Virus record (IMG/VR): IMGVR_UViG_3300044712_001937
Span: 124,001-188,000 of that record
DNA: 64,000 nt
Reading direction: 5' to 3' (one strand)
Shown here: piece by piece, positions 1 to 64,000 of the stretch
Layout: every line of letters begins with the position of its first letter
Position numbering within the stretch: position 1 is the stretch's first letter
The notes under the pieces: generated by a model
What the model was told of the DNA's origin: nothing
The model's input: the letters and a program-made list of their open reading frames with translations, nothing else
The model's database searches: none
Position numbers and translations under genes: made by a program

Positions 1-1315
1 TGGAAATTCTTGTATTAATGAAGAAGAATTTTATGATAATTGTAAAGCTGCTGCATTTATTGCTACATTACAAGCAACATATACTGATTTTAAATATTTA
101 AAACCTGAAAGTAAAAAAATATGTGATAGAGAAGCGTTATTAGGTGTAAGTATTACAGGTTTTATGAACAATCCACAAATATTATTAAATCCAGATATTC
201 AAAAAAAAGGTGCTAAAATAGTTAAAGAAATAAATAAAGAAGTTGCTGAAATGATTGGTATTAATCAAGCAGCAAGAACTACTTGTGTTAAACCTTCAGG
301 TAATGCATCTACATTATTAGGTACTGCATCAGGAATTCATGGTGAACATTTTAGAAGATATTTTAGAAACGTTCAAGTTAATAAGGATGATGATATAGGC
401 ATTTATTTGAAAAAAATAAATCCTAAAATGTTTGAAAATTCAGTTTGGAGTGCAAATAATACCGATTGGGTAATTTCTTTTCCTATTGAAGCTAATGTTA
501 ATAGTATATTTAAAGATGAATTAGTAGGAACTAAATTATTGGAATATGTTAAATTAACTCAACAAAATTGGGTTGAAGAAGGAACTAATGTTGATTTGTG
601 TATTGAAAAATCAATTAGACATAATGTAAGTAATACTATTATCGTAGATAATTGGGAAGAAATTGAAAATTACATTTTTGAAAATAAACAATGGTTTTCA
701 GGAATAAGTTTATTACCAATGACAGGAGATAAAGATTATAATCAAGCACCATTTACTTCAATTTTAACATCAAAAGAATTAGTGAAAAAATATGGAGATA
801 TTGCAATGTATGCATCAGGATTGATTGTTGATGGTTTAAATGCATTTAATAATAATTTGTGGTTAGCTTGTGATATTCTAAATGGACTCGGTGAAAAAAT
901 TGAATATAATGAAGAAGATGTAAAAAATGAATTAATGAAATTAACTCCAAGAGAAGCTTGGAGTAATTTAGGTTTTAAAAACGGAACGTTAGATATTCTT
1001 TCAAAAACATTTATTAAACCAGAAGTTGAAGAATATAAAAGATATATGGATTCAACATTAATAGGTAGTGTACATAATTATGCATTAAAAAAAGATTGGA
1101 TTCGTAGAGCTAAACAATTTTCTGAACGATATTTTAAATCAATCAAAGAAATGACTTATTGCTTAAAAGATGTTAATAATTATCATAAATGGATTGAAAT
1201 TAATAGAGAATTGAAAGATGTTGATTGGGAAAATATAGTTGTGAAACCTAAATATACAGATATTGATACTACAGGAGCAGTTGCTTGTAGTGGTGGTGCT
1301 TGTGAATTAACATAA
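1..1315 (+). CDS. Ribonucleotide reductase catalytic subunit, C-terminal part (5'-truncated by window; class I vs II not resolved)
   Basis: Frame open from base 2 (GNSCINEEEF...REALLGVSITG); TCVKPSGNAS motif; C-terminal redox pair ACSGGAC. Confidence 0.9.
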   Translation, partial: GNSCINEEEFYDNCKAAAFIATLQATYTDFKYLKPESKKICDREALLGVSITGFMNNPQILLNPDIQKKGAKIVKEINKEVAEMIGINQAARTTCVKPSGNASTLLGTASGIHGEHFRRYFRNVQVNKDDDIGIYLKKINPKMFENSVWSANNTDWVISFPIEANVNSIFKDELVGTKLLEYVKLTQQNWVEEGTNVDLCIEKSIRHNVSNTIIVDNWEEIENYIFENKQWFSGISLLPMTGDKDYNQAPFTSILTSKELVKKYGDIAMYASGLIVDGLNAFNNNLWLACDILNGLGEKIEYNEEDVKNELMKLTPREAWSNLGFKNGTLDILSKTFIKPEVEEYKRYMDSTLIGSVHNYALKKDWIRRAKQFSERYFKSIKEMTYCLKDVNNYHKWIEINRELKDVDWENIVVKPKYTDIDTTGAVACSGGACELT

Positions 1316-1335
1316 ATATAATACTCAAATAGTTA

Positions 1336-1368
1336 TAAAAATCCTCTTAATATTTAAGGGGATTTTTT
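1336..1368 (+). terminator. Intrinsic terminator
   Basis: aaaaatcctcttaa-tat-ttaaggggattttt hairpin followed by U-tract. Confidence 0.8.
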
Positions 1369-1469
1369 ATTGTATATTAATTTGAATATATGCAAATAAA
1401 GCTATATTTGATATGTAACAAATTAATAATATCTTCGTACTTTATTTTATAATTAAAATATTAATATTT

Positions 1470-3506
1470 ATGTATCAGAACTGGATAAATTCAAGAGGTT
1501 TACGAACATTAAATTACCAAGAAAATGCAGTAACTAAAGTCAATAATAGTTTAGAGGAACAGGAAATAACTGTTTTAGCTGCATGTCCAAGTGCAGGAAA
1601 AACTATTATGACTATTCTTATTATGGATGAGTATCTTAAACAAAATCCAAATCATAAGGTAATGGTTTTAACACATGGAACAACTGTTTTACGTACTCAA
1701 TTTTATGATGTGCTTAAAGAAGTTAAACCTGATTTTTCTTATAATCTTGTTGAAAAAATTTCACAATATGACCCAAGTGTAGGTGCTAACATTTGTCTTC
1801 CACAAACTATTGCCGGATATAAATTAAATAAAATCGATTTATTGATTGTAGATGAAGCACATCAATTCTATTATGGTGAAAAATTAATTAAAGATATTAT
1901 TAAACAAACTCATCCTAAAAAACAATTATTACTTACAGGTTCACCTTCACCATTTATCGCTAAAAACTTACCAATAATTCCAATTACTTTAAATACCATT
2001 TATGATGAAGGAATGGTGTCAGATTTATATGTTGAAATCGCAACATCATCATATCAGTTTGATTTCACTGATGATTATAATCAGGATGATGAATTAAAAT
2101 CAACAGTTCATTTTAAAGACAGTGATACTAAGAAAACATTGGATGACCTTGTTGAAAAAATTGTAAATAGACTTAAAAGCATAAAAGGAAATGATTTAAT
2201 TAATTTCACGGGTTGGCTGCCAACATTAAAACATTTGCAGAAAACAATGATTGCTTGTAAATCAATTCAACAAGCAAATCAAGTTGAACATTACTTCAAT
2301 AAGATTGGAGTGAACTGTCTTAAATCAACTTCTGATACTGACGTAGATAGTAATAACATTCAACAATTTAAGGATGATAAGAATTGTTTGGTTCTTATTG
2401 TAGTTGGTCGTGGAATATTAGGATTTAACTATTCTGAACTTGTAAATGTTGTTGATATGACAGTTAGTAAAAATATTGATAGAGTTTATCAATTACTTTG
2501 TCGTGTTATTAGAATTCATCCCAAAGGTGAAAAGAAATTATTTATTAAAGTTGCACCAAATATTCATAGCGATTATTTTAAATATTTCATGACTGCTGTT
2601 TTATCTATGTCAGAAGCTGAATTTTTTACTAAATATAATGGTAAAAATTTCAATGATATGGTGATTCCGGTTATTAAAACCGATAATAAAAGAATTAAAA
2701 ATTCTGATGATAAAATTTCGGATAATAATAATTCTAACAAACCTAAGAATAAATTTAAATCTGTTATTTTTGAAGGTTTACCAGTATTCAGTTTTTTTAA
2801 AGATTTATATCATAAAAAAGACGATATTCTTCATATCTATGCTCGTACTACTATGAGAGATGTAAGGGCAGAATTTATGAAAACGATGCCAAATGGATAT
2901 TGGACAAAAGAAAAATGTATAGAAAGTGCTAAAAATTTTGAGAAGCTAAGTGATTGGTTTAAAAATGAGTATAATGCATATGATGCTGCATATAGAAATG
3001 GATGGTTAAATGAATGCTGCGAAAATTTAATTGTTAATAATAATAGAGGTTATTGGACTAAAGAAAAATGTATAGAAAGTGCTAAAAAATATCAAACACA
3101 ACAAGAGTGGATTAAAAATGAAGAAACTGCATATCAAGTTGCAAGACGACATAATTGGTTAGATATCTGTGAAAGTCATATGATTAAAAGAAATATCTGG
3201 AGTAAAGAAAAATGTATAGAAAGTGCTAAAAAATATCAAACTAAAGGAGAGTGGATTAAATATGATAAAAAAGCGTATCAAGCTGCAAGACATAATAATT
3301 GGTTAGATGATTGCTACTTTCATTTAAGTAATAAAATTAAATCATCAGGTTATTGGACTAAAGAAAAATGTTTAAAAGAAGCAAAAAAATATAAATTAAG
3401 AAATGATTTTAAAAATTATTCTGGAGGCGCATATCAAGCTGCACGAAAAAATGGTTGGCTTGATGAAATTTGCCAACATATGAAAAGACCAAATAAAAAC
3501 TCTTGA
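1470..3506 (+). CDS. SF2 (DEAH) helicase with C-terminal tandem repeats
   Basis: Walker A-like CPSAGKT, DEAH, TGS, motif VI-like QLLCRVIR; four (GY)WTKEKCIESAKK repeats. Confidence 0.85.
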   Translation: MYQNWINSRGLRTLNYQENAVTKVNNSLEEQEITVLAACPSAGKTIMTILIMDEYLKQNPNHKVMVLTHGTTVLRTQFYDVLKEVKPDFSYNLVEKISQYDPSVGANICLPQTIAGYKLNKIDLLIVDEAHQFYYGEKLIKDIIKQTHPKKQLLLTGSPSPFIAKNLPIIPITLNTIYDEGMVSDLYVEIATSSYQFDFTDDYNQDDELKSTVHFKDSDTKKTLDDLVEKIVNRLKSIKGNDLINFTGWLPTLKHLQKTMIACKSIQQANQVEHYFNKIGVNCLKSTSDTDVDSNNIQQFKDDKNCLVLIVVGRGILGFNYSELVNVVDMTVSKNIDRVYQLLCRVIRIHPKGEKKLFIKVAPNIHSDYFKYFMTAVLSMSEAEFFTKYNGKNFNDMVIPVIKTDNKRIKNSDDKISDNNNSNKPKNKFKSVIFEGLPVFSFFKDLYHKKDDILHIYARTTMRDVRAEFMKTMPNGYWTKEKCIESAKNFEKLSDWFKNEYNAYDAAYRNGWLNECCENLIVNNNRGYWTKEKCIESAKKYQTQQEWIKNEETAYQVARRHNWLDICESHMIKRNIWSKEKCIESAKKYQTKGEWIKYDKKAYQAARHNNWLDDCYFHLSNKIKSSGYWTKEKCLKEAKKYKLRNDFKNYSGGAYQAARKNGWLDEICQHMKRPNKNS

Positions 3507-3549
3507 TTTTTAATTTAAAAAATATTAATTTTGAATTTATTATTAAATA

Positions 3550-4146
3550 ATGATGTATTATTACAAACTTTCTATAATTTATAGTTATACTTTATTAAGT
3601 ATAGGTTTTATTTATTCTTATTGGTTTAATATTATTTCTATGATGAAAAAAATATATACTTTTTATTATAGAAATTTGTTAATTGAAAAAATTAAAGATT
3701 TTATCTTAATGCAAATATATTATTACGCATATGATAGTGAAAATTATTCATTAAAACATATTAACAATCCATTTGTGAATTTTTATTCAGATATTTTAAA
3801 TAAAGGTTTTGAATTTAATTATATTAATGAAAATTTATTAAATGAAACTATTTTTAAAACATATTCTAAAGAATTTAATTTTTTTATTTTCACTAAAAAT
3901 CATTTTAATACTGCAATGAATCATTTAATTGCTGATAGGTATCTTATGCGTGATATTTATATTAATGATAATGGTGAATTATCAGATAAAAAAATATTAA
4001 TAACTAATAAAGGAAAAAAACATCATTTAGATGGATTATCATTTGAAAGAAATTATAAACAAAGAAAATTACAAAAATTTGCATTATATATCGCAATATC
4101 AAGTTTTATAATTGCAACATTAAGTTTTTTATTAAAAATTAATTAA
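3550..4146 (+). CDS. Hypothetical membrane protein
   Basis: ORF with hydrophobic N- and C-termini; start uncertain. Confidence 0.5.
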   Translation: MMYYYKLSIIYSYTLLSIGFIYSYWFNIISMMKKIYTFYYRNLLIEKIKDFILMQIYYYAYDSENYSLKHINNPFVNFYSDILNKGFEFNYINENLLNETIFKTYSKEFNFFIFTKNHFNTAMNHLIADRYLMRDIYINDNGELSDKKILITNKGKKHHLDGLSFERNYKQRKLQKFALYIAISSFIIATLSFLLKIN

Positions 4147-4149
4147 CTC

Positions 4150-4401
4150 ATGTCTAAACTAATTGGTGGAACAGTACATCGCTACGAAAAGTATAATGGT
4201 GATGAAGATAAAGCGTTAAATCCTATTATTGTTAAATTAAATTTAGATTTCTATGAAACTAATAATAAATTAGCAAAAATTAGAAGAGATATTGATGAAT
4301 TCCAAAGTAATTGTAAGCATGATTATTATTTAGTTTATGAAAGTCCTGCTTATGATGATTGTTATAGATGTATTCATTGTGGAAAAGAAGAATGGTTTTA
4401 A
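4150..4401 (+). CDS. Hypothetical protein with C-terminal Zn ribbon
   Basis: CKH...CIHCG. Confidence 0.6.
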   Translation: MSKLIGGTVHRYEKYNGDEDKALNPIIVKLNLDFYETNNKLAKIRRDIDEFQSNCKHDYYLVYESPAYDDCYRCIHCGKEEWF

Positions 4402-4503
4402 ATTAAAGAAATATTTTTAATATAATACATAATTGTTTAAACTTTTTAATGTTTGAAACTATTTATATGTAAATAAGAATTACAAAATAAACGTTTCTAT
4501 ATT

Positions 4504-5073
4504 ATGGAAAGAAAATTAGACAAACATGTAATTAATTCAGGTGATAAATTCGGTAGACTTACTGTAATATCATATACTGATAGAATAGATAAAAAGGGTG
4601 AATATAAATGTAAATGTGATTGTGGAAATATTACATATGCAAGAACTCATTCATTAAAAACTGGAAAACATAAGTCTTGCGGATGTTTAATGAAGGAAAG
4701 TGTTGCTAAAAGATTTACATTACCCGATAATCAAGGTTTAATTAATGAATTATATAAAAATTATAAAAGTTCTGCTATTAATAGAGGTTATGAATTTTTG
4801 TTATCAAAAGAAAATTTTAAAAACTTAATTTTTAATAATTGTTATTATTGTGGTTCTGAACCTTTAAAAAACATTTCTTTAAGTAGAAGAAGAAAAATAA
4901 TTATTAACGATTTTAAATATAACGGAATTGATAGATTAAACAATGAAACAGGATATACATTAGAAAATGTAGTTAGTTGTTGTTATATTTGTAATAATGC
5001 AAAAAACATTTTAACTGAAAAAGAATTTTTAGAATGGATTGAAAAAATATATTCATATCAAAAGAATAAATAA
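4504..5073 (+). CDS. HNH-type homing endonuclease
   Basis: FGRLTV/CKCDCG/SCGC N-domain; CYYCG...GIDR.NN..GY...NVVSCCYICN. Confidence 0.85.
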   Translation: MERKLDKHVINSGDKFGRLTVISYTDRIDKKGEYKCKCDCGNITYARTHSLKTGKHKSCGCLMKESVAKRFTLPDNQGLINELYKNYKSSAINRGYEFLLSKENFKNLIFNNCYYCGSEPLKNISLSRRRKIIINDFKYNGIDRLNNETGYTLENVVSCCYICNNAKNILTEKEFLEWIEKIYSYQKNK

Positions 5074-5156
5074 TTATTTTATTTTTACGTTTATTTGAAA
5101 TAAAGTAACAAATATTAATAATTTTCGTATTTTTGTTAAATTTAAAATTTATATAT

Positions 5157-6623
5157 ATGATATCACCTATTTTAAGTTCGATTAATAAGTTTAATGAAAA
5201 CAATTTTATTCTATTAACTGACAGTTATAAACTAACACATTGGAAACAATATCCCAAAGGTACTACGAAAATTTATTCTTATCTTGAATCCCGTGGTGGT
5301 GAATTTGAGTCAACATTATTTTTTGGATTACAATATTACGTAATTAAATATTTGATTGATGTTCAAATAACTATGGATAATATTGATGAAGCTGAATATT
5401 TAAGTGGAATTCATTTTGGTACTACTGCTAATTTTAATCGTCAGGGTTGGGAACATATTGTTAAAAATCTTAATGGTAAATTACCACTTAAAATTAAGGC
5501 AGTTAAAGAAGGTACTTTAGTTCCAATTTCAAATATATTATTGAGTATTGAAAGTACTGATGAAAAATGTTATTGGTTAACTAATGTGGTTGAAACTTTG
5601 TTACTAAAATTATGGTATCCTATTACAATCGCCAGTAATTCTTTTTATTGTAAGAAAATGATTAAAGAGTGTTTGGAAGAAAGTGGTGGAGTTACTGCTG
5701 GATTACTTTTCAAACTTCATGATTTTGGATATCGTGGTGTTAGTTCCGAAGAAACTGCAGGTATTGGTGGTATGGCTCATTTAGTTAATTTCTTAGGAAC
5801 AGATACTTTAAAAGGCATTGTTTATGCTAACAATTATTATAAATCTGGAGTTTGTGGTTATTCAGTTCCAGCTTCTGAACATTCTGTTGCATGTAGTTTC
5901 GGAAAGGATTTTGAAGATGAATATTTCATGAATATGCTTAAAACATATTCTTCAGGAATAGTTTCAATTGTTTCAGATACTTATGATGTATTTAATTTCG
6001 TAAGTACAATGAGTAATAGGCATAAACAAGCTATTCTTGATAGAGATGGATGTGTTGTATTTCGTCCTGATAGTGGAGATGCTATTGAAGTTTTATCGAA
6101 ATTAATTGATATACTTTGGGATTGTTTCGGTGGTACATATGTTAAAGGATTTAAATTACTTGATTCTCATGTAAGGTTAATTCAAGGTGATGGAATTGAT
6201 AGAAAAACTTTATTGTTAATTATGAAAATGTTAATTAGCAAAGGTTATTCGATTGATAATATTGTATTTGGTTCTGGTGGTGGTCTATTACAAAAATTCG
6301 ATAGAGATACTTGTAAATTTGCAATTAAAGCGAGTTATGGTGAAAGAATTGTTAATGGAAAACTGATAAGTTTTAATATCAGCAAAGACCCTATTACTTC
6401 TAAAGGTAAACGTTCTAAAGCTGGAATGCTTAAACTTATAAAAACAACAGATGATAATTCTTTTAGAACTATTAGTTCTGCAGATATGACAAAAGAAATG
6501 TTTGATAGTTATGAAGATGAACTTGAAGTTGTTTTTGAAAACGGAGAAATTTTGCGTGAACAAACATTTGATGAAATTCGAAAATTATCTGAAAAATATT
6601 TAGAAATATTAATGAAAAATTAA
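5157..6623 (+). CDS. nadV: Nicotinamide phosphoribosyltransferase (NAMPT family)
   Basis: LTDSYKLTHW, LHDFGYRG, PASEHS, SDTYD, RPDSGD, IQGDG, GSGGGLLQK. Confidence 0.95.
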   Translation: MISPILSSINKFNENNFILLTDSYKLTHWKQYPKGTTKIYSYLESRGGEFESTLFFGLQYYVIKYLIDVQITMDNIDEAEYLSGIHFGTTANFNRQGWEHIVKNLNGKLPLKIKAVKEGTLVPISNILLSIESTDEKCYWLTNVVETLLLKLWYPITIASNSFYCKKMIKECLEESGGVTAGLLFKLHDFGYRGVSSEETAGIGGMAHLVNFLGTDTLKGIVYANNYYKSGVCGYSVPASEHSVACSFGKDFEDEYFMNMLKTYSSGIVSIVSDTYDVFNFVSTMSNRHKQAILDRDGCVVFRPDSGDAIEVLSKLIDILWDCFGGTYVKGFKLLDSHVRLIQGDGIDRKTLLLIMKMLISKGYSIDNIVFGSGGGLLQKFDRDTCKFAIKASYGERIVNGKLISFNISKDPITSKGKRSKAGMLKLIKTTDDNSFRTISSADMTKEMFDSYEDELEVVFENGEILREQTFDEIRKLSEKYLEILMKN

Positions 6624-6698
6624 ATATTTACGTATTTATATGAGATATTGTAAATATTAAAATTGAAATAATAATTAATTGTAAATAAATTAAACTGT

Positions 6699-8972
6699 AT
6701 GACTAAAAATTTTGTGAAACTCGATGAAAACTATTTTTTAACTACTCAAGTTATTAATAGTAATGTAACTGTAGAAGTTACAAAAAAAACCAACCATATC
6801 TTCGTGGTTGACGTATCTGGCTCAATGAGCTGGGAATTGAATAAAATCCGTACTCAACTTAAAAATAAACTTTCGAACATCATGAAAGATGGCGATACAA
6901 TTTCAATTGTATGGTTTTCCGGTAGTCGTGATGCTGGAGTTTTAAAAGAAGAAGTTGAAGTTAAATCACTCAAAACATTAAGTGACCTTAACGATGCTAT
7001 CGATAAATGGTTACGTCCTGTTGGATTAACAGCATTTTTGAAACCATTACAATTGGTTAAAGAAATTGTTGGTCGAATTAAAACTAACCGTCCCGATAGC
7101 GTATTCTCAATGATTTTCCTTACAGATGGTTATAATAATGACTGTCCTTGGAATGATGTTAAGAAAGCGTTAAAAGACCTTGAAAATGATTTTGCTTCTT
7201 CAACATTCGTTGAATATGGTTATTATGCTGACACTCAAAAATTGACCGAAATGGCTTCAATTATTGGTGGTGAAAAAATCAGTTGTGATGGATTTGATGA
7301 TTTTGAACCTATGTTCGACAATAAAATCTCACAATCAGCAAAAGGTGGAAAGAAAACTTTGGTTGAAATCACCGATAAATATTTGTATGATTTTGCATTT
7401 TCAGTTGCTGATGGTAGTATCATATTATATGGTATTTCCGATGGTAAAATTATGGTTGGTAGCAATATTAAAGAAATTCATTTCTTTTCTTCCAACGAAA
7501 TTGGTAATCCTAAAGGCAAATCCACTGTTGAAGATGATTCAGCACTTTATGGCGCAATCTATGTGCTTGCTGACAAACTGATGAATGACGATGCTGAAAA
7601 GATTTTCTACACACTTGGCGACCAATTTTATTATCAAATGTTGGCAAATGCATTTGGAAAACAAAAATTAAATGCGTTTAAAAATGCAATTAAGGAATGT
7701 GTTAACGATACTGCCAAAAGATTTCCAAATGGTAAAAGTCCAATTCAAAAAGTCGATGATAACGCATATTGCTTTATGAATTTAATTTCAGATTTGGGTG
7801 ATATGGGATGTATGTTCTATCCAAATCACGATGAATTTAATTACAATCGTATTGGAATTAAACGTGTTGCCAGAGGTAATGATTTATCAGATGCCGATAA
7901 AAAACGTCTTACCGAAGCTTCTAATGTTGAAGAAGCTGCTAAAATTGTTGAAGAACTTAAAGAAAAAAATGTTGAAATTAAATTTGTTAACAGTAATCCT
8001 GACAGGGGTTATTATTTAACTGATTTAGTTTGGAATGAAGCTCGTGCAAATCTTTCAATTCGTATATATATTGAAGGAGAAGCAATTCTTCCAGAAAATA
8101 AATTCGGTATTGATAAAGTTGGAAGTTTTAAATACAACACTTTTACGATTGTAAAAGATGGTATTTTAAATGTAAGCAAAATTCCGGTAAATTATTCTGA
8201 TGAATTATTGGCATTATTACAAAAAAATAATGTTTCATATCTTGTATCAGGTATACAATCAGGTACTGATAAATCCGATTTACGTATAATTATCGATTTA
8301 TCTTCAATTCCTGTTATCAACAGAGGTATGGTAAAAGCAATTTCTGCAAATGATTTAGCTAAAGCTGAATGGGATTTATTGAAACTCCAAGGAGATAAAA
8401 AAGTTTATGATTATTATCGTAAATCATTATTTCCAAAAACCAGCAAATCATTTCTTGAACTTGGTTTATCTCAGGAATGTGTTGACTGGTTAAAAGAAGT
8501 AGGTATTACTGATTTTAATGGTTTTGCACCTAAAACCGATGCTGCAGAATCAACTGATTTTTATATGTCAGTTAATCTTGAAACTAAAATAAAAGGTTTA
8601 TCATCTTTACCTAAAGTTGAAGATGTTGTTGCCAAAATTAAAGATGGTAAAGCATTGAAACTTAATGAATGGATAATGGCTGATGCAATTAAAAAATATC
8701 AGGCACAACTTGAATCTGATATATATAAAACATTACCGGAAGAAGGTCAAAAGGGTATATTAAAAACATATCTTGAAACCAAATCAGAAATCCTTAACAA
8801 ACAAAGAAGAAAAGCTTTGCAGGAAATTGCGCAAATTAAATTTGCACTTATTCTTTCAAAGAAATGGTTTAAAGAATTTAAATCATTCGATGAAAACAAA
8901 TTAAGTGTTAAATTCGATGAACAAGATTTGGAATTCACTTTCGATATGAGTGAAAAAGAAGTTAAGATTTAA
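6699..8972 (+). CDS. vWA domain protein
   Basis: MIDAS DVSGSM, conserved T, FLTDGYNN. Confidence 0.85.
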   Translation: MTKNFVKLDENYFLTTQVINSNVTVEVTKKTNHIFVVDVSGSMSWELNKIRTQLKNKLSNIMKDGDTISIVWFSGSRDAGVLKEEVEVKSLKTLSDLNDAIDKWLRPVGLTAFLKPLQLVKEIVGRIKTNRPDSVFSMIFLTDGYNNDCPWNDVKKALKDLENDFASSTFVEYGYYADTQKLTEMASIIGGEKISCDGFDDFEPMFDNKISQSAKGGKKTLVEITDKYLYDFAFSVADGSIILYGISDGKIMVGSNIKEIHFFSSNEIGNPKGKSTVEDDSALYGAIYVLADKLMNDDAEKIFYTLGDQFYYQMLANAFGKQKLNAFKNAIKECVNDTAKRFPNGKSPIQKVDDNAYCFMNLISDLGDMGCMFYPNHDEFNYNRIGIKRVARGNDLSDADKKRLTEASNVEEAAKIVEELKEKNVEIKFVNSNPDRGYYLTDLVWNEARANLSIRIYIEGEAILPENKFGIDKVGSFKYNTFTIVKDGILNVSKIPVNYSDELLALLQKNNVSYLVSGIQSGTDKSDLRIIIDLSSIPVINRGMVKAISANDLAKAEWDLLKLQGDKKVYDYYRKSLFPKTSKSFLELGLSQECVDWLKEVGITDFNGFAPKTDAAESTDFYMSVNLETKIKGLSSLPKVEDVVAKIKDGKALKLNEWIMADAIKKYQAQLESDIYKTLPEEGQKGILKTYLETKSEILNKQRRKALQEIAQIKFALILSKKWFKEFKSFDENKLSVKFDEQDLEFTFDMSEKEVKI

Positions 8973-8994
8973 ATTTGTTAAAGAATAAATATTT

Positions 8995-9025
8995 AAAATC
9001 CCGGCAATTAGTCGGGATTTTTTTG
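8995..9025. terminator. Bidirectional terminator between convergent genes
   Basis: aaaatcccggc-aatta-gtcgggattttttt. Confidence 0.8.
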
Positions 9026-9028
9026 TAT

Positions 9029-9307
9029 TTATTCTTCTAATTTCTTAGTCTCATCGTTTTTCGTTTTATTCCAAAATAAAGTAATAAATTCAGATGTTAT
9101 TGCTCCTATTTCAAATAATAATAAAATAACAGTTGCATATAATACATATTTATTTATTTCTTCATTATGTAAAGTTCCACTAACTGAAGCTTTTACTTGC
9201 ATATATAAAAAATATACCGTTGCATAAGTTATTAATCGTTTACTACTAGCAGAATCTCCTTGGTCTTCAAAAAAACCTGCAATCCAAATTAAAAATTTTT
9301 TTATCAT
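9029..9307 (-). CDS. Small 2-TM membrane protein (holin-like)
   Basis: SSKR motif followed by two hydrophobic helices. Confidence 0.55.
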   Translation of the reverse strand: MIKKFLIWIAGFFEDQGDSASSKRLITYATVYFLYMQVKASVSGTLHNEEINKYVLYATVILLLFEIGAITSEFITLFWNKTKNDETKKLEE

Positions 9308-9378
9308 AATTTTAAATTATTAATTAAAGTTATTATTATCGATTAATTATTTTCATATAAAATTGTGTTTGTAATTTT

Positions 9379-11247
9379 TCACTTCTTTACTTTTATTTTA
9401 CATAATTTACTAAAATTGTTACTATCCATTGTTTCCGTATATGTTTTACTATCTATTTCTTGATTTTCAATATTTAATATCTGCCAAAATATATTACGTA
9501 CACGAGTTTGTTTATTTTCTGTAATTGTTATTATAATTTTATTTCCATTTTTTTCATAAATTGTGGAATTAATATGTTTTACATTTACAGAACTATAACT
9601 AATTTTTTGAGATACTGAAAATGTTGTATCTTGTATAGAAGGACTACTACCAGAAGTTTTAGAAGCATAAAGAGTATTACCATATAGACCCATATTTATC
9701 CTACTACCATTTGGTGTAGGTTCTAAAGAATAATCGTCTGAAGGGTTACCTGTATCTATACATGGACTTGTAACTAAATCTAAAGTCCATCCAGTACCAT
9801 TCCAATGTCCTGCTGTAGATTTTAAATGATAGTCTAATGTTACTGTATTTACAAACTGAGGATTTGATGAAATATTTCCTGTACCTGTAGGAATTGAAAA
9901 ACTATTATTATAAAAATCTGAATAGGTATTTGAAAATGTTCCGCTTGTTGGGTAACCCCTTACTTCATATCCATAGCTATTTGAACAATTACTTATTATC
10001 GAATTTGTAATTACATTTCCCACATCTGTCATTTCATAAGGAAACCAGATAAACCTACCAGACCCAATACTATCAAATACGCAATTTTTAATTACATTGT
10101 TATTTGCATTCCATATCTCAATCCCAGAAGCTGCCCCTACAAATAAACTATTAGATATAACATTACCGCTACAAGTCTGCACCCCTTCAGGACCTTCAAT
10201 AGTATTCTGTATAGTTATAGCATTTAAAGGTCTTAAAACTGTTATATTATCAAATTTATTATTATATGCTCCATCTCTAATATCTATACCTTGGCTCCAT
10301 CCCCCCGGTGCGTCTATTGTAGAAATTGCTGTACAATTTAAAAATACATTCCCATAAGATTCATGGGCAACATAAAAATACTCTCCCATATCATAGGCAG
10401 TGCAATTTATAATACTATCTCCTGTACTGTGCGGATTTGGATAAGAACCATTTTTATATTCATCTTTAATTCCAATACCATGCCCTGGTGCACCATATGT
10501 ATAAGGATGTAAATTATATGCCTGACAATTTCGGATAGTGGTATTTTGTACATCTTGTAAGTTTATATGATAATCAGAAGATTCATATACCCAACCCACA
10601 GCAAAACTTTTAGTATTTTCTACCAAACAATCATGGCTTTGTCTCACTATTAAATTTACCATTCCTGCATCAGTAACTGTACAATTCCTTATTGTACAAT
10701 TATATGAACCATGTATATAAAGTCCTACTCCATCAGAATTAACAAAACCATTGGTTGTAGTGTGTACATTTTCAAATGTTACATGATGGGTATTCCAAAC
10801 CCAGATACCAAATACAGCACCTTTAATAGCTATATTCTTAAAATCCACATAAGGTGTGAATGCATCTATAACATCTGCAGAACCATTTGCTCCCTGAATC
10901 ATAGGAATAAGATTCCAATTTATAGAATCGTTGATGCGTAAGAATGGATTATAGTTTGGATTAGGAGTGTCTCCGGGTATTTGATAATACCCTTGAAAAA
11001 CAATATGAGCATTTGCTGTACCCGTACCGCCAACCATAAAATTCTCGTTTTGGTATAAACCAGCCTTTATGAAAATTGTATCTCCTGCTGTCCTTCCGAT
11101 AGAATTAGCATAAGTTACTGTCAAAAATGGAGTACTTGTAGATAAACCATCATTAGAATTACTTCCAGTTTTAGCAACATAGTAATTTGTAGCGTTTATA
11201 ACTAAATTACTAAGTATAAGAAATATTGAAATTATTACTTTCTTCAT
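9379..11247 (-). CDS. Secreted right-handed parallel beta-helix (pectin-lyase fold) protein
   Basis: Signal peptide MKKVIISIFLIL; YYVAKTGSNSNDGLS..PF.T; beta-helix repeats; SPCIDTG...RINMGLYG C-terminal motif. Confidence 0.8.
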   Translation of the reverse strand: MKKVIISIFLILSNLVINATNYYVAKTGSNSNDGLSTSTPFLTVTYANSIGRTAGDTIFIKAGLYQNENFMVGGTGTANAHIVFQGYYQIPGDTPNPNYNPFLRINDSINWNLIPMIQGANGSADVIDAFTPYVDFKNIAIKGAVFGIWVWNTHHVTFENVHTTTNGFVNSDGVGLYIHGSYNCTIRNCTVTDAGMVNLIVRQSHDCLVENTKSFAVGWVYESSDYHINLQDVQNTTIRNCQAYNLHPYTYGAPGHGIGIKDEYKNGSYPNPHSTGDSIINCTAYDMGEYFYVAHESYGNVFLNCTAISTIDAPGGWSQGIDIRDGAYNNKFDNITVLRPLNAITIQNTIEGPEGVQTCSGNVISNSLFVGAASGIEIWNANNNVIKNCVFDSIGSGRFIWFPYEMTDVGNVITNSIISNCSNSYGYEVRGYPTSGTFSNTYSDFYNNSFSIPTGTGNISSNPQFVNTVTLDYHLKSTAGHWNGTGWTLDLVTSPCIDTGNPSDDYSLEPTPNGSRINMGLYGNTLYASKTSGSSPSIQDTTFSVSQKISYSSVNVKHINSTIYEKNGNKIIITITENKQTRVRNIFWQILNIENQEIDSKTYTETMDSNNFSKLCKIKVKK

Positions 11248-11251
11248 ATTA

Positions 11252-12400
11252 TTATGGAATTGGAACATTTAAAACTCCCCAACTTGTACCGTTACTTTCA
11301 CATGTATAAATTTTACCATCACTGCTATCCCTAATACTTCTTCTAGCACCAGCTCCAGCAGTAGCTGCACTACCCAAACAACTAGCATTTGCAACTTCAG
11401 CTTGTGTAGGCGTATTATCAGTTAGTGTACAAGATTTCTGATTTTGTACTATATTTTCTGGAACGTATGTAACTCCATTTAAATAGATTGCTGTTGTTGC
11501 AGTAGTAGTCCCCTCTCTTATAGCTATTGCAGTTAATGTAGTATCTTTTTCTTCTGTTTCTCTGTCCCAAGTCCCAAAAAATAAATAGTGAGATTTAGTT
11601 GAATAAAACCCAGCGTGATTTCCAATACCTACATTATCACTTCCTGAAGCATTATTATATAAAGCATAAGTACCTACTGCTGTATTTCTATTTCCAGAAA
11701 CAGCAACGCCTAATGCTCCCAATCCTATTCCTACATTAGAAGCCCCGTATGCTGCCCATCCACCAATAGTAGACCTACCAATAGCCACATTGTCATCTGC
11801 TCCATTTAAATATATTAAAGCATTTGTTCCTATACCTACATTGTTATTTCCAGTAGAATTTGCATTTAATGCATTAGTTCCTAATTTAACATTAGTTCCT
11901 GAAGTTCCACCACCTCCATAAGTTTGAGCAATAGATATAGCTCTCCCTACAGTTACCATGCAACTGTCGTCTAAAACTACACCTTTATAGATTTGGTTTG
12001 CTACAATGGTGTCATTGCTTAATGAATCTGTATTAATAATATAAGTTAAAGTATCATTTTTACCCCATCTTGTAGTGTCTTGTACTGTAACATTTGATAA
12101 AATTGGGTTACCCTCTCCGGTAATTGACCAGCTTCTATTTATGGTTAAATCTTGTGATACTCCATTTATAGTAATTGTTCTGGATGTTGGTACAAATAAA
12201 TGCCAAATATTTCTAATATAATTTAATAATCTTTTATCATTTCTACCTACAATTTTATTATTACTTTTTACAACACTATTTGTAAATTGATTGGAAGAAA
12301 TAGTATCCATTCTTCCAATAAGAGTATCTGAACTAATTGTTTGTGCTTCCAATTGAAGACTTGTGAAAAATATAAAAATTAATATTAATAGTTTTTTCAT
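11252..12400 (-). CDS. Signal-peptide protein with YadA/Hep-Hag-like head repeats
   Basis: MKKLLILIFIFF; repeated NVGIGTNAL/NTAVGTYAL units. Confidence 0.75.
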   Translation of the reverse strand: MKKLLILIFIFFTSLQLEAQTISSDTLIGRMDTISSNQFTNSVVKSNNKIVGRNDKRLLNYIRNIWHLFVPTSRTITINGVSQDLTINRSWSITGEGNPILSNVTVQDTTRWGKNDTLTYIINTDSLSNDTIVANQIYKGVVLDDSCMVTVGRAISIAQTYGGGGTSGTNVKLGTNALNANSTGNNNVGIGTNALIYLNGADDNVAIGRSTIGGWAAYGASNVGIGLGALGVAVSGNRNTAVGTYALYNNASGSDNVGIGNHAGFYSTKSHYLFFGTWDRETEEKDTTLTAIAIREGTTTATTAIYLNGVTYVPENIVQNQKSCTLTDNTPTQAEVANASCLGSAATAGAGARRSIRDSSDGKIYTCESNGTSWGVLNVPIP

Positions 12401-12410
12401 ATGAATAATT

Positions 12411-13010
12411 TTATAATGATAAATTTTTTATTAAATAATAAATAATCCCATTTCCATGTTTAATGAATTCAATTAAATTATAATTTCCTGAAGTATTATC
12501 AATATCTGATGATAATACATCTTGAATCATACCTGAAAATGTAATTTCAGAACCATTTGCTCTTATAATTAAACTTGCTTTTCCACCAATTATAGTATCA
12601 TTAGAACCACTAATAACTAAAGCACTTACTTGATTATATGTATTATAGTATGTTCCTGAATATTTGTCAAGTTTTACTCCATTAACTGGATTATAATTTA
12701 AATTAGTTATTGGTTTAGAATTTCCAATATCTATAATTTGCTGTGTTGTAAGTCCAGTAGAAACACCACTAATTGGAATATATGCTGCTTTCCATTTATT
12801 TGTTTGACTATCCCATACATAAAACGAGTCAGTATCTCCTATTACAGCATACCAACCATCTAATCCTTCATTATAATTAGATTCTAATTCTGTTTTTGTG
12901 TTAAAAAAACCTTTATATTTTTCACTATTATTATCTAATGTATAAACACCTGTTTTTAAATATTGTCTATAAGCATTTTTAGATAAATTATCAAAATTAT
13001 TTGTTGACAT
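12411..13010 (-). CDS. Hypothetical (possible structural/fibre-associated) protein
   Basis: YKGFF...GWYAVIGDTDSFYVWD motif; preceded by AGTATTTAT motif on minus strand near 13030. Confidence 0.6.
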   Translation of the reverse strand: MSTNNFDNLSKNAYRQYLKTGVYTLDNNSEKYKGFFNTKTELESNYNEGLDGWYAVIGDTDSFYVWDSQTNKWKAAYIPISGVSTGLTTQQIIDIGNSKPITNLNYNPVNGVKLDKYSGTYYNTYNQVSALVISGSNDTIIGGKASLIIRANGSEITFSGMIQDVLSSDIDNTSGNYNLIEFIKHGNGIIYYLIKNLSL

Positions 13011-13163
13011 ATTATAATGTTTTAATAATAAATACTTTTAATTTAAAAAAAATAGATATAATAAATATATATTTAAAATAAATTTATCTTACATTAAATC
13101 AATATTTTAAATATTTTTTTAAAAAAATATTTAAAAAAATTTGGAGGATATTGAAACTTTTTT

Positions 13164-13171
13164 TATATTTG
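13164..13171 (+). promoter_or_regulatory. Bacteroidota sigmaA-type -7 element (TAnnTTTG) upstream of tRNA array
   Basis: TATATTTG with TTTG about 20 nt upstream. Confidence 0.6.
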
Positions 13172-13214
13172 CAGAGTATTTAAATGAAACGAAAATAATA
13201 AAAAATATTTAGAG

Positions 13215-13340
13215 ATGAAAACAACGGTATCAAGTAGAACAATTTCTATATCGACTTCAATTAGTCGCAATGGAAATTCTATATTTTGTTCAAATTTTGG
13301 AGGCAGAAGTAGAAATGATATCGGGTTATTGTTTTCATAA
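13215..13340 (+). CDS. Putative attenuator leader peptide (41 aa, Ser/Thr/Ile/Arg-rich)
   Basis: MKTTVSSRTISISTSISRNGNSIFCSNFGGRSRNDIGLLFS*; 3' end complementary to terminator 5' arm. Confidence 0.65.
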   Translation: MKTTVSSRTISISTSISRNGNSIFCSNFGGRSRNDIGLLFS

Positions 13341-13367
13341 GTTATGTGAACTTTGAAAATTAAACGA

Positions 13368-13398
13368 GAAACCCGATTCGAAAGATTCGGGTTTTTTT
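13368..13398 (+). terminator. Attenuator terminator
   Basis: aaacccga-ttc-gaaa-gat-tcgggttt plus U7. Confidence 0.85.
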
Positions 13399-13414
13399 GT
13401 TTTAAGTTAGTTAT

Positions 13415-13427
13415 GTTCTTTGACATG
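13415..13427 (+). promoter_or_regulatory. boxA-like antitermination element
   Basis: tgttctttgacat just before the first tRNA. Confidence 0.5.
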
Positions 13428-13438
13428 CTGGGAAATTT

Positions 13439-13526
13439 GTCGGGTTGCGTGAGTGGTCGAAACGGGGGTTCTGCAAAAGCTCTATTCCGAAAGGTACACA
13501 TTGGTTCAAATCCAATACCCGACTCA
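13439..13526 (+). tRNA. tRNA-Cys(GCA), long variable arm
   Basis: gtcgggt/acccgac acceptor, ct-gca-aa loop, U73. Confidence 0.85.
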
Positions 13527-13530
13527 ATAT

Positions 13531-13620
13531 TCTTGGGTTGCTTTAGTTGGTCGAAAAGTCCAGACTGTTAATCTGGTGAGATTTATCTCCATCATAGGTT
13601 CGAATCCTATCCCAAGAGCA
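13531..13620 (+). tRNA. tRNA-Asn(GTT), long variable arm
   Basis: tcttggg/cccaaga, ccaga-ctgttaa-tctgg, V-arm gagat-tt-atctc. Confidence 0.85.
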
Positions 13621-13687
13621 GTAATTTATTTATTAATATTTAGGTCGTTTGTTCGAATATAAAGTATTTATATTAAATATTTAATAT

Positions 13688-14272
13688 ATGAGTAATTTAA
13701 AAAATAATATCTTAAAATTAAGAGATGAAGGTAAAACATATAGTGAAATAAGTAAATTATTAAATTGTGCAAAAAGTACGATTTCTTATTATTGTAAATT
13801 ATATGGAAAATCAACTATTATTAGCAATAAAATAAATAATAGTGATATTTTATTATTTCAAGAGTTATATGATAATTATCATTCAGTTAATAAAGTTGCA
13901 TTTATTACAAATAGGTCTAAATCTACAATTTTAAAATATGTTAAAACTATAAAAAGAAATAAACAAACGTATGATGAAATAAAAAAAAATAACATTAAAT
14001 ATGTTAATAACTTTAGAAAAAGATTGAAAATAAAATCAGTTGATTATAAGGGCGGAAAATGTATTAAATGTGGTTATAATAAATGTATAGCAGCATTAGA
14101 ATTTCATCATAGAAATCCAAATAATAAAGATTTTGAAATTTCATCATCAAAAATTTTATCTTGGAATAAAATAAAAATTGAATTAGATAAATGTGATTTA
14201 GTTTGTAGTAATTGTCATAAAGAAATTCATTGGGATGTATCCCCTCTGCCTGATAAGCAGTTGGAAGGGTAA
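13688..14272 (+). CDS. HNH endonuclease with N-terminal HTH
   Basis: GGKCIKCGYNKC..ALEFHH...CSNCHKEIH. Confidence 0.85.
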   Translation: MSNLKNNILKLRDEGKTYSEISKLLNCAKSTISYYCKLYGKSTIISNKINNSDILLFQELYDNYHSVNKVAFITNRSKSTILKYVKTIKRNKQTYDEIKKNNIKYVNNFRKRLKIKSVDYKGGKCIKCGYNKCIAALEFHHRNPNNKDFEISSSKILSWNKIKIELDKCDLVCSNCHKEIHWDVSPLPDKQLEG

Positions 14273-14310
14273 TTTGGTTACATAAGGGTTCAATTCCCTT
14301 CTTCCCAACT
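14231..14310 (+). tRNA. Atypical tRNA-Ile(GAT)-like RNA lacking canonical D-arm
   Basis: tgggatg/cttccca acceptor; ctgc-ctgataa-gcag; T-arm aaggg-ttcaatt-ccctt; D-loop-like aatttggtta placed 3' of anticodon arm. Confidence 0.6.
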
Positions 14311-14317
14311 AAAATAT

Positions 14318-14402
14318 AGTGACGTGGATGAATGGTTTAGTCACCAGTCTGATACACTGGATTCTTAGGAATAATATGGGTTCGAATCCCATCGTCACTA
14401 CA
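14318..14402 (+). tRNA. tRNA-Ile(GAT), long variable arm
   Basis: agtgacg/cgtcact; ccagt-ctgatac-actgg; V-arm attc-ttag-gaat. Confidence 0.85.
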
Positions 14403-14457
14403 ATATTTAATAATAAATATTATGATATTAAATAAGTATTTATTATAAAATTTATTT

Positions 14458-14757
14458 ATGAAAAATATTAAATCAAAACAAAGACTATTTGAAGTTATTC
14501 AAAAAATAGATGACACTTATAAATCTAAAGAAATTCTTAATGAAACTAAAGCTTTTGGCAAATTAAGAAAATTAAATAAAAATTTATACGATGATACTAT
14601 TAATTTGGAAGAAAAAATTGGTGAAAATGTATTAAATTTAATTAAAGATTCTATTGAAAAAAATAATTTAAAATATAAAAATGATGAAGAACGTAAATTG
14701 GTATATCTTATAATTTTAGATTTGATTCTTAGTCGTTTTTTAGATAAAACAGAATAA
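14458..14757 (+). CDS. Hypothetical protein
   Basis: ORF after AGTATTTAT motif. Confidence 0.6.
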   Translation: MKNIKSKQRLFEVIQKIDDTYKSKEILNETKAFGKLRKLNKNLYDDTINLEEKIGENVLNLIKDSIEKNNLKYKNDEERKLVYLIILDLILSRFLDKTE

Positions 14758-14762
14758 CAATT

Positions 14763-14855
14763 GGAAAGTTACCCAAGTTGGTGAAGGGGACACACTGCTA
14801 ACGTGTTAGGTCATCTAATAAATGGCGCAAGAGTTCGAGTCTCTTACTTTCCGCA
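14763..14855 (+). tRNA. tRNA-Ser(GCT)
   Basis: Class II cloverleaf, ct-gct-aa, G73. Confidence 0.9.
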
Positions 14856-14919
14856 TTTGGTTTTTGGGTCTACTCCCGTGCTCAAGGATATCAAAAAATA
14901 TTTGTTAACGGGAGTCCTT

Positions 14920-15076
14920 GGAGAATTGGCAGAGTTGTTTAATGCGATGGTCTGGTTCAATATGATTGATTAAGGGTGAACTCCTTAGTCTTTTGCTCAT
15001 GAACGAAAACTATTGTTGCAAAGTAGAGAAGCAAATATTGAAAGCAACCAGAGGTTCGAAACCTTTATTCTCCACA
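14920..15076 (+). tRNA. tRNA-Ser(CGA or GGA)-like with 50-nt anticodon-loop insert
   Basis: ggagaat/attctcc, Ser-type D-arm, atggt-ct[insert]cgaaa-actat, enlarged V-arm. Confidence 0.65.
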
Positions 15077-15081
15077 AAAAT

Positions 15082-15170
15082 GGAAGATTGTCCGAGTGGT
15101 TTATGGAGGCGGTCTTGAAAACCGTTGTGCCCTAAAAAGCACCGTAGGTTCGAATCCTACATCTTCCGCA
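15082..15170 (+). tRNA. tRNA-Ser(TGA)
   Basis: Canonical class II cloverleaf. Confidence 0.93.
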
Positions 15171-15245
15171 ATAGAATCCCTTAAATAAGTAGTTGGTGTT
15201 GCCCCGTTACTGATGAGGATATTTGGGATAGTGTACGGGTTCTTT

Positions 15246-15330
15246 GGAAAGTAGCACTCAATGGTGAGTAACAAGGCTTGAACCCTTGGCTATCCTCCGG
15301 GGTAAGCGTTCGATTCGTTTACTTTCCGCA
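15246..15330 (+). tRNA. tRNA-Ser(TGA), 8/4 (allo-tRNA-like) fold
   Basis: ggaaagta/tactttcc 8-bp acceptor, agcg/cgtt 4-bp T-stem, caagg-cttgaac-ccttg. Confidence 0.75.
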
Positions 15331-15331
15331 C

Positions 15332-15577
15332 TTAAGTTGAATTTGCAGTTCAATTTAATATATGAATAGATAAGAACAATAGTATCTGCAAACTGCTATA
15401 AGTGTGTTTGTTCATATTGAATCCTTGCTTGCTTGGGACGCTGCTTCTAATGTTCAGTTGGGGTATTAAAATGCATCCGTGATTGACAACACGGAAACAA
15501 TAAAAATATCTTCCGAGACATTATCATGTTCGCAATAACATGTGGAATGCGTGAGTATAAGGCTCACACAAGGATTA
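15332..15577 (+). ncRNA. Unknown structured RNA(s) between tRNAs
   Basis: Two hairpins with complementary loops (tttgcag/ctgcaaa); multibranch domain closed by aatccttg/caaggatt. Confidence 0.5.
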
Positions 15578-15582
15578 AATCT

Positions 15583-15656
15583 GGTGACGTAGCTGAGTTG
15601 GTTTAGCGATGCCCTGAAAAGGCATAGAGGTCGGTTCGATTCCGACAGTCACCACA
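15583..15656 (+). tRNA. tRNA-Phe(GAA)
   Basis: atgcc-ctgaaaa-ggcat. Confidence 0.9.
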
Positions 15657-15818
15657 ATTAAAATCTGGTCACATAAGTGTATGTCCTAACCAGAAATACA
15701 TAACCTCATTAGCAGGGAGTATCTTAGTTTGGGCAACTAAGAATGTGAAAATAAAAATAGGTCGGGTTGCAGGTGGCGCAATTTGGCTAACTGTCTCACA
15801 AGGCATCCTATATAATAT

Positions 15819-15893
15819 GGAGATATAGCAAAGATGGTCTATGCAACGGACTGAAAATCCGAGGATACTGGCTCGATACCAGTTATCTCCACA
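15819..15893 (+). tRNA. tRNA-Phe(GAA), second copy
   Basis: cgga-ctgaaaa-tccg. Confidence 0.85.
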
Positions 15894-15902
15894 AAATAAT
15901 TT

Positions 15903-15976
15903 GCGAGTGTAGCACAACGGTTAGTGCGCCAGACTTCCAATCTGGGGATGTGGGTTCGATTCCCTTCACTCGCTCA
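15903..15976 (+). tRNA. tRNA-Gly(TCC)
   Basis: gcgagtg/cactcgc, ct-tcc-aa, U73. Confidence 0.92.
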
Positions 15977-15979
15977 TTT

Positions 15980-16053
15980 GAAGCTATAGTTTAATTGGAT
16001 AGAATGTCCCCAGCAAAGGGGTTGGTATAAGTTCGAGTCTTGTTGGCTTCACA
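15980..16053 (+). tRNA. tRNA-like RNA with aberrant anticodon loop
   Basis: Acceptor, D and T arms intact; cccc-agcaaa-gggg, no U33. Confidence 0.55.
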
Positions 16054-16103
16054 ATAGGTCTGAGGGAGTCCTTTGAAGGTATAAATAACCTGTCCCTCTC
16101 CAC

Positions 16104-16176
16104 GCAATAGTAGCATAGCGGTTAGTGTATCTGCCTACCACGCAGAATTTCGTGAGTTCGAGTCTCACCTATTGCT
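16104..16176 (+). tRNA. tRNA-Gly(ACC)
   Basis: gcaatag/ctattgc, tctgc-ct-acc-ac-gcaga, U73. Confidence 0.8.
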
Positions 16177-16225
16177 CTCGGTCGTTTTTTGTACTTCTCA
16201 GTATTTATATTGAAAAGTACAAATT

Positions 16226-16906
16226 ATGGCAAGAAAAGAAAAACAATACCATTTCATTTATAAAACTACTAATATTTTAACTGGTAAATATTATTATGGA
16301 ATGCATAGTGGCAATAATCTGGAGGATGGTTATTTAGGTTCAGGTAAAAGATTAAGACGTTCTATAAATAAATATGGCAAAGAAAACCATAAACGTGAAA
16401 TTATTGAATTTCTTCCGGATAGAAAATCTTTAATTGAACGTGAGAAAGAAATTGTTAATTTAAATGAAATTGCAAAAGTAGATTGCATGAATTTAGTTGT
16501 TGGTGGAAATGGTGGATTTAATGTAGAAATTGTGAAAAAGGGAAGATTAGCTGTTGATAATATTATGATAACAAGATATGGTATTAATTGGCGTTCTATT
16601 TTAGCTAAAAAAACTTTTAGTGATTTATCAATCAATAAACGTAATGAAATTAATAAAAAAATAATTGAAACCAATAAAAAAAATGGATTTACTTATGATA
16701 ATTTTAAAAATAAAAAGCATACCGAAGAAACAAGGAAAAAATTGAGTAAATCAAGAAAAGGAACAGGAATTGGTAATAAAAATTCACAATTTGATACATG
16801 TTGGATTACTAAAAATGGTATTAATAAAAAAATAAAAAAAGAAAATTTAATTTTATATTTAAAAGATAATTGGATTAAAGGTAGAAAATTAAAATGCATT
16901 CTATAG
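16226..16906 (+). CDS. GIY-YIG (Seg-like) homing endonuclease with NUMOD3
   Basis: FIYKTTN..TGKYYYGMH...YLGSG; KKHTEETRKKLS. Confidence 0.9.
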   Translation: MARKEKQYHFIYKTTNILTGKYYYGMHSGNNLEDGYLGSGKRLRRSINKYGKENHKREIIEFLPDRKSLIEREKEIVNLNEIAKVDCMNLVVGGNGGFNVEIVKKGRLAVDNIMITRYGINWRSILAKKTFSDLSINKRNEINKKIIETNKKNGFTYDNFKNKKHTEETRKKLSKSRKGTGIGNKNSQFDTCWITKNGINKKIKKENLILYLKDNWIKGRKLKCIL

Positions 16907-16970
16907 CTTAACTGGTAAAGCACATCCTTTGTAACGATGGGAAGCGGTTCGAGTCCGATAGAATGCTCTA
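16896..16970 (+). tRNA. Atypical tRNA-Thr(TGT)
   Basis: gcattcta/tagaatgc 8-bp acceptor; tt-tgt-aa loop with closing mismatch; weak T-stem. Confidence 0.55.
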
Positions 16971-17036
16971 AACTAATAGTTGATGCGAGATGGTGAGTGT
17001 ACATAAACACATGTGGTAAGATTATTAGTTTTATTT

Positions 17037-17109
17037 AGTGATGTGGCGCAATGGTTAGCGCAGGACTCTTATAAGGTCGAGGTTGGGGGTTCAAGTCCCT
17101 TCATCACTA
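17037..17109 (+). tRNA. tRNA-Ile(TAT)
   Basis: gact-ct-tat-aa-ggtc; A73. Confidence 0.85.
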
Positions 17110-17181
17110 CTAAATTTTTAAAATGTCTTTTATAATTGAAATAAAGATATTATTTTTGTTTAAATTAAAAATAAATGTATC

Positions 17182-17574
17182 ATGAGTATTCAGGAAAAAA
17201 TTAGGGAAGACATGGTTAATTCCATGAAGAACAAAGACTCTGAAAAGTTGAATTTGTTAAGAGTAGTTATTGGTGAATTTGGAAGAATTGGTAAAGAACT
17301 TTCAGATGAACAATCGGTAAAAGTTATTCAAAAAATGCATGAAAATGCAATTGAAATGAAAAACGATTATGAAATTAGTATACTTGAAGGTTATATTCCT
17401 AAAAAATTAGATGAATCTCAAATAAAAGAAATTGTAAAATCGATTATTGATTCAAATAATATTTCGAGTATTAAAGAAATGGGTAAAGTTATGGGTGAAT
17501 TAAAGAAACATCCTAATGTTGCTCAAATCGATAATAAAATAGCAAGTACTGTTATTAAAGAAATGTTGGCGTAA
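17182..17574 (+). CDS. yqeY: GatB/YqeY domain protein
   Basis: SIQEKIREDM..SMKNKD...YIPKKL...MGKVMG. Confidence 0.85.
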   Translation: MSIQEKIREDMVNSMKNKDSEKLNLLRVVIGEFGRIGKELSDEQSVKVIQKMHENAIEMKNDYEISILEGYIPKKLDESQIKEIVKSIIDSNNISSIKEMGKVMGELKKHPNVAQIDNKIASTVIKEMLA

Positions 17575-17588
17575 AGCCAACATTTTAT

Positions 17589-17663
17589 GCATCGGTAGCT
17601 CAGTGGTAGTAGCGTCTGCCTGTTAAGCAGAGGGTCGTAGGTTCAATCCCTACCCGGTGCGCA
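17589..17663 (+). tRNA. tRNA-Asn(GTT)
   Basis: tctgc-ctgttaa-gcaga; G73. Confidence 0.9.
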
Positions 17664-17700
17664 AATAAAAATTATAAGTATTTATAAGAAAATTTTTAAT

Positions 17701-17967
17701 ATGAGTAAAGTTGGTGATTTTTTAATTAATAGTTGGAATAGTTTTCCAAAAATTTATTTATATATTTTCTTAATAGCTATTATTGCTGGTTTAGCTGGTG
17801 GTATTGAAGTAGGTGGATATACAGTATTTATTTTAGGTGGTGCATTTATTGCATTTATTTGGCTTAGAATGATATGGAATTGGTTAGATAGTTGGTTGAA
17901 TTTAAGTTACAATTTAAAATTATTAGGATATTTGATTAAATCGTGGTTTACTAAAAATGAAAATTAA
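17701..17967 (+). CDS. Hypothetical 2-TM membrane protein
   Basis: Two hydrophobic helices. Confidence 0.6.
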   Translation: MSKVGDFLINSWNSFPKIYLYIFLIAIIAGLAGGIEVGGYTVFILGGAFIAFIWLRMIWNWLDSWLNLSYNLKLLGYLIKSWFTKNEN

Positions 17968-18487
17968 AAAAGTTATACATAAAAACGATAGAAGACCATT
18001 CCCTTATTTTGATTTCTTCATTCCTGTAATTATATTTCGAAATAAATCTTACTCAATTTCAAAATATTTTAAATTTGATTCTTCAACACTATACCATTTT
18101 GAAGATGAAGACCAATACGATATTAATAAATTAATGGGATTTAGTATTGGAATGCATCATAATAATTCGTTTAGATTTGGATGGAGACCTAATAAGGATT
18201 TAAGTAAAATGGAAATCGTAGGTTATGAATATTTAAATAAATTACGTATTCCTGAACTACCTATTTGTGAAGTTAAATTGGATAAATGGTATAAATTTGA
18301 ATTAAAATATATTGCAGAAACTGGTCAAATTGAGTATGTTGTAACAGATGGAAATGAAATTTTTAGTTGTAAACATCCTGCAACCAACATAAAAAGAAAA
18401 TTTAATCTTGGTTATAAATTATATCTTTACTTTGGTGGAAATAAAAAAGCACCTCATGATATGATTATTTATCAGGATAATGAATAA
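17957..18487 (+). CDS. Hypothetical phage protein
   Basis: DINKLMGFS..HHNNSFRFGWR...YFGGNKKAPHD; beta-rich. Confidence 0.7.
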   Translation: MKIKKVIHKNDRRPFPYFDFFIPVIIFRNKSYSISKYFKFDSSTLYHFEDEDQYDINKLMGFSIGMHHNNSFRFGWRPNKDLSKMEIVGYEYLNKLRIPELPICEVKLDKWYKFELKYIAETGQIEYVVTDGNEIFSCKHPATNIKRKFNLGYKLYLYFGGNKKAPHDMIIYQDNE

Positions 18488-18492
18488 TTGAT

Positions 18493-18568
18493 GCCGAAGT
18501 AGCTTTAATTGGTAGAGCACCTGACTTGTAATCAGGGGGTTGGGGGTTCGAGTCCCTTCTTCGGCTCA
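18493..18568 (+). tRNA. tRNA-Thr(TGT)
   Basis: cctga-cttgtaa-tcagg. Confidence 0.92.
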
Positions 18569-18600
18569 TAAAAATAATTTTATCAATAATACCAATATGA

Positions 18601-18834
18601 ATGACGGTGAAGAAAATAAACAGGGAAAAGTTAGCAACTTTATTTCTTTTTTTAGGAACATTTTTCAATCCTATGGGTTACGATGCAATACTAAAATATT
18701 TAATAGACAAGACCGGAAATTATTGGTATTCAATTTCTATTTTTTACCTATTATCAGTATTTTTCTTTATATTATATTTTGTATTTGCTAAAATAAATCC
18801 ATTAAATATTTTTAAATTTAATAAGAATAAATAA
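18601..18834 (+). CDS. Hypothetical membrane protein
   Basis: GTFFNPMGYDA; 2 TM helices. Confidence 0.6.
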   Translation: MTVKKINREKLATLFLFLGTFFNPMGYDAILKYLIDKTGNYWYSISIFYLLSVFFFILYFVFAKINPLNIFKFNKNK

Positions 18835-18872
18835 TAAAATATTAATAATTTGTTTTATATTTGTGATAACAT

Positions 18873-18947
18873 GTCTCCATAGCTCAACGGATAGAGCATT
18901 AGTCTTCTAAACTAAGGATTTGCGTTCGATTCGCAGTGGAGATACTA
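18873..18947 (+). tRNA. tRNA-Arg(TCT)
   Basis: ttagt-cttctaa-actaa. Confidence 0.9.
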
Positions 18948-18960
18948 ACAAAACTAAACT

Positions 18961-19080
18961 ATGACAGTTATTTGTCCCAAATGTAAACAAACAGTTTTTA
19001 TTTTTGAAAATAAAGATTATGTTATTTGTTGTGGAGAAGTAATCTTCGTAGTTAAAACGCTTCCATCGTCCAAGGGATAA
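18961..19080 (+). CDS. Small Zn-ribbon protein (39 aa, below ORF-track cutoff)
   Basis: MTVICPKCKQ...ICCGE. Confidence 0.5.
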   Translation: MTVICPKCKQTVFIFENKDYVICCGEVIFVVKTLPSSKG

Positions 19081-19132
19081 GGCATCGGTTTCCTAAACCG
19101 ATAATACAGGTTCGAGTCCTGTTGGGAGTACA
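19059..19132 (+). tRNA. tRNA-Arg(CCT)
   Basis: tcggt-ttcctaa-accga. Confidence 0.88.
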
Positions 19133-19160
19133 AAACTATTAACAAATAAAACCAAAAATT

Positions 19161-19358
19161 ATGCTTTATTGTAATTATTCTAATGAAATATCACGTGCTC
19201 GTAGGTTGATTAACATTTCAATCGATAGATTGATGTTTATAAAAAACAGATTTAGTGGTAATAACCAAAATCACAAGGATATTTTAGTTAAAACAGATAA
19301 ATTATTAGTTGAATATCAGGAATTGGATAAGGAGGTGAAAAAGCATGAATATCATTAG
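19161..19358 (+). CDS. Hypothetical protein
   Basis: ORF. Confidence 0.5.
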   Translation: MLYCNYSNEISRARRLINISIDRLMFIKNRFSGNNQNHKDILVKTDKLLVEYQELDKEVKKHEYH

Positions 19359-19623
19359 TATTGAGAATACAAAAAGATTTAATAGTTTTTCAAATAAAGT
19401 TGAAATATCTTCAAATTATAAATATAGTGATAATAAAAATTATTTACTTATACTTAATGATGATGATATTAACAATGATAATTGTATTATTAAATTAAGA
19501 GGATATTCTATATCTTGTTTATTGATTCCAAAAAGATATCGTTTTACTTTTTTTGATGAAACACCTATTGGTAAAATAATAAGACGTAATTTAACTGAAG
19601 ATTTTTCAATAAGCTATTACTAA
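19345..19623 (+). CDS. Hypothetical protein
   Basis: ORF. Confidence 0.5.
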   Translation: MNIISIENTKRFNSFSNKVEISSNYKYSDNKNYLLILNDDDINNDNCIIKLRGYSISCLLIPKRYRFTFFDETPIGKIIRRNLTEDFSISYY

Positions 19624-19633
19624 TAGCTTATTT

Positions 19634-19707
19634 GCTCCTGTAGTTCAATGGATAGAATGCTTGGTTTCGACCCAAATGATGCGAGTTCAAGTCTTGTCGG
19701 GAGTACT
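19634..19707 (+). tRNA. tRNA-Arg(TCG)
   Basis: ttgg-tttcgac-ccaa. Confidence 0.85.
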
Positions 19708-19721
19708 AAAAAAAAAGAATT

Positions 19722-19880
19722 ATGGCAACAAAAATAAGAGAAACTCCAATTTTATATGGAAAAGATGCTAAAAGATTTCTTGAAGCAATTGCTAATCCTA
19801 AAAAAATTTCAAAAGAAGAATTGGAGAGAATTAAAAAAAATTACGAAGAAATAAAAGGTATATCTAAAGGTATATTTTAA
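19722..19880 (+). CDS. Small protein resembling antitoxins of GNAT-toxin pairs
   Basis: MATKIRETPILYGKDAKRFLEAIANPKK (52 aa; not in ORF track). Confidence 0.55.
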   Translation: MATKIRETPILYGKDAKRFLEAIANPKKISKEELERIKKNYEEIKGISKGIF

Positions 19881-19883
19881 TAT

Positions 19884-19962
19884 GCATCTGTAGCTCAATT
19901 GGATTAGAGCACCTGTCTACGAAACAGGAGGTTTAAGGGTTCGAATCCCTTCAGATGTACTA
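19884..19962 (+). tRNA. tRNA-Arg(ACG)
   Basis: cctgt-ctacgaa-acagg. Confidence 0.92.
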
Positions 19963-20030
19963 ATTTTAATTAAAATATGAAGAGAACTAATACATCGTAA
20001 ATCAGGTTTCTTACAACTGATTTATGAATT

Positions 20031-20228
20031 ATGGAAAATTCCAATTTAAGTAAGAACCCGACCAAATATTGGTTGGTTGAACTCACGCTTACGAGTGGTG
20101 AAGTTCTCGAATTTTATGTTAAAGCTAAAACACAATTTGATGCTTATGAAAAAGCTGAAGAATATATGTTTTGGCTCGATAACAAAAAATTAAAAAATAA
20201 ATTAAAAGAGTTTAGGCTTATGCCTTAA
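20031..20228 (+). CDS. Hypothetical protein
   Basis: ORF. Confidence 0.55.
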   Translation: MENSNLSKNPTKYWLVELTLTSGEVLEFYVKAKTQFDAYEKAEEYMFWLDNKKLKNKLKEFRLMP

Positions 20229-20269
20229 AAAATGAGTTTTGATGGTATCTCGCCATGAAAAACCATTAC

Positions 20270-20326
20270 ATACGGGATGTAGATATTGGTGAACTGAAAC
20301 ATCTAAGTAATCAACGAGTCCCGTAT
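20270..20326 (+). ncRNA. Hairpin presenting a 23S rRNA helix-11 sequence
   Basis: GAACTGAAACATCTAAGTA (20291-20309) inside atacgggat/gtcccgtat stem. Confidence 0.65.
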
Positions 20327-20330
20327 TAAT

Positions 20331-20404
20331 GTGGGTAACGCATAAATGGTGGTGCACCAGCTTGCCATGCTGGAATAGAGTCGGTTCAATTCCGATTACC
20401 CACT
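20331..20404 (+). tRNA. tRNA-Gly(GCC)
   Basis: ccagc-ttgccat-gctgg; U73. Confidence 0.85.
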
Positions 20405-20462
20405 CTACATTTCGAAAATATTTTTTAGCTTTTTATAGTATTTATATGAAAAATATAATACT

Positions 20463-21176
20463 ATGGAAAAATGGAATGAAAATTCGATAAATTTATTACT
20501 TAAATATTTTAATGAAAATAAATCATATGAAGAAATAGCATTATTATTAAATCGAACATATTCTTCAATAAAAAATAAATTAAATAAACTTGGGTATAAA
20601 TTTAGAGATGTTAATCCTGCAATAATTTCTTATAAATGTGAAAATTGTGGAAATGAATTTAATGATAAAACTTCTGTTGAACGAAGATTTTGTTCAAATT
20701 CATGCGCAGCAAAAATTAATAATAAATTAAGGCATAAAATAAGTGATAAAAAATGTTTAAATTGTAATAAAATATTACATTCACATCAAAATAAATATTG
20801 TTCAAATAATTGTTGTACTGAATATCATTGGAAACAAACAATAACTAAAATCGAAAATGGCGATACATCATTTAATGAAAGAATATATAAAAAATATTTA
20901 ATTCATAAACATGGAAACAAATGTATGAAATGTGGTTGGAATGAAATTAATCCTGTAACTAAATTAGTTCCAATACAACTTGAACATAAAGATGGAAATT
21001 CTGATAACCATAATTTAAATAATTTAGAATTATTATGTCCTAATTGTCATTCACTAACTCCAACATTTGGTGCATTAAATAAAGGAAATGGACGTGATGC
21101 ATTAAAAAAGAAAAAATTAATATTCAAAGAAATAAAGTGTGATAATACATGGCAAAGGTCTACCCCGTCACACTAA
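20463..21176 (+). CDS. HNH endonuclease with Zn-finger repeats
   Basis: CENCG..FCSNSC; CMKCG...LEHKDGN..N...LLCPNCH. Confidence 0.88.
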   Translation: MEKWNENSINLLLKYFNENKSYEEIALLLNRTYSSIKNKLNKLGYKFRDVNPAIISYKCENCGNEFNDKTSVERRFCSNSCAAKINNKLRHKISDKKCLNCNKILHSHQNKYCSNNCCTEYHWKQTITKIENGDTSFNERIYKKYLIHKHGNKCMKCGWNEINPVTKLVPIQLEHKDGNSDNHNLNNLELLCPNCHSLTPTFGALNKGNGRDALKKKKLIFKEIKCDNTWQRSTPSH

Positions 21177-21179
21177 AAT

Positions 21180-22068
21180 AAATAACACAGAGGATTCATC
21201 GCTGTAGCAATACAGAGGAAGTTCAACACATCTCCGCAAAAAGTGGGAGGCTCAACGTTAATCGGAGTCGTTAATACCACTGAGGATGCAAGCCATACAG
21301 ATTTAGACGGTGTGCGGGTCTATGATAATCGGGTTGGTGCTTAGATAAATGATGAATTTAAGTTCTTTGATTTTTTATTTCATTATTTATTTTTTATAGT
21401 ATTTATATTTATAATTGAATATTATGAAAAATAAAATTTATTATGTGTATCAATTAATTTCTTCAAATGATGAAATTTTTTACATTGGAAAAGGTTCTGG
21501 TAATAGAATGTATCAGCATGTTAGTATTGCTATGGGTAAATCAATTAGTAGAACAAAAAATCTTAAACTATATAATAAAATAAAGAAAATTATTGATAGT
21601 GGTGGATTTATTAAATGTGAAATTATTTTTAAAAGTGAAAATGAAAATGATTGTTTTAATGAAGAAATAAGACTTATAGAAAAAATAGGTCTTATTAATT
21701 TATGTAATTTAACTATTGGTGGTGAAGGTACTTCGGGATATAAATTATCTGAAGAAACTAAATTAAAAATGTCTTTAGCTAAAAAAGATAAAAAAAGAGA
21801 AAATATAAGTAAAATTCATAAAGAAAATTTATTAAAAAATCCTCAAATTTTTAAAATTGGTCATGATGGTTATTGGAATGGTAAAACATTATCTGAAGAA
21901 ACTAAATTAAAAATGTCTTTAGCTAAAAAAGGTCGTAAATTTTCAAAAGAACATAAAGAAAAAATATCGCAATCATTAAAAGGACGAGAACTTTCAGAAA
22001 CACATAAAAATAATATTAAAAAATCAAAGACTTATTAAAACAGAAAGTTGACTACGCTCATGTTATTT
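21180..22068 (+). ncRNA. rnpB: Minimal RNase P RNA interrupted by a homing-endonuclease insert
   Basis: P1 aaataaca/tgttattt; P2 attcatc/gatgaat; P3 ctgta-gcaa-tacag; GAGGAAGUUCAAC pairing with AACAGAAA-GUUGACU (P4 with bulged U); tagataaat before the P2 3' strand. Confidence 0.85.
21424..22038 (+). CDS. GIY-YIG homing endonuclease with NUMOD3 repeats, inside rnpB
   Basis: YYVYQL...FYIGKGSGNR...NLTIGGEG; LSEETKLKMS twice. Confidence 0.88.
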   Translation: MKNKIYYVYQLISSNDEIFYIGKGSGNRMYQHVSIAMGKSISRTKNLKLYNKIKKIIDSGGFIKCEIIFKSENENDCFNEEIRLIEKIGLINLCNLTIGGEGTSGYKLSEETKLKMSLAKKDKKRENISKIHKENLLKNPQIFKIGHDGYWNGKTLSEETKLKMSLAKKGRKFSKEHKEKISQSLKGRELSETHKNNIKKSKTY

Positions 22069-22104
22069 ATTTTTATATATTTGTAGAAACTAAAAATTCC
22101 CTAC

Positions 22105-22377
22105 ATGAAGAAAATAATTTCTGTAAATGAAGAATATGACTATTATAATGGAAAGGTTGTGGCTTTTAAAGAAGACGATTCTATTTACATATATGCTTGC
22201 TATCATTATAGAGCATCAGAATATGGATTTTTCGATATATGTAATGATAAATCTCCACGTTATTTAGCTTATACAATAAATTCAATAAGACATGCATTAG
22301 AATGTCATGGTAATATATATGAATTTGATTCATTTAATGAATTCATAGAAAAAGCAAATGAAATATTTAATAATTAA
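22105..22377 (+). CDS. Hypothetical protein
   Basis: ORF after TATATTTG. Confidence 0.6.
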   Translation: MKKIISVNEEYDYYNGKVVAFKEDDSIYIYACYHYRASEYGFFDICNDKSPRYLAYTINSIRHALECHGNIYEFDSFNEFIEKANEIFNN

Positions 22378-22382
22378 TTAAT

Positions 22383-22937
22383 ATGCGTATCTCTACTCAA
22401 GACAAAAATGGAAATTGGATTCCAGCAACTCCACTACAATTAATGTGTGAAATAGAAAATTGTGATGTTACAGATAATAAAATTGGTGATATTCTTAAAG
22501 AATATTTTAGAAATCCAGAAGAATCTGATGGTTCAGATTGGGATTCAGAACCAATTATTCTATGTGAAAAACATAGTGCAAATCATTTAAAATGTCCTAA
22601 AAATTTGGAAGATGTATTTGAATGGTTATTAAAAATAACATCAGATAAAAATGATTTAAATAAATGGCTTAAATTACCTGAAGATGATGCTATTATTTCA
22701 GTACATCATACTATTGGAATGGCTATTAGAAATGAATTAGGTTTATGGCATAATGGAACTATTGTACCATTTTTTCATAATTTAGGTATATTTCATGCTG
22801 ATGATATGAGTACAATTATTTTAACTTCATTTCATAGGTCAAAAAATAATATTGATATTAAACTTGAAGAACAAGTTAAACATTATATAGATTATTGGGA
22901 AAAAGAAAATCCTGACGTTAATAAAGGTATATTATAA
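22383..22937 (+). CDS. Hypothetical protein (DUF6794-like C-terminus)
   Basis: HHTIGMAIRNELGLW...GIFHADDMSTIIL. Confidence 0.7.
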   Translation: MRISTQDKNGNWIPATPLQLMCEIENCDVTDNKIGDILKEYFRNPEESDGSDWDSEPIILCEKHSANHLKCPKNLEDVFEWLLKITSDKNDLNKWLKLPEDDAIISVHHTIGMAIRNELGLWHNGTIVPFFHNLGIFHADDMSTIILTSFHRSKNNIDIKLEEQVKHYIDYWEKENPDVNKGIL

Positions 22938-22984
22938 AAAAATCACATATTCTATATTATAGTATTTATAGAAAAATATTTATT

Positions 22985-23170
22985 ATGTGGATATATGAAA
23001 GAATTGAAGAAGAGTTTAATACATTGCCTGAATTAAAAAAGAGATTAAAAAAAATAGGCGAAGATGGCTGGGAGATTACATCGTATAATGAAAGTAATGA
23101 AAAATCTAAAATAAAAATCATTGTTTTAGTTAAAAAAGAAGAAATTAAAATAGAAAAAAAAGTTTTATAA
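22985..23170 (+). CDS. Small DUF4177-like protein
   Basis: LKKIGEDGWEI. Confidence 0.55.
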   Translation: MWIYERIEEEFNTLPELKKRLKKIGEDGWEITSYNESNEKSKIKIIVLVKKEEIKIEKKVL

Positions 23171-23171
23171 C

Positions 23172-23582
23172 ATGCAATTACTTGATGAAATTAAGAAAAT
23201 TATAAAAAAATATGAATTAAATCCTAAATTAATTCCAGAAGAATACCCAGATGTTTATCTTTATATTAGAATAAATCCGGAAGTTGAAAATATGTTTAAA
23301 TCATTAAAAAACGATTCATATTTTATAAATAAATATGAAAAGCATATAGGAAAAGGACATTACGGATTTTCTATTGGTCAACCAATAATCCCAAGTTGGA
23401 ATGAAGTTCTTGATGAAATAATTGAACTTTGTATAAAAAAAGACCCGAATTTTATAATAAAACAAATCAAAATGAAATTTGGCTTTATATGTTTTTATAC
23501 TGAAAGTGATGTAATTTCTGATTTAAATGAAATAGAAGCACTTATAACAAACACATTATTTAATATTAAATTTAAATATTAA
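23172..23582 (+). CDS. Hypothetical phage protein
   Basis: QIKMKFG..CFY motif. Confidence 0.6.
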   Translation: MQLLDEIKKIIKKYELNPKLIPEEYPDVYLYIRINPEVENMFKSLKNDSYFINKYEKHIGKGHYGFSIGQPIIPSWNEVLDEIIELCIKKDPNFIIKQIKMKFGFICFYTESDVISDLNEIEALITNTLFNIKFKY

Positions 23583-23615
23583 TCTGCAACATTATAATAA
23601 AATCTTCGTATTATT

Positions 23616-23885
23616 GTGAAAGATTTCGAATTATTAAAACGAACATATCCTGTATCAGAATATGACCGATATTGTGATGGGTATGATTTTATTATAAAAA
23701 ATAGTACACCTGAAGAACGACAGGATTGGAAGATTAAGGATAACGAAATCAAACGAATAATTAAAGCTGGTGAAAAATATATTTATCAAGTAGCTAAAGA
23801 AGGAAGAGAATTTAAAACAATGTGTATGTGTTTTGAGAATTATGCTATTATTCGGAAAAAAATATTTAAATTTGAAGATTATTAA
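23616..23885 (+). CDS. Hypothetical protein
   Basis: ORF directly after GCAAC-N16-CGTA promoter. Confidence 0.6.
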   Translation: MKDFELLKRTYPVSEYDRYCDGYDFIIKNSTPEERQDWKIKDNEIKRIIKAGEKYIYQVAKEGREFKTMCMCFENYAIIRKKIFKFEDY

Positions 23886-24035
23886 ATATAAAACATATGA
23901 ATTTATTAGATTTTTTAGATAAACAAAGTGATGGTAGATTAATATTAATTGGAGTAGTATTTGTTTTTGTAGTTGCTATTATTTTTGAAGGTATCGCTGA
24001 AATAATAAGATATCTTAAAAAGTAATATTTTTATT

Positions 24036-24111
24036 GGCTCTATAGCTCAATTGGTCAGAGTGACAGTCTCTAAAACTGGAGGTTATGGGTTCGAACCCCA
24101 TTAGAGCCACA
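24036..24111 (+). tRNA. Amber suppressor tRNA (anticodon CTA)
   Basis: ggctcta/tagagcc; cagt-ct-cta-aa-actg; canonical D and T arms; A73. Confidence 0.9.
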
Positions 24112-24133
24112 ATATTAACTAAAAACTAAATAA

Positions 24134-25036
24134 ATGAAAGAAATTATTCTTGACAATTCATTAACACCTGCAGTTGATTATAAATTCAATAACTTTAATC
24201 CTGAATATGCATTTAATGATTGTAAAGGTTTTAAAGTTGTCACTACTTTAGAATCTGAAATATTTCATCGTAATTATTTAACATATCTTGAATTATGTTG
24301 GAGAAAACATTATGGAATAGTTATTTCACCCACAATTTTATGGAATTTAGTTTTAAATAATTTTGCACATCAAGTTAATAAAACTCCCGAAAAATTCCGA
24401 AAATATTTTACTGAATCTGAAGAAAAACAAGAAATTATTGTACAACAAGGTGGAAATTTAATTGATGTAAATTTAATTATTTCAGAAATTACATCTAAAA
24501 TTCCTTCTAATATTATGGAAAATTTCTTTCCTAAATATACTACAGATACTGAAAAATCAAAAATTGCTAATTACACTGCATTTCTCGACATGGTTAGTCC
24601 ATATTATAACTATGGAATGTTATTATGTGGTATTCCTAAAATTAAAATATTAGGAGAAAAAAGCGATTGGTTAACTATGATGTATAATCTTGGCGCAATT
24701 GTTGCACAAATCCCGGAATTTGAAGAATATGTATTTAAAGTAACATCTATAATTGCTGATATTATCTATGAAAATATTGACTACAGTAAATTTTTTACTT
24801 TAGAAAGATGTGGTTCAGGAAGTCAAGTAATGGTATCTGGTTGGATTATCAATTTTTTTATTGAAATACCCCGTATTGCATATCCTGAAAACTTCATTTC
24901 TTGTGTTTCAAAAATAGATTATAAATGCTATAATGATGGTAATGATTATCGTCTTTATGCAGGATTATTCACTTCAATTATTGAAGATGGTTATCTTATT
25001 CCGGCATTTGATAATGTTTACTACAAAAAAATATAA
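24134..25036 (+). CDS. DUF4419-like protein
   Basis: HYGIVISPT.LW; CGIPKIKILGEKSDW; CGSG...SGWI. Confidence 0.75.
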   Translation: MKEIILDNSLTPAVDYKFNNFNPEYAFNDCKGFKVVTTLESEIFHRNYLTYLELCWRKHYGIVISPTILWNLVLNNFAHQVNKTPEKFRKYFTESEEKQEIIVQQGGNLIDVNLIISEITSKIPSNIMENFFPKYTTDTEKSKIANYTAFLDMVSPYYNYGMLLCGIPKIKILGEKSDWLTMMYNLGAIVAQIPEFEEYVFKVTSIIADIIYENIDYSKFFTLERCGSGSQVMVSGWIINFFIEIPRIAYPENFISCVSKIDYKCYNDGNDYRLYAGLFTSIIEDGYLIPAFDNVYYKKI

Positions 25037-25038
25037 AT

Positions 25039-25236
25039 ATGTTGTATATATTAATATTATTAATTTGGATTTTTTTATTAGTAAGTTATTTATTCATTTT
25101 TATTGTTAAATTTTTATGGAATTTTAAAATTTATACTTGGAAGAAACATTTTGATAATGATAATCCTATCGTTTCATTAAAAGAATTAATTTCAGAACTT
25201 ACAAAAGAAAAAAAAGATGATGAAGAGGAATATTAA
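25039..25236 (+). CDS. Small membrane protein
   Basis: N-terminal TM helix. Confidence 0.5.
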   Translation: MLYILILLIWIFLLVSYLFIFIVKFLWNFKIYTWKKHFDNDNPIVSLKELISELTKEKKDDEEEY

Positions 25237-25247
25237 TTTATTCCTCT

Positions 25248-26342
25248 TTATTGTTCATTTATCAAAATATTAAATTGATTTTCAGGAATTGGTTGTCCGG
25301 TATCGACATATTGATGAAGTAAAGAAAAACCACCTTTATCATTCTTAAATTGCCATAAATATTTAAATTGTTCATCGCCTAATAAATGTCCACGTCCTAT
25401 ATATTTTGATTTTTCTTCAAAAGTTAACTCTTTAAACCATTCTAAATCTTCATTTCGTGTACCTAATTTTTCAGTTTCAACTTTTTCTTCAGGTGTTTTA
25501 GGTTTATTAATAAATAATTTATCAGTTGGAACTCCTTTACTTTGTAAATATTTTAAATAACCATTAACGTCATTTCCAAACTGAGCTATTTTTCCTGTTG
25601 AATTATTTGCATCAGTTAATTCAATTCCATGCTGTGTTGCATCCACTACAACAATATGTAAAGGGTCACTTAAATCACGAGTTTCATCAATAACATAATG
25701 GAAAGTACTGGTTTTAGTATCACGATAACTTTGCCACATAGTATTTGCAGGTTGACCTATACAAAATCCATAATGTTTACCAGTTAAAGCTCCTGAAGTG
25801 TAATGAATACATTTCCCAACATCATTACCATCATATATTTTTATACCATTCCCTTCCCAAATAGGTTTTTCGTTAGTATCTACAGTTACTTTTCCCTTCC
25901 ATTCTGCATAACCTTTAGACATTTGTTCTAAACCATGAATGAATTCAGATAATCTTAAATAATTATTAAAAGTTTTATTATTGACAATATATCCACCTGA
26001 ATTACTTAATTGAGGAACATTAATTCTGTTCGAGTTAATTAATTCAGACATAGATGCAGTTAAATCTAACAAATTATTCATTCCATTTTCTCCAGCTTCA
26101 AGATAAGCTTTAGCCAATATTGGGATTAATACTTGATTTCTTGATGTATCACTACCTTTAATACGATTTACTACATTAAACGCAATATTATCAGCAACAT
26201 TACCTTTTCTTAAAATTGCCAAAGCTTGTTGTTCGGTCTGTTTTGATTCTAATAAAGCATTTACATTTTCAAGAATAACCTTTTTATCCTTTTTATTATT
26301 ATATTCAGTTAAATACAATATTTTTTTAAGTTTATCGTCCAT
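25248..26342 (-). CDS. Hypothetical jumbo-phage protein
   Basis: 364-aa ORF; YGFCIG...MWQSYR motif. Confidence 0.75.
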   Translation of the reverse strand: MDDKLKKILYLTEYNNKKDKKVILENVNALLESKQTEQQALAILRKGNVADNIAFNVVNRIKGSDTSRNQVLIPILAKAYLEAGENGMNNLLDLTASMSELINSNRINVPQLSNSGGYIVNNKTFNNYLRLSEFIHGLEQMSKGYAEWKGKVTVDTNEKPIWEGNGIKIYDGNDVGKCIHYTSGALTGKHYGFCIGQPANTMWQSYRDTKTSTFHYVIDETRDLSDPLHIVVVDATQHGIELTDANNSTGKIAQFGNDVNGYLKYLQSKGVPTDKLFINKPKTPEEKVETEKLGTRNEDLEWFKELTFEEKSKYIGRGHLLGDEQFKYLWQFKNDKGGFSLLHQYVDTGQPIPENQFNILINEQ

Positions 26343-27600
26343 TTTTATTCTCCCTCATACTTTGTATTTCTGGTTGACCTATATAATTTCTTAAATTTTT
26401 AGCTAAAATCCAACCAGTTCGTTTTTTTCCATCTTTATAAATTAAATCAATTTTCAATGATAATTCATTATCTTCAACATCATATTTAAATTCAATGATA
26501 TTAATTGTTTTATCTGGTTGTTGATGTGTGGCAATAATACCTTTTTCATTATTATTAACAAATTTAAATTGAGAAATATATGCTTGTAATTCTTGATATC
26601 CTTTAATATAAGAAAAATATTCACTATTTTCATCATTAAATCCATCAATAATATCATCTAATTTATTACCTACAACTCTGTTTAATTCAGTTAAATCCAT
26701 ATGATTATATCCTTCTTCGCTAATTTTATCAGCACTAAGTTCATTATTTTCACCAATAATATCTAAAAATTGGTCAAACGTTTCAATATTTTTCAAATCA
26801 TAATTGTAAATATATGGTAGAATTTTATCTAAGAAAATGAATGTTTCATCATCATCTATTTCCATAGGAAATGATTTTAATTGGTTAATAGCAGCTTCTT
26901 TTTCAGCTTCACCTTTTGATTCACCATATTCAGACATATAAATATCATTAATATCATCTAAATTATTCTCAGCTAAAAATTCTGTTAATTTACCTTCATC
27001 TTTAAATGAATCGATAACTTCATCTGTAGCACCCATAATTTTTGCAATTTCTTTTATTTTATTCATATTAACTGCTGATATTGAATTTTGCATATAATCC
27101 AATTCACTACTATCTACATCAGAATTTGAATTATAATATGAAGCATAACCATTTACATAATCATAATCATATTCAAGGTCTGTAGCATTTAATATAGCTT
27201 GTTTATCGGTATCAATATTAATCCAATGACCTTTATAATTATCAACAATATTAATATCTTTAATATTGGTTTTACCATATTCACTATTTTTTATGAAATT
27301 AAATAATTCTTCAGCATTTCCTGAATTTTCATAATTTAATAAGATTCTTAACAGTCCTCCACTATTACTATTATATGCTTCAATATATGGTAAGACATAT
27401 TGACGTACTTTTTCATCAACATTTGTATTATAAATTTCATATTGTTCACCAATATTTAATTTACTTAAATCTAATATTTTATTTTCTATAGCAAATTTGC
27501 TAAATTCATATGGTCTATATTTATATCGTTGACTTTGAGAAGCGGCTATTGCTCTTTTTCGATAATATGTAGTTACTAATTCTCTTTGTGCTTTATCCAT
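26332..27600 (-). CDS. Hypothetical acidic protein
   Basis: 422-aa ORF after AGTATTTATA on minus strand. Confidence 0.75.
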   Translation of the reverse strand: MDKAQRELVTTYYRKRAIAASQSQRYKYRPYEFSKFAIENKILDLSKLNIGEQYEIYNTNVDEKVRQYVLPYIEAYNSNSGGLLRILLNYENSGNAEELFNFIKNSEYGKTNIKDINIVDNYKGHWINIDTDKQAILNATDLEYDYDYVNGYASYYNSNSDVDSSELDYMQNSISAVNMNKIKEIAKIMGATDEVIDSFKDEGKLTEFLAENNLDDINDIYMSEYGESKGEAEKEAAINQLKSFPMEIDDDETFIFLDKILPYIYNYDLKNIETFDQFLDIIGENNELSADKISEEGYNHMDLTELNRVVGNKLDDIIDGFNDENSEYFSYIKGYQELQAYISQFKFVNNNEKGIIATHQQPDKTINIIEFKYDVEDNELSLKIDLIYKDGKKRTGWILAKNLRNYIGQPEIQSMRENKNGR

Positions 27601-27787
27601 ATTTATGGTAAATTTATTATAAATACTTATTTAACTTTGTTTTAAATTCTAATAGTATGAAAATTATAATTTATGTTATAAAACATATAAATTTATTTGT
27701 TTTATAAAAAAAGAATGTGCAAATTTGTAGCTCAATAGTATTTATACTTTTAAAAGTATTTTAATAAATTAATTTAAATTAAAAGTC

Positions 27788-28117
27788 ATGAAATAGGTAA
27801 AATTAGTAACAGTAACTCGAAAAGACTTAAACGCAGGGTATCAAGTTGCCCAAAGTATTCATGCTGCAACTACATTTGCAGTTAAATTTCCAAACCATTT
27901 CCTAAATTGGTTTGAATCTTCAAATTACGTCATATCGTTATCAGCCGATAACGAAGAACATCTCAAAAACATATATAATAAATTAGTTTCTAATGGAGCT
28001 AATGTTGTGGCATTTACTGAACCAGACATTAACGACCAATTAACATCTATTTGTTTTTATGGAACTCCGGAGATGCGTAAATTAACTCAAAATTTAGATT
28101 TAACACTTAAGAATTAA
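27788..28117 (+). CDS. pth2: Peptidyl-tRNA hydrolase (Pth2/PTRHD1-like) with in-frame TAG at codon 3
   Basis: ATG AAA TAG then VKLVTVTRKDLNAGYQVAQSIHAA...NYVISLS..NEEHL...FTEPDINDQLTSIC; next in-frame ATG is near the C-terminus. Confidence 0.8.
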
Positions 28118-28122
28118 TCGTT

Positions 28123-28407
28123 ATGGAAACATATAGAGTTGAATTTAAATTATATCAATACAATAGTGGTGCTGCCGATAATGGTACATTTACTAAAGGT
28201 ATTAATTGCTCTACCTTGGAAGAAGCTAAATCAATTAAAACTAAAATTGATAAAACTTATATTAATTATGAGTTTGATGATAACCTTTTAGAAGGTGATA
28301 ATGATGCTATATGGGTTAATGAATTAATATATAAATTAACTCCTTGTGGTGGATTTTTAAAAAGTATTGCAGAAATTTATTTAATAAGTAAAACAAAAAT
28401 TGAATAA
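28123..28407 (+). CDS. Hypothetical protein
   Basis: ORF. Confidence 0.6.
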   Translation: METYRVEFKLYQYNSGAADNGTFTKGINCSTLEEAKSIKTKIDKTYINYEFDDNLLEGDNDAIWVNELIYKLTPCGGFLKSIAEIYLISKTKIE

Positions 28408-28409
28408 TT

Positions 28410-28763
28410 ATGTACAGAATTACATATGAACAGGGTAATGGCTATCGTTGTGGCTGTTGCAGAAGAACAAGTGTTGAGACTATTGATTTAGTATCTGAAG
28501 AAGAAGTTTTTGATTGGATTGAAGAACTTCATGCATCATTTAAATTTCCAAATTGGGAAGATGAAGATGACCGAGAATTATTGTCTATTGAAAGAGAAAT
28601 TGGTGTTGATATTTCAGACCAATTTACCCCAAGACCTGATAAACTTGAAGCAAAAATTGCTGAAAGAAAAAATAAAATTGATGATAATAATAAAAAACGT
28701 GAATATGAAAATCGTCAATTAGAATATAAATTATATTTAGATTTAAAAAACAAATTTAATTAA
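28410..28763 (+). CDS. Hypothetical protein
   Basis: GYRCGCCR motif. Confidence 0.65.
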   Translation: MYRITYEQGNGYRCGCCRRTSVETIDLVSEEEVFDWIEELHASFKFPNWEDEDDRELLSIEREIGVDISDQFTPRPDKLEAKIAERKNKIDDNNKKREYENRQLEYKLYLDLKNKFN

Positions 28764-28765
28764 CT

Positions 28766-28801
28766 ATGAAAGATACATAGATACACTCCAGACCACCATA
28801 A
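28766..28801 (+). other. Amber-interrupted mini-ORF MKDT*IHSRPP* (putative regulatory leader)
   Basis: ATG AAA GAT ACA TAG ATA CAC TCC AGA CCA CCA TAA. Confidence 0.55.
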
Positions 28802-28863
28802 TAATATTCATAAGTAAGGTATCTTTTTTCATAACATAAGTATTTATATCAAAATTAATACTT

Positions 28864-29625
28864 ATGATAAATAAATTAAATTTAAAAGAAGGTGCTTATT
28901 ACATTGGTACATGTAGAAATACTAATATTGCTAAATGGTTTAATGGTAAATTTGTTTTTATTAATAGAAATTTTAATGAATTGTATGTAGAAACAATACC
29001 ATATTTCGGAGATGTAAAAAAAGAAAATAGTGATGGATTTATTCCCATTGAAGAAATAAAAATAAATTTTGATAATATTAGTGAAGAGAAGAATATTCAA
29101 GATTATAAAAATTATGCAAGAAAAATATATCTTAATTTATCTTCTGAAGATTTAACTAATGAAATTTGGAAAGAAATCCCAAATTATGAAGGTTTATATT
29201 ACGTTTCCAATTTAGGCAGAATAAAAAAATATGACAATAATAAAATAATGAGACAAAATTTTTGTCGAGAATATTTAGTTGTTGGATTAACTGATTATAA
29301 TCGCAAACGTAACACATGCAGGGTACATAGATTAGTTGCATTAACATTTAAAAAAAATAATGATGATACATTAGAAGTAAATCATATTAACGGAATAAAA
29401 ACTGATAATAGAGAAATTAATTTAGAATGGATTAGTCATTCAGAAAATTCTAAACATACTTATATTTCAGGAAATAAAATAAAAAAATTAACTCCTGAAA
29501 TGGTCGTAGATATTAAAAAAATGTTAAATAAAGGAGAAATCCAAAAAAATATTGCAAAAAAATATAATGTAGCTTGTAGTACAATATGTGAAATAAATAA
29601 AAATAAAAAATGGACAAATATTTAA
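28864..29625 (+). CDS. NUMOD4-HNH homing endonuclease with N-terminal extension
   Basis: EIWKEIPNYEGLYYVSNLGRI; VHRLVA; VNHINGIKTDN...NLEW. Confidence 0.9.
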   Translation: MINKLNLKEGAYYIGTCRNTNIAKWFNGKFVFINRNFNELYVETIPYFGDVKKENSDGFIPIEEIKINFDNISEEKNIQDYKNYARKIYLNLSSEDLTNEIWKEIPNYEGLYYVSNLGRIKKYDNNKIMRQNFCREYLVVGLTDYNRKRNTCRVHRLVALTFKKNNDDTLEVNHINGIKTDNREINLEWISHSENSKHTYISGNKIKKLTPEMVVDIKKMLNKGEIQKNIAKKYNVACSTICEINKNKKWTNI

Positions 29626-29641
29626 ATAAATATACAATATT

Positions 29642-29965
29642 ATGGAAACAACAATAAATTTCGATATCATAAAAATTAAAGAAGATATCAAGAAAATGGT
29701 AGAATTACAAAAATTTTATAAAAATCAGAGAAAAACTGAAAAAATAATTGGTGAAAGAAAAATATCAGCAGATGAAGCTGCATATAAACATAAATCAAAT
29801 CGTGGTGATTTACGAGTAATGTATGCAGTATATGGTTTAGCTAAAGGTAAATGTTTTTCTCAAATTGAAAATCATTATCCGGAAGATAAACATCCGCTTA
29901 AAGATTATCAAAATTCTATTGATAGAAAATTAGAAAAATACATGATTGAAGTAGAAGTATCATAA
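29642..29965 (+). CDS. Conserved-looking phage protein
   Basis: LRVMYAVYGLAKGKCFSQIE motif. Confidence 0.7.
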   Translation: METTINFDIIKIKEDIKKMVELQKFYKNQRKTEKIIGERKISADEAAYKHKSNRGDLRVMYAVYGLAKGKCFSQIENHYPEDKHPLKDYQNSIDRKLEKYMIEVEVS

Positions 29966-29969
29966 AATA

Positions 29970-29997
29970 AGAAGGGAGTACAAACTCCCTTTTTTTA
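29970..29997 (+). terminator. Intrinsic terminator
   Basis: aagggagt-acaa-actccctt plus U-tract. Confidence 0.85.
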
Positions 29998-30105
29998 TTA
30001 TGTTATATGAAATTATTATTTAGATATTAGATAAAATATCTTGCATTTAGATAAAATTATTTTTATTTTTACACAAAATAATTAAAATATTTTATCTAAA
30101 TTAAT

Positions 30106-30402
30106 ATGGAAGAAAAGGAAAATATCGTAATCGACACATTAGGAAATATTGATAATTCTAATATCACTGAAGAAATTGAAAAAGAAATTGCTGAAGAAGA
30201 AATTATTTCATCTAATTCTTCCGATGAAGCAGAAGAAAATAAAGAACTTTCTGAAGAAGAAAAACGTGAGAAATTTATTCAAGCATTAAAAGAATCTAAA
30301 AAAACTTATCATCCCAAAAAAGATTTTGGCACTACTTATAAAGCAAAACGTCAACGTAAAAATAGGGAAGCAAAAAAATCACGTAAAGCAAATCGTAAAT
30401 AA
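30106..30402 (+). CDS. Hypothetical protein, acidic N-terminus and basic C-terminus
   Basis: ORF composition. Confidence 0.7.
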   Translation: MEEKENIVIDTLGNIDNSNITEEIEKEIAEEEIISSNSSDEAEENKELSEEEKREKFIQALKESKKTYHPKKDFGTTYKAKRQRKNREAKKSRKANRK

Positions 30403-30405
30403 CTA

Positions 30406-30626
30406 ATGAAAATGGTAACTGGTACAACATCAGTTGAAAGTATCAACTTTTATCAAGTTGAACCTGACAGTCAATTTTTTCAGATATCGACCAAATTATT
30501 GAATATCTAAAATATCCTTATGAAAAAGAAGCATTAATTATGGCATTAGAAAATACTAAAAAAATGGGATATAAGATAAAGATAAAAAAATCATATAAAA
30601 AGGCAAATAAATGGAAAAAAATTTAG
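30406..30626 (+). pseudogene. Frameshifted paralog of 31280..31669
   Basis: After T6 run (30475-80) the -1 frame reads DIDQIIEYLKYP..ALENTKKMGY, matching IEQIIDYLKYP..ALENTKKNGY. Confidence 0.55.
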
Positions 30627-30629
30627 ATT

Positions 30630-31277
30630 ATGGAAATTAAAAAACCTGATATTTCATTCATTCCTGAAGATGAACTTAAAGAATATTATAATACTAATCC
30701 AGAAGTTCATTCTTGTGAAAAAAGAATGTTATTTAAAATTCCTGTTGGCGATATTCCTGAAGACCAGATAGAAGAATATATTAGAAATATTTCTTCAAAA
30801 ATTAAATATGGTGAATTAAATCATCCTGATTTTGGTAATATTACATTACCTTTTTTAAAAAATAAATTTAAGATGGAAAAAGAAGAAGTATATAGACGAA
30901 TTAATGGTGAATTAATATATCAGGATGTAAGGTGGGATAATGATATGAGACCTGATAATATTCCTGATGAAGATAAACCTGTTGCTGAATGGTTAAACTA
31001 TATTGAATTTCATTTAGAAAAAGCAAAAAATTGTAATTATCATTTAAAAAGACAATTAGCATTAGCTGAAATACGTAAAATAGCTGCTTTATCTGTAAAA
31101 GCATTAATAGTACATGGATGTCCTGAAAGAGATTTTACCAATGGAGAAATTATTTGGAAGAATAATAATTGGGTTAACAATAAAACTGGTGAACCTATAG
31201 CAAATCTAAATAATGATGAATGTAATCATGATTGTAATAATTGCGATTGTGATTGTAAAAAACAACAAGAAGAATAA
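30630..31277 (+). CDS. Hypothetical protein (MazG-like helical C-domain possible)
   Basis: EWLNYIEFHL...IRKIAAL.V.ALIVHGCPER. Confidence 0.65.
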   Translation: MEIKKPDISFIPEDELKEYYNTNPEVHSCEKRMLFKIPVGDIPEDQIEEYIRNISSKIKYGELNHPDFGNITLPFLKNKFKMEKEEVYRRINGELIYQDVRWDNDMRPDNIPDEDKPVAEWLNYIEFHLEKAKNCNYHLKRQLALAEIRKIAALSVKALIVHGCPERDFTNGEIIWKNNNWVNNKTGEPIANLNNDECNHDCNNCDCDCKKQQEE

Positions 31278-31279
31278 AT

Positions 31280-31669
31280 ATGATTACCGAATATGTAGAT
31301 ACTAAATATAATCAACTTGATGTTAATAAACAATCATTTGAAAACATTGAACAAATTATTGATTATTTAAAATACCCAATGTCATTTGATTTGAATTATT
31401 TGCTTGTTGCATTGGAAAATACTAAAAAAAATGGTTATGAATTGCATAAAAATGTAATTGTACCTGATAATACAAATCATAATGTTGATAATGGTATTAA
31501 AACTATTTTAAGTGCAATAAAAAGAAAGTATGATAAAAATACTTTTAATCCGGTTAATATTGGAAGCTGTTGTTGTGTAATTGATGCAAGTCACAATACT
31601 TGTGGTAATATTCATAATGAAGTTATAGTTCGTGACCCATATACATCATATTGTGCTCAAAATTATTAA
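31280..31669 (+). CDS. Hypothetical protein
   Basis: ORF. Confidence 0.6.
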   Translation: MITEYVDTKYNQLDVNKQSFENIEQIIDYLKYPMSFDLNYLLVALENTKKNGYELHKNVIVPDNTNHNVDNGIKTILSAIKRKYDKNTFNPVNIGSCCCVIDASHNTCGNIHNEVIVRDPYTSYCAQNY

Positions 31670-31671
31670 TT

Positions 31672-31902
31672 ATGGCTTATTACGATTATTTTAACCAAAA
31701 AAAACCATCAAGATGGAAACGATTTATTTGGGCAATAACTCCTGATTGGTGGGATGATTTATGGTGGGAAAAAAATAGTTTTGGAAATCATGATATTGTT
31801 TTTGGTGGAGAATATCGTATTGTTAAAACTTTTAAAACAGGAAACCTTGCTCTTATAATAGCAATAGGAACTTTAATCGCTTTTATAATTTATATTTCAT
31901 GA
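31672..31902 (+). CDS. Small membrane protein
   Basis: Trp-rich with C-terminal TM helix. Confidence 0.55.
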   Translation: MAYYDYFNQKKPSRWKRFIWAITPDWWDDLWWEKNSFGNHDIVFGGEYRIVKTFKTGNLALIIAIGTLIAFIIYIS

Positions 31903-32267
31903 ATAATATTGATTTAAATAATACATATTGGGACGATGTAATTGGATTCGTCAGTGAAATTTTAGATGGTGGAGGTGTTGATAGACGCTGGATATTACGA
32001 GAAATTGGAACTAATAAACCATTAGGTTCATTAAGAATTGTATCTCATCCAGATTGTCCACCGGGACAACTTCGTTCATTTTTCACATATGTTACTTCAA
32101 TTAGAAAAAAAACTAAAGAAGAAAAAATGCAAACTACTGAAGATTATCAAGTAGATTTAATGGAATTAGAAGTATTCTCAATTAGTGATGATATTAAAAC
32201 TGAAAGTTTAAAACATGAAGCACCTTTTAGAGAATTTGAAAATTGGTTTGGAGTAAAGATATTTTAA
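31899..32267 (+). CDS. Hypothetical protein
   Basis: ORF. Confidence 0.65.
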   Translation: MNNIDLNNTYWDDVIGFVSEILDGGGVDRRWILREIGTNKPLGSLRIVSHPDCPPGQLRSFFTYVTSIRKKTKEEKMQTTEDYQVDLMELEVFSISDDIKTESLKHEAPFREFENWFGVKIF

Positions 32268-32287
32268 TAATTAACTAATATAAAACA

Positions 32288-33187
32288 ATGGAAACTACTG
32301 ATTTAGTAAAAAATGCAATAATGGAAAAAGAAGAAAATAAAGGAAAAGATTTTACAGCAACCACTGGTAAAGGTGGTGGTTTAAGATTTAACAAAGGTAA
32401 ACTAAGATATGATTTAGTTCAACCAAGAGCACATCAGGATATGGTAGAAGTATTAACAGATGGTGCTAATAAATATTTCGCAAGAAATTGGGAAAATGGT
32501 TTATCTTGGACATCTGTAATTGCAAGTCTTAAAAGACATATATGTGCTATTGAAAAAGGAGAAGATTATGACCCTGAAAGTGGTAGATTGCATATTGCAC
32601 ATGCAGCATGTAATGTTCATTTTTTAAATGCATTTTATTATATATTTCCACAAGGTGATGATAGACCTAAACGTTTTTTAAAAACGCCTAAAATTGGATT
32701 AGATATTGATGGTGTTTTAGCTGATTTTTCAGGTTCTTGGTCAACACTTTATCCAGAAATTCAAGCTCAACCTAATTCATGGTTTTTTGATAGGAAAATT
32801 AGTGAAAGATTTAATATAATGCGTGAAAACGGTGAGTTAGATGAATTTTATTTGAATTTAAAACCATTAATTAATCCAGAAGAATTGCCTTTTGAACCAT
32901 GTTGTTATATTACATCAAGACCTGTTGATAGTAAAATCACAGAACAATGGCTTGATAAAAATAATTTTCCATGTAAACCTGTAATTTCTGTTGATATCAG
33001 AAAAAGTAAAGTAGAAGTTGCTAAAGAACAAGGTATTGAGTTTTTTATTGATGATTCATATGAAAATTTTGTTGATTTAAATAATAATGGCATATTTACT
33101 TATTTATATACTACATCTTGGAATAAAAGGTATGATGTAGGTCATATGCGCTTAAATTGTTTAAAAGATTTACCATTTCTTAAATAA
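32288..33187 (+). CDS. dATP/dGTP diphosphohydrolase (DUF5664-like) fused to HAD 5'-nucleotidase
   Basis: KLRYDL...GANKY..RNW..G..W...SLKRH...DPESG.LHIAHAACN; then LDIDGVLADF, ITSR, FIDD. Confidence 0.85.
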   Translation: METTDLVKNAIMEKEENKGKDFTATTGKGGGLRFNKGKLRYDLVQPRAHQDMVEVLTDGANKYFARNWENGLSWTSVIASLKRHICAIEKGEDYDPESGRLHIAHAACNVHFLNAFYYIFPQGDDRPKRFLKTPKIGLDIDGVLADFSGSWSTLYPEIQAQPNSWFFDRKISERFNIMRENGELDEFYLNLKPLINPEELPFEPCCYITSRPVDSKITEQWLDKNNFPCKPVISVDIRKSKVEVAKEQGIEFFIDDSYENFVDLNNNGIFTYLYTTSWNKRYDVGHMRLNCLKDLPFLK

Positions 33188-33278
33188 TTTTTAATCTTTT
33201 ATTTTAGTTGTTTATAGTTTAAGTGTTCTTTTTTAGTATTTATTAATAAAATCACTATAAACAACTAATTAAAAAGTT

Positions 33279-33917
33279 ATGACTGATATCTTAAATGATA
33301 TTATTGATAATATTAAATTAAAACCAAATAAATGGAAAATTCTTAATAAATGGATTATTAGGATTTCAATTATATTAATAGGCTGTGCATTTGTTATTGG
33401 TCAAATTAAAGTTATTAATTTAAATAGAATATCTAAATTAGAAGAAAAGGTTGATGAAAATACCATTGCAACTAATAAAGTACGTGATGATTTAAATAAA
33501 AATTTTGATTTACTTAATCATCGTATTGATAAAGTATATGATGATGGATATTATTCATTTAATGAATATCAAATTTATACTAAAAAACAAATAGGGTTAA
33601 TAATCGATTATAGTAATACTAATAAAGATTTACTTAAACAAATGATTGATTTAAATGGATATGAAATTAATAAACAAATTCAAAATAATTTAGAAAAATC
33701 AAAAAATAAAAACATATTAATTAAACCTGTCGCTAATCTAAATTATCAAAATTTAATGATTACAATTAATGATAATGATGACACTATTTTTTATGTAACA
33801 GGTGCAATAAAAAAATATCTCGACTCATTATTAATTGATGATAGATATAAAATCATTAATGCATATATAAATAAAGGAAATAGTGCATTATTTGATATTG
33901 AATTTACAAATAAATAA
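33279..33917 (+). CDS. Single-TM coiled-coil protein
   Basis: TM helix near N-terminus. Confidence 0.65.
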   Translation: MTDILNDIIDNIKLKPNKWKILNKWIIRISIILIGCAFVIGQIKVINLNRISKLEEKVDENTIATNKVRDDLNKNFDLLNHRIDKVYDDGYYSFNEYQIYTKKQIGLIIDYSNTNKDLLKQMIDLNGYEINKQIQNNLEKSKNKNILIKPVANLNYQNLMITINDNDDTIFYVTGAIKKYLDSLLIDDRYKIINAYINKGNSALFDIEFTNK

Positions 33918-33922
33918 AAATA

Positions 33923-34567
33923 ATGAAACTTTGTATAATATCTGACACTCATAATAAACATAAACATCTTGGTGTTTTACCCGAAGCTGATGTTATTATT
34001 CACTGTGGTGATTTTACTTCAGTTGGAAAAGAACATGAAGTTGAAAACTTCATGAAATGGTTTAGTAAATTAGACCAATATAAATATAAAATTATTATCG
34101 CAGGTAATCATGATTGGTTGTTTGAAAAAAATGGAATTCTTGCCAGAGATTTAGTACCTAAAAACGTAATTTATTTGGAGGATAATGAAGCAATTATTGA
34201 AGGATTTAAATTTTACGGAACACCAGTTCAAAAAAGATTTTGTGATTGGGCATTTAACCGTGATGAGCATATTCTTCAAAAACATTGGAATGCAATTCCT
34301 GATGATGTTGATGTGTTAATAACACATGAAACTCCATATACAATATTAGATTATGTTCCTTGGAGTAATAAACATGAAGGTTCTGCTTCACTATATTCTG
34401 AAGTTGTTGGAAGAATTAAACCTATGATTCATTGTTTTGGACACATTCACGAAGGATATGGAATTAGAATTATTGGTGATATACGTTTCATTAATGCATC
34501 AAATTTAAATGGTGATTATGAATGTGTAAATGCACCAGTTATAGAAATAATAAAAAAGCCAGAATAA
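33923..34567 (+). CDS. Calcineurin-like metallophosphoesterase (MPPED-type)
   Basis: SDTH, HCGDFT, AGNHD, ITH, FGHIHE. Confidence 0.92.
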   Translation: MKLCIISDTHNKHKHLGVLPEADVIIHCGDFTSVGKEHEVENFMKWFSKLDQYKYKIIIAGNHDWLFEKNGILARDLVPKNVIYLEDNEAIIEGFKFYGTPVQKRFCDWAFNRDEHILQKHWNAIPDDVDVLITHETPYTILDYVPWSNKHEGSASLYSEVVGRIKPMIHCFGHIHEGYGIRIIGDIRFINASNLNGDYECVNAPVIEIIKKPE

Positions 34568-34580
34568 TCTGGCTTTTCTT

Positions 34581-35003
34581 TTATACAATAGTTTTAGTTG
34601 TAGTAGTTTTAGGTGGTACTAATTGTAAGAATATCAATAAAACTCTCACCCATTCTGCATTATAAATTACATTTGAACTTGCAGCAAATCCTATTATTAC
34701 TGATATTAATCCATATATGTTAATTTCATTAAAAATTCCCACATGAAAATACCAACCAAGCACACCCATAATTAACGCGACAACCCAACTTGTAATACTT
34801 CTTCCTAATGATGATAAGTTTTTCAAAATATATTTTGTAACAAGTCCTGTAAGAATTAATACTCCGGCACTAAAACTTGCAATTGTTGTAAATAATAAAT
34901 TAAAATCAAATTGAGAAGTAGCAATATCATTGGTTTGCCCAAAAATTGCTATTGGTGATAATAACAATAAAATTGTTAATAGATACTTAAATATTTTTTT
35001 CAT
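34581..35003 (-). CDS. Multi-TM membrane protein (holin-like)
   Basis: Signal/TM plus three hydrophobic helices. Confidence 0.6.
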   Translation of the reverse strand: MKKIFKYLLTILLLLSPIAIFGQTNDIATSQFDFNLLFTTIASFSAGVLILTGLVTKYILKNLSSLGRSITSWVVALIMGVLGWYFHVGIFNEINIYGLISVIIGFAASSNVIYNAEWVRVLLIFLQLVPPKTTTTKTIV

Positions 35004-35112
35004 AATTATATTTTTTTCATAAATACATATAAAATATTATTTTAAAACATAACTTTTCAAATATTTTCATCTATTTATTACTAAAATTATTATAATTAAT
35101 ATAGTTATTAAC

Positions 35113-35439
35113 GTGAATATCAGTGAATTATTTGAAAAAATTCAAGACCAGTTAAATATTGATGATTTGAATGGTGAATTTACATTACATGGAAATTGTA
35201 TTGTATGGTTATTTAATTTAGAAAATAATTGTGAAGAAATTGAAATTTCTGAAAATGATGATGATGAATTTGATTTTTACTCAAGTGATGTAAGTAGTAC
35301 AGAAGAACTATTACAAGAAGCATATAATAGTGATTTAGAAATGTTAAATGAACTACTTGATGAGTTGGAAGAAATTGATAATTGGAATACTTCAGATTAT
35401 GAAATCGTAGAAAATACAATTTCTTTTAAAATTTTCTAA
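35113..35439 (+). CDS. Highly acidic small protein
   Basis: Asp/Glu-rich, almost no Arg/Lys. Confidence 0.65.
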   Translation: MNISELFEKIQDQLNIDDLNGEFTLHGNCIVWLFNLENNCEEIEISENDDDEFDFYSSDVSSTEELLQEAYNSDLEMLNELLDELEEIDNWNTSDYEIVENTISFKIF

Positions 35440-35498
35440 ATTTATGCAACTATTAAGATTAGTTTTCGTAAATTTGTAAGAAAACTAATCTTAATATT

Positions 35499-36521
35499 AT
35501 GGGTGGTCGTGCATTAAAACAATATGGTGTTGAAACTGAAAGAAAAAACACTGATGAATTTCTTAAAATTGGTAATGAAATTCAAACACAAATTAATTTA
35601 AGCTTTGCAGGTTTGTTAGAATCTACAATAGTAACCTGTTACCATTCAAAAGCAGACCACGGAGATTTAGATGTTCTTTTGAAAATTACACATGATTTTC
35701 ATAACAAGAATGTTAATCTTAGAGAATATATCCAAAACACATTTAAACCTAATGCCATTAATAATAATGGTGGTGTGTATTCTTTTGATTATAAAAATTT
35801 TCAAATTGATTTTATCCCAATTAAAGAATCAAAATGGGAAACAGCTAAAATTTATTTTTCATACGACCCATTAGGCAATATTATGGGTAAAACCTTTCAT
35901 AAATTTGGATTATCTTATGGATGGGATGGTTTATTTTATAAATTTAGAAACTTTAATGGTACAAATTCACAAGATATTTTACTTACTACTGATATAAGAA
36001 AAATCTTTGAATTTGGTGGATATGATTTTGATAGATATCTTCTTGGATTTGAAACATTAGAAGACATTATAAAATTCTGCATCGATGGAAAATATTTTGA
36101 TTCTGAAATGTTTGAGATGGAAAATCTCAATCATATTGATAGAAAAAGAAATCGTAAACGTGGTTCATATCATCTATTTTTAAATTATCTTAAGGATAAT
36201 AATATTACAACTAAATTTGAATTTAAAAAGAATAAAGTAGATTATATTCCATTAATAAATCAAACATTCCCGGAAGCTAATTTTTTAGAAAAATTAAATA
36301 TTTTAGCTGAAAAAGATAGACAGAATAAAATTTTAGCTCAAAAATTCAATGGCGATTTAGTTATGTCTTGGCTTCCTGATTTAAAAGGAAAAGAATTAGG
36401 TAAGGTTATAACTGATTTTAAAGTAGCATTAGGTGATGATTATAATGATTTTATCTTGAATAATAATTATGATGTTATCCGGAACTATTTCATGGAAATT
36501 TATAATGGAAACAATAAGTAA
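35499..36521 (+). CDS. Pol-beta superfamily nucleotidyltransferase (phage type)
   Basis: MGGRAL...K.DHGDLDVL...QIDFI. Confidence 0.75.
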   Translation: MGGRALKQYGVETERKNTDEFLKIGNEIQTQINLSFAGLLESTIVTCYHSKADHGDLDVLLKITHDFHNKNVNLREYIQNTFKPNAINNNGGVYSFDYKNFQIDFIPIKESKWETAKIYFSYDPLGNIMGKTFHKFGLSYGWDGLFYKFRNFNGTNSQDILLTTDIRKIFEFGGYDFDRYLLGFETLEDIIKFCIDGKYFDSEMFEMENLNHIDRKRNRKRGSYHLFLNYLKDNNITTKFEFKKNKVDYIPLINQTFPEANFLEKLNILAEKDRQNKILAQKFNGDLVMSWLPDLKGKELGKVITDFKVALGDDYNDFILNNNYDVIRNYFMEIYNGNNK

Positions 36522-37392
36522 AGGTAAAGTAAAAAATCATACGCTTAAAGTTGGAAGTAAAAATCTTAATTCCGAAAATTGGAAAGTTTTTAATCCAAAT
36601 GGTAAACATATGTTTACTTGTGGTGAAAGAAAAGCATTATGGTATTTAGATAGAAATTTAGCAAAACGTATTGGTTCAAAGTCAATTGAGTTAACTTTTA
36701 AACCTAAAGGTAATGGATATGAAGATAACGAAATCTTTGGTCGATGTTCACGAATAACAAGATGTGTTGTTACGGGGTTATTAATTGACCTACAAAGACA
36801 TCATATAGTTCCGTATTGCTATCGCACGTATTTTCCAGAAGCATATAAATCTAAAAATCATCATGATGTGGTTCTTATTAATCACTTAACTCATGCAGAA
36901 TATGAACAAATTGCTAATGATTTTAAAGATGAAATTGCACAAATATATGGTGTTAAAACTATTAGTGAATTAAATACTGAATATACTGCCAAACTTAGAG
37001 AAATTGGTAAAAGAAATTCAATATTGTTGAATACTATTCATTCAATATTTAAATCATTTAATAAACTTCCAAATTCAGTTATTCTTGAAAAACTTAAATT
37101 TATTTCAGATGAAACTGAAATTCCATTTGATTTAGTTAAAACATTTAACTATATTCAACTTTATAAATTATATACTATAATAAAAAAACAACATATTCAA
37201 GAAGTATATGATTTCAAAGATAAAAATAGATTTCTATATGACCACGGATATCATGTAGTACAAAAATTAGATAATGATGAAAAAATGGGTGAATTTGTTA
37301 AAATATGGCGTAAACATTTTATCAATACAATGAAACCAAAATTCATGCCTAAAGGTTGGTCTATTGATTTCAGAGTAAAAACAAAAATTTAA
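36505..37392 (+). CDS. HNH-like protein resembling the EXD2 C-terminal domain
   Basis: VFNPNGKHMFTC..KALWYL..LA; CVVTG...RHHIVPYCYR.YFP..KSKNHHDVVL; W..HF...MKPKF.P.GW. Confidence 0.7.
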   Translation: METISKGKVKNHTLKVGSKNLNSENWKVFNPNGKHMFTCGERKALWYLDRNLAKRIGSKSIELTFKPKGNGYEDNEIFGRCSRITRCVVTGLLIDLQRHHIVPYCYRTYFPEAYKSKNHHDVVLINHLTHAEYEQIANDFKDEIAQIYGVKTISELNTEYTAKLREIGKRNSILLNTIHSIFKSFNKLPNSVILEKLKFISDETEIPFDLVKTFNYIQLYKLYTIIKKQHIQEVYDFKDKNRFLYDHGYHVVQKLDNDEKMGEFVKIWRKHFINTMKPKFMPKGWSIDFRVKTKI

Positions 37393-37397
37393 AATTT

Positions 37398-38507
37398 ATG
37401 AGCATTGTAAATGTAGGTCAAAAATTTGATTTTAATGACATTCTTATCGTCCCTAAAATTTTTACACATATAAAAAGTCGTTATAAAAATATTGAACTTT
37501 CAAATGAATTACCATTAATGACAGCACCTATGGATACTGTTGTTAATACTTCAAATGCACATGTTTTTTTGAATCGTGGTATTACGGTAGTTTTACCAAG
37601 AACAGTAGATTATAATACGTATTATAATTATGTGTTTAAATATCCAAAAAATAATATTTTCTGGAGTGTAGGTTTTGAAGACCTTGATAATTTTTATGAT
37701 AATAATTTTAAACATTTTCCTAAATACGCTAATATTTGTATTGATACTGCTAATGGTCATATGTTGAGAATTATTGATTATTGTAGAGAAATAAAAAGAT
37801 TACGACCAGATATAAAAATAATGGTTGGTAACATTGCAAATCCTGAAACATATTCATTATATGCTAAATATGATTGTGTTGATTATATTCGTATTGGAAT
37901 TGGTAATGGTAATGGTTGCTTAACGACTAAACAATCCGGAATTGGTTTTCCAATGGCTTCTTTAATATCTGAAGTATATGAACAAAAACAAGAATTCATA
38001 AAAAACAATGATATTGATATAAAACATCAGAATTCCATTTTAAAAACAAAACCAGTAAAAACAATACCTGCAATAGTTGCTGATGGTGGAATGAAAGATT
38101 ATGCTGATATAATTAAGGCATTAGCGTTGGGAGCTGATTATGTTATGATTGGCTCAATTTTTAATAAAGCATTAGAAAGTTGTGCCGATAACTATTTATA
38201 TGGAATTAAATTAAATAATAAATTAGCAAAATATTTTTTTGATAAAGGTTATCCTGTAAAAAAATATTTTCGTGGAATGAGCACCAAAGCAGCTCAAAAA
38301 GCAATGGGAAAGACAGAGTTTAAAACATCTGAAGGTATTGTAAGATTTAGAAAAGTTGAATATCATTTAGATGGATGGGTTAATAATTTTAATCATTATC
38401 TCAGAAACGCAATGTCATATACTAACTCAAAAAAAATAAATGATTTCATTGGAAATATTGAAATCTGTGAAATATCAAAATCTGCTTATGACCGATTTAA
38501 CAAATAA
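37398..38507 (+). CDS. guaC: GMP reductase / IMPDH family
   Basis: DFNDILI, APMDTV, IDTANGH, GIGNGNGCLT, ADGG, GADYVMIG, FRGMS, SEG. Confidence 0.85.
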   Translation: MSIVNVGQKFDFNDILIVPKIFTHIKSRYKNIELSNELPLMTAPMDTVVNTSNAHVFLNRGITVVLPRTVDYNTYYNYVFKYPKNNIFWSVGFEDLDNFYDNNFKHFPKYANICIDTANGHMLRIIDYCREIKRLRPDIKIMVGNIANPETYSLYAKYDCVDYIRIGIGNGNGCLTTKQSGIGFPMASLISEVYEQKQEFIKNNDIDIKHQNSILKTKPVKTIPAIVADGGMKDYADIIKALALGADYVMIGSIFNKALESCADNYLYGIKLNNKLAKYFFDKGYPVKKYFRGMSTKAAQKAMGKTEFKTSEGIVRFRKVEYHLDGWVNNFNHYLRNAMSYTNSKKINDFIGNIEICEISKSAYDRFNK

Positions 38508-38511
38508 AGTA

Positions 38512-38892
38512 ATGAATATGCCTGTTAATGAGATGCATGTTTTATTAACAAAATATCAATCAGTATTAGAAGTAGTTAAAAGAAAAAATAAAATACATGA
38601 AATTGCATATATTATTGATATTTCATATAATCATATAATTAATAATCATAATAATTTAAATCCGGATTGGAAAACTTGGACAATAGTTGTAGTTTTAGAT
38701 TTATTTGATAATATTAATAATGATTCAGATATTATCAATATAATTGACGACTTTATATTATTTTACATTAATAATTATAAAACATATATTGATGATATTG
38801 GTTTATCTGCAAGTATTTACGATAGAGATTGCGGATTCATTAATTTATATATGTTTAATTATAAAAAAATAAAACTCTTGCATTTAATTTAA
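38512..38892 (+). CDS. Hypothetical protein
   Basis: ORF. Confidence 0.5.
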   Translation: MNMPVNEMHVLLTKYQSVLEVVKRKNKIHEIAYIIDISYNHIINNHNNLNPDWKTWTIVVVLDLFDNINNDSDIINIIDDFILFYINNYKTYIDDIGLSASIYDRDCGFINLYMFNYKKIKLLHLI

Positions 38893-38927
38893 AATTTAAT
38901 TAAATTTGATACTTAATTTATATAATA

Positions 38928-39161
38928 ATGGAATATTATTTCAAATATAAAAGATTTGAAGAAACTTATATTTATGCTGACAATAAAGTTGATACTCAAC
39001 AATTCTTTGATAATTTAATTAAAGATGGTTGGCAAATAATCTATTATAATGAAGAAAAATTTAAAACATTATCTCATATTCCATCAGGTAGTAATATTCC
39101 TAATACAATAGATAATCTAAAAATAACTGTAATTGCAGGAAAGAAACAAAAAATGTTATGA
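38928..39161 (+). CDS. Hypothetical protein
   Basis: DGWQIIYYNE, similar to 22985 ORF. Confidence 0.55.
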   Translation: MEYYFKYKRFEETYIYADNKVDTQQFFDNLIKDGWQIIYYNEEKFKTLSHIPSGSNIPNTIDNLKITVIAGKKQKML

Positions 39162-39325
39162 GTAAAGATTCAGGATATTTAGTTAAAACTAAATCCGGAA
39201 AAGAAGGTAGGACTTATCATAGAGAGAAAAAAATAAATAATAAAACAGTTGTCCATATAAATGGAATGGATATTCCTATGTTATGTAATACTGATACATT
39301 AGAAATAATTGGATTCATTGATTAA
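39158..39325 (+). CDS. Small hypothetical protein (55 aa, not in track)
   Basis: MSKDSGYLVKTKSGKEGRTYH...IIGFID*. Confidence 0.55.
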   Translation: MSKDSGYLVKTKSGKEGRTYHREKKINNKTVVHINGMDIPMLCNTDTLEIIGFID

Positions 39326-39331
39326 TATAAA

Positions 39332-39724
39332 ATGAATAATTTAAAAGAATCTTCAACATATTTAATTAGATTTGGTAGTAGTGATACTATTCACTCGATA
39401 ACCATATTAATTGCAACTGAAAAAGCATATTTCATAAGATGGAATCGTGGTATTGAATCTCAAGATACATGGGAATTAAAATCAATATTGGAGAAAAATT
39501 ATTTAATGGTTGAAGATATTACAGAAAAAATGAATTGTGATTATGCTAAAATACCTAAAAATTTAAATTTACTTAAACCAACATTTCAAACTTCAAAAGA
39601 AATTTGTCCTATTTGTCATGGTATGGGAACTGTTCCAGATACAAGTAGTACAGCAGGTAGAATTTCTTGTCCTTTATGTCAAGGAAATAAACTTATAACA
39701 ACTAAAATAGAAGGATTAGTTTAA
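39332..39724 (+). CDS. Protein with DnaJ-type Zn finger
   Basis: CPICHGMG...CPLCQG. Confidence 0.7.
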   Translation: MNNLKESSTYLIRFGSSDTIHSITILIATEKAYFIRWNRGIESQDTWELKSILEKNYLMVEDITEKMNCDYAKIPKNLNLLKPTFQTSKEICPICHGMGTVPDTSSTAGRISCPLCQGNKLITTKIEGLV

Positions 39725-40183
39725 TTCATTAAACTCTGGAATCCAACGTTTTGGCATTCTTTTAAATGATAACTCAATTTCTCTTTTTCCATCATTTCTA
39801 TTGTATTTTACAAATCTATATTTCCAAGATTTGTATAATTTAGATGGTTCAAATATTGTTACTTCTTTCCAAAATTTCCAATGTCCCCTTGGTTTACCAT
39901 TATGCCACATTGAAACATAATAAAAATAATGAGTGTAATTTTCTTTGAGATATTTCTCAACTTCCCTACGATATCCTTTAATTATGAAGTTTCCTTTATA
40001 TTTTGAATATATAAAAAATAAACAATATGAACCTTCATACCAGTCAGGTTTACCATCAGGCATAACTTCAATAACAGGATAAAGTTTATTCACTTTATAT
40101 CCTAATTCTTTAGCTTTATCTATAGTATCATTCATAAAATGAAAACTTTTACCTGAACCTGCTGGATAATCTTTCATATTCAT
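39716..40183 (-). CDS. Hypothetical protein
   Basis: ORF. Confidence 0.65.
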   Translation of the reverse strand: MNMKDYPAGSGKSFHFMNDTIDKAKELGYKVNKLYPVIEVMPDGKPDWYEGSYCLFFIYSKYKGNFIIKGYRREVEKYLKENYTHYFYYVSMWHNGKPRGHWKFWKEVTIFEPSKLYKSWKYRFVKYNRNDGKREIELSFKRMPKRWIPEFNELN

Positions 40184-40202
40184 AATTAATAATTTTTAAA
40201 AA

Positions 40203-40400
40203 GTTTAGGGAGATATTGAAGTATATCGGTAGGTTATGCTTTCGTATTTTCACCAGACCTCAATATCTCCGGGCATTGTTAAGCTTATTATAGTTCACCA
40301 CTCATCTGCCGAAGCAGAACCTAAACTAATTGTTATGTGCCATAACTGCGTGTTACCTCTACAGCAAAGTCGGATATTTCTATCCAAAGAACTACGACAC
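40203..40400 (-). ncRNA. Structured RNA downstream of tRNA-like units
   Basis: gtttagg/cctaaac outer stem, 11-bp ggagatattga stem, cUUCGg tetraloop on minus strand. Confidence 0.55.
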
Positions 40401-40403
40401 ATT

Positions 40404-40477
40404 TGTAGCGATGGCAGGACTCGAACCTACGACTTCCCCTTTCACAGAGGCGAGCTAACCAACTGCCCTACATCGCA
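40404..40477 (-). ncRNA. tRNA-like RNA with 6-nt anticodon loop
   Basis: D arm and GGTTCGAGTCC T-arm intact; cctct-gtgaaa-agggg. Confidence 0.7.
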
Positions 40478-40564
40478 AAGCTTCTGAAATCTATTACATA
40501 TGTTATCTGCAGATTCATATGCTTTTAATATAACCGAAACTAAAATCAACCTTCCGATTGATAA

Positions 40565-40637
40565 TGATGACGTGACTGGACTCGAACCTGCGACTCCCCC
40601 GATAACGGGTTACTCTAACCACCTGAGTTACACGCCA
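40565..40637 (-). ncRNA. tRNA-like RNA with 4-nt anticodon loop
   Basis: tggcgtg/cacgtca; cccg-ttat-cggg. Confidence 0.7.
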
Positions 40638-40720
40638 AACGATAAGTATATTACGTAATTCTACTTTACCGTATTGTTCACCTTACTCCATATGACTTTC
40701 AGACAAACAACTTCTTTAAT

Positions 40721-40939
40721 TGTAGGGATAGAAGGATTCGAACCTAAGACCTCCGTATTTCTATTGAATATTACCCTTTAAATCAATATTTCTAACTTCT
40801 CTTTAGCAGCTTGCAAGTCCACTTTCAGTCCCTTGTTATAATACTTGAAATATTAAATAATACCCTCACCATAAAAATCATAAACCACGTGTATTTCACT
40901 TTCTTTATGGACGGTACTCTACCACTGAGCTATATCCCC
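40721..40939 (-). ncRNA. tRNA-like RNA with about 154-nt insert replacing the anticodon loop
   Basis: ggggata-tagctcagtggtagagt-accgt[insert]acgg-aggtc-ttaggttcgaatcc-tatccct-aca. Confidence 0.7.
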
Positions 40940-41007
40940 GTAAAAAATAAAAGAACTTTAAATTAGTTTACAATATTACGATTAATTTTTTAAATTGTTA
41001 CTAAATT

Positions 41008-41433
41008 TTAAAATATTTTATCACTAATTGTATGAATGGCTGAACCAGCCTCTAATCCTATTGAAAATATTATCACTAAATTCCAATTAATATGTTGAAA
41101 AATATTAGTACCACAACTGAAATATAGTATTAAGAATGGTATTAATCCAACATAAATGACTCTGATAATAGTACCTATTATTAATCCATGTGAAAATATA
41201 CTTCGATGATAAAACATTTCTTGATATGGAATCCAAATCATTTTTAATAACCACCATCGATTATATGGAGCACTATTAGTATCCAAATCGCCATTAAACA
41301 TAAAAGACGCAAATAAATATGCAAATAAAATAATTCCGGTAATCTTATAATCATTGGTAAAATGATATGTACCATATGCAATAACTGGTGTAACAACCAA
41401 AGTTATAATATCATGAGTTTTTCCATTTGGCAT
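41008..41433 (-). CDS. DUF2227-like metal-binding membrane protein
   Basis: MPNGKTHD...DLD...W.PY...HRS.FSHG..IGT..R...H...D. Confidence 0.8.
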   Translation of the reverse strand: MPNGKTHDIITLVVTPVIAYGTYHFTNDYKITGIILFAYLFASFMFNGDLDTNSAPYNRWWLLKMIWIPYQEMFYHRSIFSHGLIIGTIIRVIYVGLIPFLILYFSCGTNIFQHINWNLVIIFSIGLEAGSAIHTISDKIF

Positions 41434-41511
41434 AATTCAAAATTTAATTGTTTACATAAATCAATACGAAATGAGTGTGAAATTGTTGCAAATTTTTAGT
41501 ATTTATTAAAA

Positions 41512-44500
41512 ATGTATTTTATGAATATTTTTAATATTATTAAAGAAGAAATTCAAAACGTTGATGAAACATACCAAAGTGTTAGTGAAATAAAACAATT
41601 AGCATCAGATATTTTGATGAAAACTGCTGAAAAAAATGTTGAGAATTTTAATAATAAACATGTTTTTGATTATTTATATGGTATACATTTAAGTGAAATA
41701 GATACTTATAAATATACTGATTTGGTTGATTTTATAAAAAATATAAATATACAAATTTACTATGTACCTAAAGAAAATAACGGTATATATGGAAATTATT
41801 CAGTTTATAATATTAAATCAAAAAAAGAATTTAATCCTAATGCATCAAGAGAAATTAATGCGTTTTATGATTATCAAGATTTGAAAAATGATATTGATAG
41901 TTACATTAAACAAAATAATGGTATTGATGATAAAATACTATATATTAAAATATTTTATAAATTCTACAATACATTAATACATGAGTTACAACATGCTTAT
42001 GATGATTATCGCAGTAAAACTATGGCTTTTAATACTAAACAAAATAAAAGTTATAGAAATAAATATGATACTGCAGTAAATACGAATCAAAATCAAAATG
42101 AATTGCAATATGATTTAGAGAAAAATAAAGCATATCTTAATTTACCACATGAAATTTGGGCAAGATTTACTCAAGCAGTAACAAAAACATATTTCAGTAC
42201 TGTTGATTTTAAAAGTGATAATACAATTACCAATTTAATGTATCCTATTGACAAAGTTGTTGATAATTTTAAAAGAAATTTTCAAGGATATCATCTCCTA
42301 TCTGATAATATGAAAAAAAAATTACTTAATAAAGTAGTCCAATTTTGGCATTATGAACAGGATAAAATAAATAAAAGAAATAGTGATAAAAATAGTAATG
42401 AAATTAATAGTGATAAACCAATTAGTGAAGCTGCTAAAAATATATCTGATACTGAAATTATAATAGATAAAGGAACTGAATTATTTCATGGAACTATTGA
42501 AGAATTTGAAAAGGAAAAAACAACAGTTGGTGGCTATGATAATATATTTTGGACTACATTAGATTCTTCAATTGCTCAAACATATATTCCACAGTCAAGT
42601 AATATATATACTAATAGTAGTCATTATGCAATGCCAAGTGACGACCCTATGGTTGTTAAAACTCAATTAATAATGGGAATTAATTATGATTATTCAAAAG
42701 CTGAATTTAAAAATCATAGAGCAATTTCATATTTTGAAGCACCTATTTTTCAAGAATATTCAGATAATTATGAAAAAGCAAATAATTTAGCGTATCAGAA
42801 ATATCTCGAAATTGAAAATTTTATAAAAGAAGTTAAAATTAAAGAAACTAATGATACTGTAACCGATGAGGATTATGATAAATGGGGAGTATTACAAGAT
42901 GAATATGATTATTTACTTAAACAATCCAGAGAGCTTAATGTCAGTAAATTTAAAAATGATTTTGTTAACCAAAAGTTTATGGAAATGGGTTATAAACCAA
43001 CTGGAACTGAACACGCTCCAGATAATAATTATAGCTGGAAATTAAAATATGATAATGGTCAAGTACAACCTGCAAATTATAAAGCAAAAGGTAGATTGTT
43101 AATAGTAATTCCACAAAGAGATTTAAAAATATTAGACACTACTGATAGAGGTAATCGTGAAGGTGATTTAACTGATTTGGATTATCATAAACATAATTGG
43201 TTTCAAAGTGCTGAACAACATGGCTATGATGGAATTAAAATTAATGATTTTGCACAAAGTTCAGACCAAGGAAATCTTGGACATACTTCTATCGGTTTAT
43301 TTAAAAATACTTTAAAAGATGTTAAAATTGAAGAAATTGACGCAACTCATAATGATTTAGAACCTCATTTTCAAAGTAGTAATTGGCAATCACCTGAATA
43401 TAAAAAATATAAAGGAATTAATGAAATAATTGATGAAGAATTAGAAAAAATTATTCATATTTACGAAAATCCAGATATTGTTAAAAGTGAAGAAAATAAT
43501 ATTAATATTCATTATAATGACCGTAATGCCTATCCTTTTACAACATTTAAAGATTTTGGTAATAGAGTCTTCATAGGAAAAGAAGGTGGTACACATACTA
43601 CAATTGTTTATTATTATAAAGATGAATTACCTTCTGATGTTATGGATAGAATGAGACTTCATATTGAATATGATGGTAGAATTTTTCTTAATGAAAAAAT
43701 AATTTCATTTTGGCATTATCCTGATGAAGATAATTTTAAAGAAATAATTATAAATCTTGAAAAAGCTTTCTTAAATGATAGACATATGAATGTTAATATT
43801 TGGAATGACCCGAATTATAAAATTGAAGTTAAAAATTCAGATTTAAGTTATAATATTATTCCAATTCAACAATATATTAAATCTGAAAATCCAAGTGAAC
43901 TTGATTATAAACAACATATTATGTCTCCATTACTTAAACAAAAAAAATCAGTTCCTCTTGGCTATGGTTCAAAAAACCCTAAAAATACACCTGAATATAG
44001 AAATATGAGAAGAATAGAATTTCAAAGTGATGAAAGTATTAAACATTTAAATAAAATAATTTCTGAAATGGCTAATATATTAAATGAAGGTATCCCTGTA
44101 TTTCACGGTTCAGATAGAAAATTCTCAACTTTCGATATGTCAAAAATTGGAAGTGGTGATGGAAAAAATTTAGGTGGCTGGGGAATTTATTTTTCAGATA
44201 GCGAAGATGTTAGTAGTCGATATGTAACTTCAAATGGTTTCTTAGGTGAATATGAACTACGCAATGGAAACTATTTCGACTTAGACTCAGCATTAGAAGA
44301 TGGTGAACGTATAATTAGAAGACTTCAACAATTAGGAATAGATGAAAATCAAATTGAAGAATTTCAAAATGACTATGTGGAACAAGCTGAAAATTATGGT
44401 AATATTGATAATAAGCAAGCATATGATTGGCTTTCATATGTATTAGGTGGAGAAAAAGAAGCTTCAATGTTCCTTAAATCTATGGGATATATCGGAAATA

Positions 44501-44574
44501 CGTTTACAGATAAATGGAATAGAGATGCAAGAAATTATGTTGTGTTTGATACAAGTTCAATAATTTATACCTAA
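41512..44574 (+). CDS. Polyvalent protein: zincin HExxH plus two ADP-ribosyltransferase-like domains
   Basis: LIHELQHAYDD...EIWAR; LFHGT...IFWT...AQTY; VFHGS..F..F....IGSGDG...GWGIYFSD...NYVVFD. Confidence 0.7.
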   Translation: MYFMNIFNIIKEEIQNVDETYQSVSEIKQLASDILMKTAEKNVENFNNKHVFDYLYGIHLSEIDTYKYTDLVDFIKNINIQIYYVPKENNGIYGNYSVYNIKSKKEFNPNASREINAFYDYQDLKNDIDSYIKQNNGIDDKILYIKIFYKFYNTLIHELQHAYDDYRSKTMAFNTKQNKSYRNKYDTAVNTNQNQNELQYDLEKNKAYLNLPHEIWARFTQAVTKTYFSTVDFKSDNTITNLMYPIDKVVDNFKRNFQGYHLLSDNMKKKLLNKVVQFWHYEQDKINKRNSDKNSNEINSDKPISEAAKNISDTEIIIDKGTELFHGTIEEFEKEKTTVGGYDNIFWTTLDSSIAQTYIPQSSNIYTNSSHYAMPSDDPMVVKTQLIMGINYDYSKAEFKNHRAISYFEAPIFQEYSDNYEKANNLAYQKYLEIENFIKEVKIKETNDTVTDEDYDKWGVLQDEYDYLLKQSRELNVSKFKNDFVNQKFMEMGYKPTGTEHAPDNNYSWKLKYDNGQVQPANYKAKGRLLIVIPQRDLKILDTTDRGNREGDLTDLDYHKHNWFQSAEQHGYDGIKINDFAQSSDQGNLGHTSIGLFKNTLKDVKIEEIDATHNDLEPHFQSSNWQSPEYKKYKGINEIIDEELEKIIHIYENPDIVKSEENNINIHYNDRNAYPFTTFKDFGNRVFIGKEGGTHTTIVYYYKDELPSDVMDRMRLHIEYDGRIFLNEKIISFWHYPDEDNFKEIIINLEKAFLNDRHMNVNIWNDPNYKIEVKNSDLSYNIIPIQQYIKSENPSELDYKQHIMSPLLKQKKSVPLGYGSKNPKNTPEYRNMRRIEFQSDESIKHLNKIISEMANILNEGIPVFHGSDRKFSTFDMSKIGSGDGKNLGGWGIYFSDSEDVSSRYVTSNGFLGEYELRNGNYFDLDSALEDGERIIRRLQQLGIDENQIEEFQNDYVEQAENYGNIDNKQAYDWLSYVLGGEKEASMFLKSMGYIGNTFTDKWNRDARNYVVFDTSSIIYT

Positions 44575-44624
44575 ATTTTGTAACAAATCAAATTATAACT
44601 CGTACATTTGCTTAAATTAATTAT

Positions 44625-45263
44625 ATGAATAATATATTAAAAATAATACGTGAAGTTTTTCAAGATTTTATTAAAGAAGCTGCTGGTGAAAAAAATGCTG
44701 AATATAAATACCAAAAATATGGTATCGAACCAGAATTTTCAAGTTTTGAAAAACAATATGGAGCACAACAACTAAGACAAAATAAAGACGAAATTATTTA
44801 TGAAGAAGGTAGATGGAAATTAATTAAAAATCCTACTACACTTCAAAATATTGGTGCAAGTGCTCGTGGAGTTATTGTTAGTAATGGTGATTTATATATT
44901 GAATCATATGGTGGCGAAAAAATTCATCACGATATATTAAGTATATTAGGACAAAAAGGAATTTTACCTACAGTTCCAAAAAAGAATTGGGTTAGTCAAT
45001 TACCCCAACAATCCGGATTCTTAACAGTTCAACGTTATAAAAATACTCCATATATCGCAATTGGTGAAAGTAATAAATTAATTTATAACGAACTCGATTA
45101 TAATCAACAAATAAAATATTATGATGAATTCCTAAATAAAGCTAAAGCTAAAAATCCTAATATCACCTTTGTTAATAAACTTGTTAATATAAAACTTCAA
45201 CCAAATATAGGTTCAAATGTTATGAATGAGGATACATTGAAATCATTAGAAAGGGTGATGTAA
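44625..45263 (+). CDS. Hypothetical protein
   Basis: ARGVI..NGDLY...IHHDIL. Confidence 0.7.
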   Translation: MNNILKIIREVFQDFIKEAAGEKNAEYKYQKYGIEPEFSSFEKQYGAQQLRQNKDEIIYEEGRWKLIKNPTTLQNIGASARGVIVSNGDLYIESYGGEKIHHDILSILGQKGILPTVPKKNWVSQLPQQSGFLTVQRYKNTPYIAIGESNKLIYNELDYNQQIKYYDEFLNKAKAKNPNITFVNKLVNIKLQPNIGSNVMNEDTLKSLERVM

Positions 45264-45329
45264 ATCACCCTTTTTCATTTAACTTAATAAATATCTCAGC
45301 GTATACTTATTAAAAAATAAGATACGAAT

Positions 45330-45617
45330 ATGATTTGGAAAAATGCAAAACGAGTTTATTCTACTAAACTTAATTGGTTGTTAAATCGACCTAATTTCAA
45401 CAATTGTAAATATGAATTTCTAAGGAAAATGACTGATAACGAAATTAATATTTATCTTAATGAAGTTAAAAATCAATTGAAAATAGAAGGAATATTAATG
45501 AATAATCTTACTAACTATAATAACGTATTTAACTCCTTATTAAAACAAAGAGAAGAAATTTTTCTCCTATTTAAACAATTAGGTCACGATACTGGCGATG
45601 ATGAAATTTTAATATAA
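45330..45617 (+). CDS. Hypothetical protein
   Basis: ORF after TAAC-N16-CGTA. Confidence 0.55.
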   Translation: MIWKNAKRVYSTKLNWLLNRPNFNNCKYEFLRKMTDNEINIYLNEVKNQLKIEGILMNNLTNYNNVFNSLLKQREEIFLLFKQLGHDTGDDEILI

Positions 45618-45673
45618 ATTTTATTTGTTATTTCAATTTTAAATTCTAAATTTGTTTGTTTAAATATACAAAC

Positions 45674-46567
45674 ATGACAATTATTGCTTTAGTCCAAAAT
45701 GGATTTGAAATGCTCGTTCACTATAATAATGAAGGTGAATTTCAACACGTTTTAAATACCAAAACTCAAAAAAATATGATGGTCGAATTCTGCCAAATAG
45801 GTAAAGGATTCGAAATAGAAAAATCCAAAGATTCATTCATTCCTATGATGGTTGTTTCTAATGCAACATATATGTATGTAATCGAAGCTAATATTTATAT
45901 ACCAAAATTTTTGTTCATAAAACCCGAATAATATGTGTGATTTAATTATTAATATTTGGTTTGCTTGGCATCCAGTAAAAACCATCAATAAAGAATGGAT
46001 TTGGCTTAAATTCGTGAAAAGAACAATAGATGAAAGACCTGTCAAATATCATGGACTTTTACCTGAAATTACATATGAAAAACTTGAACCAATAAAAAAA
46101 ATATCTGCCGATATTGAAACCGATAATAAATCTACCTATTATTATGAATAAAAACGAAGCAATACAAATAGCTATTGAAGCACTTGAAAATATTCTCGAA
46201 ATGAAAAAAGCTATTAAGAATAAACTTGAGTTTATTAATGAACAAGAGTATGAAAAAGCTGCGGAACAAAGAGATATCGAAAAAAAATGTTTAGATAATT
46301 TACCGAATTTAAATGATTTGGAAGAAATAATAAAAATAGCTAAATCTTAAATATATGGCAAGCTACGAACCAGACTACGACCTAATTAAAGCTAAAGAAA
46401 TTATCGAAAAACTTAACGATAAAAACGAAAAAGATTGGCTGTTAAAATACTATATCAACCACCAAAATAAAGAAATCGAAAAACTAAAAAAGAAAATCGA
46501 AGATTATCAAAATTTCTTTAAACTTCTTCAAAGTTTTTTGCCAAAATATACTGATATTATAGGATAA
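45674..46567 (+). CDS. Run of four small hypothetical genes (45674-45931, 45933-46151, 46144-46350 UVR-like, 46355-46567)
   Basis: Adjacent ORFs; EYEKAAEQRD UvrB/C motif in the third. Confidence 0.55.
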
Positions 46568-46582
46568 ATAATACTTCATTAT

Positions 46583-47488
46583 ATGAAAAACGAAATAACT
46601 GTAAAAGATATATTAATCAAATTCATGGAATGGCAAATGGAAACCAATCCATTAATTGCTAATTTTACCCATAATACAGTTGCTAATAAATTCCTGACCA
46701 AATATCCAGAATTCGATGAAAATTTAAAAATTAAATTCGAAACAAAAACTGGTGTAGTTTCTGGAATCAATACTATTGAAATGGAAAAAAAAGTTAATAT
46801 CGATAATTTATATCATATCTGTAAAAGAACAAACTTAGGCGAAAACGCCAGAGAATTATATAAAATTGTACAATTATTCACAAACGCAATGTTCGTGGAT
46901 TTAGGTGTTAAAACTGGCAATTCCTCCGAAATCCTACTAATGAATGCATATGAAAATAATAATCATGTTTATGGAATAGATGTCGATTTCTCAATGTTAA
47001 GCCCTTATATATCTTGTAATCAAAATTATATTCCATTATATGGTGATTCAGTTACAATAGGTGAAAAATGGATTAGACCAATCGACTTAATTTTCATCGA
47101 TACCCTTCATGTTAAAGAACAAACATTAATGGAACTATTATTCTGGTATCCTAATGTTAAAGAAGGTGGATATATCATACTTCACGATACAAATTGGGAA
47201 TCAACTAAACATGATAATTATGGTGATATTGTCTGGGATACTGTAGATTTAGCTATTCTTAAATTCTTTCAAATTCAAAACCTAAACTATAATGATGAAT
47301 TTATTGAAGTAATACATTACCCTAAATATAACGGCATGACCTTTATCAAAATCAAAAAGAAAAAAGATTATGCTAAAAATATAAGCGAAGAAGATTGGCA
47401 AAATATTATAGAAAAAAGAAATTATTTGATACGTTCAATCTGGAATGAAAATAATATCGGTGATTTATTAATTGATTTAAAATTATAA
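46583..47488 (+). CDS. Class I SAM-dependent methyltransferase (Methyltransf_24-like)
   Basis: VDLGVKTGNSS, GDS, IDLIFIDTLH, GGYIILHD. Confidence 0.85.
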   Translation: MKNEITVKDILIKFMEWQMETNPLIANFTHNTVANKFLTKYPEFDENLKIKFETKTGVVSGINTIEMEKKVNIDNLYHICKRTNLGENARELYKIVQLFTNAMFVDLGVKTGNSSEILLMNAYENNNHVYGIDVDFSMLSPYISCNQNYIPLYGDSVTIGEKWIRPIDLIFIDTLHVKEQTLMELLFWYPNVKEGGYIILHDTNWESTKHDNYGDIVWDTVDLAILKFFQIQNLNYNDEFIEVIHYPKYNGMTFIKIKKKKDYAKNISEEDWQNIIEKRNYLIRSIWNENNIGDLLIDLKL

Positions 47489-47504
47489 ATTTAATATAAA
47501 TATA

Positions 47505-48569
47505 ATGAGCAAACCTATACTTGAATTCAATGCCAAATATAAAAAAGGCGTATTCGCAAATACTGAAGATATTTATAATCTGTTTAAAAATTATAGAGAT
47601 AGAATAACTGTCGAACTAAAAGAAAAAGGTGTGTATAACGACAATACCGAAAGATTAGTTATCGAAATAAAAGTTAAACCCAAACCAGAAAATAATTCTG
47701 ATACTAAACCAGATGTTAAACCTAAAATAAAATCTGAATGCCCTAAAAGTCCTAATGGTAAACATGAATATATCTTAGCTCCAGATAGCTTCGATTTACC
47801 ATTCTGTAAACATTGCTATAAATCAAACTAAAATAATTAAAAATTACAATCCTATGACAACTAAACAAAAAATTAAAGAAGCTATTTCTCTTATCAATTG
47901 GTGGTTAATTGCAATAATGTCCATAATTATGAACGCAGCATTAATATGTGATAAATCAAATAATAATTTATTCATATTCTTAAAATATAATTTCATATTT
48001 ATATTCATAGTTATTATTATGATTCTTGATAGATACATGAATATAGATTTAAGAGAAAATAAGAAAAATCTTAAATCTAAACATAATTGCAGTTGTAATA
48101 ACTGTAGTTGTAATGATGAAAATAATACTAAAATAGGAGGAAATAATAATCCTGATGATGTATTACTATAAACTAATATTCTAAAATAAATATAACATAA
48201 TATAATATTCTAATGGAAGAAACTATTGAAGCACTAACTAATATTGAGGATTTCGACATTATCGAAAAAACTCAAGAACTCTATGATAAAATCGGTGATG
48301 ATTTAAGTATTGAGAAAATTATTAGCTTAAAACCTGATATCAATATAATTTCTAACGAATGTAAGAAATTCAAAATGTTCGATAACGCTAAAGATAAATA
48401 TGAAGAATTTATAAAATCAATTGACGAAATTGAAGATAAAAATTCAAGACTTATCGCAGCTTGGAATCATATGGATGATAGAATGACTAATGCACCAACA
48501 AGTCTACATTTTAGAGGCGCAATTATCCTAACATTACCAATTTTAGACTATGTGTTAGAATCTTTTTAA
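47505..48569 (+). CDS. Three small hypothetical genes (47505-47831, 47854-48171, 48213-48569)
   Basis: Adjacent ORFs. Confidence 0.55.
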
Positions 48570-48679
48570 AAACAAACCTAAATATAAACCATTCTAAAAC
48601 TAAACTTAAATTTATAAAACATATAATTATATATCTATCACAGCTTTGGACGAGCTTCGTAAAATCCACAACAAATAAT

Positions 48680-48823
48680 ATGGAAGGACAAGAATTATTA
48701 AACGCTATCTCCACACTATCGGCAAGCTTAGACCCAATAATGAGAGCAAGTAAAGTTAACGATACAGCTAATGTTGATATCGTGGTTGCAAAAATTATTG
48801 AATTGGTTAAGAAAGTTAAATAA
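48680..48823 (+). CDS. Small hypothetical protein (47 aa)
   Basis: MEGQELLNAISTLSASLDPIMRAS...KKVK*. Confidence 0.5.
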   Translation: MEGQELLNAISTLSASLDPIMRASKVNDTANVDIVVAKIIELVKKVK

Positions 48824-49044
48824 AAAGTGTAAACCATATCATATAATTTAGATATGGTATGGTTTTATATTTGTTTTACTTAAATCAATACTTTAGATTT
48901 AGGAGTTTAACTATCTGATTTTTAATTTTCTAAAAAAATTTTTTAAAAAAAATTTGACTTTATAATTCTAAAGGCAGGAAAATATTCTCAGATTTTAAAA
49001 AAAATTTTCTAAAAAATAATCACTTCTGTGGTACTATGCATGTT

Positions 49045-49120
49045 GCACCCCCAGCCCTAAAAGGGGGTAGGTAGAGGGGGGGAGAGGGGGAGGGATACGG
49101 AGGGGAGTAGTGGTGTGGGT
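49045..49120 (+). other. G-rich island (G-quadruplex potential) in long intergenic region
   Basis: Runs of G5, G7, G5, G3, G4 in an otherwise very AT-rich genome. Confidence 0.7.
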
Positions 49121-49242
49121 TACACACTTCTAATCTTCTGAATCTCGCACAGTTCTAACCCTGTAGCATTTAGATAATAAGAAATAACTCTATGTTGTAG
49201 TATTCATAAGCATTTAGATTAAATTAATAATTATCTAACATG

Positions 49243-49280
49243 TTTTATCTAAATAGATTTATCTAAATAGATTTATCTAA
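49243..49280. repeat. 14-nt tandem repeat (TTTATCTAAATAGA, about 2.6 copies)
   Basis: Direct inspection; TTATCTAA/TTAGATAA also at 49171 and 49231. Confidence 0.7.
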
Positions 49281-49451
49281 GTTGTTTTATTTAACATGCT
49301 TTTTTTGCCTATTTTAAAGACTATATTTAAACGCATGTATTAAATGGATACTTTACATTACTTTAGTATAAATCTTTCACTATATTTATAAGATTATTAT
49401 AAGAAACAAAAAAAGGAAGTATTAATATACTTCCTTTTTTGTTGGTTAGGT

Positions 49452-50069
49452 TTAACCAAGTATTAAGGTTTGACCATCAATTTTAAATTGCTCCAAATTT
49501 TCAACTATAAAAGTTCTAAATTTATCACTTCGTAAATCCAATTCTTTTTTGATTGTGTTTTTTGCGATAGTTTTTGCGGAGCTGTTAACGGTTTTATATT
49601 CTCCTTTAACCTTTACAGTTTTTCTTACACTTTGCCCGAAAATGTGTAAAGCTCCAGTCTCTTTATGTATGCGAAGGGCAGGGGTGACGTTTATATATGC
49701 GTCAGTCTGTGCAATGCTTTGAGCTGTGCGGTCTTCGAGCTTTTCAGATAAGTTTTTTATTGCACTGTTGACCATTTCAGATAATGCAACTTTGCAAACT
49801 TCAATATTAACCTTACATTTTTCGGAAATAGCTTTAAGGTCTGCATCTGTGCAGGATTGCAAACGTTTTAAATCGGTTTCTTTGGCATTTTTAACAGATA
49901 GGTTAATATTAATAACATAGTCGGAAATTTCACCTGTAGACTGTGAAATATAATTCGACAAGTTAATAAATGTAACGCCCTTAACATTAAAAAAGGCAGT
50001 AAAGAAAGTTTTTAAACTTGTAAGGTTAGCAACCTGTAAGTTAAATAAGAAAGATAATAAGTTTTTCAT
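49452..50069 (-). CDS. Hypothetical phage protein
   Basis: KGEYKTVNSSAKTIAK; preceded by TAAC-N16-CGTT on minus strand. Confidence 0.75.
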   Translation of the reverse strand: MKNLLSFLFNLQVANLTSLKTFFTAFFNVKGVTFINLSNYISQSTGEISDYVININLSVKNAKETDLKRLQSCTDADLKAISEKCKVNIEVCKVALSEMVNSAIKNLSEKLEDRTAQSIAQTDAYINVTPALRIHKETGALHIFGQSVRKTVKVKGEYKTVNSSAKTIAKNTIKKELDLRSDKFRTFIVENLEQFKIDGQTLILG

Positions 50070-50269
50070 GTTGTTAATATTTATTTGGTTTGTATCTATA
50101 TAAACGTAAAAAAACAATTTAGGTTATCTTTTTTATAAGTTTTTTAAATAAAACTTGTTTATTTAGAATGAATATTAATAGTAACTTTTTAATTAAAAAA
50201 TGTAACCTTTTTTTAAATTTGGGGTATACTTATACAAATAACACACTTTTTAATTTAAATCTTTACATT

Positions 50270-50938
50270 ATGAAAACTTCTGTTAAATACAACAAATCAA
50301 ACGTATTAAAAAATGCTTGGTCTATACTTCGCAAGTCTAACAACCTAAAGAGCTGGTCAGACTGCATGAAAGATGCATGGAATATAGAAAAGAATGGTTT
50401 TTCTGATATTTCAATCAGTACCATATATAATAAGTATTTTAAACAGATATTTAACTATGTTTTAAATAAGATACATAAATACGAAATTGCGCAGGAAATA
50501 ACTCAGGATATTTTTCTTAAAGTAAATGAACATATCAATAATTATGATGTTGACAGAGCAAGTTTAAAGACTTGGATTTATAAAATTGCAAACAATAAAG
50601 TTATTGATTATTGGAGAAGTTTAGAAAACAGAACCAAAGATTTAAAAACGCAAATATCAGATTTTCAGGATGAGAACGGCAAAGAATATTTTCAAATTGC
50701 TGATAATTCAGATATTGAAACCTATACCAATGGAATAGAGATAAATGAGGCTGTAAGTTTGGCATTATCAAACCTTAAACCTGAATATCGTAAAATTGCG
50801 GAATTATGTTTTATTGAGGGTTTAAAATATAACGAAATATCTGAAAAGTTGAATATCCCAATGGGTACGGTAAAAGGCAATATTAACCGTATTAGGGCAA
50901 TGTTACAAGAAAGTTTACAATCAGTATATCAAAATTAA
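50270..50938 (+). CDS. ECF-family RNA polymerase sigma factor with short N-terminal extra domain
   Basis: AQEITQDIFLK, KTWIYKIANNKVIDYWR (region 2); LKYNEISEKLNIPMGTVK..INR.R (region 4). Confidence 0.92.
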   Translation: MKTSVKYNKSNVLKNAWSILRKSNNLKSWSDCMKDAWNIEKNGFSDISISTIYNKYFKQIFNYVLNKIHKYEIAQEITQDIFLKVNEHINNYDVDRASLKTWIYKIANNKVIDYWRSLENRTKDLKTQISDFQDENGKEYFQIADNSDIETYTNGIEINEAVSLALSNLKPEYRKIAELCFIEGLKYNEISEKLNIPMGTVKGNINRIRAMLQESLQSVYQN

Positions 50939-51018
50939 AAACGTTTAAATTTGGGGTTTAAATACCCCAAATTTTAAATGTACAATGTATAAGTATAAAC
51001 CAAATAAACAATATAGCA

Positions 51019-51273
51019 ATGAAAACATTTAACCGTACAAGTTTACCGATGACAATTAAATATAATAAAAGGATATACACCCGTAACGATACCGAAAGCA
51101 GTTTATTAATGCAGGGTATTAGTTTAAATTCGTACATTAATTGTATGAAGTTAGCAGGTAGGAAAGTAATTTTGTGTAATGTACTAAGTAGAAACTTAAA
51201 AGGTAAAACAGATTTACATGGGCAACCTTATAAACCTACGCAATGGGTTTTTATACACAAACCTGTTAAATAG
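51019..51273 (+). CDS. Hypothetical protein
   Basis: ORF. Confidence 0.6.
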   Translation: MKTFNRTSLPMTIKYNKRIYTRNDTESSLLMQGISLNSYINCMKLAGRKVILCNVLSRNLKGKTDLHGQPYKPTQWVFIHKPVK

Positions 51274-51378
51274 AACCTATAAAATAAATCATATATTAAT
51301 TTATAATATATGGTTTATTTTGTAACAATTTTAATTAAAAAACGTATACTAATATACAAACCATAACAAACAAGACAA

Positions 51379-51645
51379 ATGAAAAATTCAGTAGTTGTAA
51401 ATTGCTCAAATGGTATAGTACGCCCATTACATGAAATAGCAAGTGAAATCCGTAAAGATTGGAAAAACGTTTATTTCGGTGCAGTTCCATACTTAGATGC
51501 AATGCGAAGTTTGGATAAGATAACCGATAACTACGGCATGGATAGTGCAAAGGATATTGTACTGTATTTTCTTTCCAATGCTTCAACTTGGAGAGGTGAC
51601 AATGCCAAACGTATTAAAGCAGAATTAAAGACAATGACAAAATAA
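51379..51645 (+). CDS. Conserved phage hypothetical protein
   Basis: RPLHEIASEIRKDW..VYFGAVPYLDAM...YFLSNA.TWRG..A..IKAEL. Confidence 0.8.
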   Translation: MKNSVVVNCSNGIVRPLHEIASEIRKDWKNVYFGAVPYLDAMRSLDKITDNYGMDSAKDIVLYFLSNASTWRGDNAKRIKAELKTMTK

Positions 51646-51814
51646 AGAAGTGTTTATTTAATGTAAAGTAAAAAGAGGTTGCAGGGATGCACCCTCTTTT
51701 TTTGTTTATACAATGTTCATATACATACATTTTTTAATTAAAAAGTTTAAATGTTTGTAACAATCTTAATTAAAAACCGTATACTAATGTACAAACCAAA
51801 TAAATATTAAGACA

Positions 51815-52375
51815 ATGACAAATTTAATTATCTCTATTACAAGCATTGAAGAAAAAAATTCAATTGAACAAGCTGGTTGTATTCTTTACAATGAAAAAAA
51901 AGGTACTTATTTACTACCTACCGATGCAATAGGTATTGATTTAAAAGGTTATTCAATTATTAATCGAAGTAGTTTATCTATTGAAGTTAAACAACCTGAA
52001 AAAAATAATGCCGAAAAGAGAAAAGAAAAGGAAATCAGAGTATATCAAAAACTTATTTCTCAGGGTTACACAAAGAAAGATTTAAGTAAATGGAATTTTT
52101 TTGATGTTAATCTGAAAGTTGTTTCTATTGAAGAAATTTCTTCAAATAAGATTGAGGAATGTTTAATTGCAACAAGCCACAAAGATTTAAAGAATGTTAT
52201 AATTAAACACATCTCAACCCGTAGCAACAGTAAAACCTTAAAATCTGCCTTAAAAATAGGTCAAACTGTTACCGCCAAAGTGTTAAGTTTAGAAGAACCA
52301 GAAACAAAGGTTGCAATAGGGATTAAACTATATAAACCTGAATATATTGCAAGTAAATACTTGCGGTTAAAATAA
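51815..52375 (+). CDS. Hypothetical protein
   Basis: ORF in promoter cassette. Confidence 0.7.
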   Translation: MTNLIISITSIEEKNSIEQAGCILYNEKKGTYLLPTDAIGIDLKGYSIINRSSLSIEVKQPEKNNAEKRKEKEIRVYQKLISQGYTKKDLSKWNFFDVNLKVVSIEEISSNKIEECLIATSHKDLKNVIIKHISTRSNSKTLKSALKIGQTVTAKVLSLEEPETKVAIGIKLYKPEYIASKYLRLK

Positions 52376-52490
52376 TAAAATTAGGTAAATTAAAACCCGT
52401 ATAGTAATGTACGGGTTTTTTTGTTTATATATGTAACAATCTTAATTAAAAACCGTAAACTAATGTACAAACCAAATAAATATTAAGACA

Positions 52491-52685
52491 ATGAGTAACG
52501 AAAACAAAACATATATAGGAACTTACAAAGTTGTGAAGTTCTTTAAGGTTTCAGGTAGAAGACAAATATTAAGACGTGGGTTAAGTTTGGAAGAGGCAAA
52601 GAGAGTAGTTAATACTTATCCAGATTCTAATCGTAGTCTGGTAGGTTTTACTAAACAATTCAGTGCCAATAAGTATTTTGTATAA
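52491..52685 (+). CDS. Small phage protein
   Basis: YKVVKFF...RGLSLEEAK. Confidence 0.7.
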   Translation: MSNENKTYIGTYKVVKFFKVSGRRQILRRGLSLEEAKRVVNTYPDSNRSLVGFTKQFSANKYFV

Positions 52686-52767
52686 TGTACTTTTTTAATT
52701 AAAAACCTGTAACATCTTACAGGTTTTTTCGTATATAGATATATATATAACCATAACAATTACGACA

Positions 52768-53211
52768 ATGATTGAAAAGATTAAGAACATATTGGACGAA
52801 GTTTTACCCGCTAATGCTTTTAGATATGTAGGTTTAAGTTCAGGTAGTTTTGGCGGTGACTATATTAAAATCGGTATTGCTGCAAGTGATTTAAATATTC
52901 ACCAAGTAGCAGGACAAAAACCGCAATTAGTTTCTTTAATGTTGCATTTGGACGATATGGAATTGCATCCCCAATGTTTTGGCGGTAATGGTGGGCAAAG
53001 CATATACAGAATGCCAAATTTGGAGCTAAGAGAAGAAAAGTATTTAGCCATGAAGAACGTAAAAATACCATTCAGGCAACCAAAGAGAGAAGAAAAATTT
53101 ATCTTAGCTACAATACGCAAATTTGCCGAAAATTGGCTGCAAGCATTAAAAGATAATAAAGAGGTTTTAATGTATCAAGACTTGGTAAACTACGATGCAA
53201 TATTAAGCTAA
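52768..53211 (+). CDS. Hypothetical protein
   Basis: ORF in promoter cassette. Confidence 0.7.
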   Translation: MIEKIKNILDEVLPANAFRYVGLSSGSFGGDYIKIGIAASDLNIHQVAGQKPQLVSLMLHLDDMELHPQCFGGNGGQSIYRMPNLELREEKYLAMKNVKIPFRQPKREEKFILATIRKFAENWLQALKDNKEVLMYQDLVNYDAILS

Positions 53212-53294
53212 GACTAACCAACAATTTTAATTAAAAACCGTGTAACATTTGCACGGTTTTTTCGTATATAGATATAACCAATAGTATTAAGACA

Positions 53295-53561
53295 ATGAGA
53301 ACAATTGACAAAATAATAACCAAAGTGAATGGTAGATATGGTGCTCCAATGGGCAGGTCTAATGTTATCCCAGAACCAAGTGAGACTATAAATGGGAAAC
53401 CACATTATAAAATTGTTGGTAAGGTTTTTGATTGTAAAGTACCAATGTGCAATGATGGTGCTTATGACAAAGGAGGTGCTTATTGGGGTATAGGTTCAAC
53501 TTTAAGAGTTAAGTATAATAAAGATTTAACATATATTGAGTTTTATAGAAGTGATTATTAA
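53295..53561 (+). CDS. Conserved phage hypothetical protein
   Basis: RYGAPMGR...GAYDKGGAYWG. Confidence 0.75.
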   Translation: MRTIDKIITKVNGRYGAPMGRSNVIPEPSETINGKPHYKIVGKVFDCKVPMCNDGAYDKGGAYWGIGSTLRVKYNKDLTYIEFYRSDY

Positions 53562-53578
53562 CCAATAACATTAAGACA

Positions 53579-54099
53579 ATGAAACCAATATTAATAAAGT
53601 ACAATATTTCTGAAAATAGAGCGCAAGAAATTGCGGACGAATTAAGTGAGATTAAAGATTTTTCAATTCTTTCATCTATAACAACCATTAAGGATAATGT
53701 ACAAAAACATTTGGGGTTAATAGCTAAGAATGAAATTGATTTTATTAATGAAGTTTGCGAAGTAGCATATAATTGCAAAGGTTTATACTTGTAACAAACT
53801 TTAATTAATAACTGTAACAATTGTACTAACTTTTCGTATACTAATGTACAAACCAAATAAATATTACGACAATGGCAGAGTATAAAGTAAGTCTGGAAAT
53901 TCAGCTCGATGCTAAAAATCCATTAGAAGCTGCAAAAACTTTTGAATCTTGGATTAAAGAAGTAGGTGAACATTTTCAATACCATGTACAAGAAGAAAAT
54001 ACTCCTGAAATCTTTTCAGTTGACTTGAATGAAGAAGATGAGGATGCAGTATTACCAGTAAAACCGGAGGATTATAATCCTATCATTTGTAAAATCTAA
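53579..54099 (+). CDS. Two small hypothetical genes (53579-53794, 53872-54099)
   Basis: ORFs with shared 5' UTR ending GACAATG. Confidence 0.65.
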
Positions 54100-54431
54100 T
54101 GTACAATTTTTAATTAAAAAAATGTAACATCTTTCAGGTTTTTTTCTATACTAATGTACAAACCAATAAATAATAACAATTTAAATTTAATGCCATGAGT
54201 AAAACATTTAAAGACGTTAAGAAGTATTATAACGGTAAAGAAAGTATTAACAATCGCAAACAGCAAAGAACTCTAAAACAAATGAGTCAATACGCTGGTA
54301 TTGGGATTGAAAGAGAGTAAAACAAATAAACAAAATTAAGGGAGATTATCTCCCTTTTTTTTATTTAAAATAGGTAACAATTTTAATTAAAAAACGTATA
54401 CCTATATACAAACCAAATAAATATTACGACA

Positions 54432-54719
54432 ATGGAAGCAATTGATAATTATGTAAAGGAAATACAAGAAGCACAAATTAAAGATTGGAATAGGCATGGT
54501 TTTACATTACCTCATCCAATTATATCAATGACTAAAGGTCAAAAGTTTTATAAAATATACATCACTACATTTGGAAGTAAAGCAATTCATTGCTTTGTCG
54601 ATTTTGATGGTAATATCTTTAAAGCTGCCAGTTTAAATGCACCAGCTAAAGGTATAAGAGGGAATATCAATAATGAGAAGAAACCTTTATTATGTGGTGA
54701 TTTTTATAGATACAGGTAA
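54432..54719 (+). CDS. Conserved phage hypothetical protein
   Basis: HCFVD..GNIFKAAS.NAPAKGIRGNI. Confidence 0.75.
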   Translation: MEAIDNYVKEIQEAQIKDWNRHGFTLPHPIISMTKGQKFYKIYITTFGSKAIHCFVDFDGNIFKAASLNAPAKGIRGNINNEKKPLLCGDFYRYR

Positions 54720-54768
54720 CAATTTTAATTAAAATACGTATATCAATATACAATCAATAATTAAGACA

Positions 54769-54984
54769 ATGAATGAAGTAAGAGCAAAAATAGTGGTGAT
54801 GTCGCATTTATCCGATGCAGGTTTTGAAGTAAATGTAAATCCAATACAGGCACAAAAACGAATTGAATTTGCAAAGTTTATTATCTTAAAAGTAAAAGGA
54901 GATTTAAACCTAATGATTGACCCAACTAAATTATGGGATGAGTTTATGGGTATATCAATACTAAAGTCAGGAAAGGGAGAATAA
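54769..54984 (+). CDS. Hypothetical protein
   Basis: VMSHLSDA motif. Confidence 0.65.
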   Translation: MNEVRAKIVVMSHLSDAGFEVNVNPIQAQKRIEFAKFIILKVKGDLNLMIDPTKLWDEFMGISILKSGKGE

Positions 54985-55042
54985 TTCTCCCTTTTTTAAT
55001 TAAAAAATGTAACAATAATAAAACATTTACGTATAATATAGT

Positions 55043-55082
55043 AGGCAGGGTGAAACTTGGGTGCGGTAATCCGACCCTGCCT
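55043..55082 (+). ncRNA. Small hairpin RNA, copy 1
   Basis: aggcagggt-gaaacttgggtgcggtaatccg-accctgcct directly after ECF promoter. Confidence 0.55.
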
Positions 55083-55211
55083 TTATGTTTGCTTATTTAG
55101 ATTTAGTTTAAATAAAGTTTGTGATAATTTTAATTAAAAAAGTTTATATTTGTATAACAATTTTAATTAAAAAACGTATTACTATATATAAACCAAATAA
55201 AATAAAATATT

Positions 55212-56108
55212 ATGGCAAGGATTAAAAAAGTTAAAATCGGAACAGAAGCACTCACATTAAGTGAATTACTGTTTAAGGTTGAAATGAGGGATAATCCACG
55301 TAGAACAAACAGCGAATATTCAAAAGTCGTTGTAGGTACTATTTTTCAGGATGATTTTAGAGGTGAATTAGAAGTTGATTTAAACTACTGTTCACCACGT
55401 TATGAACTTGTTCCTAACAGTGAAATATTTCCAGAAATCAAACGTGTATTAAACGAAAATGAGGTTGAATATACAGTAACATATTCGCACCTTAATTTTG
55501 CCCGTTTTTACGTTGACTACGTAATAACTGACGCTCGATATGCTTACAGGATTAAAAGCAGTAAAGGCGATATTATTCAACCTATGCTTAGAGTTCAGCA
55601 CTCTTACAATGGTTTAACTAAGTATAAAATCACTTTCGGATATTTCCGTTTGGTTTGTACCAATGGCTTATCTATTCCAGTTCAAGAAATGAACGAATTC
55701 AATTTATGTATCGTTGGTAAACATACTGATTCGATTAAACACTCATTCAAAAAATTGGATGTTATGTTGAAGTTGTTTGTTAACGATGCAAAGCAAATTA
55801 CTGAAAGTATTACAGCTAAATATGAATTACTTGGCGGTCGCATGATTACTAATGTAGAAGACCGTATAACTGAGGTTTTAGAAGCCTCTGGTATCATTGC
55901 AGTTGAAACCAAAGGGTTTAACAGCGTTGAGGATATTAAAACCCGTATAAATAAAGAAACATATTTGTACAATGGGCAAGTAAATGAATGGCTCATTTAT
56001 AATGGAATTAACTCATATATTAATGATGATTCCAGAAATATTGCAGCACCAGAGAAAAGGCAGGAAACTGATAGCAAGGTACTTGAATACATGCTCACTA
56101 CATGTTAA
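55212..56108 (+). CDS. DUF932-family protein
   Basis: YELVPN...HSYNG....ITFG.FRLVCTNGL. Confidence 0.8.
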   Translation: MARIKKVKIGTEALTLSELLFKVEMRDNPRRTNSEYSKVVVGTIFQDDFRGELEVDLNYCSPRYELVPNSEIFPEIKRVLNENEVEYTVTYSHLNFARFYVDYVITDARYAYRIKSSKGDIIQPMLRVQHSYNGLTKYKITFGYFRLVCTNGLSIPVQEMNEFNLCIVGKHTDSIKHSFKKLDVMLKLFVNDAKQITESITAKYELLGGRMITNVEDRITEVLEASGIIAVETKGFNSVEDIKTRINKETYLYNGQVNEWLIYNGINSYINDDSRNIAAPEKRQETDSKVLEYMLTTC

Positions 56109-56397
56109 ATAAAAGGGGTTAATCCCCATTTATTTTTAATATTAATTTGTATATTTGTACAAATTTCAAATTTCTATAAAGAGTGTGCTATCAGTTTAAC
56201 CAGAACTGGCACACTTTTTTTATTTAAAATAGTTTGTACAATCTATAACATTTTTAATTAAAAACCGTAAACTAATGTACTAAATTTACATTCGTCACTT
56301 AAAAAACCTGTTATGTCAAAAATGTAACAGGTTTTTTATTTTTACTTGCATTTGATTGTACATAATGTATTTTTGCTGTACTTATGTATAACCTAAA

Positions 56398-58567
56398 ATG
56401 AAGTACACAAATTATTTAATGAAATGTGACTATGTTAATTGTGAGAAAATTATTAACGATAGTCCTGAATATATGAAACCTATTACTGTTCCAATGTCCA
56501 TTATCGGTGCTGTTGGCGGTTTATGTATCATTGGTGGAATGTTCCCAATGACTTATATTATTGATACATTTCGCAATGTACGCTATCAATATTTAAGATA
56601 TTATAGAAAATCTCACCCATTTAAACAAATTAATTTGAATTGATTTTAATTAAAAACTGTAACATTAACAGTTTTATTTCGTATTATATTGTACAACCAA
56701 ATAAATAATACAACAATGAGAGCAGATATTTTAATCGAAAAATTTGAAAGACAAACAGCAGATTTATTAAATAAACAAACTGTTGAGATATTCAAAGAAC
56801 TGGTTTTATTATTTGGAGAAATGAAACAAGTTCAACCAAATTTAAAACGTTTATATATTGGTATGGGAACATACGCAATTGATGGTGATTATATTGTCGA
56901 ATATAATGATTTCGAAGACGAAAGTAATACCGATGAGATTATTGGTAAAATTGATGAAGAACTTGTAAGATACAAAGGTTTAGCCAAAAATAGCGATTTT
57001 TCTGAACAAATTAATGATTGTATTAATAATGATAATAATGCTATTTTTAACGCTTCAAACCATATGAATGAGGCATGTATTGAATTCGTTAAACTTTGTA
57101 ATTATATTCAAGAAATTAAAATGACTACATTATTTTCTGGTGTTAACGAAAATGGTGTGATTGTTGATTATGGTGCTGGTTCGCATTTAGATACTTATAT
57201 TGATGCTGTTGAAAGTTCAGAGGTTGAACTACTTGTTAAGAATAAAATTCCAATAATATTTCATCAAACACATTCAGAAGAGTATTATAAATATACTCAC
57301 CTAAAAGACTGATTTTAATTAAAAACCTTGCAACAATTGTGAGGTTTTTTCGTATATAAATGTACAACCAATAATTAAGACAATGACAAAGAAAGCATTT
57401 ATCGAATTAGCAAGCTATCACCAATACGGTAAACGTAATGAACGTGGTTTTATAGCTTTGTTCTTTGATTGGATGAGAGGTGATGATGGCGTTGGTTATA
57501 AATATTGTGTTTATGCCAGAGCTTTAAACTCAACAAAGAAAGAACTTATTGATGCATTATATAATGCAATTACCAAAGATGAGGATACTCCTTGGTATGT
57601 TCAAACAATTATTGCACAGGAAAATAAACAAAGATTTAAAGTTCCTATTGTTGCGAGTGGTTTATTTAATCTAATTAAACATAACTAATAGATTTAAACC
57701 TGCTTAGGCAGGTTTTTCTTTTTATAAAAAGAATGATATTTCTTATGTAATATTTTTATACGTTAGTCAACAATAAAAAACATTTATTAATTTCTTATGT
57801 ATATTTGTGGTATGTATATTAAACCTCATTAGTCTCATGGATAAATTATATGTTATAAATAAGAAACATTTAGATGATTTTAAAGGTTATACCGGAGAAT
57901 TAGTTATCATTGTTCATATACATAGTTTAGGGCATTGTACTATTGAAAGTACTTTAACAGGTCGATTATGGTATGCTGATATTGAGAATGATTTAGTTGA
58001 GGCTATTGAAGCTCAAAATAAAGAAGAAATATTTGAAGAAGTTTTGCAACAATTATTTTAATATATCGTATTATAATGTACAAAGATGTTAAACTAATAC
58101 ATATATAAAATGTGTAAAAATAATAAAGTTCAGCACAGATGGGAATCAATGAAAACTGAAAACCCAGCATTGTACAAGTTACTCAAAAGTAAAGTAAATA
58201 AGAAATAAGGTTGTCTATATTGTTATTTGGTTGTAGTCCTCCTGCTTGTCACAGGAGGATTTTTTTGTTTATATCTGTAACATTTTTAATTAAAATTCGT
58301 ATTACTATATACAAACCAATAATAAAGACAATGATTATTAAACCTGAAATTAAATATAAAGAATTTACTGTTTATCCTGATAACTATTTTGGATATTCCC
58401 TTTATGATAGAAATGGTAAATGGTGTCAATCTGCTACTAATATTGAATCATTAAAAGGTTCAGTAGAATGCATACTTTTAGCTGATATTGAATTAACACC
58501 TAATGAATATTGGAAAAGAAAAAATGCAATATTGAAAAAATATAACTTAATTTCTTGTAACAATTAA
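56398..58567 (+). CDS. Several hypothetical genes (56398-56643, 56716-57312, 57383-57688, 57837-58061, 58330-58567)
   Basis: ORFs, most behind ECF-type promoters. Confidence 0.6.
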
Positions 58568-58762
58568 AAACAAATTTCGTATATTTACATATCAGAAGCG
58601 ATTAAGAATCTGCTTCAAAACAAAGTAACTGGATTATAAACTTAAAATGCCAGAATTATGAAAAATGCCGTAAATTTAGCAGCTCCCACGAGGGGTACTC
58701 CCAAGTAGAAAAACTATATAATAATAATTAAATTCCGAATAAATAATAATTAGAAAGAAAAT

Positions 58763-59054
58763 AACTGTTCAGGATAAACCAAAAATAACTAAAAGATATG
58801 AAATCCTTGCAAGGTTAGTCTTTTTGGTTTTGACTACACAATCCGCACGCTTGGCTGTCTATATATTAAATGACTGCCTGTGCACCATATGAATGCCCGC
58901 CTTACGCTTATCCCTCCCGCATCCCTAACGGCTTGCAGGTGGCAACAGCGAGGCTGCAAAACTTGTCCGGATACATACACGGTGCGATAATATACCGCAA
59001 ACGATGGAGTAATCATTCCGGATGCCCGTAAATCAGTCAAATTCCTGAACAGTT
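58763..59054 (+). ncRNA. About 290-nt GC-rich structured RNA candidate
   Basis: 12-bp closing stem aactgttcagga/tcctgaacagtt with nested stems; promoter at 58556; terminator 59057-59091. Confidence 0.65.
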
Positions 59055-59156
59055 TTAGTCCCCTGACCATCGTGTGTGAGGGGATTTTTTTGTTTATATC
59101 TGTAACATTTTTAATTAAAATTCGTATACTAATATACAACCAATAAAAATAAGACA

Positions 59157-59960
59157 ATGAAAGAATTTAAATCAATCGCTAATGCAAAGAAATTAACTAA
59201 ACTTACTTATTTAGGTGATGTTAATAAAAGCGCAAAATTAGCTAAAAATGGTAAAATTTCACACCAAATGACTTATGGAATTTACCTTGCTCCTGCAAAT
59301 GTTTCAGGTTATAATACCTGTCCTTTCTCTACTCCTGAATGCCGTAAAGGTTGTTTAGCCACATCCGGTCGTGCTGGTATGGAAATAATGGCAGGTAAAA
59401 CCAAAATTGAAAATTGTAGAACTACAAAAACAAAATTATTTTACGAAAATAATGAGTTTTTTATGCAATGGTTAATTGCTGAAATGCTAAACCATAAAAC
59501 CAATGCTGAAAAAAATGGTTACGGTTTTTCTGCCCGTTTAAATTGCACCAGTGATATTGACTGGCAAAATACCTATTATAATGGTAAAAATATCTTTGAG
59601 ATATTTCCTGACGTTCAATTCTACGATTATACAAAGAACCCTAACAAGTTCAATAATAAGCCTTTAAACTATCATTTAACTTTCTCATATACAGGTAAAA
59701 ACTGGGTTAAATGTAAAGAGTTACTTGAAGTTGGTTATAATATCTCAATGATATTCAACGTAAAAGACGAAAACTTATTTCCAAAAACATTTGGCGGTTA
59801 TGAAGTTGTTAACGGTGACAAAACAGATTATAGGGTTAACGATGGCAATGGTAAGATAATTGGTTTGAAATTTAAACGTATTGCTGACCAATTGGCACAA
59901 AAAGAAGTTATCAATAGTTGTTTTGTAGTTCAACCAGATAACGAACTTTGCCAGTTTTAA
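59157..59960 (+). CDS. GP88-family protein
   Basis: LAPA..SGYNTCP..TPEC..GCL..SGR; RLNCTSDI; FYDYTK; YHLTFS; GD.TD.R. Confidence 0.8.
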   Translation: MKEFKSIANAKKLTKLTYLGDVNKSAKLAKNGKISHQMTYGIYLAPANVSGYNTCPFSTPECRKGCLATSGRAGMEIMAGKTKIENCRTTKTKLFYENNEFFMQWLIAEMLNHKTNAEKNGYGFSARLNCTSDIDWQNTYYNGKNIFEIFPDVQFYDYTKNPNKFNNKPLNYHLTFSYTGKNWVKCKELLEVGYNISMIFNVKDENLFPKTFGGYEVVNGDKTDYRVNDGNGKIIGLKFKRIADQLAQKEVINSCFVVQPDNELCQF

Positions 59961-60080
59961 CCATAATAAAGCACACTATTAAATTGGTGTGCTTTATTAT
60001 TTGCGGTGAATAAATAAACTATTAGCCTTAAATTTTGCGGTGAATATTAATGTACAAGTTTTAATTAAAAACATACTATT

Positions 60081-61891
60081 ATGGATAAGTTTTATATTGA
60101 TAGACAATTTGGTCAACCAATTTTTATAGATGTTGAAATGGGTATAGTTCAAAACTGTTATAATGAAAGTGAAAACTTTAATAATAAAATGAATGAACAT
60201 TATAAAGGCAAAGAAATATCTTTTCTTAAAACCGATTTCGAGAATAGAATGAAAGGTACTTACCATAATGTACGTTCATTATCCGTTTGTACTGCCCTTA
60301 ATAAAATTGATGCTGTTAAGTCTAAGATACAAAACATTAATAATCTCATTGGTAGCTTAGACTCTAAAAATAGTAGAATTCCTGAGCTTAAAGAAACAAT
60401 TAAAGAGTATGAGATTGAGCAATCTAAGTTTGAAAAGGAATTGATTTCGGAGCGTCAAAGAATGATATCTGAACATAAATATAACTTTCCAGTATAACAA
60501 TTTTAATTAAAAATGTTTAACCTAATCTAAATAATTATGAGCAAAGTTAAAGAATTTTCCAGAAATGAACTTGTCCAAACCATTCTCGATAACACTAAGA
60601 AAGAGTTAACAGGTGTTAAGACTATTGAAACTGTTGACAATAGTACCAAGGATAGTATTGAAACTATTCTTGAAAGCACAAAAGAGTTCTTAGATACTCT
60701 TTCGTATGATGAGCTTACAGTAATGGTAGAGGCTATATAAAACACATAATGTGTTAAGTATCATTTATGCTTGTGTGTAATTGATTTTGTTAGAGAAAAT
60801 AAAAATTCCTGAATTATAGTTATTCAGGAATTTTTTTATATTTATATATATACAATTATAACAATCTACAATGAGAATAGAGCAATTAGATAATGCTGCA
60901 TTGGAAAATGCACGTAGGAGTTTTATTGATAATATTAATCAAATTATCGGTGAAAACAATAATGACTATGTACGAATGTGGTTAGAAAAATTGTCATTGT
61001 ATGAACTAAAACAATTGTACGAAGACTTTCAAAGAATCAATTCCAATAAGAATAATCATTGTACGTGTTTTTAATTAAAACTATTGTACATATATTTCCC
61101 GGTTTGTTTTGTAACATTTAATTCTATTGTACGTATACCATTGTACAACCAATAAAAAAAATAAACAAATGAAAAAATCAATTCTTAATGTAATTAATAA
61201 ATGTTATAGTATATATCAAGAATCTGGTTATGGTGCAGCTATTGACCATATCGAAGCTATGAGAGCTGATAAGAAACCAGTTTATACTGATATCGTTTAT
61301 GAGCATTGTACGGAGTGTGATAACGATATGCCAAGCTTAAACCATATCTGTTTAATCTGTGGACAAGGTACAAGCATACCTATTAGTAATGTACATGTTC
61401 CAGAGTTCATTCAAAATATGGATTGGAAATTACTCAGAGAACAAAAAGAAACTATACTCACTATTGTTAAATGGAATAAAATTCCATTGTTAAACGAAAA
61501 TTTGGAAGGTATTATCTCATTATTGGATAGTGTTCAGGATTATGCTGTTGATGTCGCTGGCTATTCCGAAACAGATGTATTTCTGTTTGATAGGGATGAC
61601 CAGAAAGAAGAAAACGCTAAGAAAGAAGTAAAGAGATTATTGGGCGATATTCCTGATGGTGAATATACTGCCAATTTTAACGCTAATAAATGTACAGAAG
61701 GTTTAAAAATCATCGGTTATCAAATAATAAATGATGATACAAATGATTTACATCCAGATATGGAAGGAAGCTTCTGTATATATTCAAAGGAGCAATGCGA
61801 AGAAATTTTAAACCATGAACCTAATAAATCTTTTAGACTTCTTCCAATACATGAAGGAGATATAGAAGAACCTACATTCATGAACATATAA
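60081..61891 (+). CDS. Hypothetical genes (60081-60497, 60537-60740, 60871-61074, 61169-61891)
   Basis: ORFs; Zn-ribbon CTECD..CLICG in the last. Confidence 0.6.
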
Positions 61892-61961
61892 TTTAAAATT
61901 TAATATTTTTATTGTATTTATATAAAATAATTATTATTTTTACTTAATTAAATTTTATAAT

Positions 61962-62153
61962 ATGAAAAAAGTTCTCATTATTTCAGCATTAATTGCATGT
62001 ATGAGTTTTAGTTTTTCTCAAACTAATGCTCAATGTATTGTAACAAAAGTTGATGGTGTAAACCCAACTTCCTTGTATCCAGAACCGCCTCCAGATATTC
62101 CGCCTGAAGGCGGACCTGGCCCTGATACTGGCGGTCCTGGAAATCCAAAATAA
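61962..62153 (+). CDS. Small secreted peptide with Pro/Gly-rich tail
   Basis: Signal peptide MKKVLIISALIACMSFS; PEPPPDIPPEGGPGP. Confidence 0.6.
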   Translation: MKKVLIISALIACMSFSFSQTNAQCIVTKVDGVNPTSLYPEPPPDIPPEGGPGPDTGGPGNPK

Positions 62154-62266
62154 GGAGTTTAAAACTCCGGAATGTTCTATGAATGTTCCGGAGTTTTTAT
62201 TTAAACTGATTAGTAATGATATTTATTAAATTCTTTTTTTAAGTATGTATATAAAATACTGGAATT

Positions 62267-62611
62267 ATGTTAACACAAGAAGTATTAGACAATCACATTC
62301 TTTATTTAAAAAAGAATAAATATAGAAACAAAATCCAAGAACTTAAACTTGAGCATTGTACAGATAATAAAGGCGACTATATCTATCTTGTTCAAATCAT
62401 TATAAAAAAATCATTACGCAATACCGGATATGGCTCTCTGGTATTGTCCGAAGTTATTAAAATAGCTAATGAACATAATGTACGCATTAAATTATGGGTT
62501 AGTGGTATACTCGGTGGTGATGTTAAAAGATTATACGAATTCTATGGCAAACATGGATTCTTTTTAATTAAAAAAGATAATGATGGATATATGATTTATA
62601 ATCCACATTGA
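62267..62611 (+). CDS. GNAT-family acetyltransferase
   Basis: LRNTGYGS motif A; FYGKHGF. Confidence 0.8.
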   Translation: MLTQEVLDNHILYLKKNKYRNKIQELKLEHCTDNKGDYIYLVQIIIKKSLRNTGYGSLVLSEVIKIANEHNVRIKLWVSGILGGDVKRLYEFYGKHGFFLIKKDNDGYMIYNPH

Positions 62612-62643
62612 AACATTTTTATTTAAAATCCGTATACATAATT

Positions 62644-62682
62644 GTCAGGGTTATACTTGGGTGAAGTAATCCAACCCTGCCT
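62644..62682 (+). ncRNA. Small hairpin RNA, copy 2
   Basis: cagggt-tatacttgggtgaagtaatcca-accctg after TGAAAC-N16-CGTA. Confidence 0.5.
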
Positions 62683-62858
62683 TATATTTTAACTTTAGAA
62701 TAATTCTAAATTAGGTAGGTAGACTACTGATAATACAATCTATTTAATGAAACCATTGTACATATTTTAATTAATACCATTGTACGGTTATATTTTTTGG
62801 TTTATCTGTAACAATTTATTCTTACTCTCGTATCATACACTAACCAATAAATATTATT

Positions 62859-63668
62859 ATGAAACATAAAAATACAATTCCAGAACCTAATATTAATGAA
62901 GTTAATACAAACTGGTCAACTCCCTCATTGTCATTATTTTCTGCTATTAACAGTTTAAGAAAAGCTTTAAGTAGCGGCTATAAAGCACAATTAATCAGAA
63001 TGGTAAATGAAGATTGTGCTTATCCTATACTCGAAGACATTAAGAAATTAAAACAAGATTTCCGGGAATATACTGGTAATGGTGCATATATGCAAACCCG
63101 TGAAGATATCCTCAACAATACATCATACTCCGATTTTGAAAAACATCTCATGCTTAACTATAATACAGTTTTTGGTACAAGAGAAGCTATGCTTGAATAT
63201 TACCAAACTGGTAAACTTTCTAAAGATAACTTCTTTGGAGCTGGTATTTCACATCTGGTTAAAGTATCAGATATGGTTGAGTATTTAAAAGCAAACAATC
63301 AAGACGGTTCTGAAACTGAACGTATTGATATATTTACCAAACAATATCTAACTCTGGAAACCTCTGGTAAAAAACAATGGTACGATAATGTTAAACCTAT
63401 CAATGCCAGAAATAATCGTGTACCAAAGAAATTTAACCATAAGGTTTGGGTGGTACAAATATTGAACGAGAAACAGGGTAAACCTAATATCCCACTATAC
63501 CAAAGGTTTTTAATTAAAACGTTCAATATGGTTTTATACCCACTAAAATTCATACCTGTTAAATCGGTACTTAGAATGAATGAGTATAGTAATTATACCT
63601 TTCGAATTGGAGATGTGGTTAATGGTTTCTCTGTTGAGTTCCAGATACCAAAGAAATTTAAGTTTTAA
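62859..63668 (+). CDS. Hypothetical protein
   Basis: ORF. Confidence 0.7.
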   Translation: MKHKNTIPEPNINEVNTNWSTPSLSLFSAINSLRKALSSGYKAQLIRMVNEDCAYPILEDIKKLKQDFREYTGNGAYMQTREDILNNTSYSDFEKHLMLNYNTVFGTREAMLEYYQTGKLSKDNFFGAGISHLVKVSDMVEYLKANNQDGSETERIDIFTKQYLTLETSGKKQWYDNVKPINARNNRVPKKFNHKVWVVQILNEKQGKPNIPLYQRFLIKTFNMVLYPLKFIPVKSVLRMNEYSNYTFRIGDVVNGFSVEFQIPKKFKF

Positions 63669-63686
63669 ATATAAATCATTGTATAT

Positions 63687-63920
63687 ATGAATAATCAAAA
63701 AGTTAAAACAATTGCTGCTAATTCAGCAGCAATGTTAGAATTAGAATTACAAGAACTAATTAATAATAACTGCAATATAATAGCTGTAGTTCCAGCAATA
63801 TCTTCAATAGGTAGGTATAATTCATCTAATGGATATTCAGATTCAATTTATGTTGTAGTCTACGAAACTAAACCTTCCGTTAGTGTTTTACCTAATGGTG
63901 GTACTATTGTACAAATATAA
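63687..63920 (+). CDS. Hypothetical protein
   Basis: ORF. Confidence 0.55.
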   Translation: MNNQKVKTIAANSAAMLELELQELINNNCNIIAVVPAISSIGRYNSSNGYSDSIYVVVYETKPSVSVLPNGGTIVQI

Positions 63921-64000
63921 AATATTAACAAAAATACTTAATTTGCTTTATAGTTTTGATTTTTTATCTAAGGATTTTTTGTATATTGAAAGTAAAATCA

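Follow-up and report, generated by a model that had tools for sequence, protein, structure and literature searches.

The window analyzed here is a 64,000-nucleotide stretch of DNA corresponding to positions 124001–188000 of a 364,702-bp virus record with terminal repeats and 26% G+C, a jumbo phage genome that holds 49 tRNA genes and a tmRNA. Within it, a minus-strand gene is followed by an intergenic region and then, on the plus strand, by a Bacteroidota-type promoter, a short open reading frame (ORF), an intrinsic terminator, a boxA-type element and an array of tRNA genes interspersed with homing-endonuclease-like ORFs and a YqeY-like ORF (tRNAs identified with ARAGORN and Rfam tRNA matches, ORFs with Pfam; coordinates are collected in the table below). 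An earlier note, made from the sequence alone, had listed these elements, and we find that its observation is correct: every one of them is present where the note placed it.

Features of the tRNA operon head and the downstream array (positions in the window; region numbers follow the predicted RNA pairings; the transcription start is inferred and not mapped)
Feature	Positions	Strand	Sequence or content
Upstream gene, end	13010	-	
Intergenic region	13011-13214		
-33 element	13140-13143	+	TTTG
-7 box (TAnnTTTG)	13164-13171	+	TATATTTG
Inferred transcription start	near 13176	+	
Leader ORF	13215-13340	+	MKTTVSSRTISISTSISRNGNSIFCSNFGGRSRNDIGLLFS; 41 codons and a TAA stop
Region 1 (predicted anti-antiterminator)	13218-13229	+	
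Region 2 (antiterminator strand)	13319-13335	+	ends 2 nt before the stop codon
Region 2 core	13320-13327	+	ATCGGGTT
Segment folded as the antiterminator	13316-13381	+	
Terminator hairpin with U-tract	13367-13398	+	
Region 3 (terminator 5' arm)	13367-13379	+	
Region 3 core	13370-13377	+	AACCCGAT
Region 4 (terminator 3' arm and U-tract)	13384-13398	+	
boxA-type element	13414-13431	+	TGTTCTTTGACATGCTGG
tRNA genes (20)	13439-20405	+	Cys, Asn, Ile, Ser x3, Phe x2, Gly, Cys, Gly, Thr, Ile, Asn, Thr, Arg x4, Gly

The spacing of TTTG and the -7 box (20 nt) is the -33/-7 layout of the Bacteroidota primary sigma factor, in which the -7 box occupies positions -12 to -5 (PMC9723704). This promoter pattern alone is not above chance in the window (4 matches found, 4.2 expected), and its weight comes instead from conservation at the same position in relatives, where the same TTTG-N19/20-TAnnTTTG arrangement stands ahead of homologous leaders; a scan for sigma-70 promoters is not relevant to promoters of this phylum. 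The terminator hairpin folds at -16.1 kcal/mol (z -4.4; 0 of 200 shuffles fold as well), although a simple terminator scan did not list it, probably because of its one internal mismatch. The core of region 2 is the exact complement of the core of region 3, as the earlier note had claimed, and the segment spanning both but lacking the terminator 3' arm folds into this alternative at -18.4 kcal/mol (z -3.5; 0 of 200 shuffles), so that the antiterminator and terminator folds are about equally stable.

The earlier note had also claimed that the amino acids of the leader largely match the downstream tRNA species, and this holds: of the 40 leader residues after the initiator Met, 35 belong to the eight amino acids of the downstream tRNAs {C,N,I,S,F,G,T,R}, whereas the composition of the genome predicts 18.1 (p = 3e-8). 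Under strict wobble, 32 of 40 codons are read by the operon's own anticodons, the other three own-family codons (TCT, ACT) would be read by the UNN tRNAs if four-way wobble applies, and about 12 of the 15 anticodon species are probed. The emphasis that the note placed on rare codons is, however, probably misplaced. ACG, TCG, CGC, GGC and GGG are indeed rare (each 1–4% of synonymous use), but ATA is not (32%), most of the rare G+C-rich codons sit in paired RNA segments (region 1, region 2 and an internal hairpin), and overall synonymous usage in the leader is only slightly shifted (0.47 against an expected 0.50); we therefore rejected rare codons as the sensor. Recoding of TAG as a confounder of the ORF calls was likewise rejected, because treating TAG as sense barely changes ORF cover.

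The genome contains three further units built in the same way, and its arrayed tRNA genes fall into four operons that together cover the 20 amino acids once each: A (Pro, His, Gln), B (Asp, Glu, Val, Leu, Ala, Trp, then the tmRNA and Leu, Leu, Met), D (Tyr, Lys) and E, the operon in the window. The assignment of the distal Leu, Leu and Met tRNAs to operon B is an inference. Each operon is headed by a TAnnTTTG box, an ORF of 24–41 codons, a segment at the 3' end of the ORF that copies the 3' arm of the terminator, and a terminator, which in A, B and E is followed by TGTTCTTTGA...; the boxA-type element of operon B is identical to that in the window, whereas operon D has no boxA. The head of operon D does carry the same -7 box as the window, followed by CAGAGT, and a 92%-identical copy of the terminator. 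The leaders (A, MKNLIHIHPQPQQHPQMLNGDNMA; B, MMKKVLDILVAETLVALLWAVDEDMLCSVG; D, MRTFGTYYYGKKSYKHLIGFGNSMSKMQR) are not similar to one another, yet each is enriched 2–5 fold in the amino acids of its own downstream tRNAs and not in those of the other operons. Own-set counts are 10/23 in A (set {P,H,Q}; 1.7 expected; p = 2.5e-6), 22/29 in B (set {D,E,V,L,A,W,M}; 9.5 expected; p = 2.5e-6), 8/28 in D (set {Y,K}, with the run YYYGKKSYK; 4.0 expected; p = 0.04, the weakest of the four) and 35/40 in E. The 4x4 table of leaders against operons gives p = 1e-16 (chi-square), and the true leader-to-operon assignment is the best of the 24 possible permutations.

In all four units, the 3' segment of the ORF pairs with the terminator 5' arm far better than shuffled sequence does (-13.6, -18.5, -12.0 and -12.0 kcal/mol, with shuffle p from 0 to 0.015; estimates for the window's duplex range from -12.0 to -15.6 kcal/mol). 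The terminator sequences differ between units and the ORF segment differs with them, as in TGAATGGGG for CCCATTCA in A and CAGTCGGGT for ACCCGACTG in B. In the minimum-energy folds without a ribosome, the terminator of the window is formed and region 2 is held by the start of the ORF, the ORF itself folding at -33.0 kcal/mol (z -3.2). Sequestration of region 2 by an upstream region 1 is predicted in all 23 units examined, although this rests on prediction only; in types A and D region 1 overlaps the control codons, and in operons A and D of this genome it is the run of control codons itself (HPQPQQ; YYYGKKS), whereas in E it is the start-codon region. The type E leader, in which control codons are spread over about 35 codons without a tight run, reads more like a transit-time sensor. 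The distance from region 2 to the stop codon varies from -10 to +23 nt among units, and the geometry of occlusion by a ribosome is hence not uniform.

To ask whether these features are conserved, we searched for relatives. A blastn search against phage records matched only one tRNA, indicating that the leaders are not found by DNA similarity, but a scan of viral contigs for the boxA-like 15-mer found it inside tRNA arrays in 19 of 108 hits, several of which carry the same Tyr/Lys and Thr/Cys/Asn/... operons with homologous leaders. Peptide-pattern scans then recovered 7 loci of type E, 14 of type A, 19 of type B and 5 of type D, including three more complete jumbo phages of 322–363 kb with the same four-operon layout. 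Nine further distinct leaders homologous to that in the window share the core SRNGNGIFCS.F.GRN. Across 44 distinct leader peptides from relatives, the own-set fractions for types A, B, D and E are 0.36, 0.71, 0.33 and 0.78, against backgrounds of 0.07, 0.33, 0.14 and 0.45, and this holds even where the sequence has diverged; for example, the N-terminal halves of the type E leaders differ in sequence but remain rich in Ser, Thr, Ile and Asn.

The earlier note had named loss of the 8-nt complementarity in homologs as an outcome that would count against its reading. We find the opposite: the complementarity is kept in homologs and changes together with the terminator sequence. Examples in type E are CGAGTCTTT / AAAGACTCG (in the relative G002), GGGTTTTTGT / ACAAAAACCC (in the relative G001) and ATACGGGTTCT / AGAACCCGTAT, and in type B CAGTCGGGT / ACCCGACTG becomes TAGTCGGGT / ACCCGACTA. 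Cognate duplexes average -14.6 kcal/mol against -10.7 kcal/mol for noncognate pairs, and shuffling the arms within a type gives p = 8.5e-4; however, the terminators of types B, D and E share a CCCG core, such that many noncognate pairings are nearly as good as cognate ones and covariation within types is less clean than the contrast between types. These comparisons were made by direct pairing tests, and no alignment-based count of compensatory pairs was made because a MAFFT alignment of the type E leaders put the terminator arms out of register. All units have a terminator hairpin with a U-tract (-11.8 to -21.8 kcal/mol). Several units that an automated terminator search missed were checked by eye.

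An ORF of at least 22 codons ending just before the terminator is present in all 23 units examined, against a chance of 0.17 per unit. Signs of purifying selection on the peptides are modest (pN/pS of 0.48–0.88; excess of third-position changes, p = 0.025), which fits selection on composition more than on sequence but is not proof of translation. One alternative is that the promoter, ORF and terminator form an independent small gene, coding a micropeptide or small RNA, which the terminator merely insulates, with the tRNA array expressed by constitutive leakage or from another promoter. The type E peptide core is well conserved at the amino acid level, as a functional peptide would be, and no transcript data exclude a second promoter. 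We nevertheless consider this alternative very unlikely, as it does not explain why four nonhomologous peptides each mirror their own downstream tRNA set, why the 3' end of the ORF tracks the terminator sequence across lineages, or why different tRNA partitions in other phages (below) come with different leaders. Moreover, only 15 nt separate the U-tract from boxA and 40 nt separate it from the first tRNA, and no TAnnTTTG box lies there. In one relative, operon D of G001, the Lys tRNAs have been lost and the leader ORF is also lacking.

Two further, independent lineages carry comparable units. A second phage group (47% G+C; seven contigs, of which L091 is an example) has an unrelated leader, MKRRGNMDNFVNWFGFNRAADKDGGSCPLERVE, in which 28 of 32 residues are in the set of the 18 tRNAs downstream. 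Its terminator is also unrelated, its region 2 matches that terminator (GGAAGTTGCCCGCTT against AAGCGGGAACTTC; -19.0 kcal/mol; 0 of 2000 shuffles), and a boxA-like element follows. The cultured Cellulophaga phage phi4:1 divides its tRNAs differently, and its two leaders follow that division: MKIQRLHLQELEQPIISGGTGV, which includes QRLHLQELEQP, stands before Pro, Glu, Gln, His, Leu, Leu, Arg, and (V)QLTKTGITVIDKTKGARAYLGDTVIG, inside the annotated gp075 and with the stretch TKTGITVIDKTKGARAY, stands before Ala, Lys, Ile, Gly, Met, Asp, Thr, Val, Arg, Met, Tyr. Each comes after the same repeated promoter and before a terminator. The phi4:1 units are weaker, however, in that antiterminator pairing is weak (p = 0.035 and 0.13) and the second leader would need a GTG start.

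The boxA-type element matches the rrn boxA of Bacteroidota, and three of the four operon heads of the genome, including that in the window, carry an exact copy of the element found upstream of 23S rRNA in that phylum. Many of the hits in a scan of bacterial genomes for GTTCTTTGACATGYTGG are in Bacteroidota, the element follows the spacer tRNAs in noncoding contexts, and in the four Bacteroidota loci checked with Rfam it lies 28–85 nt upstream of the 23S rRNA, which is where rrn operons carry their second boxA set (PMC10250234). boxA is reported to be necessary and sufficient for forming the rrn antitermination complex (PMC10250234). From this we infer that the host belongs to Bacteroidota and that polymerases passing the terminator are made termination-resistant for the long untranslated array; this function is inferred from work in Escherichia coli, and binding of Nus factors was not assayed. 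The placement of boxA after the terminator would keep the gate itself sensitive.

We propose, with high confidence, that the element is a ribosome-mediated (leader-peptide) transcription attenuator that gates a phage tRNA operon, one of four such gates in the genome, and the central interpretation of the earlier note, that a leader-peptide attenuator controls the tRNA array, is thus supported. In this model, host RNA polymerase starts at the Bacteroidota-type promoter and transcribes an ORF built almost entirely from codons read by the tRNAs encoded downstream. If those codons are decoded quickly, the ribosome would follow the polymerase to the end of the ORF and cover region 2, the terminator would form and transcription would stop at 13398; if any of those charged tRNAs is scarce, the ribosome would lag, region 2 would remain free to pair with the terminator 5' arm, and the polymerase would read through, transcribe the host-type boxA and proceed along the 7-kb array. 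With no ribosome at all, region 1 would hold region 2 and the terminator would form. Because the products of the operon are the tRNAs being tested, the loop would be a direct negative feedback on tRNA supply, separate for each of four amino acid groups. Our analysis shows the sequence elements, the match between leaders and tRNAs, the alternative pairings, and their conservation and covariation, whereas translation of the ORF, the coupling of ribosome position to termination, the function of boxA and the natural trigger are all inferred. There are no transcript or ribosome data for the phage, whose DNA occurs in rhizosphere and soil metagenomes; RNA runs contain only fragments (4–11% of the sampled words), and the dependence of read-through on leader translation and charged tRNA was not measured. 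Leader-peptide attenuation has precedent in the host phylum, where strong clues for it were described at amino acid biosynthesis operons in a flavobacterium (PMC9723704).

It is also possible, though unlikely, that the leader acts through something other than the intrinsic terminator, such as Rho-dependent polarity, transcript stability or processing, or a general sensing of translation stress without amino acid specificity, as in erm-type leaders. The transit-time character of the type E leader is consistent with this alternative, and the boxA after the terminator suggests that Rho is a concern on these untranslated transcripts. However, canonical hairpins with U-tracts are conserved in every unit, specific and covarying complementarity to the 5' arm of the hairpin is what an intrinsic-terminator switch needs, and four leaders with distinct compositions argue for amino acid group specificity.

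The closest counterparts are the classical leader-peptide attenuators of amino acid biosynthesis operons (trpL, hisL, pheL, leuL and the multivalent thrL and ilvL), which share the short promoter-proximal ORF rich in regulatory codons, the three alternative pairings (1:2, 2:3, 3:4) ending in an intrinsic terminator, and read-through upon a lagging ribosome; like thrL and ilvL, the element described here senses several amino acids with one leader. It differs from them in that the regulated genes are tRNAs and not enzymes, in that up to eight amino acids and about 12 tRNA species are probed by one leader, and in being phage-borne, present four times per genome such that the units together cover all 20 amino acids, and followed by an rrn-type boxA. 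Amino acid biosynthesis or aminoacyl-tRNA synthetase genes are the usual targets of such attenuators, although this is not part of the definition of the mechanism. The pheM leader of E. coli pheST and the Bacillus hisS leader likewise apply attenuation to a component of the translation apparatus that handles the sensed amino acid (for hisS, PMC2965389), but these control synthetase genes for a single amino acid in cellular genomes, whereas here whole tRNA operons of a virus are controlled. T-box riboswitches follow an analogous logic, in which the state of the tRNA pool decides between a terminator and an antiterminator upstream of translation-related genes, but a T-box binds uncharged tRNA directly, needs no ORF and is found mainly in Firmicutes; an Rfam search of positions 12500–25000 returned no T-box match even at E <= 1. 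The same search gave only chance-level matches to Thr_leader (23.7 bits against a gathering score of 55; E = 0.8) and MicC (28.9 against 90). In rrn antitermination (boxA, NusB/NusE, rrnTAC) the identical 17-nt element lies upstream of 23S rRNA in Bacteroidota, whereas here it heads phage tRNA operons downstream of a regulated terminator, so that only polymerases that have passed the gate would be modified. Finally, the tRNA arrays of T4, mycobacteriophages, vibriophages and huge phages are also large clusters, often with homing endonucleases, and are thought to compensate for codon usage or for loss of host tRNA; full-text literature searches found no report of a regulatory device that senses tRNA supply in such arrays, although papers outside the searched collection may exist.

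The mechanism class is thus classical, and what is new is the target (tRNA operons, such that the product closes the loop), the multi-amino acid leaders, the division of a full tRNA set into four separately gated groups, the viral setting and the coupling to an rrn-type boxA; full-text searches found no description of this, although papers outside the searched collection may exist. How phages regulate their tRNA genes is essentially unknown, and whether cells or viruses can measure tRNA supply and correct it directly is an old question, to which this element would provide a direct product-feedback loop on tRNA abundance built from a textbook device. The correspondence between leader composition and operon content is a readable code that lets regulatory groupings be predicted from sequence alone. 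The element is also common, occurring in four complete jumbo phages and dozens of viral contigs from soil, water and wastewater, and the weaker form in phi4:1 makes it accessible at the bench. It further shows a phage borrowing the host's rRNA antitermination signal for its tRNA arrays, and offers compact sensors of decoding capacity, specific to groups of amino acids, for Bacteroidota genetics.

The trigger suggested by the earlier note, that host tRNAs are depleted or cleaved and that the device is a tRNA-damage sensor, shares this mechanism and is plausible, but it is one of several possible causes of slow decoding and was not tested here; the general statement is feedback on the supply of charged tRNA. 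We hold the tRNA-damage reading only tentatively. The device would respond to any shortage of decodable tRNA and, as the operons are grouped by amino acid, an attack on a single tRNA family by an anticodon nuclease would induce only its own group. At its most far-reaching, and with similarly limited confidence, jumbo phages of Bacteroidota could carry a complete tRNA set run by a four-channel controller, in which each channel tests the decoding capacity of the cell and tops up only the tRNA families that are short, the natural purpose being inducible counter-defense against host tRNA cleavage or depletion. Many of the arrayed tRNAs come in two forms, a normal one and one with a long variable arm, and it is speculation that the latter are nuclease-resistant variants serving as replacements. 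Nothing in the sequence identifies a nuclease as the trigger, and simple demand from an A+T-rich phage on a host tRNA pool would drive the same loop. The leader probes nearly all tRNA species of its operon and not a known nuclease target set.

Three tRNAs of the window, those for Cys, Asn and Ile (see the table), carry a long, stem-forming variable arm of the sort normally seen only in Ser, Leu and Tyr tRNAs, and tRNAs of this kind are also found genome-wide and in the three related complete jumbo phages (G001–G003). Elsewhere in the genome, Gln, Glu, Val, Trp, Lys and a His (ATG, 96 nt) tRNA show the same long arm. We have no explanation for the charging identity or purpose of these tRNAs. 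Cys and Asn each have a normal-length twin with the same anticodon later in the array, and the Asn-like one is 90% identical to a tRNA annotated as “tRNA-OTHER/pseudo” in Cellulophaga phage phi4:1.

Coordinates of additional features in the window and, for the tmRNA, in the genome
Feature	Coordinate system	Position	Details
Mini-ORF	window	13184-13198	four codons (MKRK); in the leader's 5′ untranslated part
tRNA-Cys (GCA)	window	13439-13525	87 nt; long variable arm
tRNA-Asn (GTT)	window	13531-13619	89 nt; long variable arm
Homing-endonuclease-like ORF	window	13688-14272	between tRNA genes
Extra tRNA-like match	window	14231-14308	weak (30.8 bits); overlaps the end of the first endonuclease-like ORF
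tRNA-Ile (GAT)	window	14318-14401	84 nt; long variable arm
Homing-endonuclease-like ORF	window	16226-16906	between tRNA genes
YqeY-like protein	window	17182-17574	Pfam PF09424, E = 1e-20; in the middle of the tRNA array
tRNA with anticodon CTA	window	24036-24110	amber-reading; labeled “Pyl” by ARAGORN
tmRNA	genome	111992-112351	outside the window; tag ending AELAIAA

Of the two homing-endonuclease-like ORFs that sit between the tRNA genes, one has HTH_38/HTH_7 domains with a Cys/His-rich C-terminus and the other has GIY-YIG plus NUMOD3, and both lie inside the transcript that we propose to be controlled by the attenuator.

The split of the 20 amino acids into {P,H,Q}, {D,E,V,L,A,W,M}, {Y,K} and {C,N,I,S,F,G,T,R} is largely kept in four jumbo phages (this genome and G001–G003), with a few stray tRNAs, but differs in phi4:1 and in the L091 group (a second phage group, named here after one of its contigs). 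We found no rule behind the split, whether codon box, synthetase class or otherwise. The phage-encoded tmRNA lies within or after operon B (the {D,E,V,L,A,W,M} group), between the Trp tRNAs and the Leu/Leu/Met tRNAs, and is conserved in two other jumbo phages (loci L122 and L124 in relatives). In operon D (the {Y,K} group), one relative, G001 (loci L120/L121), has lost all its Lys tRNAs, and its Tyr-only operon keeps a terminator but has no leader ORF, which looks like decay of the sensor together with its operon.

The same boxA-type 15-mer occurs inside tRNA arrays of otherwise unrelated viral contigs that have no recognizable leader ORF (L007, L012, L074, and others), and hence use of boxA in phage tRNA arrays is wider than the attenuator. 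TAG is the rarest stop (13 of 273 long ORFs). Treating TAG as sense barely lengthens ORFs, and genome-wide recoding is therefore unlikely.

What the first reader, a model, noticed from the sequence alone, without database searches (positions are those of the whole stretch)
14231..14310. tRNA-Ile-like RNA with the D-loop displaced to the 3' side of the anticodon arm
Seen: only 8 nt (tatcccct) separate the acceptor and anticodon stems. ccct can pair with aggg after the anticodon arm, followed by a D-loop-like aatttggtta before a normal T-arm. The GAU anticodon loop and A73 are intact, and a second Ile(GAT) tRNA lies next to it. Inference: a topologically rearranged tRNA fold that scanners would miss.
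Basis: partly seen in the sequence, partly recalled or inferred. Interest (0 to 1): 0.68.

Follow-up and report, generated by a model that had tools for sequence, protein, structure and literature searches.

The report
Phage tRNA with relocated D-loop
This is a real, conserved phage gene for an isoleucine tRNA in which one strand of the D-stem and the whole D-loop lie after the anticodon arm instead of before it; it belongs to a widespread, almost wholly unannotated family of phage Ile/Arg tRNAs that do not form the cloverleaf.

Summary
Window 14231-14308 (+) has a normal acceptor stem, GAU anticodon arm, T-arm and A73, but no D hairpin. ARAGORN misses it. Rfam's tRNA model scores it 30.8 bits against a cut-off of 29, with the D arm deleted.

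A covariance model built from relatives found 64 distinct homologues in 70 IMG/VR contigs. It also found copies in cultured Streptomyces, Microbacterium, Agrobacterium and crAss-like phages, where the spot is nearly always unannotated.

A 3-bp helix (14241-43 with 14267-69) encloses the anticodon arm. It is paired in 99% of cells and shows all four Watson-Crick pair types. RNAalifold and an unbiased mutual-information scan both recover it.

The segment that follows matches the D-loop consensus (A14, R15, G18G19, A21). The base after GG is U in every Ile member and A in every Arg member, which matches the position-20 identity elements of bacterial IleRS and ArgRS.

Only Ile and Arg anticodons occur. 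One complete relative has tRNAs for 19 amino acids and lacks only Ile, which its two relocated-D-loop genes supply.

Most likely this is a working tRNA with a permuted core. No RNA, processing or charging data exist.

The parts
14231..14308 (+). Whole gene: tRNA-Ile(GAU) with a permuted core (no D hairpin; D-stem strand and D-loop relocated 3' of the anticodon arm)
   Evidence: Rfam tRNA 30.8 bits. Family model R2 91.6 bits. Homologues in alignments A1-A5.
14231..14237 (+). Acceptor stem, 5' strand. Pairs with 14301-14307; U.U at 14236/14302.
   Evidence: All 7 pairs show changes on both sides across the family. Pair 1-72 occurs as U-A, A-U, G-U, C-G and G-C.
14238..14240 (+). U8 A9 U connector (TAT, the same in all 64 distinct members). 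U 14240 faces U 14270 as a possible 13.22-like non-Watson-Crick pair.
   Evidence: The mapping onto canonical numbering is inference.
14241..14243 (+). Helix X, 5' strand (CCC). Takes the place of canonical nt 23-25.
   Evidence: Pairs with 14267-14269. 99% of cells paired, and all three pairs have changes on both sides. Predicted by RNAalifold. Mutual-information ranks 3 and 13.
14245..14261 (+). Anticodon arm: stem 14246-14249 / 14257-14260 plus U.U at 14245/14261; loop 14250-14256; anticodon GAT at 14252-14254
   Evidence: Stem pairs covary. U33 and A37 are invariant in the family.
14262..14266 (+). Purine-rich linker (TGGAA here; family consensus A/U-GAAA) from the anticodon stem to helix X
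   Evidence: A role in groove triples is inference.
14267..14269 (+). Helix X, 3' strand (GGG). Takes the place of canonical nt 10-12.
14270..14281 (+). Relocated D-loop: A14-like 14271, R15-like 14272, G18 G19-like 14276-14277, U20-like 14278, A21-like 14280
   Evidence: TAAT-TGG is nearly invariant. It matches the D-loops of canonical Ile/Arg tRNAs in relatives. The base after GG is U in 39/39 Ile-type members and A in 25/25 Arg members. It covaries with anticodon nt 35.
14282..14283 (+). A and U before the T-stem. U 14283 is Y48-like, the Levitt partner of 14272.
   Evidence: Column 42 with column 56: A-U 60, G-C 2, other 2. Weak but consistent.
14284..14300 (+). T-arm: stem 14284-14288 / 14296-14300, loop TTCAATT
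   Evidence: 99% paired, and 4 of 5 pairs covary.
14301..14308 (+). Acceptor stem 3' strand (14301-14307) and discriminator A73 (14308). No CCA is encoded; CTA follows.
   Evidence: A73 in 39/39 Ile-type members.
13688..14272 (+). HNH-type homing-endonuclease-like ORF (194 aa). Its last 14 codons and its stop (TAA 14270-14272) lie inside the tRNA gene.
   Evidence: DNA relatives are annotated as HNH endonuclease. Pfam finds only N-terminal HTH domains. A homologous ORF overlaps 33-42 nt of all five jumbo-phage Ile-GAU members and no other member.
14318..14401 (+). Context: a second tRNA-Ile(GAU), 84 nt, with a D arm and an unusually long variable arm, 9 nt downstream
   Evidence: ARAGORN. Rfam 57.5 bits with a 12-nt variable-region insert.

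Best explanation
Window 14231-14308 encodes a working elongator tRNA-Ile(GAU) of a 365-kb rhizosphere jumbo phage. Its core is permuted. The segment that in every other tRNA comes first (D-stem 5' strand plus D-loop, nt 10-21) lies behind the segment that normally follows it (D-stem 3' strand plus anticodon arm, nt 22-43).

The result is a three-way junction. A 3-bp D-stem-like helix closes around the anticodon arm and stacks on it. The D-loop then emerges on the 3' side, where its GG can still dock on the T-loop, its A14 on U8 and its R15 on Y48. All layers of the canonical L-shaped core are therefore present and only the strand connectivity differs. This 3D mapping is inferred.

Host IleRS would charge it through GAU, A73 and U20. 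The phage has no class-Ia synthetase of its own, and it does have a CCA-type nucleotidyltransferase. The gene belongs to a phage-restricted family that holds only Ile (GAU, UAU, CAU) and Arg (UCU, ACG, CCU, GCG, UCG) anticodons.

Shown here: the architecture, the covariation, the isotype-specific signature, the distribution, and the gap-filling in a relative's tRNA set.
Inferred: transcription, processing, charging and decoding. Also inferred: origin by duplication and deletion of the 10-43 segment, and spread of this copy with the adjacent HNH gene.
For: 1. Canonical parts are intact: Rfam tRNA 30.8 bits against a cut-off of 29, with only the D arm missing.
2. Homologues are numerous. Ten first turned up in sister jumbo phages. 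Then 89 matches (64 distinct) were found in 70 of 80 pattern-selected IMG/VR loci, all at 50-99 bits.
3. Covariation is strong. 93% of cells are paired, against 63% in shuffles and 38-47% for slid partners. Helix X is 99% paired with four pair types at 12-38. In Streptomyces phages, which the search pattern did not select, pair 11-39 is A-U.
4. RNAalifold predicts helix X and no hairpin in the relocated loop.
5. In an APC-corrected mutual-information scan of all column pairs, 15 of the top 17 are model pairs. The strongest other pair is anticodon nt 35 with the base after GG.
6. That base is U in 39/39 Ile-type and A in 25/25 Arg members. A73 is present in all Ile members. Bacterial identity sets are Arg: A20, C35; Ile: A73, U20 (PMC9976931).
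7. The relocated loop matches the D-loops of canonical Ile/Arg tRNAs in sister phages.
8. Gap-filling. The complete relative G022 (327 kb) has 55 ARAGORN tRNAs for 19 amino acids and none for Ile, but it carries relocated-loop Ile-GAU and Ile-UAU genes. L024 and L030 lack canonical Arg-ACG and Arg-UCU respectively, and have the relocated form in that slot of the array.
9. In cultured phages it sits in tRNA-sized gaps of tRNA arrays.
10. The own genome has no PF00133 synthetase but does have a PolyA_pol-family nucleotidyltransferase.
Against: - There is no RNA evidence of any kind. All public runs holding this DNA are DNA metagenomes.
- This copy has two mismatches (U.U at 6-67 and at 27-43), and it is redundant with a D-arm-bearing tRNA-Ile(GAU) 9 nt downstream. 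It could therefore be a less fit member of the family.
- Its 5' 42 nt are also coding sequence of the HNH ORF.
- Helix X has only 3 bp.
- Alignments A4 and A5 were fitted to the model. The wide search pattern fixed columns 6-11 and 39-49, so the invariance of those columns proves nothing.
- The sequences are related, so cell counts overstate the number of independent events.
- The single-sequence fold is no better than shuffles (z -0.26).
- The 3D equivalence to the canonical core rests on textbook tRNA geometry. It was not modelled here.
Confidence: 0.8

Rival explanations
1. A tRNA-like RNA with the permuted fold that is not used for decoding. It could be a decoy for host tRNA-targeting nucleases or synthetases, a regulator, or a processing signal in the tRNA array.
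For: - There is no direct evidence of charging.
- In the window and in L030 it duplicates a D-arm-bearing tRNA-Ile(GAU) next door.
- The restriction to two isotypes is odd for a neutral structural variant.
Against: - The anticodon loop is kept to tRNA rules: U33 and A37 are invariant.
- Synthetase identity bases track the anticodon.
- It is the only Ile gene in a complete phage that supplies the other 19 amino acids.
- It sits in the slot of the missing canonical Arg genes in L024 and L030.
Confidence: 0.1
2. A D-armless tRNA with an ordinary class-II-type variable-arm hairpin (GUAA/UUAC, 14269-14272 with 14278-14281), not a relocated D-loop.
For: In this copy and other UUAC members, four Watson-Crick pairs can be drawn. 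The fold evaluates to -17.1 kcal/mol. Neighbouring tRNAs in this phage do carry long variable arms.
Against: - The 5' side (GTAAT) is nearly invariant, while the 3' side varies freely (TCAC, ACAC, ATAC, AATC, ATG) with no compensation.
- In L030 two of the four pairs break, while its A at column 39 pairs with a compensating U at column 11.
- G 14269 is already used in the covarying helix X.
- RNAalifold predicts no such hairpin.
Confidence: 0.05
3. A decaying tRNA pseudogene, or a sequence conserved only because it is the 3' end and target-site scar of the HNH homing-endonuclease gene.
For: - The HNH ORF overlaps 42 nt, and does so in all five jumbo-phage Ile-GAU copies.
- This copy has two stem mismatches.
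- An intact Ile(GAU) lies 9 nt away.
Against: - Compensatory changes in four helices cannot come from protein-coding constraint.
- Most family members have no overlapping ORF.
- The overlapped ORF tail differs in length and residues between relatives, while the RNA pairs are kept.
- The family spans phages of Actinomycetota, Bacteroidota and Pseudomonadota.
Confidence: 0.03

Closest known systems
Canonical bacterial and phage tRNA-Ile / tRNA-Arg (Rfam RF00005)
   Same: 7-bp acceptor stem, anticodon arm, T-arm, discriminator, U8, a D-loop sequence with GG, and isotype identity bases (A73 and U20 for Ile; A20 and C35 for Arg). It sits in phage tRNA arrays.
   Different: There is no D hairpin between nt 9 and 26. 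The D-stem is formed by strands that flank the anticodon arm, and the D-loop is fused to the variable region. The fold is a three-way junction rather than a four-way junction.
D-armless mitochondrial tRNAs (mammalian mt-tRNA-Ser(AGY), nematode mt-tRNA-Ser) and the synthetic D-armless mini HisT of E. coli
   Same: A short connector joins the acceptor and anticodon stems. The helix extends beyond the anticodon stem. The E. coli translation machinery can use a D-armless tRNA (PMC7609411; PMC11551756).
   Different: Those tRNAs have lost the D-loop and the D/T-loop contact, and they fold into a Y shape or a flexible shape. Here the D-loop sequence is retained elsewhere in the chain and is under strong constraint. 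The variable region is long rather than short. The setting is bacterial viruses rather than organelles.
Class II tRNAs (Leu, Ser, Tyr) and long-variable-arm oddities (allo-tRNAs, nev-tRNAs)
   Same: More than 20 nt lie between the anticodon stem and the T-stem. Allo-tRNAs were also found in phages (PMC5389517).
   Different: Those tRNAs keep the D arm, and their extra nucleotides form a covarying hairpin. Here there is no such hairpin, and the extra nucleotides are a D-stem strand plus the D-loop.
Permuted and split tRNA genes (Cyanidioschyzon merolae, Nanoarchaeum) - from my own knowledge, not checked here
   Same: The order of tRNA segments in the gene departs from the canonical order.
   Different: In those cases processing restores a canonical cloverleaf, the break separates the 5' and 3' halves, and an archaeal or eukaryal splicing endonuclease is required. 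Here the acceptor ends are colinear and the permutation is internal, so the mature RNA itself must be non-cloverleaf.
tRNA-like structures at the 3' ends of plant viral RNAs - from my own knowledge, not checked here
   Same: They reach a tRNA-like L shape, recognised by synthetases, through a different strand connectivity.
   Different: They are part of a genomic RNA, have a pseudoknotted acceptor stem and are not decoders. No sequence relationship exists.

Membership tests
tRNA (Rfam RF00005, clan CL00001) | Score at or above the curated gathering threshold | tested here: met
   30.8 bits against 29, over model positions 1-71. This is marginal. The neighbouring tRNAs score 42-70 bits.
tRNA (Rfam RF00005, clan CL00001) | 7-bp acceptor stem with a discriminator base, a 5-bp T-stem with a T-psi-C-type 7-nt loop, and an anticodon stem with a 7-nt loop carrying U33 and a purine at 37 | tested here: met
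   The stems covary across 64 distinct homologues. U33 and A37 are invariant. This copy has U.U at 6-67 and at 27-43.
tRNA (Rfam RF00005, clan CL00001) | D-arm hairpin between nt 9 and nt 26 (the cloverleaf) | tested here: not met
   15 model positions are replaced by 4 nt. Only 8 nt lie between the two stems. The same holds in all members.
tRNA (Rfam RF00005, clan CL00001) | Processed, given a CCA end, aminoacylated and used on the ribosome | not testable with these tools
   No RNA runs hold the locus. Indirect support comes from the identity bases and from gap-filling in G022.
D-armless (mitochondrial-type) tRNA | D arm replaced by a short connector | tested here: met
   8-nt connector at 14238-14245.
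D-armless (mitochondrial-type) tRNA | Loss of D-loop elements (no G18 G19 for the T-loop contact) and a short variable region | tested here: not met
   A nearly invariant TAAT-TGG D-loop motif lies in a 22-23-nt region before the T-stem.
Class II (long variable arm) tRNA | A base-paired variable-arm hairpin supported by covariation, together with a normal D arm | tested here: not met
   There is no compensatory change in the candidate hairpin, and RNAalifold predicts none. The D arm is absent.
Permuted tRNA gene (C. merolae type) | 3' half encoded upstream of the 5' half, with processing restoring the cloverleaf | tested here: not met
   The 5' and 3' acceptor strands are in normal order and covary. 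The processing itself was not testable.
Relocated-D-loop phage tRNA family defined here (models R1 and R2) | TAT connector; a 3-bp helix enclosing the anticodon arm; a TAAT-TGG loop 3' of that helix; an Ile or Arg anticodon with the matching base after GG | tested here: met
   R2 scores 91.6 bits. Helix at 14241-43 / 14267-69, GAU anticodon, U after GG, A73. This copy has one extra U in the loop.

The most novel reading that the evidence does not exclude
Bacteriophages carry a natural class of fully functional tRNAs (Ile and Arg) whose secondary structure is not a cloverleaf. The D-stem strand and D-loop are permuted to the 3' side of the anticodon arm, yet the L-shaped core is rebuilt and host IleRS, ArgRS, EF-Tu and ribosomes accept it. 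This would be the first non-cloverleaf decoder known in a bacterial translation system, and gene finders have missed it. It may persist because the altered core escapes something that recognises ordinary tRNA or tRNA genes, such as host tRNA-targeting defence nucleases or homing endonucleases that cut canonical tRNA genes.
Probability: 0.7. Interest if true: 0.92.

Novelty: new variant of a known kind. Interest (0 to 1): 0.86.

Why it matters
A 2024 study states that all known bacterial tRNAs are cloverleaves, and that arm length is the whole extent of structural diversity in cytosolic tRNAs (PMC11551756). This family would be a natural counter-example that works with bacterial machinery.

It shows that the tRNA core tolerates a change of strand connectivity. 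That bears on how RNase P, CCA-adding enzyme, modification enzymes, synthetases, EF-Tu and the ribosome read tRNA shape as against topology.

It gives synthetic biology a natural scaffold for orthogonal tRNAs.

It also has a practical side. tRNA complements of phages are under-counted. About 45 cultured Streptomyces phage genomes, a crAss-like phage, and Microbacterium and Agrobacterium phages have an unannotated or misnamed gene at this spot. That affects codon-usage, host-prediction and recoding analyses.

Cultured carriers make every prediction testable at the bench.

Tried and rejected
- A first exact pattern taken from this copy found nothing in IMG/VR.
- Peptide patterns from the HNH protein found no relatives.
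- The single-sequence MFE fold is not tRNA-like and is no better than shuffles (z -0.26). Energies cannot choose the helix register in this copy.
For example, A at column 12 would face G in L028.
- The variable-arm hairpin was rejected.
- Two lower-scoring model hits proved to be ordinary tRNAs and were excluded: L024:14678 is tRNA-Phe, and L045:1484-1571 is a class-II tRNA-Leu.
- Ten of the 80 pattern loci from IMG/VR had no model match. Three of the 13 loci from GTDB genomes, including the only Mb-sized contig, also had none. These are chance pattern hits.
- The search for RNA evidence found only DNA metagenomes from rhizosphere, soil and freshwater.
- Eight literature searches found no description of such a tRNA. 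The library covers open-access papers and bioRxiv only, so an earlier report in a subscription journal cannot be excluded.
- tRNAscan-SE is not available here, so how it scores the family is unknown.

Full report
WHAT IS AT THE COORDINATES. The window is bases 124001-188000 of a 364,702-bp virus record with direct terminal repeats. The same DNA occurs in rhizosphere metagenomes. Positions 13.4-20.4 kb of the window hold an array of 20 ARAGORN-called tRNA genes, interspersed with homing-endonuclease-like ORFs.

The candidate at 14231-14308 is not called by ARAGORN. Rfam's tRNA model matches it end to end at 30.8 bits (cut-off 29). The acceptor stem, anticodon arm and T-arm align. The 15 D-arm positions are replaced by 4 nt, and 19 extra nt lie in the variable region. 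A second tRNA-Ile(GAU) lies 9 nt downstream.

HOMOLOGUES. A conserved protein 5 kb upstream retrieved 29 loci from related jumbo phages. Blastn found copies of the element in five of them. These already showed compensatory changes in the acceptor stem (1-72 U-A to A-U), in the anticodon stem (three pairs inverted) and in the T-stem. They also showed them in a 3-bp helix joining 14241-14243 to 14267-14269.

A covariance model built from them (R1) then found members with other anticodons in the same phage group: Ile-UAU, Arg-ACG and Arg-UCU. A second model (R2) found Arg-UCU and Arg-UCG members in a further relative.

R2 confirmed 70 of the 80 loci fetched. Together with the earlier loci this gave 89 matches at 50-99 bits, 64 of them distinct.

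STRUCTURE. On the 64 distinct sequences, 93.4% of cells in the proposed structure are standard pairs. Column shuffles give 62.7% and slid partners give 38-47%.

The new helix (alignment columns 11-13 with 37-39) is 99% paired.
- Pair 12-38 occurs as U-A 21, C-G 17, A-U 13, G-C 11 and U-G 2.
- Pair 13-37 occurs as C-G 50, G-C 11 and U-A 1.
- Pair 11-39 was fixed by my search pattern. It is U-A in L030 and A-U in Streptomyces phages, which were found by BLAST instead.

RNAalifold, run on the alignment with no structure supplied, predicts the same helix and nothing in the following loop. In an APC-corrected mutual-information scan over all 3,321 column pairs, 12-38 ranks third and 13-37 thirteenth, and 15 of the top 17 pairs are pairs of the model.

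The alternative variable-arm hairpin (GUAA/UUAC) is not supported. Its 5' side is nearly invariant, while its 3' side drifts without compensation. Homologues exclude it.

THE RELOCATED SEGMENT IS A D-LOOP. After helix X comes TAAT-TGG-N-N-A-C, nearly invariant across the family. It reads as A14, R15, two pyrimidines, G18 G19, N20 and A21. It is almost identical to the D-loops of ordinary Ile and Arg tRNAs in sister phages.

The base after GG is U in all 39 distinct Ile-type members (GAU, UAU, CAU) and A in all 25 Arg members. The same holds in the cultured-phage copies. Its coupling with anticodon position 35 is the strongest non-helical signal in the alignment.

A20 is the main ArgRS determinant in bacteria. 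U20 (D20) and A73 belong to the bacterial Ile identity set (PMC9976931). All Ile members have A73. R15 and the pyrimidine before the T-stem agree with a Levitt pair (A-U 60, G-C 2, other 2), which is weak evidence.

Mapping the columns onto canonical numbering gives the order U8 A9, then [22-25, 26, 27-43], then a linker, then [10-13, 14-21], then 46-48, then the T-arm. In other words, segments 10-21 and 22-43 are swapped. From textbook tRNA geometry the three new joins connect neighbouring layers of the core: 9 to 22, 43 to 10 through a purine-rich linker, and 21 to 46. An L shape is therefore plausible. This was inferred, not modelled.

FUNCTION. Several observations argue for a working decoder.
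- Only Ile and Arg anticodons occur.
- In the complete 327-kb relative G022, ARAGORN finds 55 tRNAs covering 19 amino acids. Isoleucine is the only one missing, and the genome carries relocated-loop Ile-GAU and Ile-UAU genes.
- L024 lacks a canonical Arg-ACG and has the relocated form right after Arg-UCG, where L028 has the canonical gene. L030 likewise has a relocated Arg-UCU before Arg-CCU.
- In Kehishuvirus tikkala the element fills a 90-nt unannotated gap between tRNA-Trp and tRNA-Met. In Microbacterium phage Zooman it lies between annotated tRNA-Arg genes.
- The window's phage has no class-Ia synthetase of the IleRS type, so a host enzyme would have to charge it. It does encode a PolyA_pol-family, CCA-type nucleotidyltransferase. 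No CCA is encoded in the gene.

There is no RNA-level evidence. This is the main gap.

THIS COPY AND THE HNH ORF. A 194-aa ORF ends inside the tRNA gene, with its stop at 14270-14272. It has N-terminal HTH domains, a C-terminal Cys/His motif, and DNA relatives annotated as HNH endonuclease. Homologous ORFs overlap 33-42 nt of all five jumbo-phage Ile-GAU members and no other family member.

The overlap cannot explain the conservation. The ORF tails differ while the RNA pairs are kept, and most members have no such ORF. It does suggest that, in this clade, the endonuclease gene and the permuted tRNA-Ile travel as one cassette. That would fit the 76-85% identity between copies in phages of unrelated hosts. 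A further speculation is that the permuted allele is immune to an enzyme that cuts canonical tRNA-Ile genes.

This copy has two U.U mismatches and one extra U in the loop, and it sits beside a D-arm-bearing Ile(GAU). It may therefore be under weaker selection than, for example, the G022 copy.

DISTRIBUTION AND NOVELTY. Members occur in the following places.
- IMG/VR contigs from 5 kb to 413 kb.
- About 45 Streptomyces phages (Stanwilliamsviridae), where the spot is unannotated except in EGole, which names it tRNA-Leu.
- A cultured crAss-like phage and an uncultured one, Microbacterium phage Zooman, and Agrobacterium phage Atu_ph04.

In one genome each for 185,579 bacterial and archaeal species, the stricter pattern hit 13 contigs. 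Ten of these were confirmed by the model. All are metagenome-assembled contigs (713 bp to 400 kb) and none is an isolate genome. That fits phage DNA binned into MAGs.

A 2020 review of non-canonical tRNAs lists nothing similar and does not mention phages (PMC7609411). The allo-tRNA paper describes 8/4 and 9/3 cloverleaves only (PMC5389517). A 2024 paper states that all known bacterial tRNAs are cloverleaves (PMC11551756). Eight full-text searches found no description. The library is open-access only, so this is absence of evidence within that limit.

VERDICT. The element is best described as a member of a new structural variant of tRNA: a core-permuted, relocated-D-loop tRNA specific to phages and to the Ile and Arg isotypes. 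Confidence that the fold is as described is high. Confidence that it is charged and decodes is good but indirect.

Noticed in passing
window 13439-13525, 13531-13619, 14318-14401; also G000:C1 104574, 106791, 107847, 109731, 120697, 219501: Nine tRNAs of this phage that are not Leu, Ser or Tyr are 84-96 nt long (Cys, Asn, Ile, Gln, Glu, Val, Trp, Lys, His-AUG). For Cys, Asn and Ile the extra 12-14 nt form a long variable arm. Class-II-like arms on these isotypes are unusual and might affect which synthetase charges them.
   Followed up: partly
window 24036-24110: A high-scoring tRNA (70 bits) with anticodon CUA, which ARAGORN labels 'Pyl'. This is an amber suppressor, and the relative G022 has one too. 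It may indicate TAG recoding in part of the genome. No ORF analysis under another code was done.
   Followed up: no
window 16226-16906: A GIY-YIG/NUMOD3 homing-endonuclease-like ORF ends 11 nt inside tRNA-Thr (16896-16968). This is a second case of an endonuclease ORF reading into the 5' end of a tRNA gene.
   Followed up: no
window 14270-14272; L028:13869-13871: The HNH ORF's stop codon is made of the U, A14 and R15 of the relocated D-loop. The A/G variation at R15 gives TAA or TAG, so both states keep the stop.
   Followed up: partly
L173 (Streptomyces phage EGole MK494112.1 75265-75341): This member of the family (anticodon GAU) is annotated in GenBank as tRNA-Leu (UUA). About 44 sister phage records leave the same spot unannotated. 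A nucleotidyltransferase gene ends 14 nt upstream of it.
   Followed up: partly
L044:1501-1580 and 1666-1745 (G023:C1:9912-10156): Two divergent members (Arg-UCU and Arg-UCG) lie 85 nt apart, with longer relocated loops (TAAC-GGA...). One has G instead of U before helix X. This shows the family is wider than the search pattern could capture.
   Followed up: partly
L028:13972-14042: ARAGORN reports a 'tRNA-???' with a two-base anticodon (tg) right after the relocated-loop Ile gene. G022 has a second such call ('aa'). These may be further odd tRNAs or artefacts.
   Followed up: no
G000:C1:342623-343009 (outside the window): A PolyA_pol-family (CCA-adding-type) nucleotidyltransferase domain lies within a 749-aa open frame. 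That is unusually long for a CCA-adding enzyme.
   Followed up: no

What the first reader, a model, noticed from the sequence alone, without database searches (positions are those of the whole stretch)
14920..15076. tRNA-Ser with a 50-nt hairpin inserted in the anticodon
Seen: removing 14954-15003 gives CU-CGA-AA, and removing 14955-15004 gives CU-GGA-AA. Both are Ser anticodons otherwise absent from this window. The insert folds as a long hairpin (gttca/tgaac, gattaagg/ccttagtc) and is too short for a group I intron. Inference: a protein-spliced mini-intron or a masked-anticodon mimic.
Basis: partly seen in the sequence, partly recalled or inferred. Interest (0 to 1): 0.6.

Follow-up and report, generated by a model that had tools for sequence, protein, structure and literature searches.

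The report
Hairpin-interrupted tRNA-Ser gene in huge phage
A 365-kb soil phage carries one serine-tRNA gene copy whose anticodon loop is filled by a 50-base hairpin; the copy is real but found in no related phage and no known splicing route fits, so it is most likely a non-decoding tRNA-like leftover rather than a new kind of intron.

Summary
Window 14920-15076 holds a complete tRNA-Ser-type frame: a 7-bp acceptor stem, D arm, 5-bp anticodon stem and TTCGAAA T arm. Removing 50 nt gives CGA, GGA or GGT (Thr), depending on the offset. The window lies in a complete 364.7-kb phage genome from rhizosphere metagenomes, with 49 tRNAs, a tmRNA and many homing endonucleases. The locus is identical in other samples, so it is not an assembly error.

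The gene is absent from 108 related loci and from the closest reachable relative. The insert has no second copy anywhere searched. It matches no Rfam family, is not a group I intron and has no bulge-helix-bulge motif. The phage encodes no EndA, RtcB or RNase III. It does encode Rnl1- and Rnl2-type ligases, but those are common jumbo-phage repair genes. The D loop lacks GG and the discriminator is A rather than G.

Best reading (0.5): an unspliced, non-decoding tRNA-Ser derivative, comparable to T4 species 1 RNA. Protein-mediated splicing, as proposed for the Lak megaphage "enigmatic introns", remains possible (about 0.22). No RNA data could be obtained.

The parts
14920..14926 (+). acceptor stem, 5' strand (GGAGAAT)
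   Evidence: Pairs 7/7 with 15067-15073; recovered by the frame scan.
14929..14945 (+). D arm: 3-bp stem GCA/TGC with an 11-nt loop that has TTG where all related Ser tRNAs have GG
   Evidence: alignment with 28 clade Ser tRNAs.
14947..14951 (+). anticodon stem, 5' strand (ATGGT)
   Evidence: Pairs with 15009-15013 (ACTAT), including one G-U pair.
14952..15008 (+). 57-nt 'anticodon loop': CT, the 50-nt insert, and (C/G)GAAA
14955..15004 (+). 50-nt hairpin insert in its neatest register (closing helix GTTCA/TGAAC); removing it leaves CT-GGA-AA
   Evidence: Fold (z = -2.37); offsets. No second copy in the genome, the 116 loci then in hand, or IMG/VR.
14968..14994 (+). main stem-loop of the insert (9 pairs, 5-nt loop) followed by TTTT; resembles an intrinsic terminator
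   Evidence: Flagged; one of only two + strand terminator-like sites in 13200-16300.
15009..15013 (+). anticodon stem, 3' strand (ACTAT)
15014..15049 (+). enlarged variable arm (36 nt): stem GTTGC/GCAAC (15015-15019 with 15044-15048) and a large loop holding an imperfect direct repeat GAAGCAA / GAAAGCAA
   Evidence: The fold is not better than shuffles (z = -1.07). About 18 nt longer than in the aligned related Ser tRNAs.
15050..15066 (+). T arm AGAGG-TTCGAAA-CCTTT; position 60 is A where 26 of 28 relatives have T
   Evidence: The nearest match is the T arm of Ser(GGA) in L010 and L035 (3' exon searched alone).
15067..15075 (+). acceptor 3' strand ATTCTCC, discriminator A (24 of 28 related Ser tRNAs have G), then C; no encoded CCA
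14763..14854 (+). upstream neighbour, ordinary tRNA-Ser(GCT)
15082..15169 (+). downstream neighbour, ordinary tRNA-Ser(TGA), starting 5 nt after the candidate

Best explanation
The locus is a lineage-specific paralogue of this phage clade's UCN-type tRNA-Ser genes. It has acquired two hairpin-forming expansions, 50 nt in the anticodon loop and about 18 nt in the variable arm. As encoded, it cannot decode.

Inferred mechanism: it is transcribed with the tightly packed tRNA array. Its intact acceptor/T-arm half lets RNase P and the 3'-end enzymes, plus the phage CCA-adding enzyme, release an RNA of about 155 nt. The anticodon arm is lengthened by roughly two helical turns, which puts any loop out of reach of the decoding centre. 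The RNA therefore persists as a tRNA-like by-product. I think it is most probably a young, neutral or decaying copy made in an array rich in homing endonucleases and prone to rearrangement. Less probably it is a stable tRNA-like RNA with a role of its own, like T4 species 1 RNA. The insert's stem-loop plus U tract may also stop some transcripts.

Shown here: the anatomy, the descent from tRNA-Ser, the absence from relatives, and the absence of features of known splicing systems. Inferred: transcription, end processing and lack of splicing.
For: 1. Not conserved. No homologue of the insert, and no insert-bearing Ser gene, occurs in the 108 loci from related phages, which carry the syntenic Cys-Asn-Ile-Ser-Phe-Gly array. 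In L124, the closest relative reached (80-92% nt identity across the array), Ser(GCT) is followed by a SegE-like GIY-YIG gene and then Ser(TGA), with no trace of the candidate. Four IMG/VR scans with segments of the candidate found nothing.

2. Departures from otherwise conserved Ser features: GG is missing from the D loop, the discriminator is A instead of G, T-loop position 60 is A, and the variable arm is oversized.

3. No known splicing route fits. There is no Rfam family and no group I intron. No bulge-helix-bulge motif is compatible with a 7-nt loop (read from the sequence). PF01974 (splicing endonuclease), PF01139 (RtcB) and PF14622 (RNase III) are absent from the complete phage genome.

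4. The neighbourhood is a zone of gene birth and death. A degenerate Ser-like gene lies at 15246-15329 and is called by ARAGORN only. HNH and GIY-YIG endonuclease genes are scattered through the array. Ser(CGA) and Ser(GGA) occur in only 3 of the relatives.

5. Precedent for unspliced, expanded tRNA-like RNAs. T4 rnaC (139 nt) has a T arm and terminal stem with long extra hairpins, and lies in the T4 tRNA cluster beside segB. This clade also has conserved, covarying expanded tRNA-like families.
Against: All 20 stem pairs are intact. Both insertions sit in loops and fold on themselves, and the cloverleaf is energetically competitive. That pattern suits either a very recent event or selection on the fold.

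A GGA anticodon would be useful: UCU is 15.6 per 1000 codons and the phage has no dedicated tRNA for it.

The phage has an Rnl1-type ligase between its tRNA arrays.

Lak megaphages have conserved inserts in tRNAs, interpreted as introns.

No RNA data were available, so non-splicing is inferred rather than shown. All available copies are identical, so selection could not be measured.
Confidence: 0.5

Rival explanations
1. The hairpin is a true intervening sequence. An unidentified endonuclease, from phage or host, cuts both sides of it, and the phage Rnl1- or Rnl2-type ligase reseals the anticodon loop. The product is a functional tRNA-Ser(GGA), or CGA, that reads UCU/UCC. This would be a protein-spliced mini-intron in a bacterial virus.
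For: Excising exactly the hairpin (14955-15004) restores a canonical CT-GGA-AA loop. All stems are intact and the cloverleaf is feasible. GGA and CGA are otherwise absent although UCU is a major codon. Relatives L010, L011 and L035 carry ordinary Ser(CGA) and Ser(GGA) in this block. Rnl1 (phrog_562, E = 1e-59), an Rnl2-like ligase and a CCA-adding enzyme are encoded. Lak megaphage tRNAs have conserved inserts interpreted as introns.
Against: No endonuclease candidate and no recognisable splice-site motif were found. The excision register is ambiguous (CGA, GGA or GGT). The insert is not conserved anywhere. Rnl1 and Rnl2 are common jumbo-phage repair genes directed against anticodon nucleases (PMC7824862), so they are not specific evidence. 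The product would still lack G18/G19 and G73 and would carry a 36-nt variable arm. There are no RNA data.
Confidence: 0.22
2. The insert acts mainly as a transcription or processing signal. Its stem-loop plus U tract is an intrinsic terminator or attenuator placed inside a dead tRNA gene, dividing the array into transcription units.
For: Positions 14968-14990 followed by TTTTGCTCAT are one of only two + strand terminator-like sites in 13200-16300. Seven sites were found on both strands against 1.5 expected, and several of the others are T arms read on the opposite strand.
Against: The match is weak: 3 G-C pairs and only four consecutive T. An ordinary tRNA-Ser starts 5 nt after the candidate with no promoter-like site between them. 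The feature is not conserved in relatives.
Confidence: 0.08
3. The locus is an assembly or chimera artefact that joins two tRNA-Ser genes.
For: Tandem Ser genes with similar ends do lie here. ARAGORN's intron mode itself builds a chimera from the candidate's 5' half and the next gene.
Against: The identical sequence appears in contigs from two other JGI samples; a Logan contig encodes the same neighbouring genes at the same spacing, but its DNA could not be read. The two halves form one perfect acceptor stem and match no other gene in the genome.
Confidence: 0.02

Closest known systems
'Enigmatic introns' in Lak megaphage tRNAs (Devoto et al. 2019, PMC6784885; preprint 10.1101/356790)
   Same: Over-long pseudo-tRNAs in a huge, low-GC phage. 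They are not called by bacterial tRNA finders, the insert lies in or near the anticodon loop, no Rfam class fits, and the mechanism is unknown.
   Different: The Lak inserts are conserved, often identical, across cohorts, and insert-free alleles allow the excision point to be mapped. This insert is confined to one phage lineage and no insert-free allele was found. The Lak cases are Phe, Gly, Thr and Tyr, not Ser.
Phage T4 species 1 RNA (rnaC), a stable RNA of unknown function in the T4 tRNA cluster
   Same: About 140-155 nt, with a canonical T arm and a terminal acceptor-like stem plus long extra hairpins. It lies at the edge of a tRNA cluster beside a GIY-YIG homing endonuclease.
   Different: There is no detectable sequence relationship. 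The candidate is still recognisably a tRNA-Ser with a D arm and anticodon stem in register. rnaC is strongly structured (z = -4.6), the candidate only modestly (z = -1.9).
Archaeal and eukaryal protein-spliced tRNA introns (bulge-helix-bulge motif, EndA endonuclease, RtcB or Trl1 ligase)
   Same: A short intervening sequence without a ribozyme in the anticodon loop that extends the anticodon helix.
   Different: No bulge-helix-bulge geometry. The canonical 37/38 register would give a Thr anticodon. The phage has no EndA and no RtcB. The tmRNA gene points to a bacterial host.
Group I introns in bacterial and phage tRNA genes (for example tRNA-Leu(UAA) of cyanobacteria)
   Same: They interrupt the anticodon loop of a bacterial-type tRNA gene.
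   Different: Group I introns are around 200 nt or longer with a conserved catalytic core (from my own knowledge). This insert is 50 nt and has no Intron_gpI match.
Conserved expanded tRNA-like families found here in related phages (Family B in L065, L103, L106, L011, L025, L037 and L042; Family A next to TROVE/Ro60 genes)
   Same: The same clade and the same architecture: an intact acceptor/T-arm half with an anticodon arm lengthened by about two helical turns, ending in a 7-nt loop closed by GG/CC.
   Different: Families A and B are conserved and show compensatory base changes (12 of 24 pairs in Family B). The candidate has no relatives and no sequence similarity to them.

Membership tests
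Canonical bacterial-type tRNA-Ser (class II) | 7-bp acceptor stem, 3-bp D stem, 5-bp anticodon and T stems, T-loop TTCRANN | tested here: met
   all 20 pairs form.
Canonical bacterial-type tRNA-Ser (class II) | 7-nt anticodon loop with U33 and a Ser anticodon | tested here: not met
   The loop as encoded is 57 nt. A Ser anticodon appears only after a hypothetical 50-nt removal.
Canonical bacterial-type tRNA-Ser (class II) | G18G19 in the D loop and a G73 discriminator, as in the clade's Ser tRNAs | tested here: not met
   TTG replaces GG. The discriminator is A, whereas 24 of 28 relatives have G.
Canonical bacterial-type tRNA-Ser (class II) | Recognised by tRNA finders | tested here: not met
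   ARAGORN with and without intron mode, and Rfam RF00005 even at E up to 10, give no call.
Group I intron in a tRNA gene | Catalytic core (P3-P9) and a length of roughly 200 nt or more | tested here: not met
   50 nt; no Rfam Intron_gpI match.
Protein-spliced (archaeal/eukaryal-type) tRNA intron | Bulge-helix-bulge or relaxed helix-bulge-helix motif placing both splice sites in 3-nt bulges 4 bp apart | tested here: not met
   Read. The anticodon stem is followed by a 3x4 internal loop and a 5-bp helix. No register gives staggered bulges and a 7-nt loop.
Protein-spliced (archaeal/eukaryal-type) tRNA intron | Splicing endonuclease (EndA/Sen) and RtcB- or Trl1-type ligase available | tested here: not met
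   PF01974 and PF01139 are absent from the complete phage genome. The host is unknown, so host enzymes could not be tested. Rnl1 and Rnl2 are present.
Protein-spliced (archaeal/eukaryal-type) tRNA intron | A spliced, ligated RNA product exists | not testable with these tools
   No RNA run holds the locus.
Lak-type phage tRNA 'introns' | Over-long pseudo-tRNA in a huge phage whose insert fits no Rfam class | tested here: met
   compared.
Lak-type phage tRNA 'introns' | The same insert conserved in the same tRNA across related phages, with insert-free alleles | tested here: not met
   Absent from 108 related loci, from L124 and from the IMG/VR scans.
tRNA pseudogene or relic | Not conserved in relatives and has lost otherwise invariant nucleotides | tested here: met
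tRNA pseudogene or relic | Decay of the helices | tested here: not met
   All stems are intact. This fits only a very young relic.
Y RNA / YrlA-type tRNA-like RNA | Encoded next to a Ro60/Rsr (TROVE) gene, or a match to Rfam Y-RNA models | tested here: not met
   No TROVE gene in this genome; no Rfam hit.

The most novel reading that the evidence does not exclude
The 50-nt hairpin is a genuine protein-spliced intron of a bacterial virus. A so far unknown endonuclease excises it, and the phage's T4-Rnl1-type ligase reseals the anticodon loop to give tRNA-Ser(GGA). This would be one instance of a wider, undescribed ability of this huge-phage clade to carry and process hairpin expansions in tRNA genes.
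Probability: 0.15. Interest if true: 0.8.

Novelty: new member of a known kind. Interest (0 to 1): 0.35.

Why it matters
If the insert were spliced, it would be a ribozyme-free tRNA intron in a bacterial system. That would give a physiological role to phage anticodon-loop ligases beyond repair, and it would make the unexplained 'introns' of huge-phage tRNAs directly testable.

If it is an unspliced relic or tRNA-like RNA, which I think more likely, its main value is as a snapshot of how fast tRNA arrays turn over in huge phages. It is also a caution that tRNA counts from standard finders miss such genes.

The more substantial leads came from the surroundings. Related phages carry conserved, covarying tRNA-like RNAs with lengthened arms, and one of these families sits next to a Ro60-like gene.

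Tried and rejected
Read data. No strain variation or RNA evidence was obtained. Region calls started at 13200 or later, and L038, which contains the same stretch, was used only in a local comparison.

Joined model. One local script also contained an insert-removed string built from the window file, before I applied that note. I do not rely on its result. The alignment of the unspliced gene shows the same relationship.

Relatives. The YqeY anchor gave only distant loci. The clusters at 90% identity for four neighbouring proteins were singletons.

Rejected ideas:
- A known ribozyme in the insert: no Rfam hit.
- A repeated mobile element or MITE: the insert has no second copy.
- A Y-RNA partner of Ro60: this genome has no TROVE gene.
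- An alternative genetic code behind the oddities: table 11 reads the genome densely.
- Rfam's alternative tRNA parse of Family B: by my reading of the sequences, its D stem does not pair in L065 or L011.

Not used: the large protein searches, structure prediction and complex prediction. No claim here rests on them.

Full report
WHAT THE WINDOW IS

The window is bases 124001-188000 of a single 364,702-bp IMG/VR virus record. The record has direct terminal repeats and is rated complete. It is 26% GC and is found in rhizosphere metagenomes. ARAGORN finds 49 tRNAs and a tmRNA, mostly in two arrays. The array in the window is interspersed with HNH and GIY-YIG homing-endonuclease genes and a YqeY-like gene. 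Table 11 reads the genome densely, and TAG is the rarest stop codon, ending 11 of 252 long ORFs.

THE OBSERVATION

- Acceptor stem: 7 bp, 14920-14926 with 15067-15073.
- D arm: 14929-14945.
- Anticodon stem: 5 bp, 14947-14951 with 15009-15013.
- T arm: AGAGG-TTCGAAA-CCTTT, 15050-15066.
- Between C32/T33 and the 3' part of the loop lie 50 extra nucleotides.

The extra nucleotides continue the anticodon helix as GTTCA/TGAAC, an internal loop, then GATTAAGG/CCTTAGTC with a 5-7-nt apical loop. The fold has z = -2.37, and 4 of 200 shuffles do as well.

Removing 14954-15003 leaves CT-CGA-AA. Removing 14955-15004 (exactly the hairpin) or 14956-15005 leaves CT-GGA-AA. From 14957 onward, including the canonical 37/38 intron position, the result is GGT, a Thr anticodon. 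The implied anticodon therefore depends on the cut register. CGA and GGA occur nowhere else in the genome.

The variable region (15014-15049) is 36 nt, about 18 nt longer than in the aligned related Ser tRNAs, and it contains an imperfect direct repeat. No tRNA finder calls the gene.

A cloverleaf with both enlarged arms costs only 1 kcal/mol more than the free minimum. A strict scan for acceptor stem plus T arm over both strands of the genome returned 37 frames. One is an AT-rich, likely spurious frame; the rest are tRNAs or tRNA-like genes, so the frame is not a chance match. The sequence is identical in contigs from two other JGI samples, which excludes a one-off misassembly.

WHAT IT DESCENDS FROM

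I used the conserved VWA gene upstream as an anchor. It retrieved 29 viral and 79 metagenomic loci from related phages, at 44-80% protein identity. Most of the longer loci carry the same array order, Cys-Asn-Ile-Ser...-Phe-Gly. Three of them (L010, L011, L035) have ordinary Ser(TGA), Ser(CGA) and Ser(GGA) in tandem where this genome has Ser(GCT), the candidate, Ser(TGA) and a degenerate Ser-like gene.

The unspliced candidate aligns end to end with 28 clade Ser tRNAs at up to 71% identity, and no single isoacceptor type stands out. Searched separately, the 5' exon matches the D-arm region of Ser genes and the 3' exon matches the T arm of Ser(GGA) in L010 and L035. The locus is therefore a tRNA-Ser paralogue.

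It also departs from the clade consensus at otherwise near-invariant places:
- the D loop has no GG;
- the discriminator is A, where 24 of 28 relatives have G;
- T-loop position 60 is A, where 26 of 28 relatives have T.

IS IT CONSERVED?

No. The insert has no similarity to anything in the loci then in hand or elsewhere in the genome. A frame scan of all loci found no Ser gene with an insert. Four exact or degenerate IMG/VR scans with the candidate's 5' half, D arm, T arm and hairpin found nothing.

I reached the closest relative, L124, through a variant at 90% or higher identity of a protein 2.9 kb downstream. L124 is 80-92% identical at the nucleotide level across the array. It goes from Ser(GCT) to a SegE-like GIY-YIG gene and then Ser(TGA), with no trace of the candidate. 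The only copies I could see were 100% identical, so selection could not be measured.

COULD IT BE SPLICED?

- It is far too short for a group I intron and matches no Rfam family.
- The junctions show a 3x4 internal loop followed by a 5-bp helix. No register gives two 3-nt bulges 4 bp apart together with a 7-nt loop, so there is no bulge-helix-bulge motif (read).
- The complete phage genome has no splicing endonuclease, no RtcB and no RNase III.
- It does encode a clear T4 gp63/Rnl1 homologue between its two tRNA arrays (phrog_562, E = 1e-59), an Rnl2-like ligase and a CCA-adding enzyme.
- The jumbo-phage literature treats these enzymes as common repair tools against host anticodon nucleases (PMC7824862). 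Their presence allows splicing but does not indicate it.
- Codon use would favour a GGA tRNA: UCU is 15.6 per 1000 codons, UCC 1.7 and UCG 2.3.
- No RNA run holds the locus. I kept away from that stretch afterwards.

CONTEXT THAT MATTERS

This clade is rich in over-long tRNA-like genes that the finders miss.

Family B has seven members, about 113 nt each, in related phages (L065, L103, L106, L011, L025, L037, L042). It has an intact acceptor/T-arm half and an anticodon arm lengthened by about two turns, ending in an invariant 7-nt loop closed by GG/CC. Twelve of its 24 predicted pairs keep pairing through changes on both sides. No known ribozyme matches it.

Family A is 132-141 nt. This genome has two copies, at genome positions 10240-10373 and 11096-11227 on the minus strand. 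It carries about 60 extra nt between the acceptor 5' strand and the D arm, and its anticodon stem covaries. In all four relatives that have a TROVE (Ro60-like) gene, Family A lies 0.3-1 kb upstream of it. That is the layout of bacterial rsr and Y-RNA pairs. This genome has no TROVE gene.

T4 species 1 RNA (rnaC, 139 nt) is a long-known stable RNA of unknown function in the T4 tRNA cluster, beside segB. It too folds with a T arm, a terminal stem and long extra hairpins.

Unspliced, expanded tRNA-like RNAs are therefore an established product of phage tRNA clusters. The only published phage 'tRNA introns' are those of Lak megaphages. They are conserved, and their mechanism is unknown.

VERDICT

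I commit to the following, at about 0.5. The locus is a young, lineage-specific tRNA-Ser paralogue with two hairpin expansions. It is probably still cut out of the array transcript, because its acceptor/T-arm half is intact. It is not spliced and cannot decode. It is more likely a neutral or decaying copy than a functional tRNA-like RNA.

Protein-mediated splicing to give tRNA-Ser(GGA) remains a real possibility at about 0.22. A role mainly as a terminator is a minor one at about 0.08: the stem-loop at 14968-14990 plus TTTT was flagged. An assembly artefact is essentially excluded.

The finding is a new member of a known but unexplained kind: insert-bearing pseudo-tRNAs of huge phages. Its interest is moderate to low because it is a singleton without conservation. 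The conserved families in its relatives are the better targets.

PROCEDURAL NOTES

One early local script also held an insert-removed string, and its result is not used here.

Noticed in passing
window 13439-13525, 13531-13619, 14318-14401; genome-wide: Many amino acids that normally use short (class I) tRNAs have two phage tRNAs here: one of normal length (72-74 nt) and one of 84-89 nt with a paired long variable arm. The isotypes are Cys, Asn and Ile in the window, and Gln, Glu, Val, Trp and Lys elsewhere in the genome. Related phages show the same mix of lengths. Long variable arms on these isotypes are unusual, and I have no explanation.
   Followed up: partly
genome 10240-10373 and 11096-11227 (minus strand, outside the window); L124:706-1015, L057:9502-9642, L101:3405-3540, L034:13664-13800: Family A is a conserved tRNA-like RNA of 132-141 nt (GGGGAGA...TCTCCCC) with about 60 extra nt between the acceptor 5' strand and the D arm, and a covarying anticodon stem. 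In every relative that has a TROVE/Ro60-like gene, it lies 0.3-1 kb upstream of that gene, like a Y RNA next to rsr. This genome has two copies but no TROVE gene.
   Followed up: partly
L065:5427-5539, L103:2338-2450, L106:4974-5086, L011:5373-5487, L025:5104-5217, L037:4765-4878, L042:2019-2132: Family B is a conserved tRNA-like RNA of about 113 nt in the Lys/Tyr array of related phages. Its anticodon arm carries a structured insert of about 40 nt with an invariant core (GGGTTTACAACC). Twelve of 24 pairs show compensatory changes. This genome has no member. Its function is unknown.
   Followed up: partly
L031:14209-14312 (same in L093), L089:12650-12754, L057:12537-12630: Family C is a tRNA-like frame of 104-105 nt with a Ser-like D arm and a long covarying hairpin. 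In L031 it lies directly upstream of Ser(TGA), the same slot as the candidate, but the two have no sequence similarity.
   Followed up: partly
genome 278205-278314 (minus) and 219501-219596 (plus), outside the window: Two more odd tRNA-like genes. The first reaches Rfam tRNA at 38.9 bits, with a 19-nt segment where the model expects 5 in the anticodon loop, and a long variable arm. The second is a 96-nt gene that ends in an encoded CCA; ARAGORN calls it His(ATG), and Rfam gives a weak local match to the ends of the tmRNA model.
   Followed up: partly
window 15246-15329: A second 'tRNA-Ser(TGA)' called only by ARAGORN. It has a poor D arm and an unpaired variable region, and its acceptor stem is identical to that of Ser(GCT) at 14763. 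It looks like a degenerate or recombinant copy.
   Followed up: partly
window 14231-14308: A weak tRNA match in Rfam only (30.8 bits against a threshold of 29). It overlaps the end of the HNH ORF at 13688-14272, and L124 has a 78%-identical counterpart.
   Followed up: no
window 24036-24110: An amber-suppressor-type tRNA (anticodon CTA). Several relatives have one too. The genome nevertheless reads densely under table 11, and TAG ends only 11 of 252 long ORFs.
   Followed up: partly
window 9379-13010 (minus strand): A block of three genes lies between the VWA gene and the tRNA array: a 629-aa beta-helix protein, a 382-aa virion-structural-like protein and a 199-aa ORF. None of the 29 viral relatives then fetched has a counterpart, so the block looks like an insertion in this lineage.
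   Followed up: partly
window 13688-14272, 16226-16906, 20463-21176, 21415-22038; genome 117559-118608: Four free-standing HNH or GIY-YIG homing-endonuclease genes lie inside the tRNA array. Another GIY-YIG gene sits directly upstream of the Rnl1-type RNA ligase gene, between the two arrays.
   Followed up: partly
window 16104-16177 and 19884-19960: tRNA-Gly(ACC) and tRNA-Arg(ACG) both have A at the wobble position. ACC is an unusual anticodon for Gly.
   Followed up: no
window 5133-6623, 32288-33187, 41512-44574: Three auxiliary genes: a nicotinamide phosphoribosyltransferase-like gene, a dATP/dGTP diphosphohydrolase-like gene, and a 1020-aa protein with an ADP-ribosyltransferase (ART-PolyVal) domain.
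   Followed up: no
Nothing was laid. I did not examine the stretch or send it to any search tool afterwards.
   Followed up: no

Follow-up and report, generated by a model that had tools for sequence, protein, structure and literature searches.

A portable copy of 23S rRNA helix 11 capping stable RNA helices in several unrelated phages

A hairpin in the tRNA region of a large phage genome carries at its tip a full copy of helix 11 (H11) of 23S rRNA, comprising both the sarcin/ricin (S/R) motif and the apical loop, and comparison with other phages showed that this element is a selected, portable RNA module consisting of a short helix capped by the H11 copy. The same comparison showed that several unrelated phages carry the module as a graft at the end of a pre-existing stable helix, be it a hairpin in a tRNA-Gly spacer, an arm of tmRNA or a terminator-like stem. 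Its tip is nearly invariant, and the carrier stems drift with compensatory changes.

The window (the whole stretch of DNA that was analyzed, 64,000 nt, positions 124,001 to 188,000 of IMG/VR record IMGVR_UViG_3300044712_001937) belongs to a phage genome of 364.7 kb with direct terminal repeats and 26% G+C, which comes from rhizosphere metagenomes. The sequence runs that hold this phage are DNA of rhizosphere metagenome, and their contigs are identical, with no variants. About 21 tRNA genes lie on the + strand between 13.4 and 24.1 kb of the window, and among them we found a two-step hairpin on the same strand (20270-20326) that ends in the 19-nt tip GAACTGAAACATCTAAGTA (Table 1). The layout proposed by the sequence-only reading, which had placed this tip on an inner and an outer stem just ahead of tRNA-Gly, proved accurate throughout, with the tRNA gene 4 nt away. 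The H11 sarcin/ricin motif has its two strands in the GAA on the 5' side of the tip and the AGUA on its 3' side, with CUGAAACAUCUA between them, and the closing helix has a length within the 4-6 bp that, along with the 19-nt tip and these two strands, mark an H11 element. The H11-like fold was calculated at -14.2 kcal/mol against -14.9 for the minimum free energy structure, a gap of 0.7 kcal/mol in a nearest-neighbour energy model that gives no credit for the non-canonical pairs of the motif, and folding of a 71-nt stretch gave a z-score of -2.4. Rfam 15 returned no family match on 20262-20330, whether at the gathering score or at E-values up to 10, ARAGORN made no tRNA call on the hairpin, and a sigma-70/terminator scan and a Bacteroidota-type promoter pattern gave matches only at chance level. 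The hairpin does not have the form of a Rho-independent terminator: there is no T-run, the tRNA begins 4 nt on, and the terminator scan was empty at this site.

Table 1. Features of the hairpin and its surroundings in the window.
Feature	Position	Strand	Remarks
65-aa conserved gene (ORF65), function unassigned	20031..20228	+	stop codon 41 nt upstream of the hairpin
Outer stem, 5' arm, atacgggat	20270..20278	+	pairs with 20318-20326; 9 bp, one G-U
Internal loop, 5' side, gtagata	20279..20285	+	unpaired in the H11-like fold; other sequence in L693
Inner (closing) stem, 5' arm, ttggt	20286..20290	+	pairs with 20310-20314; 5 bp, one G-U
19-nt tip, GAACTGAAACATCTAAGTA	20291..20309	+	identical to 23S rRNA helix 11
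Inner (closing) stem, 3' arm, atcaa	20310..20314	+	pairs with 20286-20290
Internal loop, 3' side, cga	20315..20317	+	asymmetric relative to the gtagata side
Outer stem, 3' arm, gtcccgtat	20318..20326	+	pairs with 20270-20278
Spacer, taat	20327-20330	+	between the hairpin and tRNA-Gly(GCC)
tRNA-Gly(GCC)	20331..20405	+	ARAGORN, Rfam; 4 nt downstream of the hairpin
HNH homing-endonuclease-like gene	20463..21176	+	phrog_1271, E 7.6e-24
Second homing-endonuclease-like gene	21415..22038	+	phrog_314, E 1.1e-20

The tip had been called a copy of 23S rRNA helix 11 from its letters alone, and exact matches in true LSU rRNA genes bear this out. The 19-mer occurs exactly in genuine 23S genes of many phyla (including the loci L009 and L010) and corresponds to about nt 186-204 in annotated Salmonella 23S records. 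Scans of genome and metagenome contigs with an HGAAC...GTA pattern listed matches that were nearly all real rRNA (238/240), and the 19-mer is exact in these true 23S genes, 238 of the 240 loci among the matches listed. It has been previously reported that the H11 residues C192, U193 and A202 bind a K+ ion (PMC6555806), that H11 is one of five conserved sarcin/ricin motifs of LSU rRNA (PMC8450098), and that H11 and H37 come into contact during early 50S assembly, when domains I and II dock (PMC9935924). Shuffling the window led to an expectation of 0.05 matches when up to three mismatches were allowed, compared to the one exact match observed, and the 19-mer is single-copy in the 364.7-kb phage genome. 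A true LSU rRNA gene was considered and rejected, because Rfam gave no LSU match at E-values up to 10, the flanks are phage-specific, and the window hairpin lacks the conserved sequences that surround H11 in rRNA (upstream GCGAAC..; downstream ..GAGGAA.. and AGUAGCGGCGAGCGAA); the downstream rRNA motif is present in 238/240 of the listed rRNA matches. Taken together, the 19-mer in the window is neither a chance match nor part of an rRNA gene.

When 2.9 million IMG/VR contigs were scanned for exact matches, nine loci emerged, of which two were real rRNA and seven (L002-L008) were non-rRNA. In all seven of the latter (7/7), the 19-mer caps a hairpin, and the closing stem varies by locus yet pairs. 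We further scanned IMG/VR with the first 14-mer, the last 14-mer and the inner 16-mer, and with freed bases at positions 4 and 15, 13-14, 10-12 and 6-9; the additional matches were coding or stemless chance occurrences, with the exception of L551, a stemmed copy with one tip change (C10 to U) that precedes a T-run. The nearest relative of the window phage, L693, carries a copy with a different tip change (A9 to G), so that across nine copies there are only two changes, both single. Together, the window, L693 and the IMG/VR copies represent about seven phage lineages. The element is rare, with only a few copies among 2.9 million viral contigs, although these scans were pattern-based and divergent family members may be missed. 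The chance expectation is about 0.3 matches per 19-mer in IMG/VR; as a control, the 15 other base combinations at tip positions 4 and 15 were searched and yielded five distinct matches, none of them stemmed, in agreement with that expectation.

The closing stems of the copies pair in 85-87% of cells compared to 48-57% in shuffles, with 0/500 shuffles as high (in alignment A3, which holds nine copies, 87% of cells are paired versus 57% when shuffled), and controls in which the partner strand was slid gave 33-57%. Four to five of the six closing-stem pairs show changes on both sides. The same core with covarying flanks in further phages, proposed earlier as a check, was indeed found (L002-L008, L551 and L693). 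All phage copies are intergenic or within a stable RNA and lie in sense relative to the surrounding genes, and between lineages there is no sequence similarity outside the hairpin, except in the pairs L002/L004 and L006/L008. These properties bear on a reading at the level of DNA, in which a homing endonuclease or recombinase able to recognize rDNA would also use the 19-mer as its target or landing site. Homing-endonuclease genes do lie directly 3' of the hairpin in the window and in L005, where the gene concerned is again of phrog_314 (L005:9132-9869; Pfam GIY-YIG/SegE matches sub-threshold). We nevertheless find this explanation scarcely credible, since covarying inverted repeats and a strict sense orientation indicate RNA, most copies have no adjacent endonuclease, and endonuclease genes abound in tRNA regions in any case. 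The HNH gene of the window is probably context outside the element, and the homing-endonuclease genes 3' of the hairpin in the two lineages are probably the usual load of tRNA regions.

Several further candidates were examined. L368/L441 and the L369 group lie in, or antisense to, open reading frames and were rejected on that ground, and exact 19-mers in isolated phages of INPHARED proved to be rRNA contamination or host DNA. In one of the isolates, Paenibacillus phage Pd_22F (L512; MZ092003.1, about 84.3-85.1 kb), an unannotated end holds a genuine 5' part of 23S rRNA, which is either host DNA or an assembly artefact. No non-rRNA copies were found in 401 Bacteroidota genomes with a filter for non-C at position -6, and the Cbastvirus isolates related to L002/L004 have no hairpin at the syntenic site. 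We also observed an intergenic G+C-rich hairpin (L517:2647-2680) with an 18-nt loop, GAAAACAUCUUGUAAGUA, which has GA.., AAACAUCU and AAGUA blocks in common with H11 (covariance model E 0.08) and is either a diverged relative or a coincidence.

The RNAs that carry the module differ between lineages. In L006/L008 the carrier is a phage tmRNA, recognized by Rfam (74 bits, cut-off 47) and by ARAGORN, in which the module occupies the position of pseudoknot 4. The L008 tmRNA (L008:5073-5484) with its H11 module is found within a tRNA cluster, as are those of L006 and L516, and the tag peptide that ARAGORN assigns to it (AREKKKITGTSPY*) looks doubtful. In four lineages (L003, L005, L007 and L551) the module caps longer terminator-like stems 3' of genes, which are followed by a T-run in L003, L005 and L551 and by an A-rich tail in L007; with their T-run, the stems of the former three resemble a terminator with an oversized loop. 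Termination cannot be the common function, because the window hairpin has no T-run and is followed by a tRNA 4 nt on, and because of the A-rich tail in L007. In L002, the module is located 13 nt past a stop codon and 190 nt ahead of two tRNAs. Release by tRNA processing, which the sequence-only reading had suggested for the window, could apply there and in the nearest relative only, and does not extend to the tmRNA and terminator-like stems that serve as carriers elsewhere. From these carriers it follows that the feature shared by the copies is display on a stable RNA helix, rather than tRNA processing.

In most copies the hairpin falls within about 15-60 nt of the end or start of a gene, and rRNA mimicry by mRNA operators is an established use of such copies. 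The module might therefore be a cis-regulatory operator, through which an H11-binding protein controls the translation or stability of the flanking mRNA, as in ribosomal-protein (r-protein) leaders. This is very improbable in our assessment, given that the genes that flank the copies are unrelated to one another (ORF65, an SPFH protein, a 72-aa ORF, an HTH protein and homing endonucleases), that none of the copies has a ribosomal-protein gene next to it or the 5' UTR placement of r-protein leaders, and that the copy of one lineage is inside tmRNA.

To place the window hairpin among its relatives, syntenic regions were fetched via homologues of the 65-aa gene (20 homologues, 58-92% identity), and the order ORF65, hairpin, tRNA-Gly was found to be kept. 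Seven relatives have a plain G+C-rich hairpin of tetraloop type, with a loop of 4-7 nt, between ORF65 and tRNA-Gly. Covarying hairpins with a GNRA-like loop were observed in this gap at L694:2618-2662, L695:2705-2737 and L697:2708-2740 and in L699, L702 and L703, and this conserved plain hairpin may by itself be a processing signal or one that stabilizes 3' ends. Relatives without the H11 tip thus retain the outer stem as a simple hairpin, and in L693, whose protein is 92% identical to that of the window 65-aa gene, the H11 module sits atop the syntenic hairpin as it does in the window. The plain hairpin at the same site argues that the module was grafted onto the tip of a pre-existing helix.

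Between the window and L693, the tip is identical at 18/19 positions and the remaining element at 23/39 (59%; Fisher p = 0.002), with 90% identity in the flanking gene and 82% in the tRNA. In the outer stem five of the nine pairs, and in the inner stem two, are exchanged in compensatory fashion, and the outer stem of L693 is fully paired. L002 and L004 share 19/19 positions of the tip with flanks that are 55-73% identical, and L006 and L008 share 35/35 positions of tip plus stem within a tmRNA that is 82-86% identical, with 82-84% identity in the flanks. These three comparisons indicate that the tip is under far stronger constraint than its carrier.

The main rival to the action in trans proposed below bears directly on these relatives. 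It holds that the H11 fold, with its S-turn and K+-binding loop, is a structural cap, that is, a compact, highly stable and nuclease-resistant tip that would stabilize 3' ends, processing intermediates or the tmRNA arm and would involve no titration of a host factor. Consistent with this, the module is always at the tip of a helix that relatives have without it, it is found at gene 3' ends or before T-runs in four lineages, and both the K+ site and the S/R motif of H11 add stability (PMC6555806, PMC8450098). However, the tetraloop hairpins of the relatives do the same job, and stability does not need a full match to 19 bases of rRNA, of which just two single changes have been tolerated in nine copies; a 19-nt loop, moreover, weakens a terminator. 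That tetraloops suffice in relatives and that all 19 bases are kept weakens the case for a cap, and we consider it doubtful.

With regard to origin, natural H11 stems covary among bacteria too, with the same closing pairs (U-A, U-G, A-C, G-C). The stem and tip of L005 are identical over 27 nt to the rRNA form that occurs most often, and the inner stem of L693 resembles another natural H11 stem form. On these two likenesses, the simplest origin is that the module was probably captured from host rRNA, as a piece of about 30 nt. The same evidence for capture, together with the rarity of the element, would suit a neutral relic, in which a piece of host 23S entered hairpin loops via illegitimate recombination and has no function. 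We give this little credence: the element occurs independently in about seven lineages, with the same segment, in sense orientation and exactly at a helix tip every time, and conservation is confined to the tip, with divergence in the stems and flanks. In addition, H11 is the sole piece of rRNA copied, as no other rRNA-like segments were found in the hairpin-carrying phages.

We tentatively favor, at slightly less than even confidence, the reading that the module works in trans by mimicking H11 and competing with it. Transcribed with its carrier, it would be present as many stable, displayed copies, which would occupy whatever recognizes H11 on nascent or mature 23S rRNA. Candidate ligands would be a host or defence protein (a ribotoxin, an immune sensor, an assembly factor or a neighbouring ribosomal protein) or, alternatively, an RNA, namely H37, the docking partner of H11 in 50S assembly; with either class of ligand, the translation machinery would be protected or redirected during infection. 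In the window, the upstream RNA would come to carry the hairpin at its 3' end once RNase P had cut at the 5' end of tRNA-Gly. The tRNA and tmRNA neighbourhood fits a role in retaining translation during infection. In the literature searched, we found no ribosomal protein named as touching H11; bL28, to which old cross-link data point, is a candidate for an H11-neighbouring ribosomal protein.

Some considerations count against the mimic reading. Titration of a factor that sees tens of thousands of ribosomes would need very high expression or a much higher affinity, and the element is rare. Few factors may read H11, because its tip is partly engaged with H37 in the mature ribosome. No gene is shared by all carriers, as seen in an all-against-all comparison of eight carrier records; phrog_12005 was tried as a partner gene and rejected, since it is present in three lineages but has homologues elsewhere with no H11 hairpin within 10 kb. 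A more specific form of the proposal, which we regard as unlikely, is that the module is a weapon against the ribosome or against defence: either a decoy or inhibitor for a hitherto undescribed bacterial defence system or toxin that reads or cuts H11 of 23S rRNA, or a blocker of H11-H37 docking that stops the assembly of new host 50S subunits. If this were true, portable copies of an rRNA helix would be deployed in tRNA precursors, tmRNA and mRNA 3' ends, and helix 11 would be a previously unrecognized target or checkpoint.

The surroundings of the hairpin and of its counterparts hold other features. A tRNA with anticodon CUA (window 24036-24110), an amber suppressor, is labelled 'Pyl' by ARAGORN; across the whole genome there is no sign of TAG or TGA recoding, as open-frame coverage is barely altered by read-through. 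Unusually long tRNAs are located at 13439-13619 and 14231-14401 of the window (Cys 87 nt, Asn 89 nt, Ile 84 nt), and a tRNA-like match at 14231-14308 was returned by Rfam only, at threshold; the long or odd tRNAs may carry introns or extra arms. A homologue of bL12 (PF00542) lies about 0.8 kb past tRNA-Gly in relatives (L697:3524-3901, L698:1324-1701), and in the window genome only a sub-threshold bL12 match was seen, of 21 bits and with one internal TGA, outside the window (G000:C1:217317-217415). In L703, the next gene after tRNA-Gly encodes an ART-PolyVal (ADP-ribosyltransferase-like) protein (L703:1884-2726). A large SPFH/Band-7 protein is encoded directly upstream of the L005 hairpin (L005:7445-8998), and its homologue in the window genome (G000:C1:234720-237157, outside the window) adjoins a small protein of phrog_12005.

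Sequence kinship gives some indication of the host. The L002/L004 lineage is related to phages of Cellulophaga and Tenacibaculum (TerL 61-64% identical), and the helicase of the window phage has its best scores against phages of Chryseobacterium and Bacteroides. From these two kinships, a Bacteroidota host for the window phage is plausible.

Neither Rfam 15 nor the literature searched holds a description of a phage H11 mimic, and full-text searches with the sequence and for rRNA mimics or decoys returned only primer lists and cellular r-protein leaders. Relative to Rfam and the papers searched, then, a portable and exact copy of an rRNA hairpin on tRNA spacers, tmRNA and mRNA ends is new. If the module is a decoy, it would provide a ready bait of 35-57 nt for readers of H11 (a ribotoxin, an immune sensor, an assembly factor or an RNA receptor), and rRNA would join tRNAs and tmRNA as host molecules that phages copy to retain translation. 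If it is a stability cap only, it would be a natural example of modular RNA grafting.

Compared to H11 of 23S rRNA itself, which corresponds to about nt 183-213 in E. coli and ranks among the most conserved hairpins of the bacterial molecule, the phage module has an identical 19-nt tip and a closing helix of 4-6 bp with the same closing pairs (PMC8450098). It differs in being carried, without the rRNA flanks, on a tRNA spacer hairpin, a tmRNA arm or terminator-like stems. Stable RNAs other than tRNAs are familiar from phage tRNA clusters, as in the species 1 and 2 RNAs of T4 and the bacterial and phage Y RNAs, e.g. YrlA. Like these, the window element would be a small structured RNA beside phage tRNAs, probably co-transcribed and co-processed with them; compared through Rfam, it has no similarity to them, and T4 species 1 and 2 and Y RNAs are not known to carry an rRNA copy. 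Phage tRNAs and tmRNAs serve as cargo that protects translation, for example by replacing host tRNAs cut by defence nucleases, and the module shares their neighbourhood and, plausibly, their logic of sustained translation. Such cargo, however, consists of working copies, whereas a 57-nt hairpin cannot replace ribosomal H11 and could only compete for its ligands.

The nearest known precedent is rRNA mimicry by r-protein operators. The autoregulatory leaders of r-proteins (L1, L10, L20, S8, S15 and others) mimic rRNA binding sites, and to our knowledge none of them mimics H11. The concept of rRNA mimicry has been set out for such leaders (PMC7247131). As in the leaders, a non-ribosomal RNA here reproduces a substructure of rRNA, presumably for an rRNA-binder. 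The leaders, however, are cellular 5' UTRs of r-protein genes that act in cis through loose mimicry, whereas the phage module is an exact 19-nt copy that is phage-borne, independent of its carrier and unlinked to r-protein genes.
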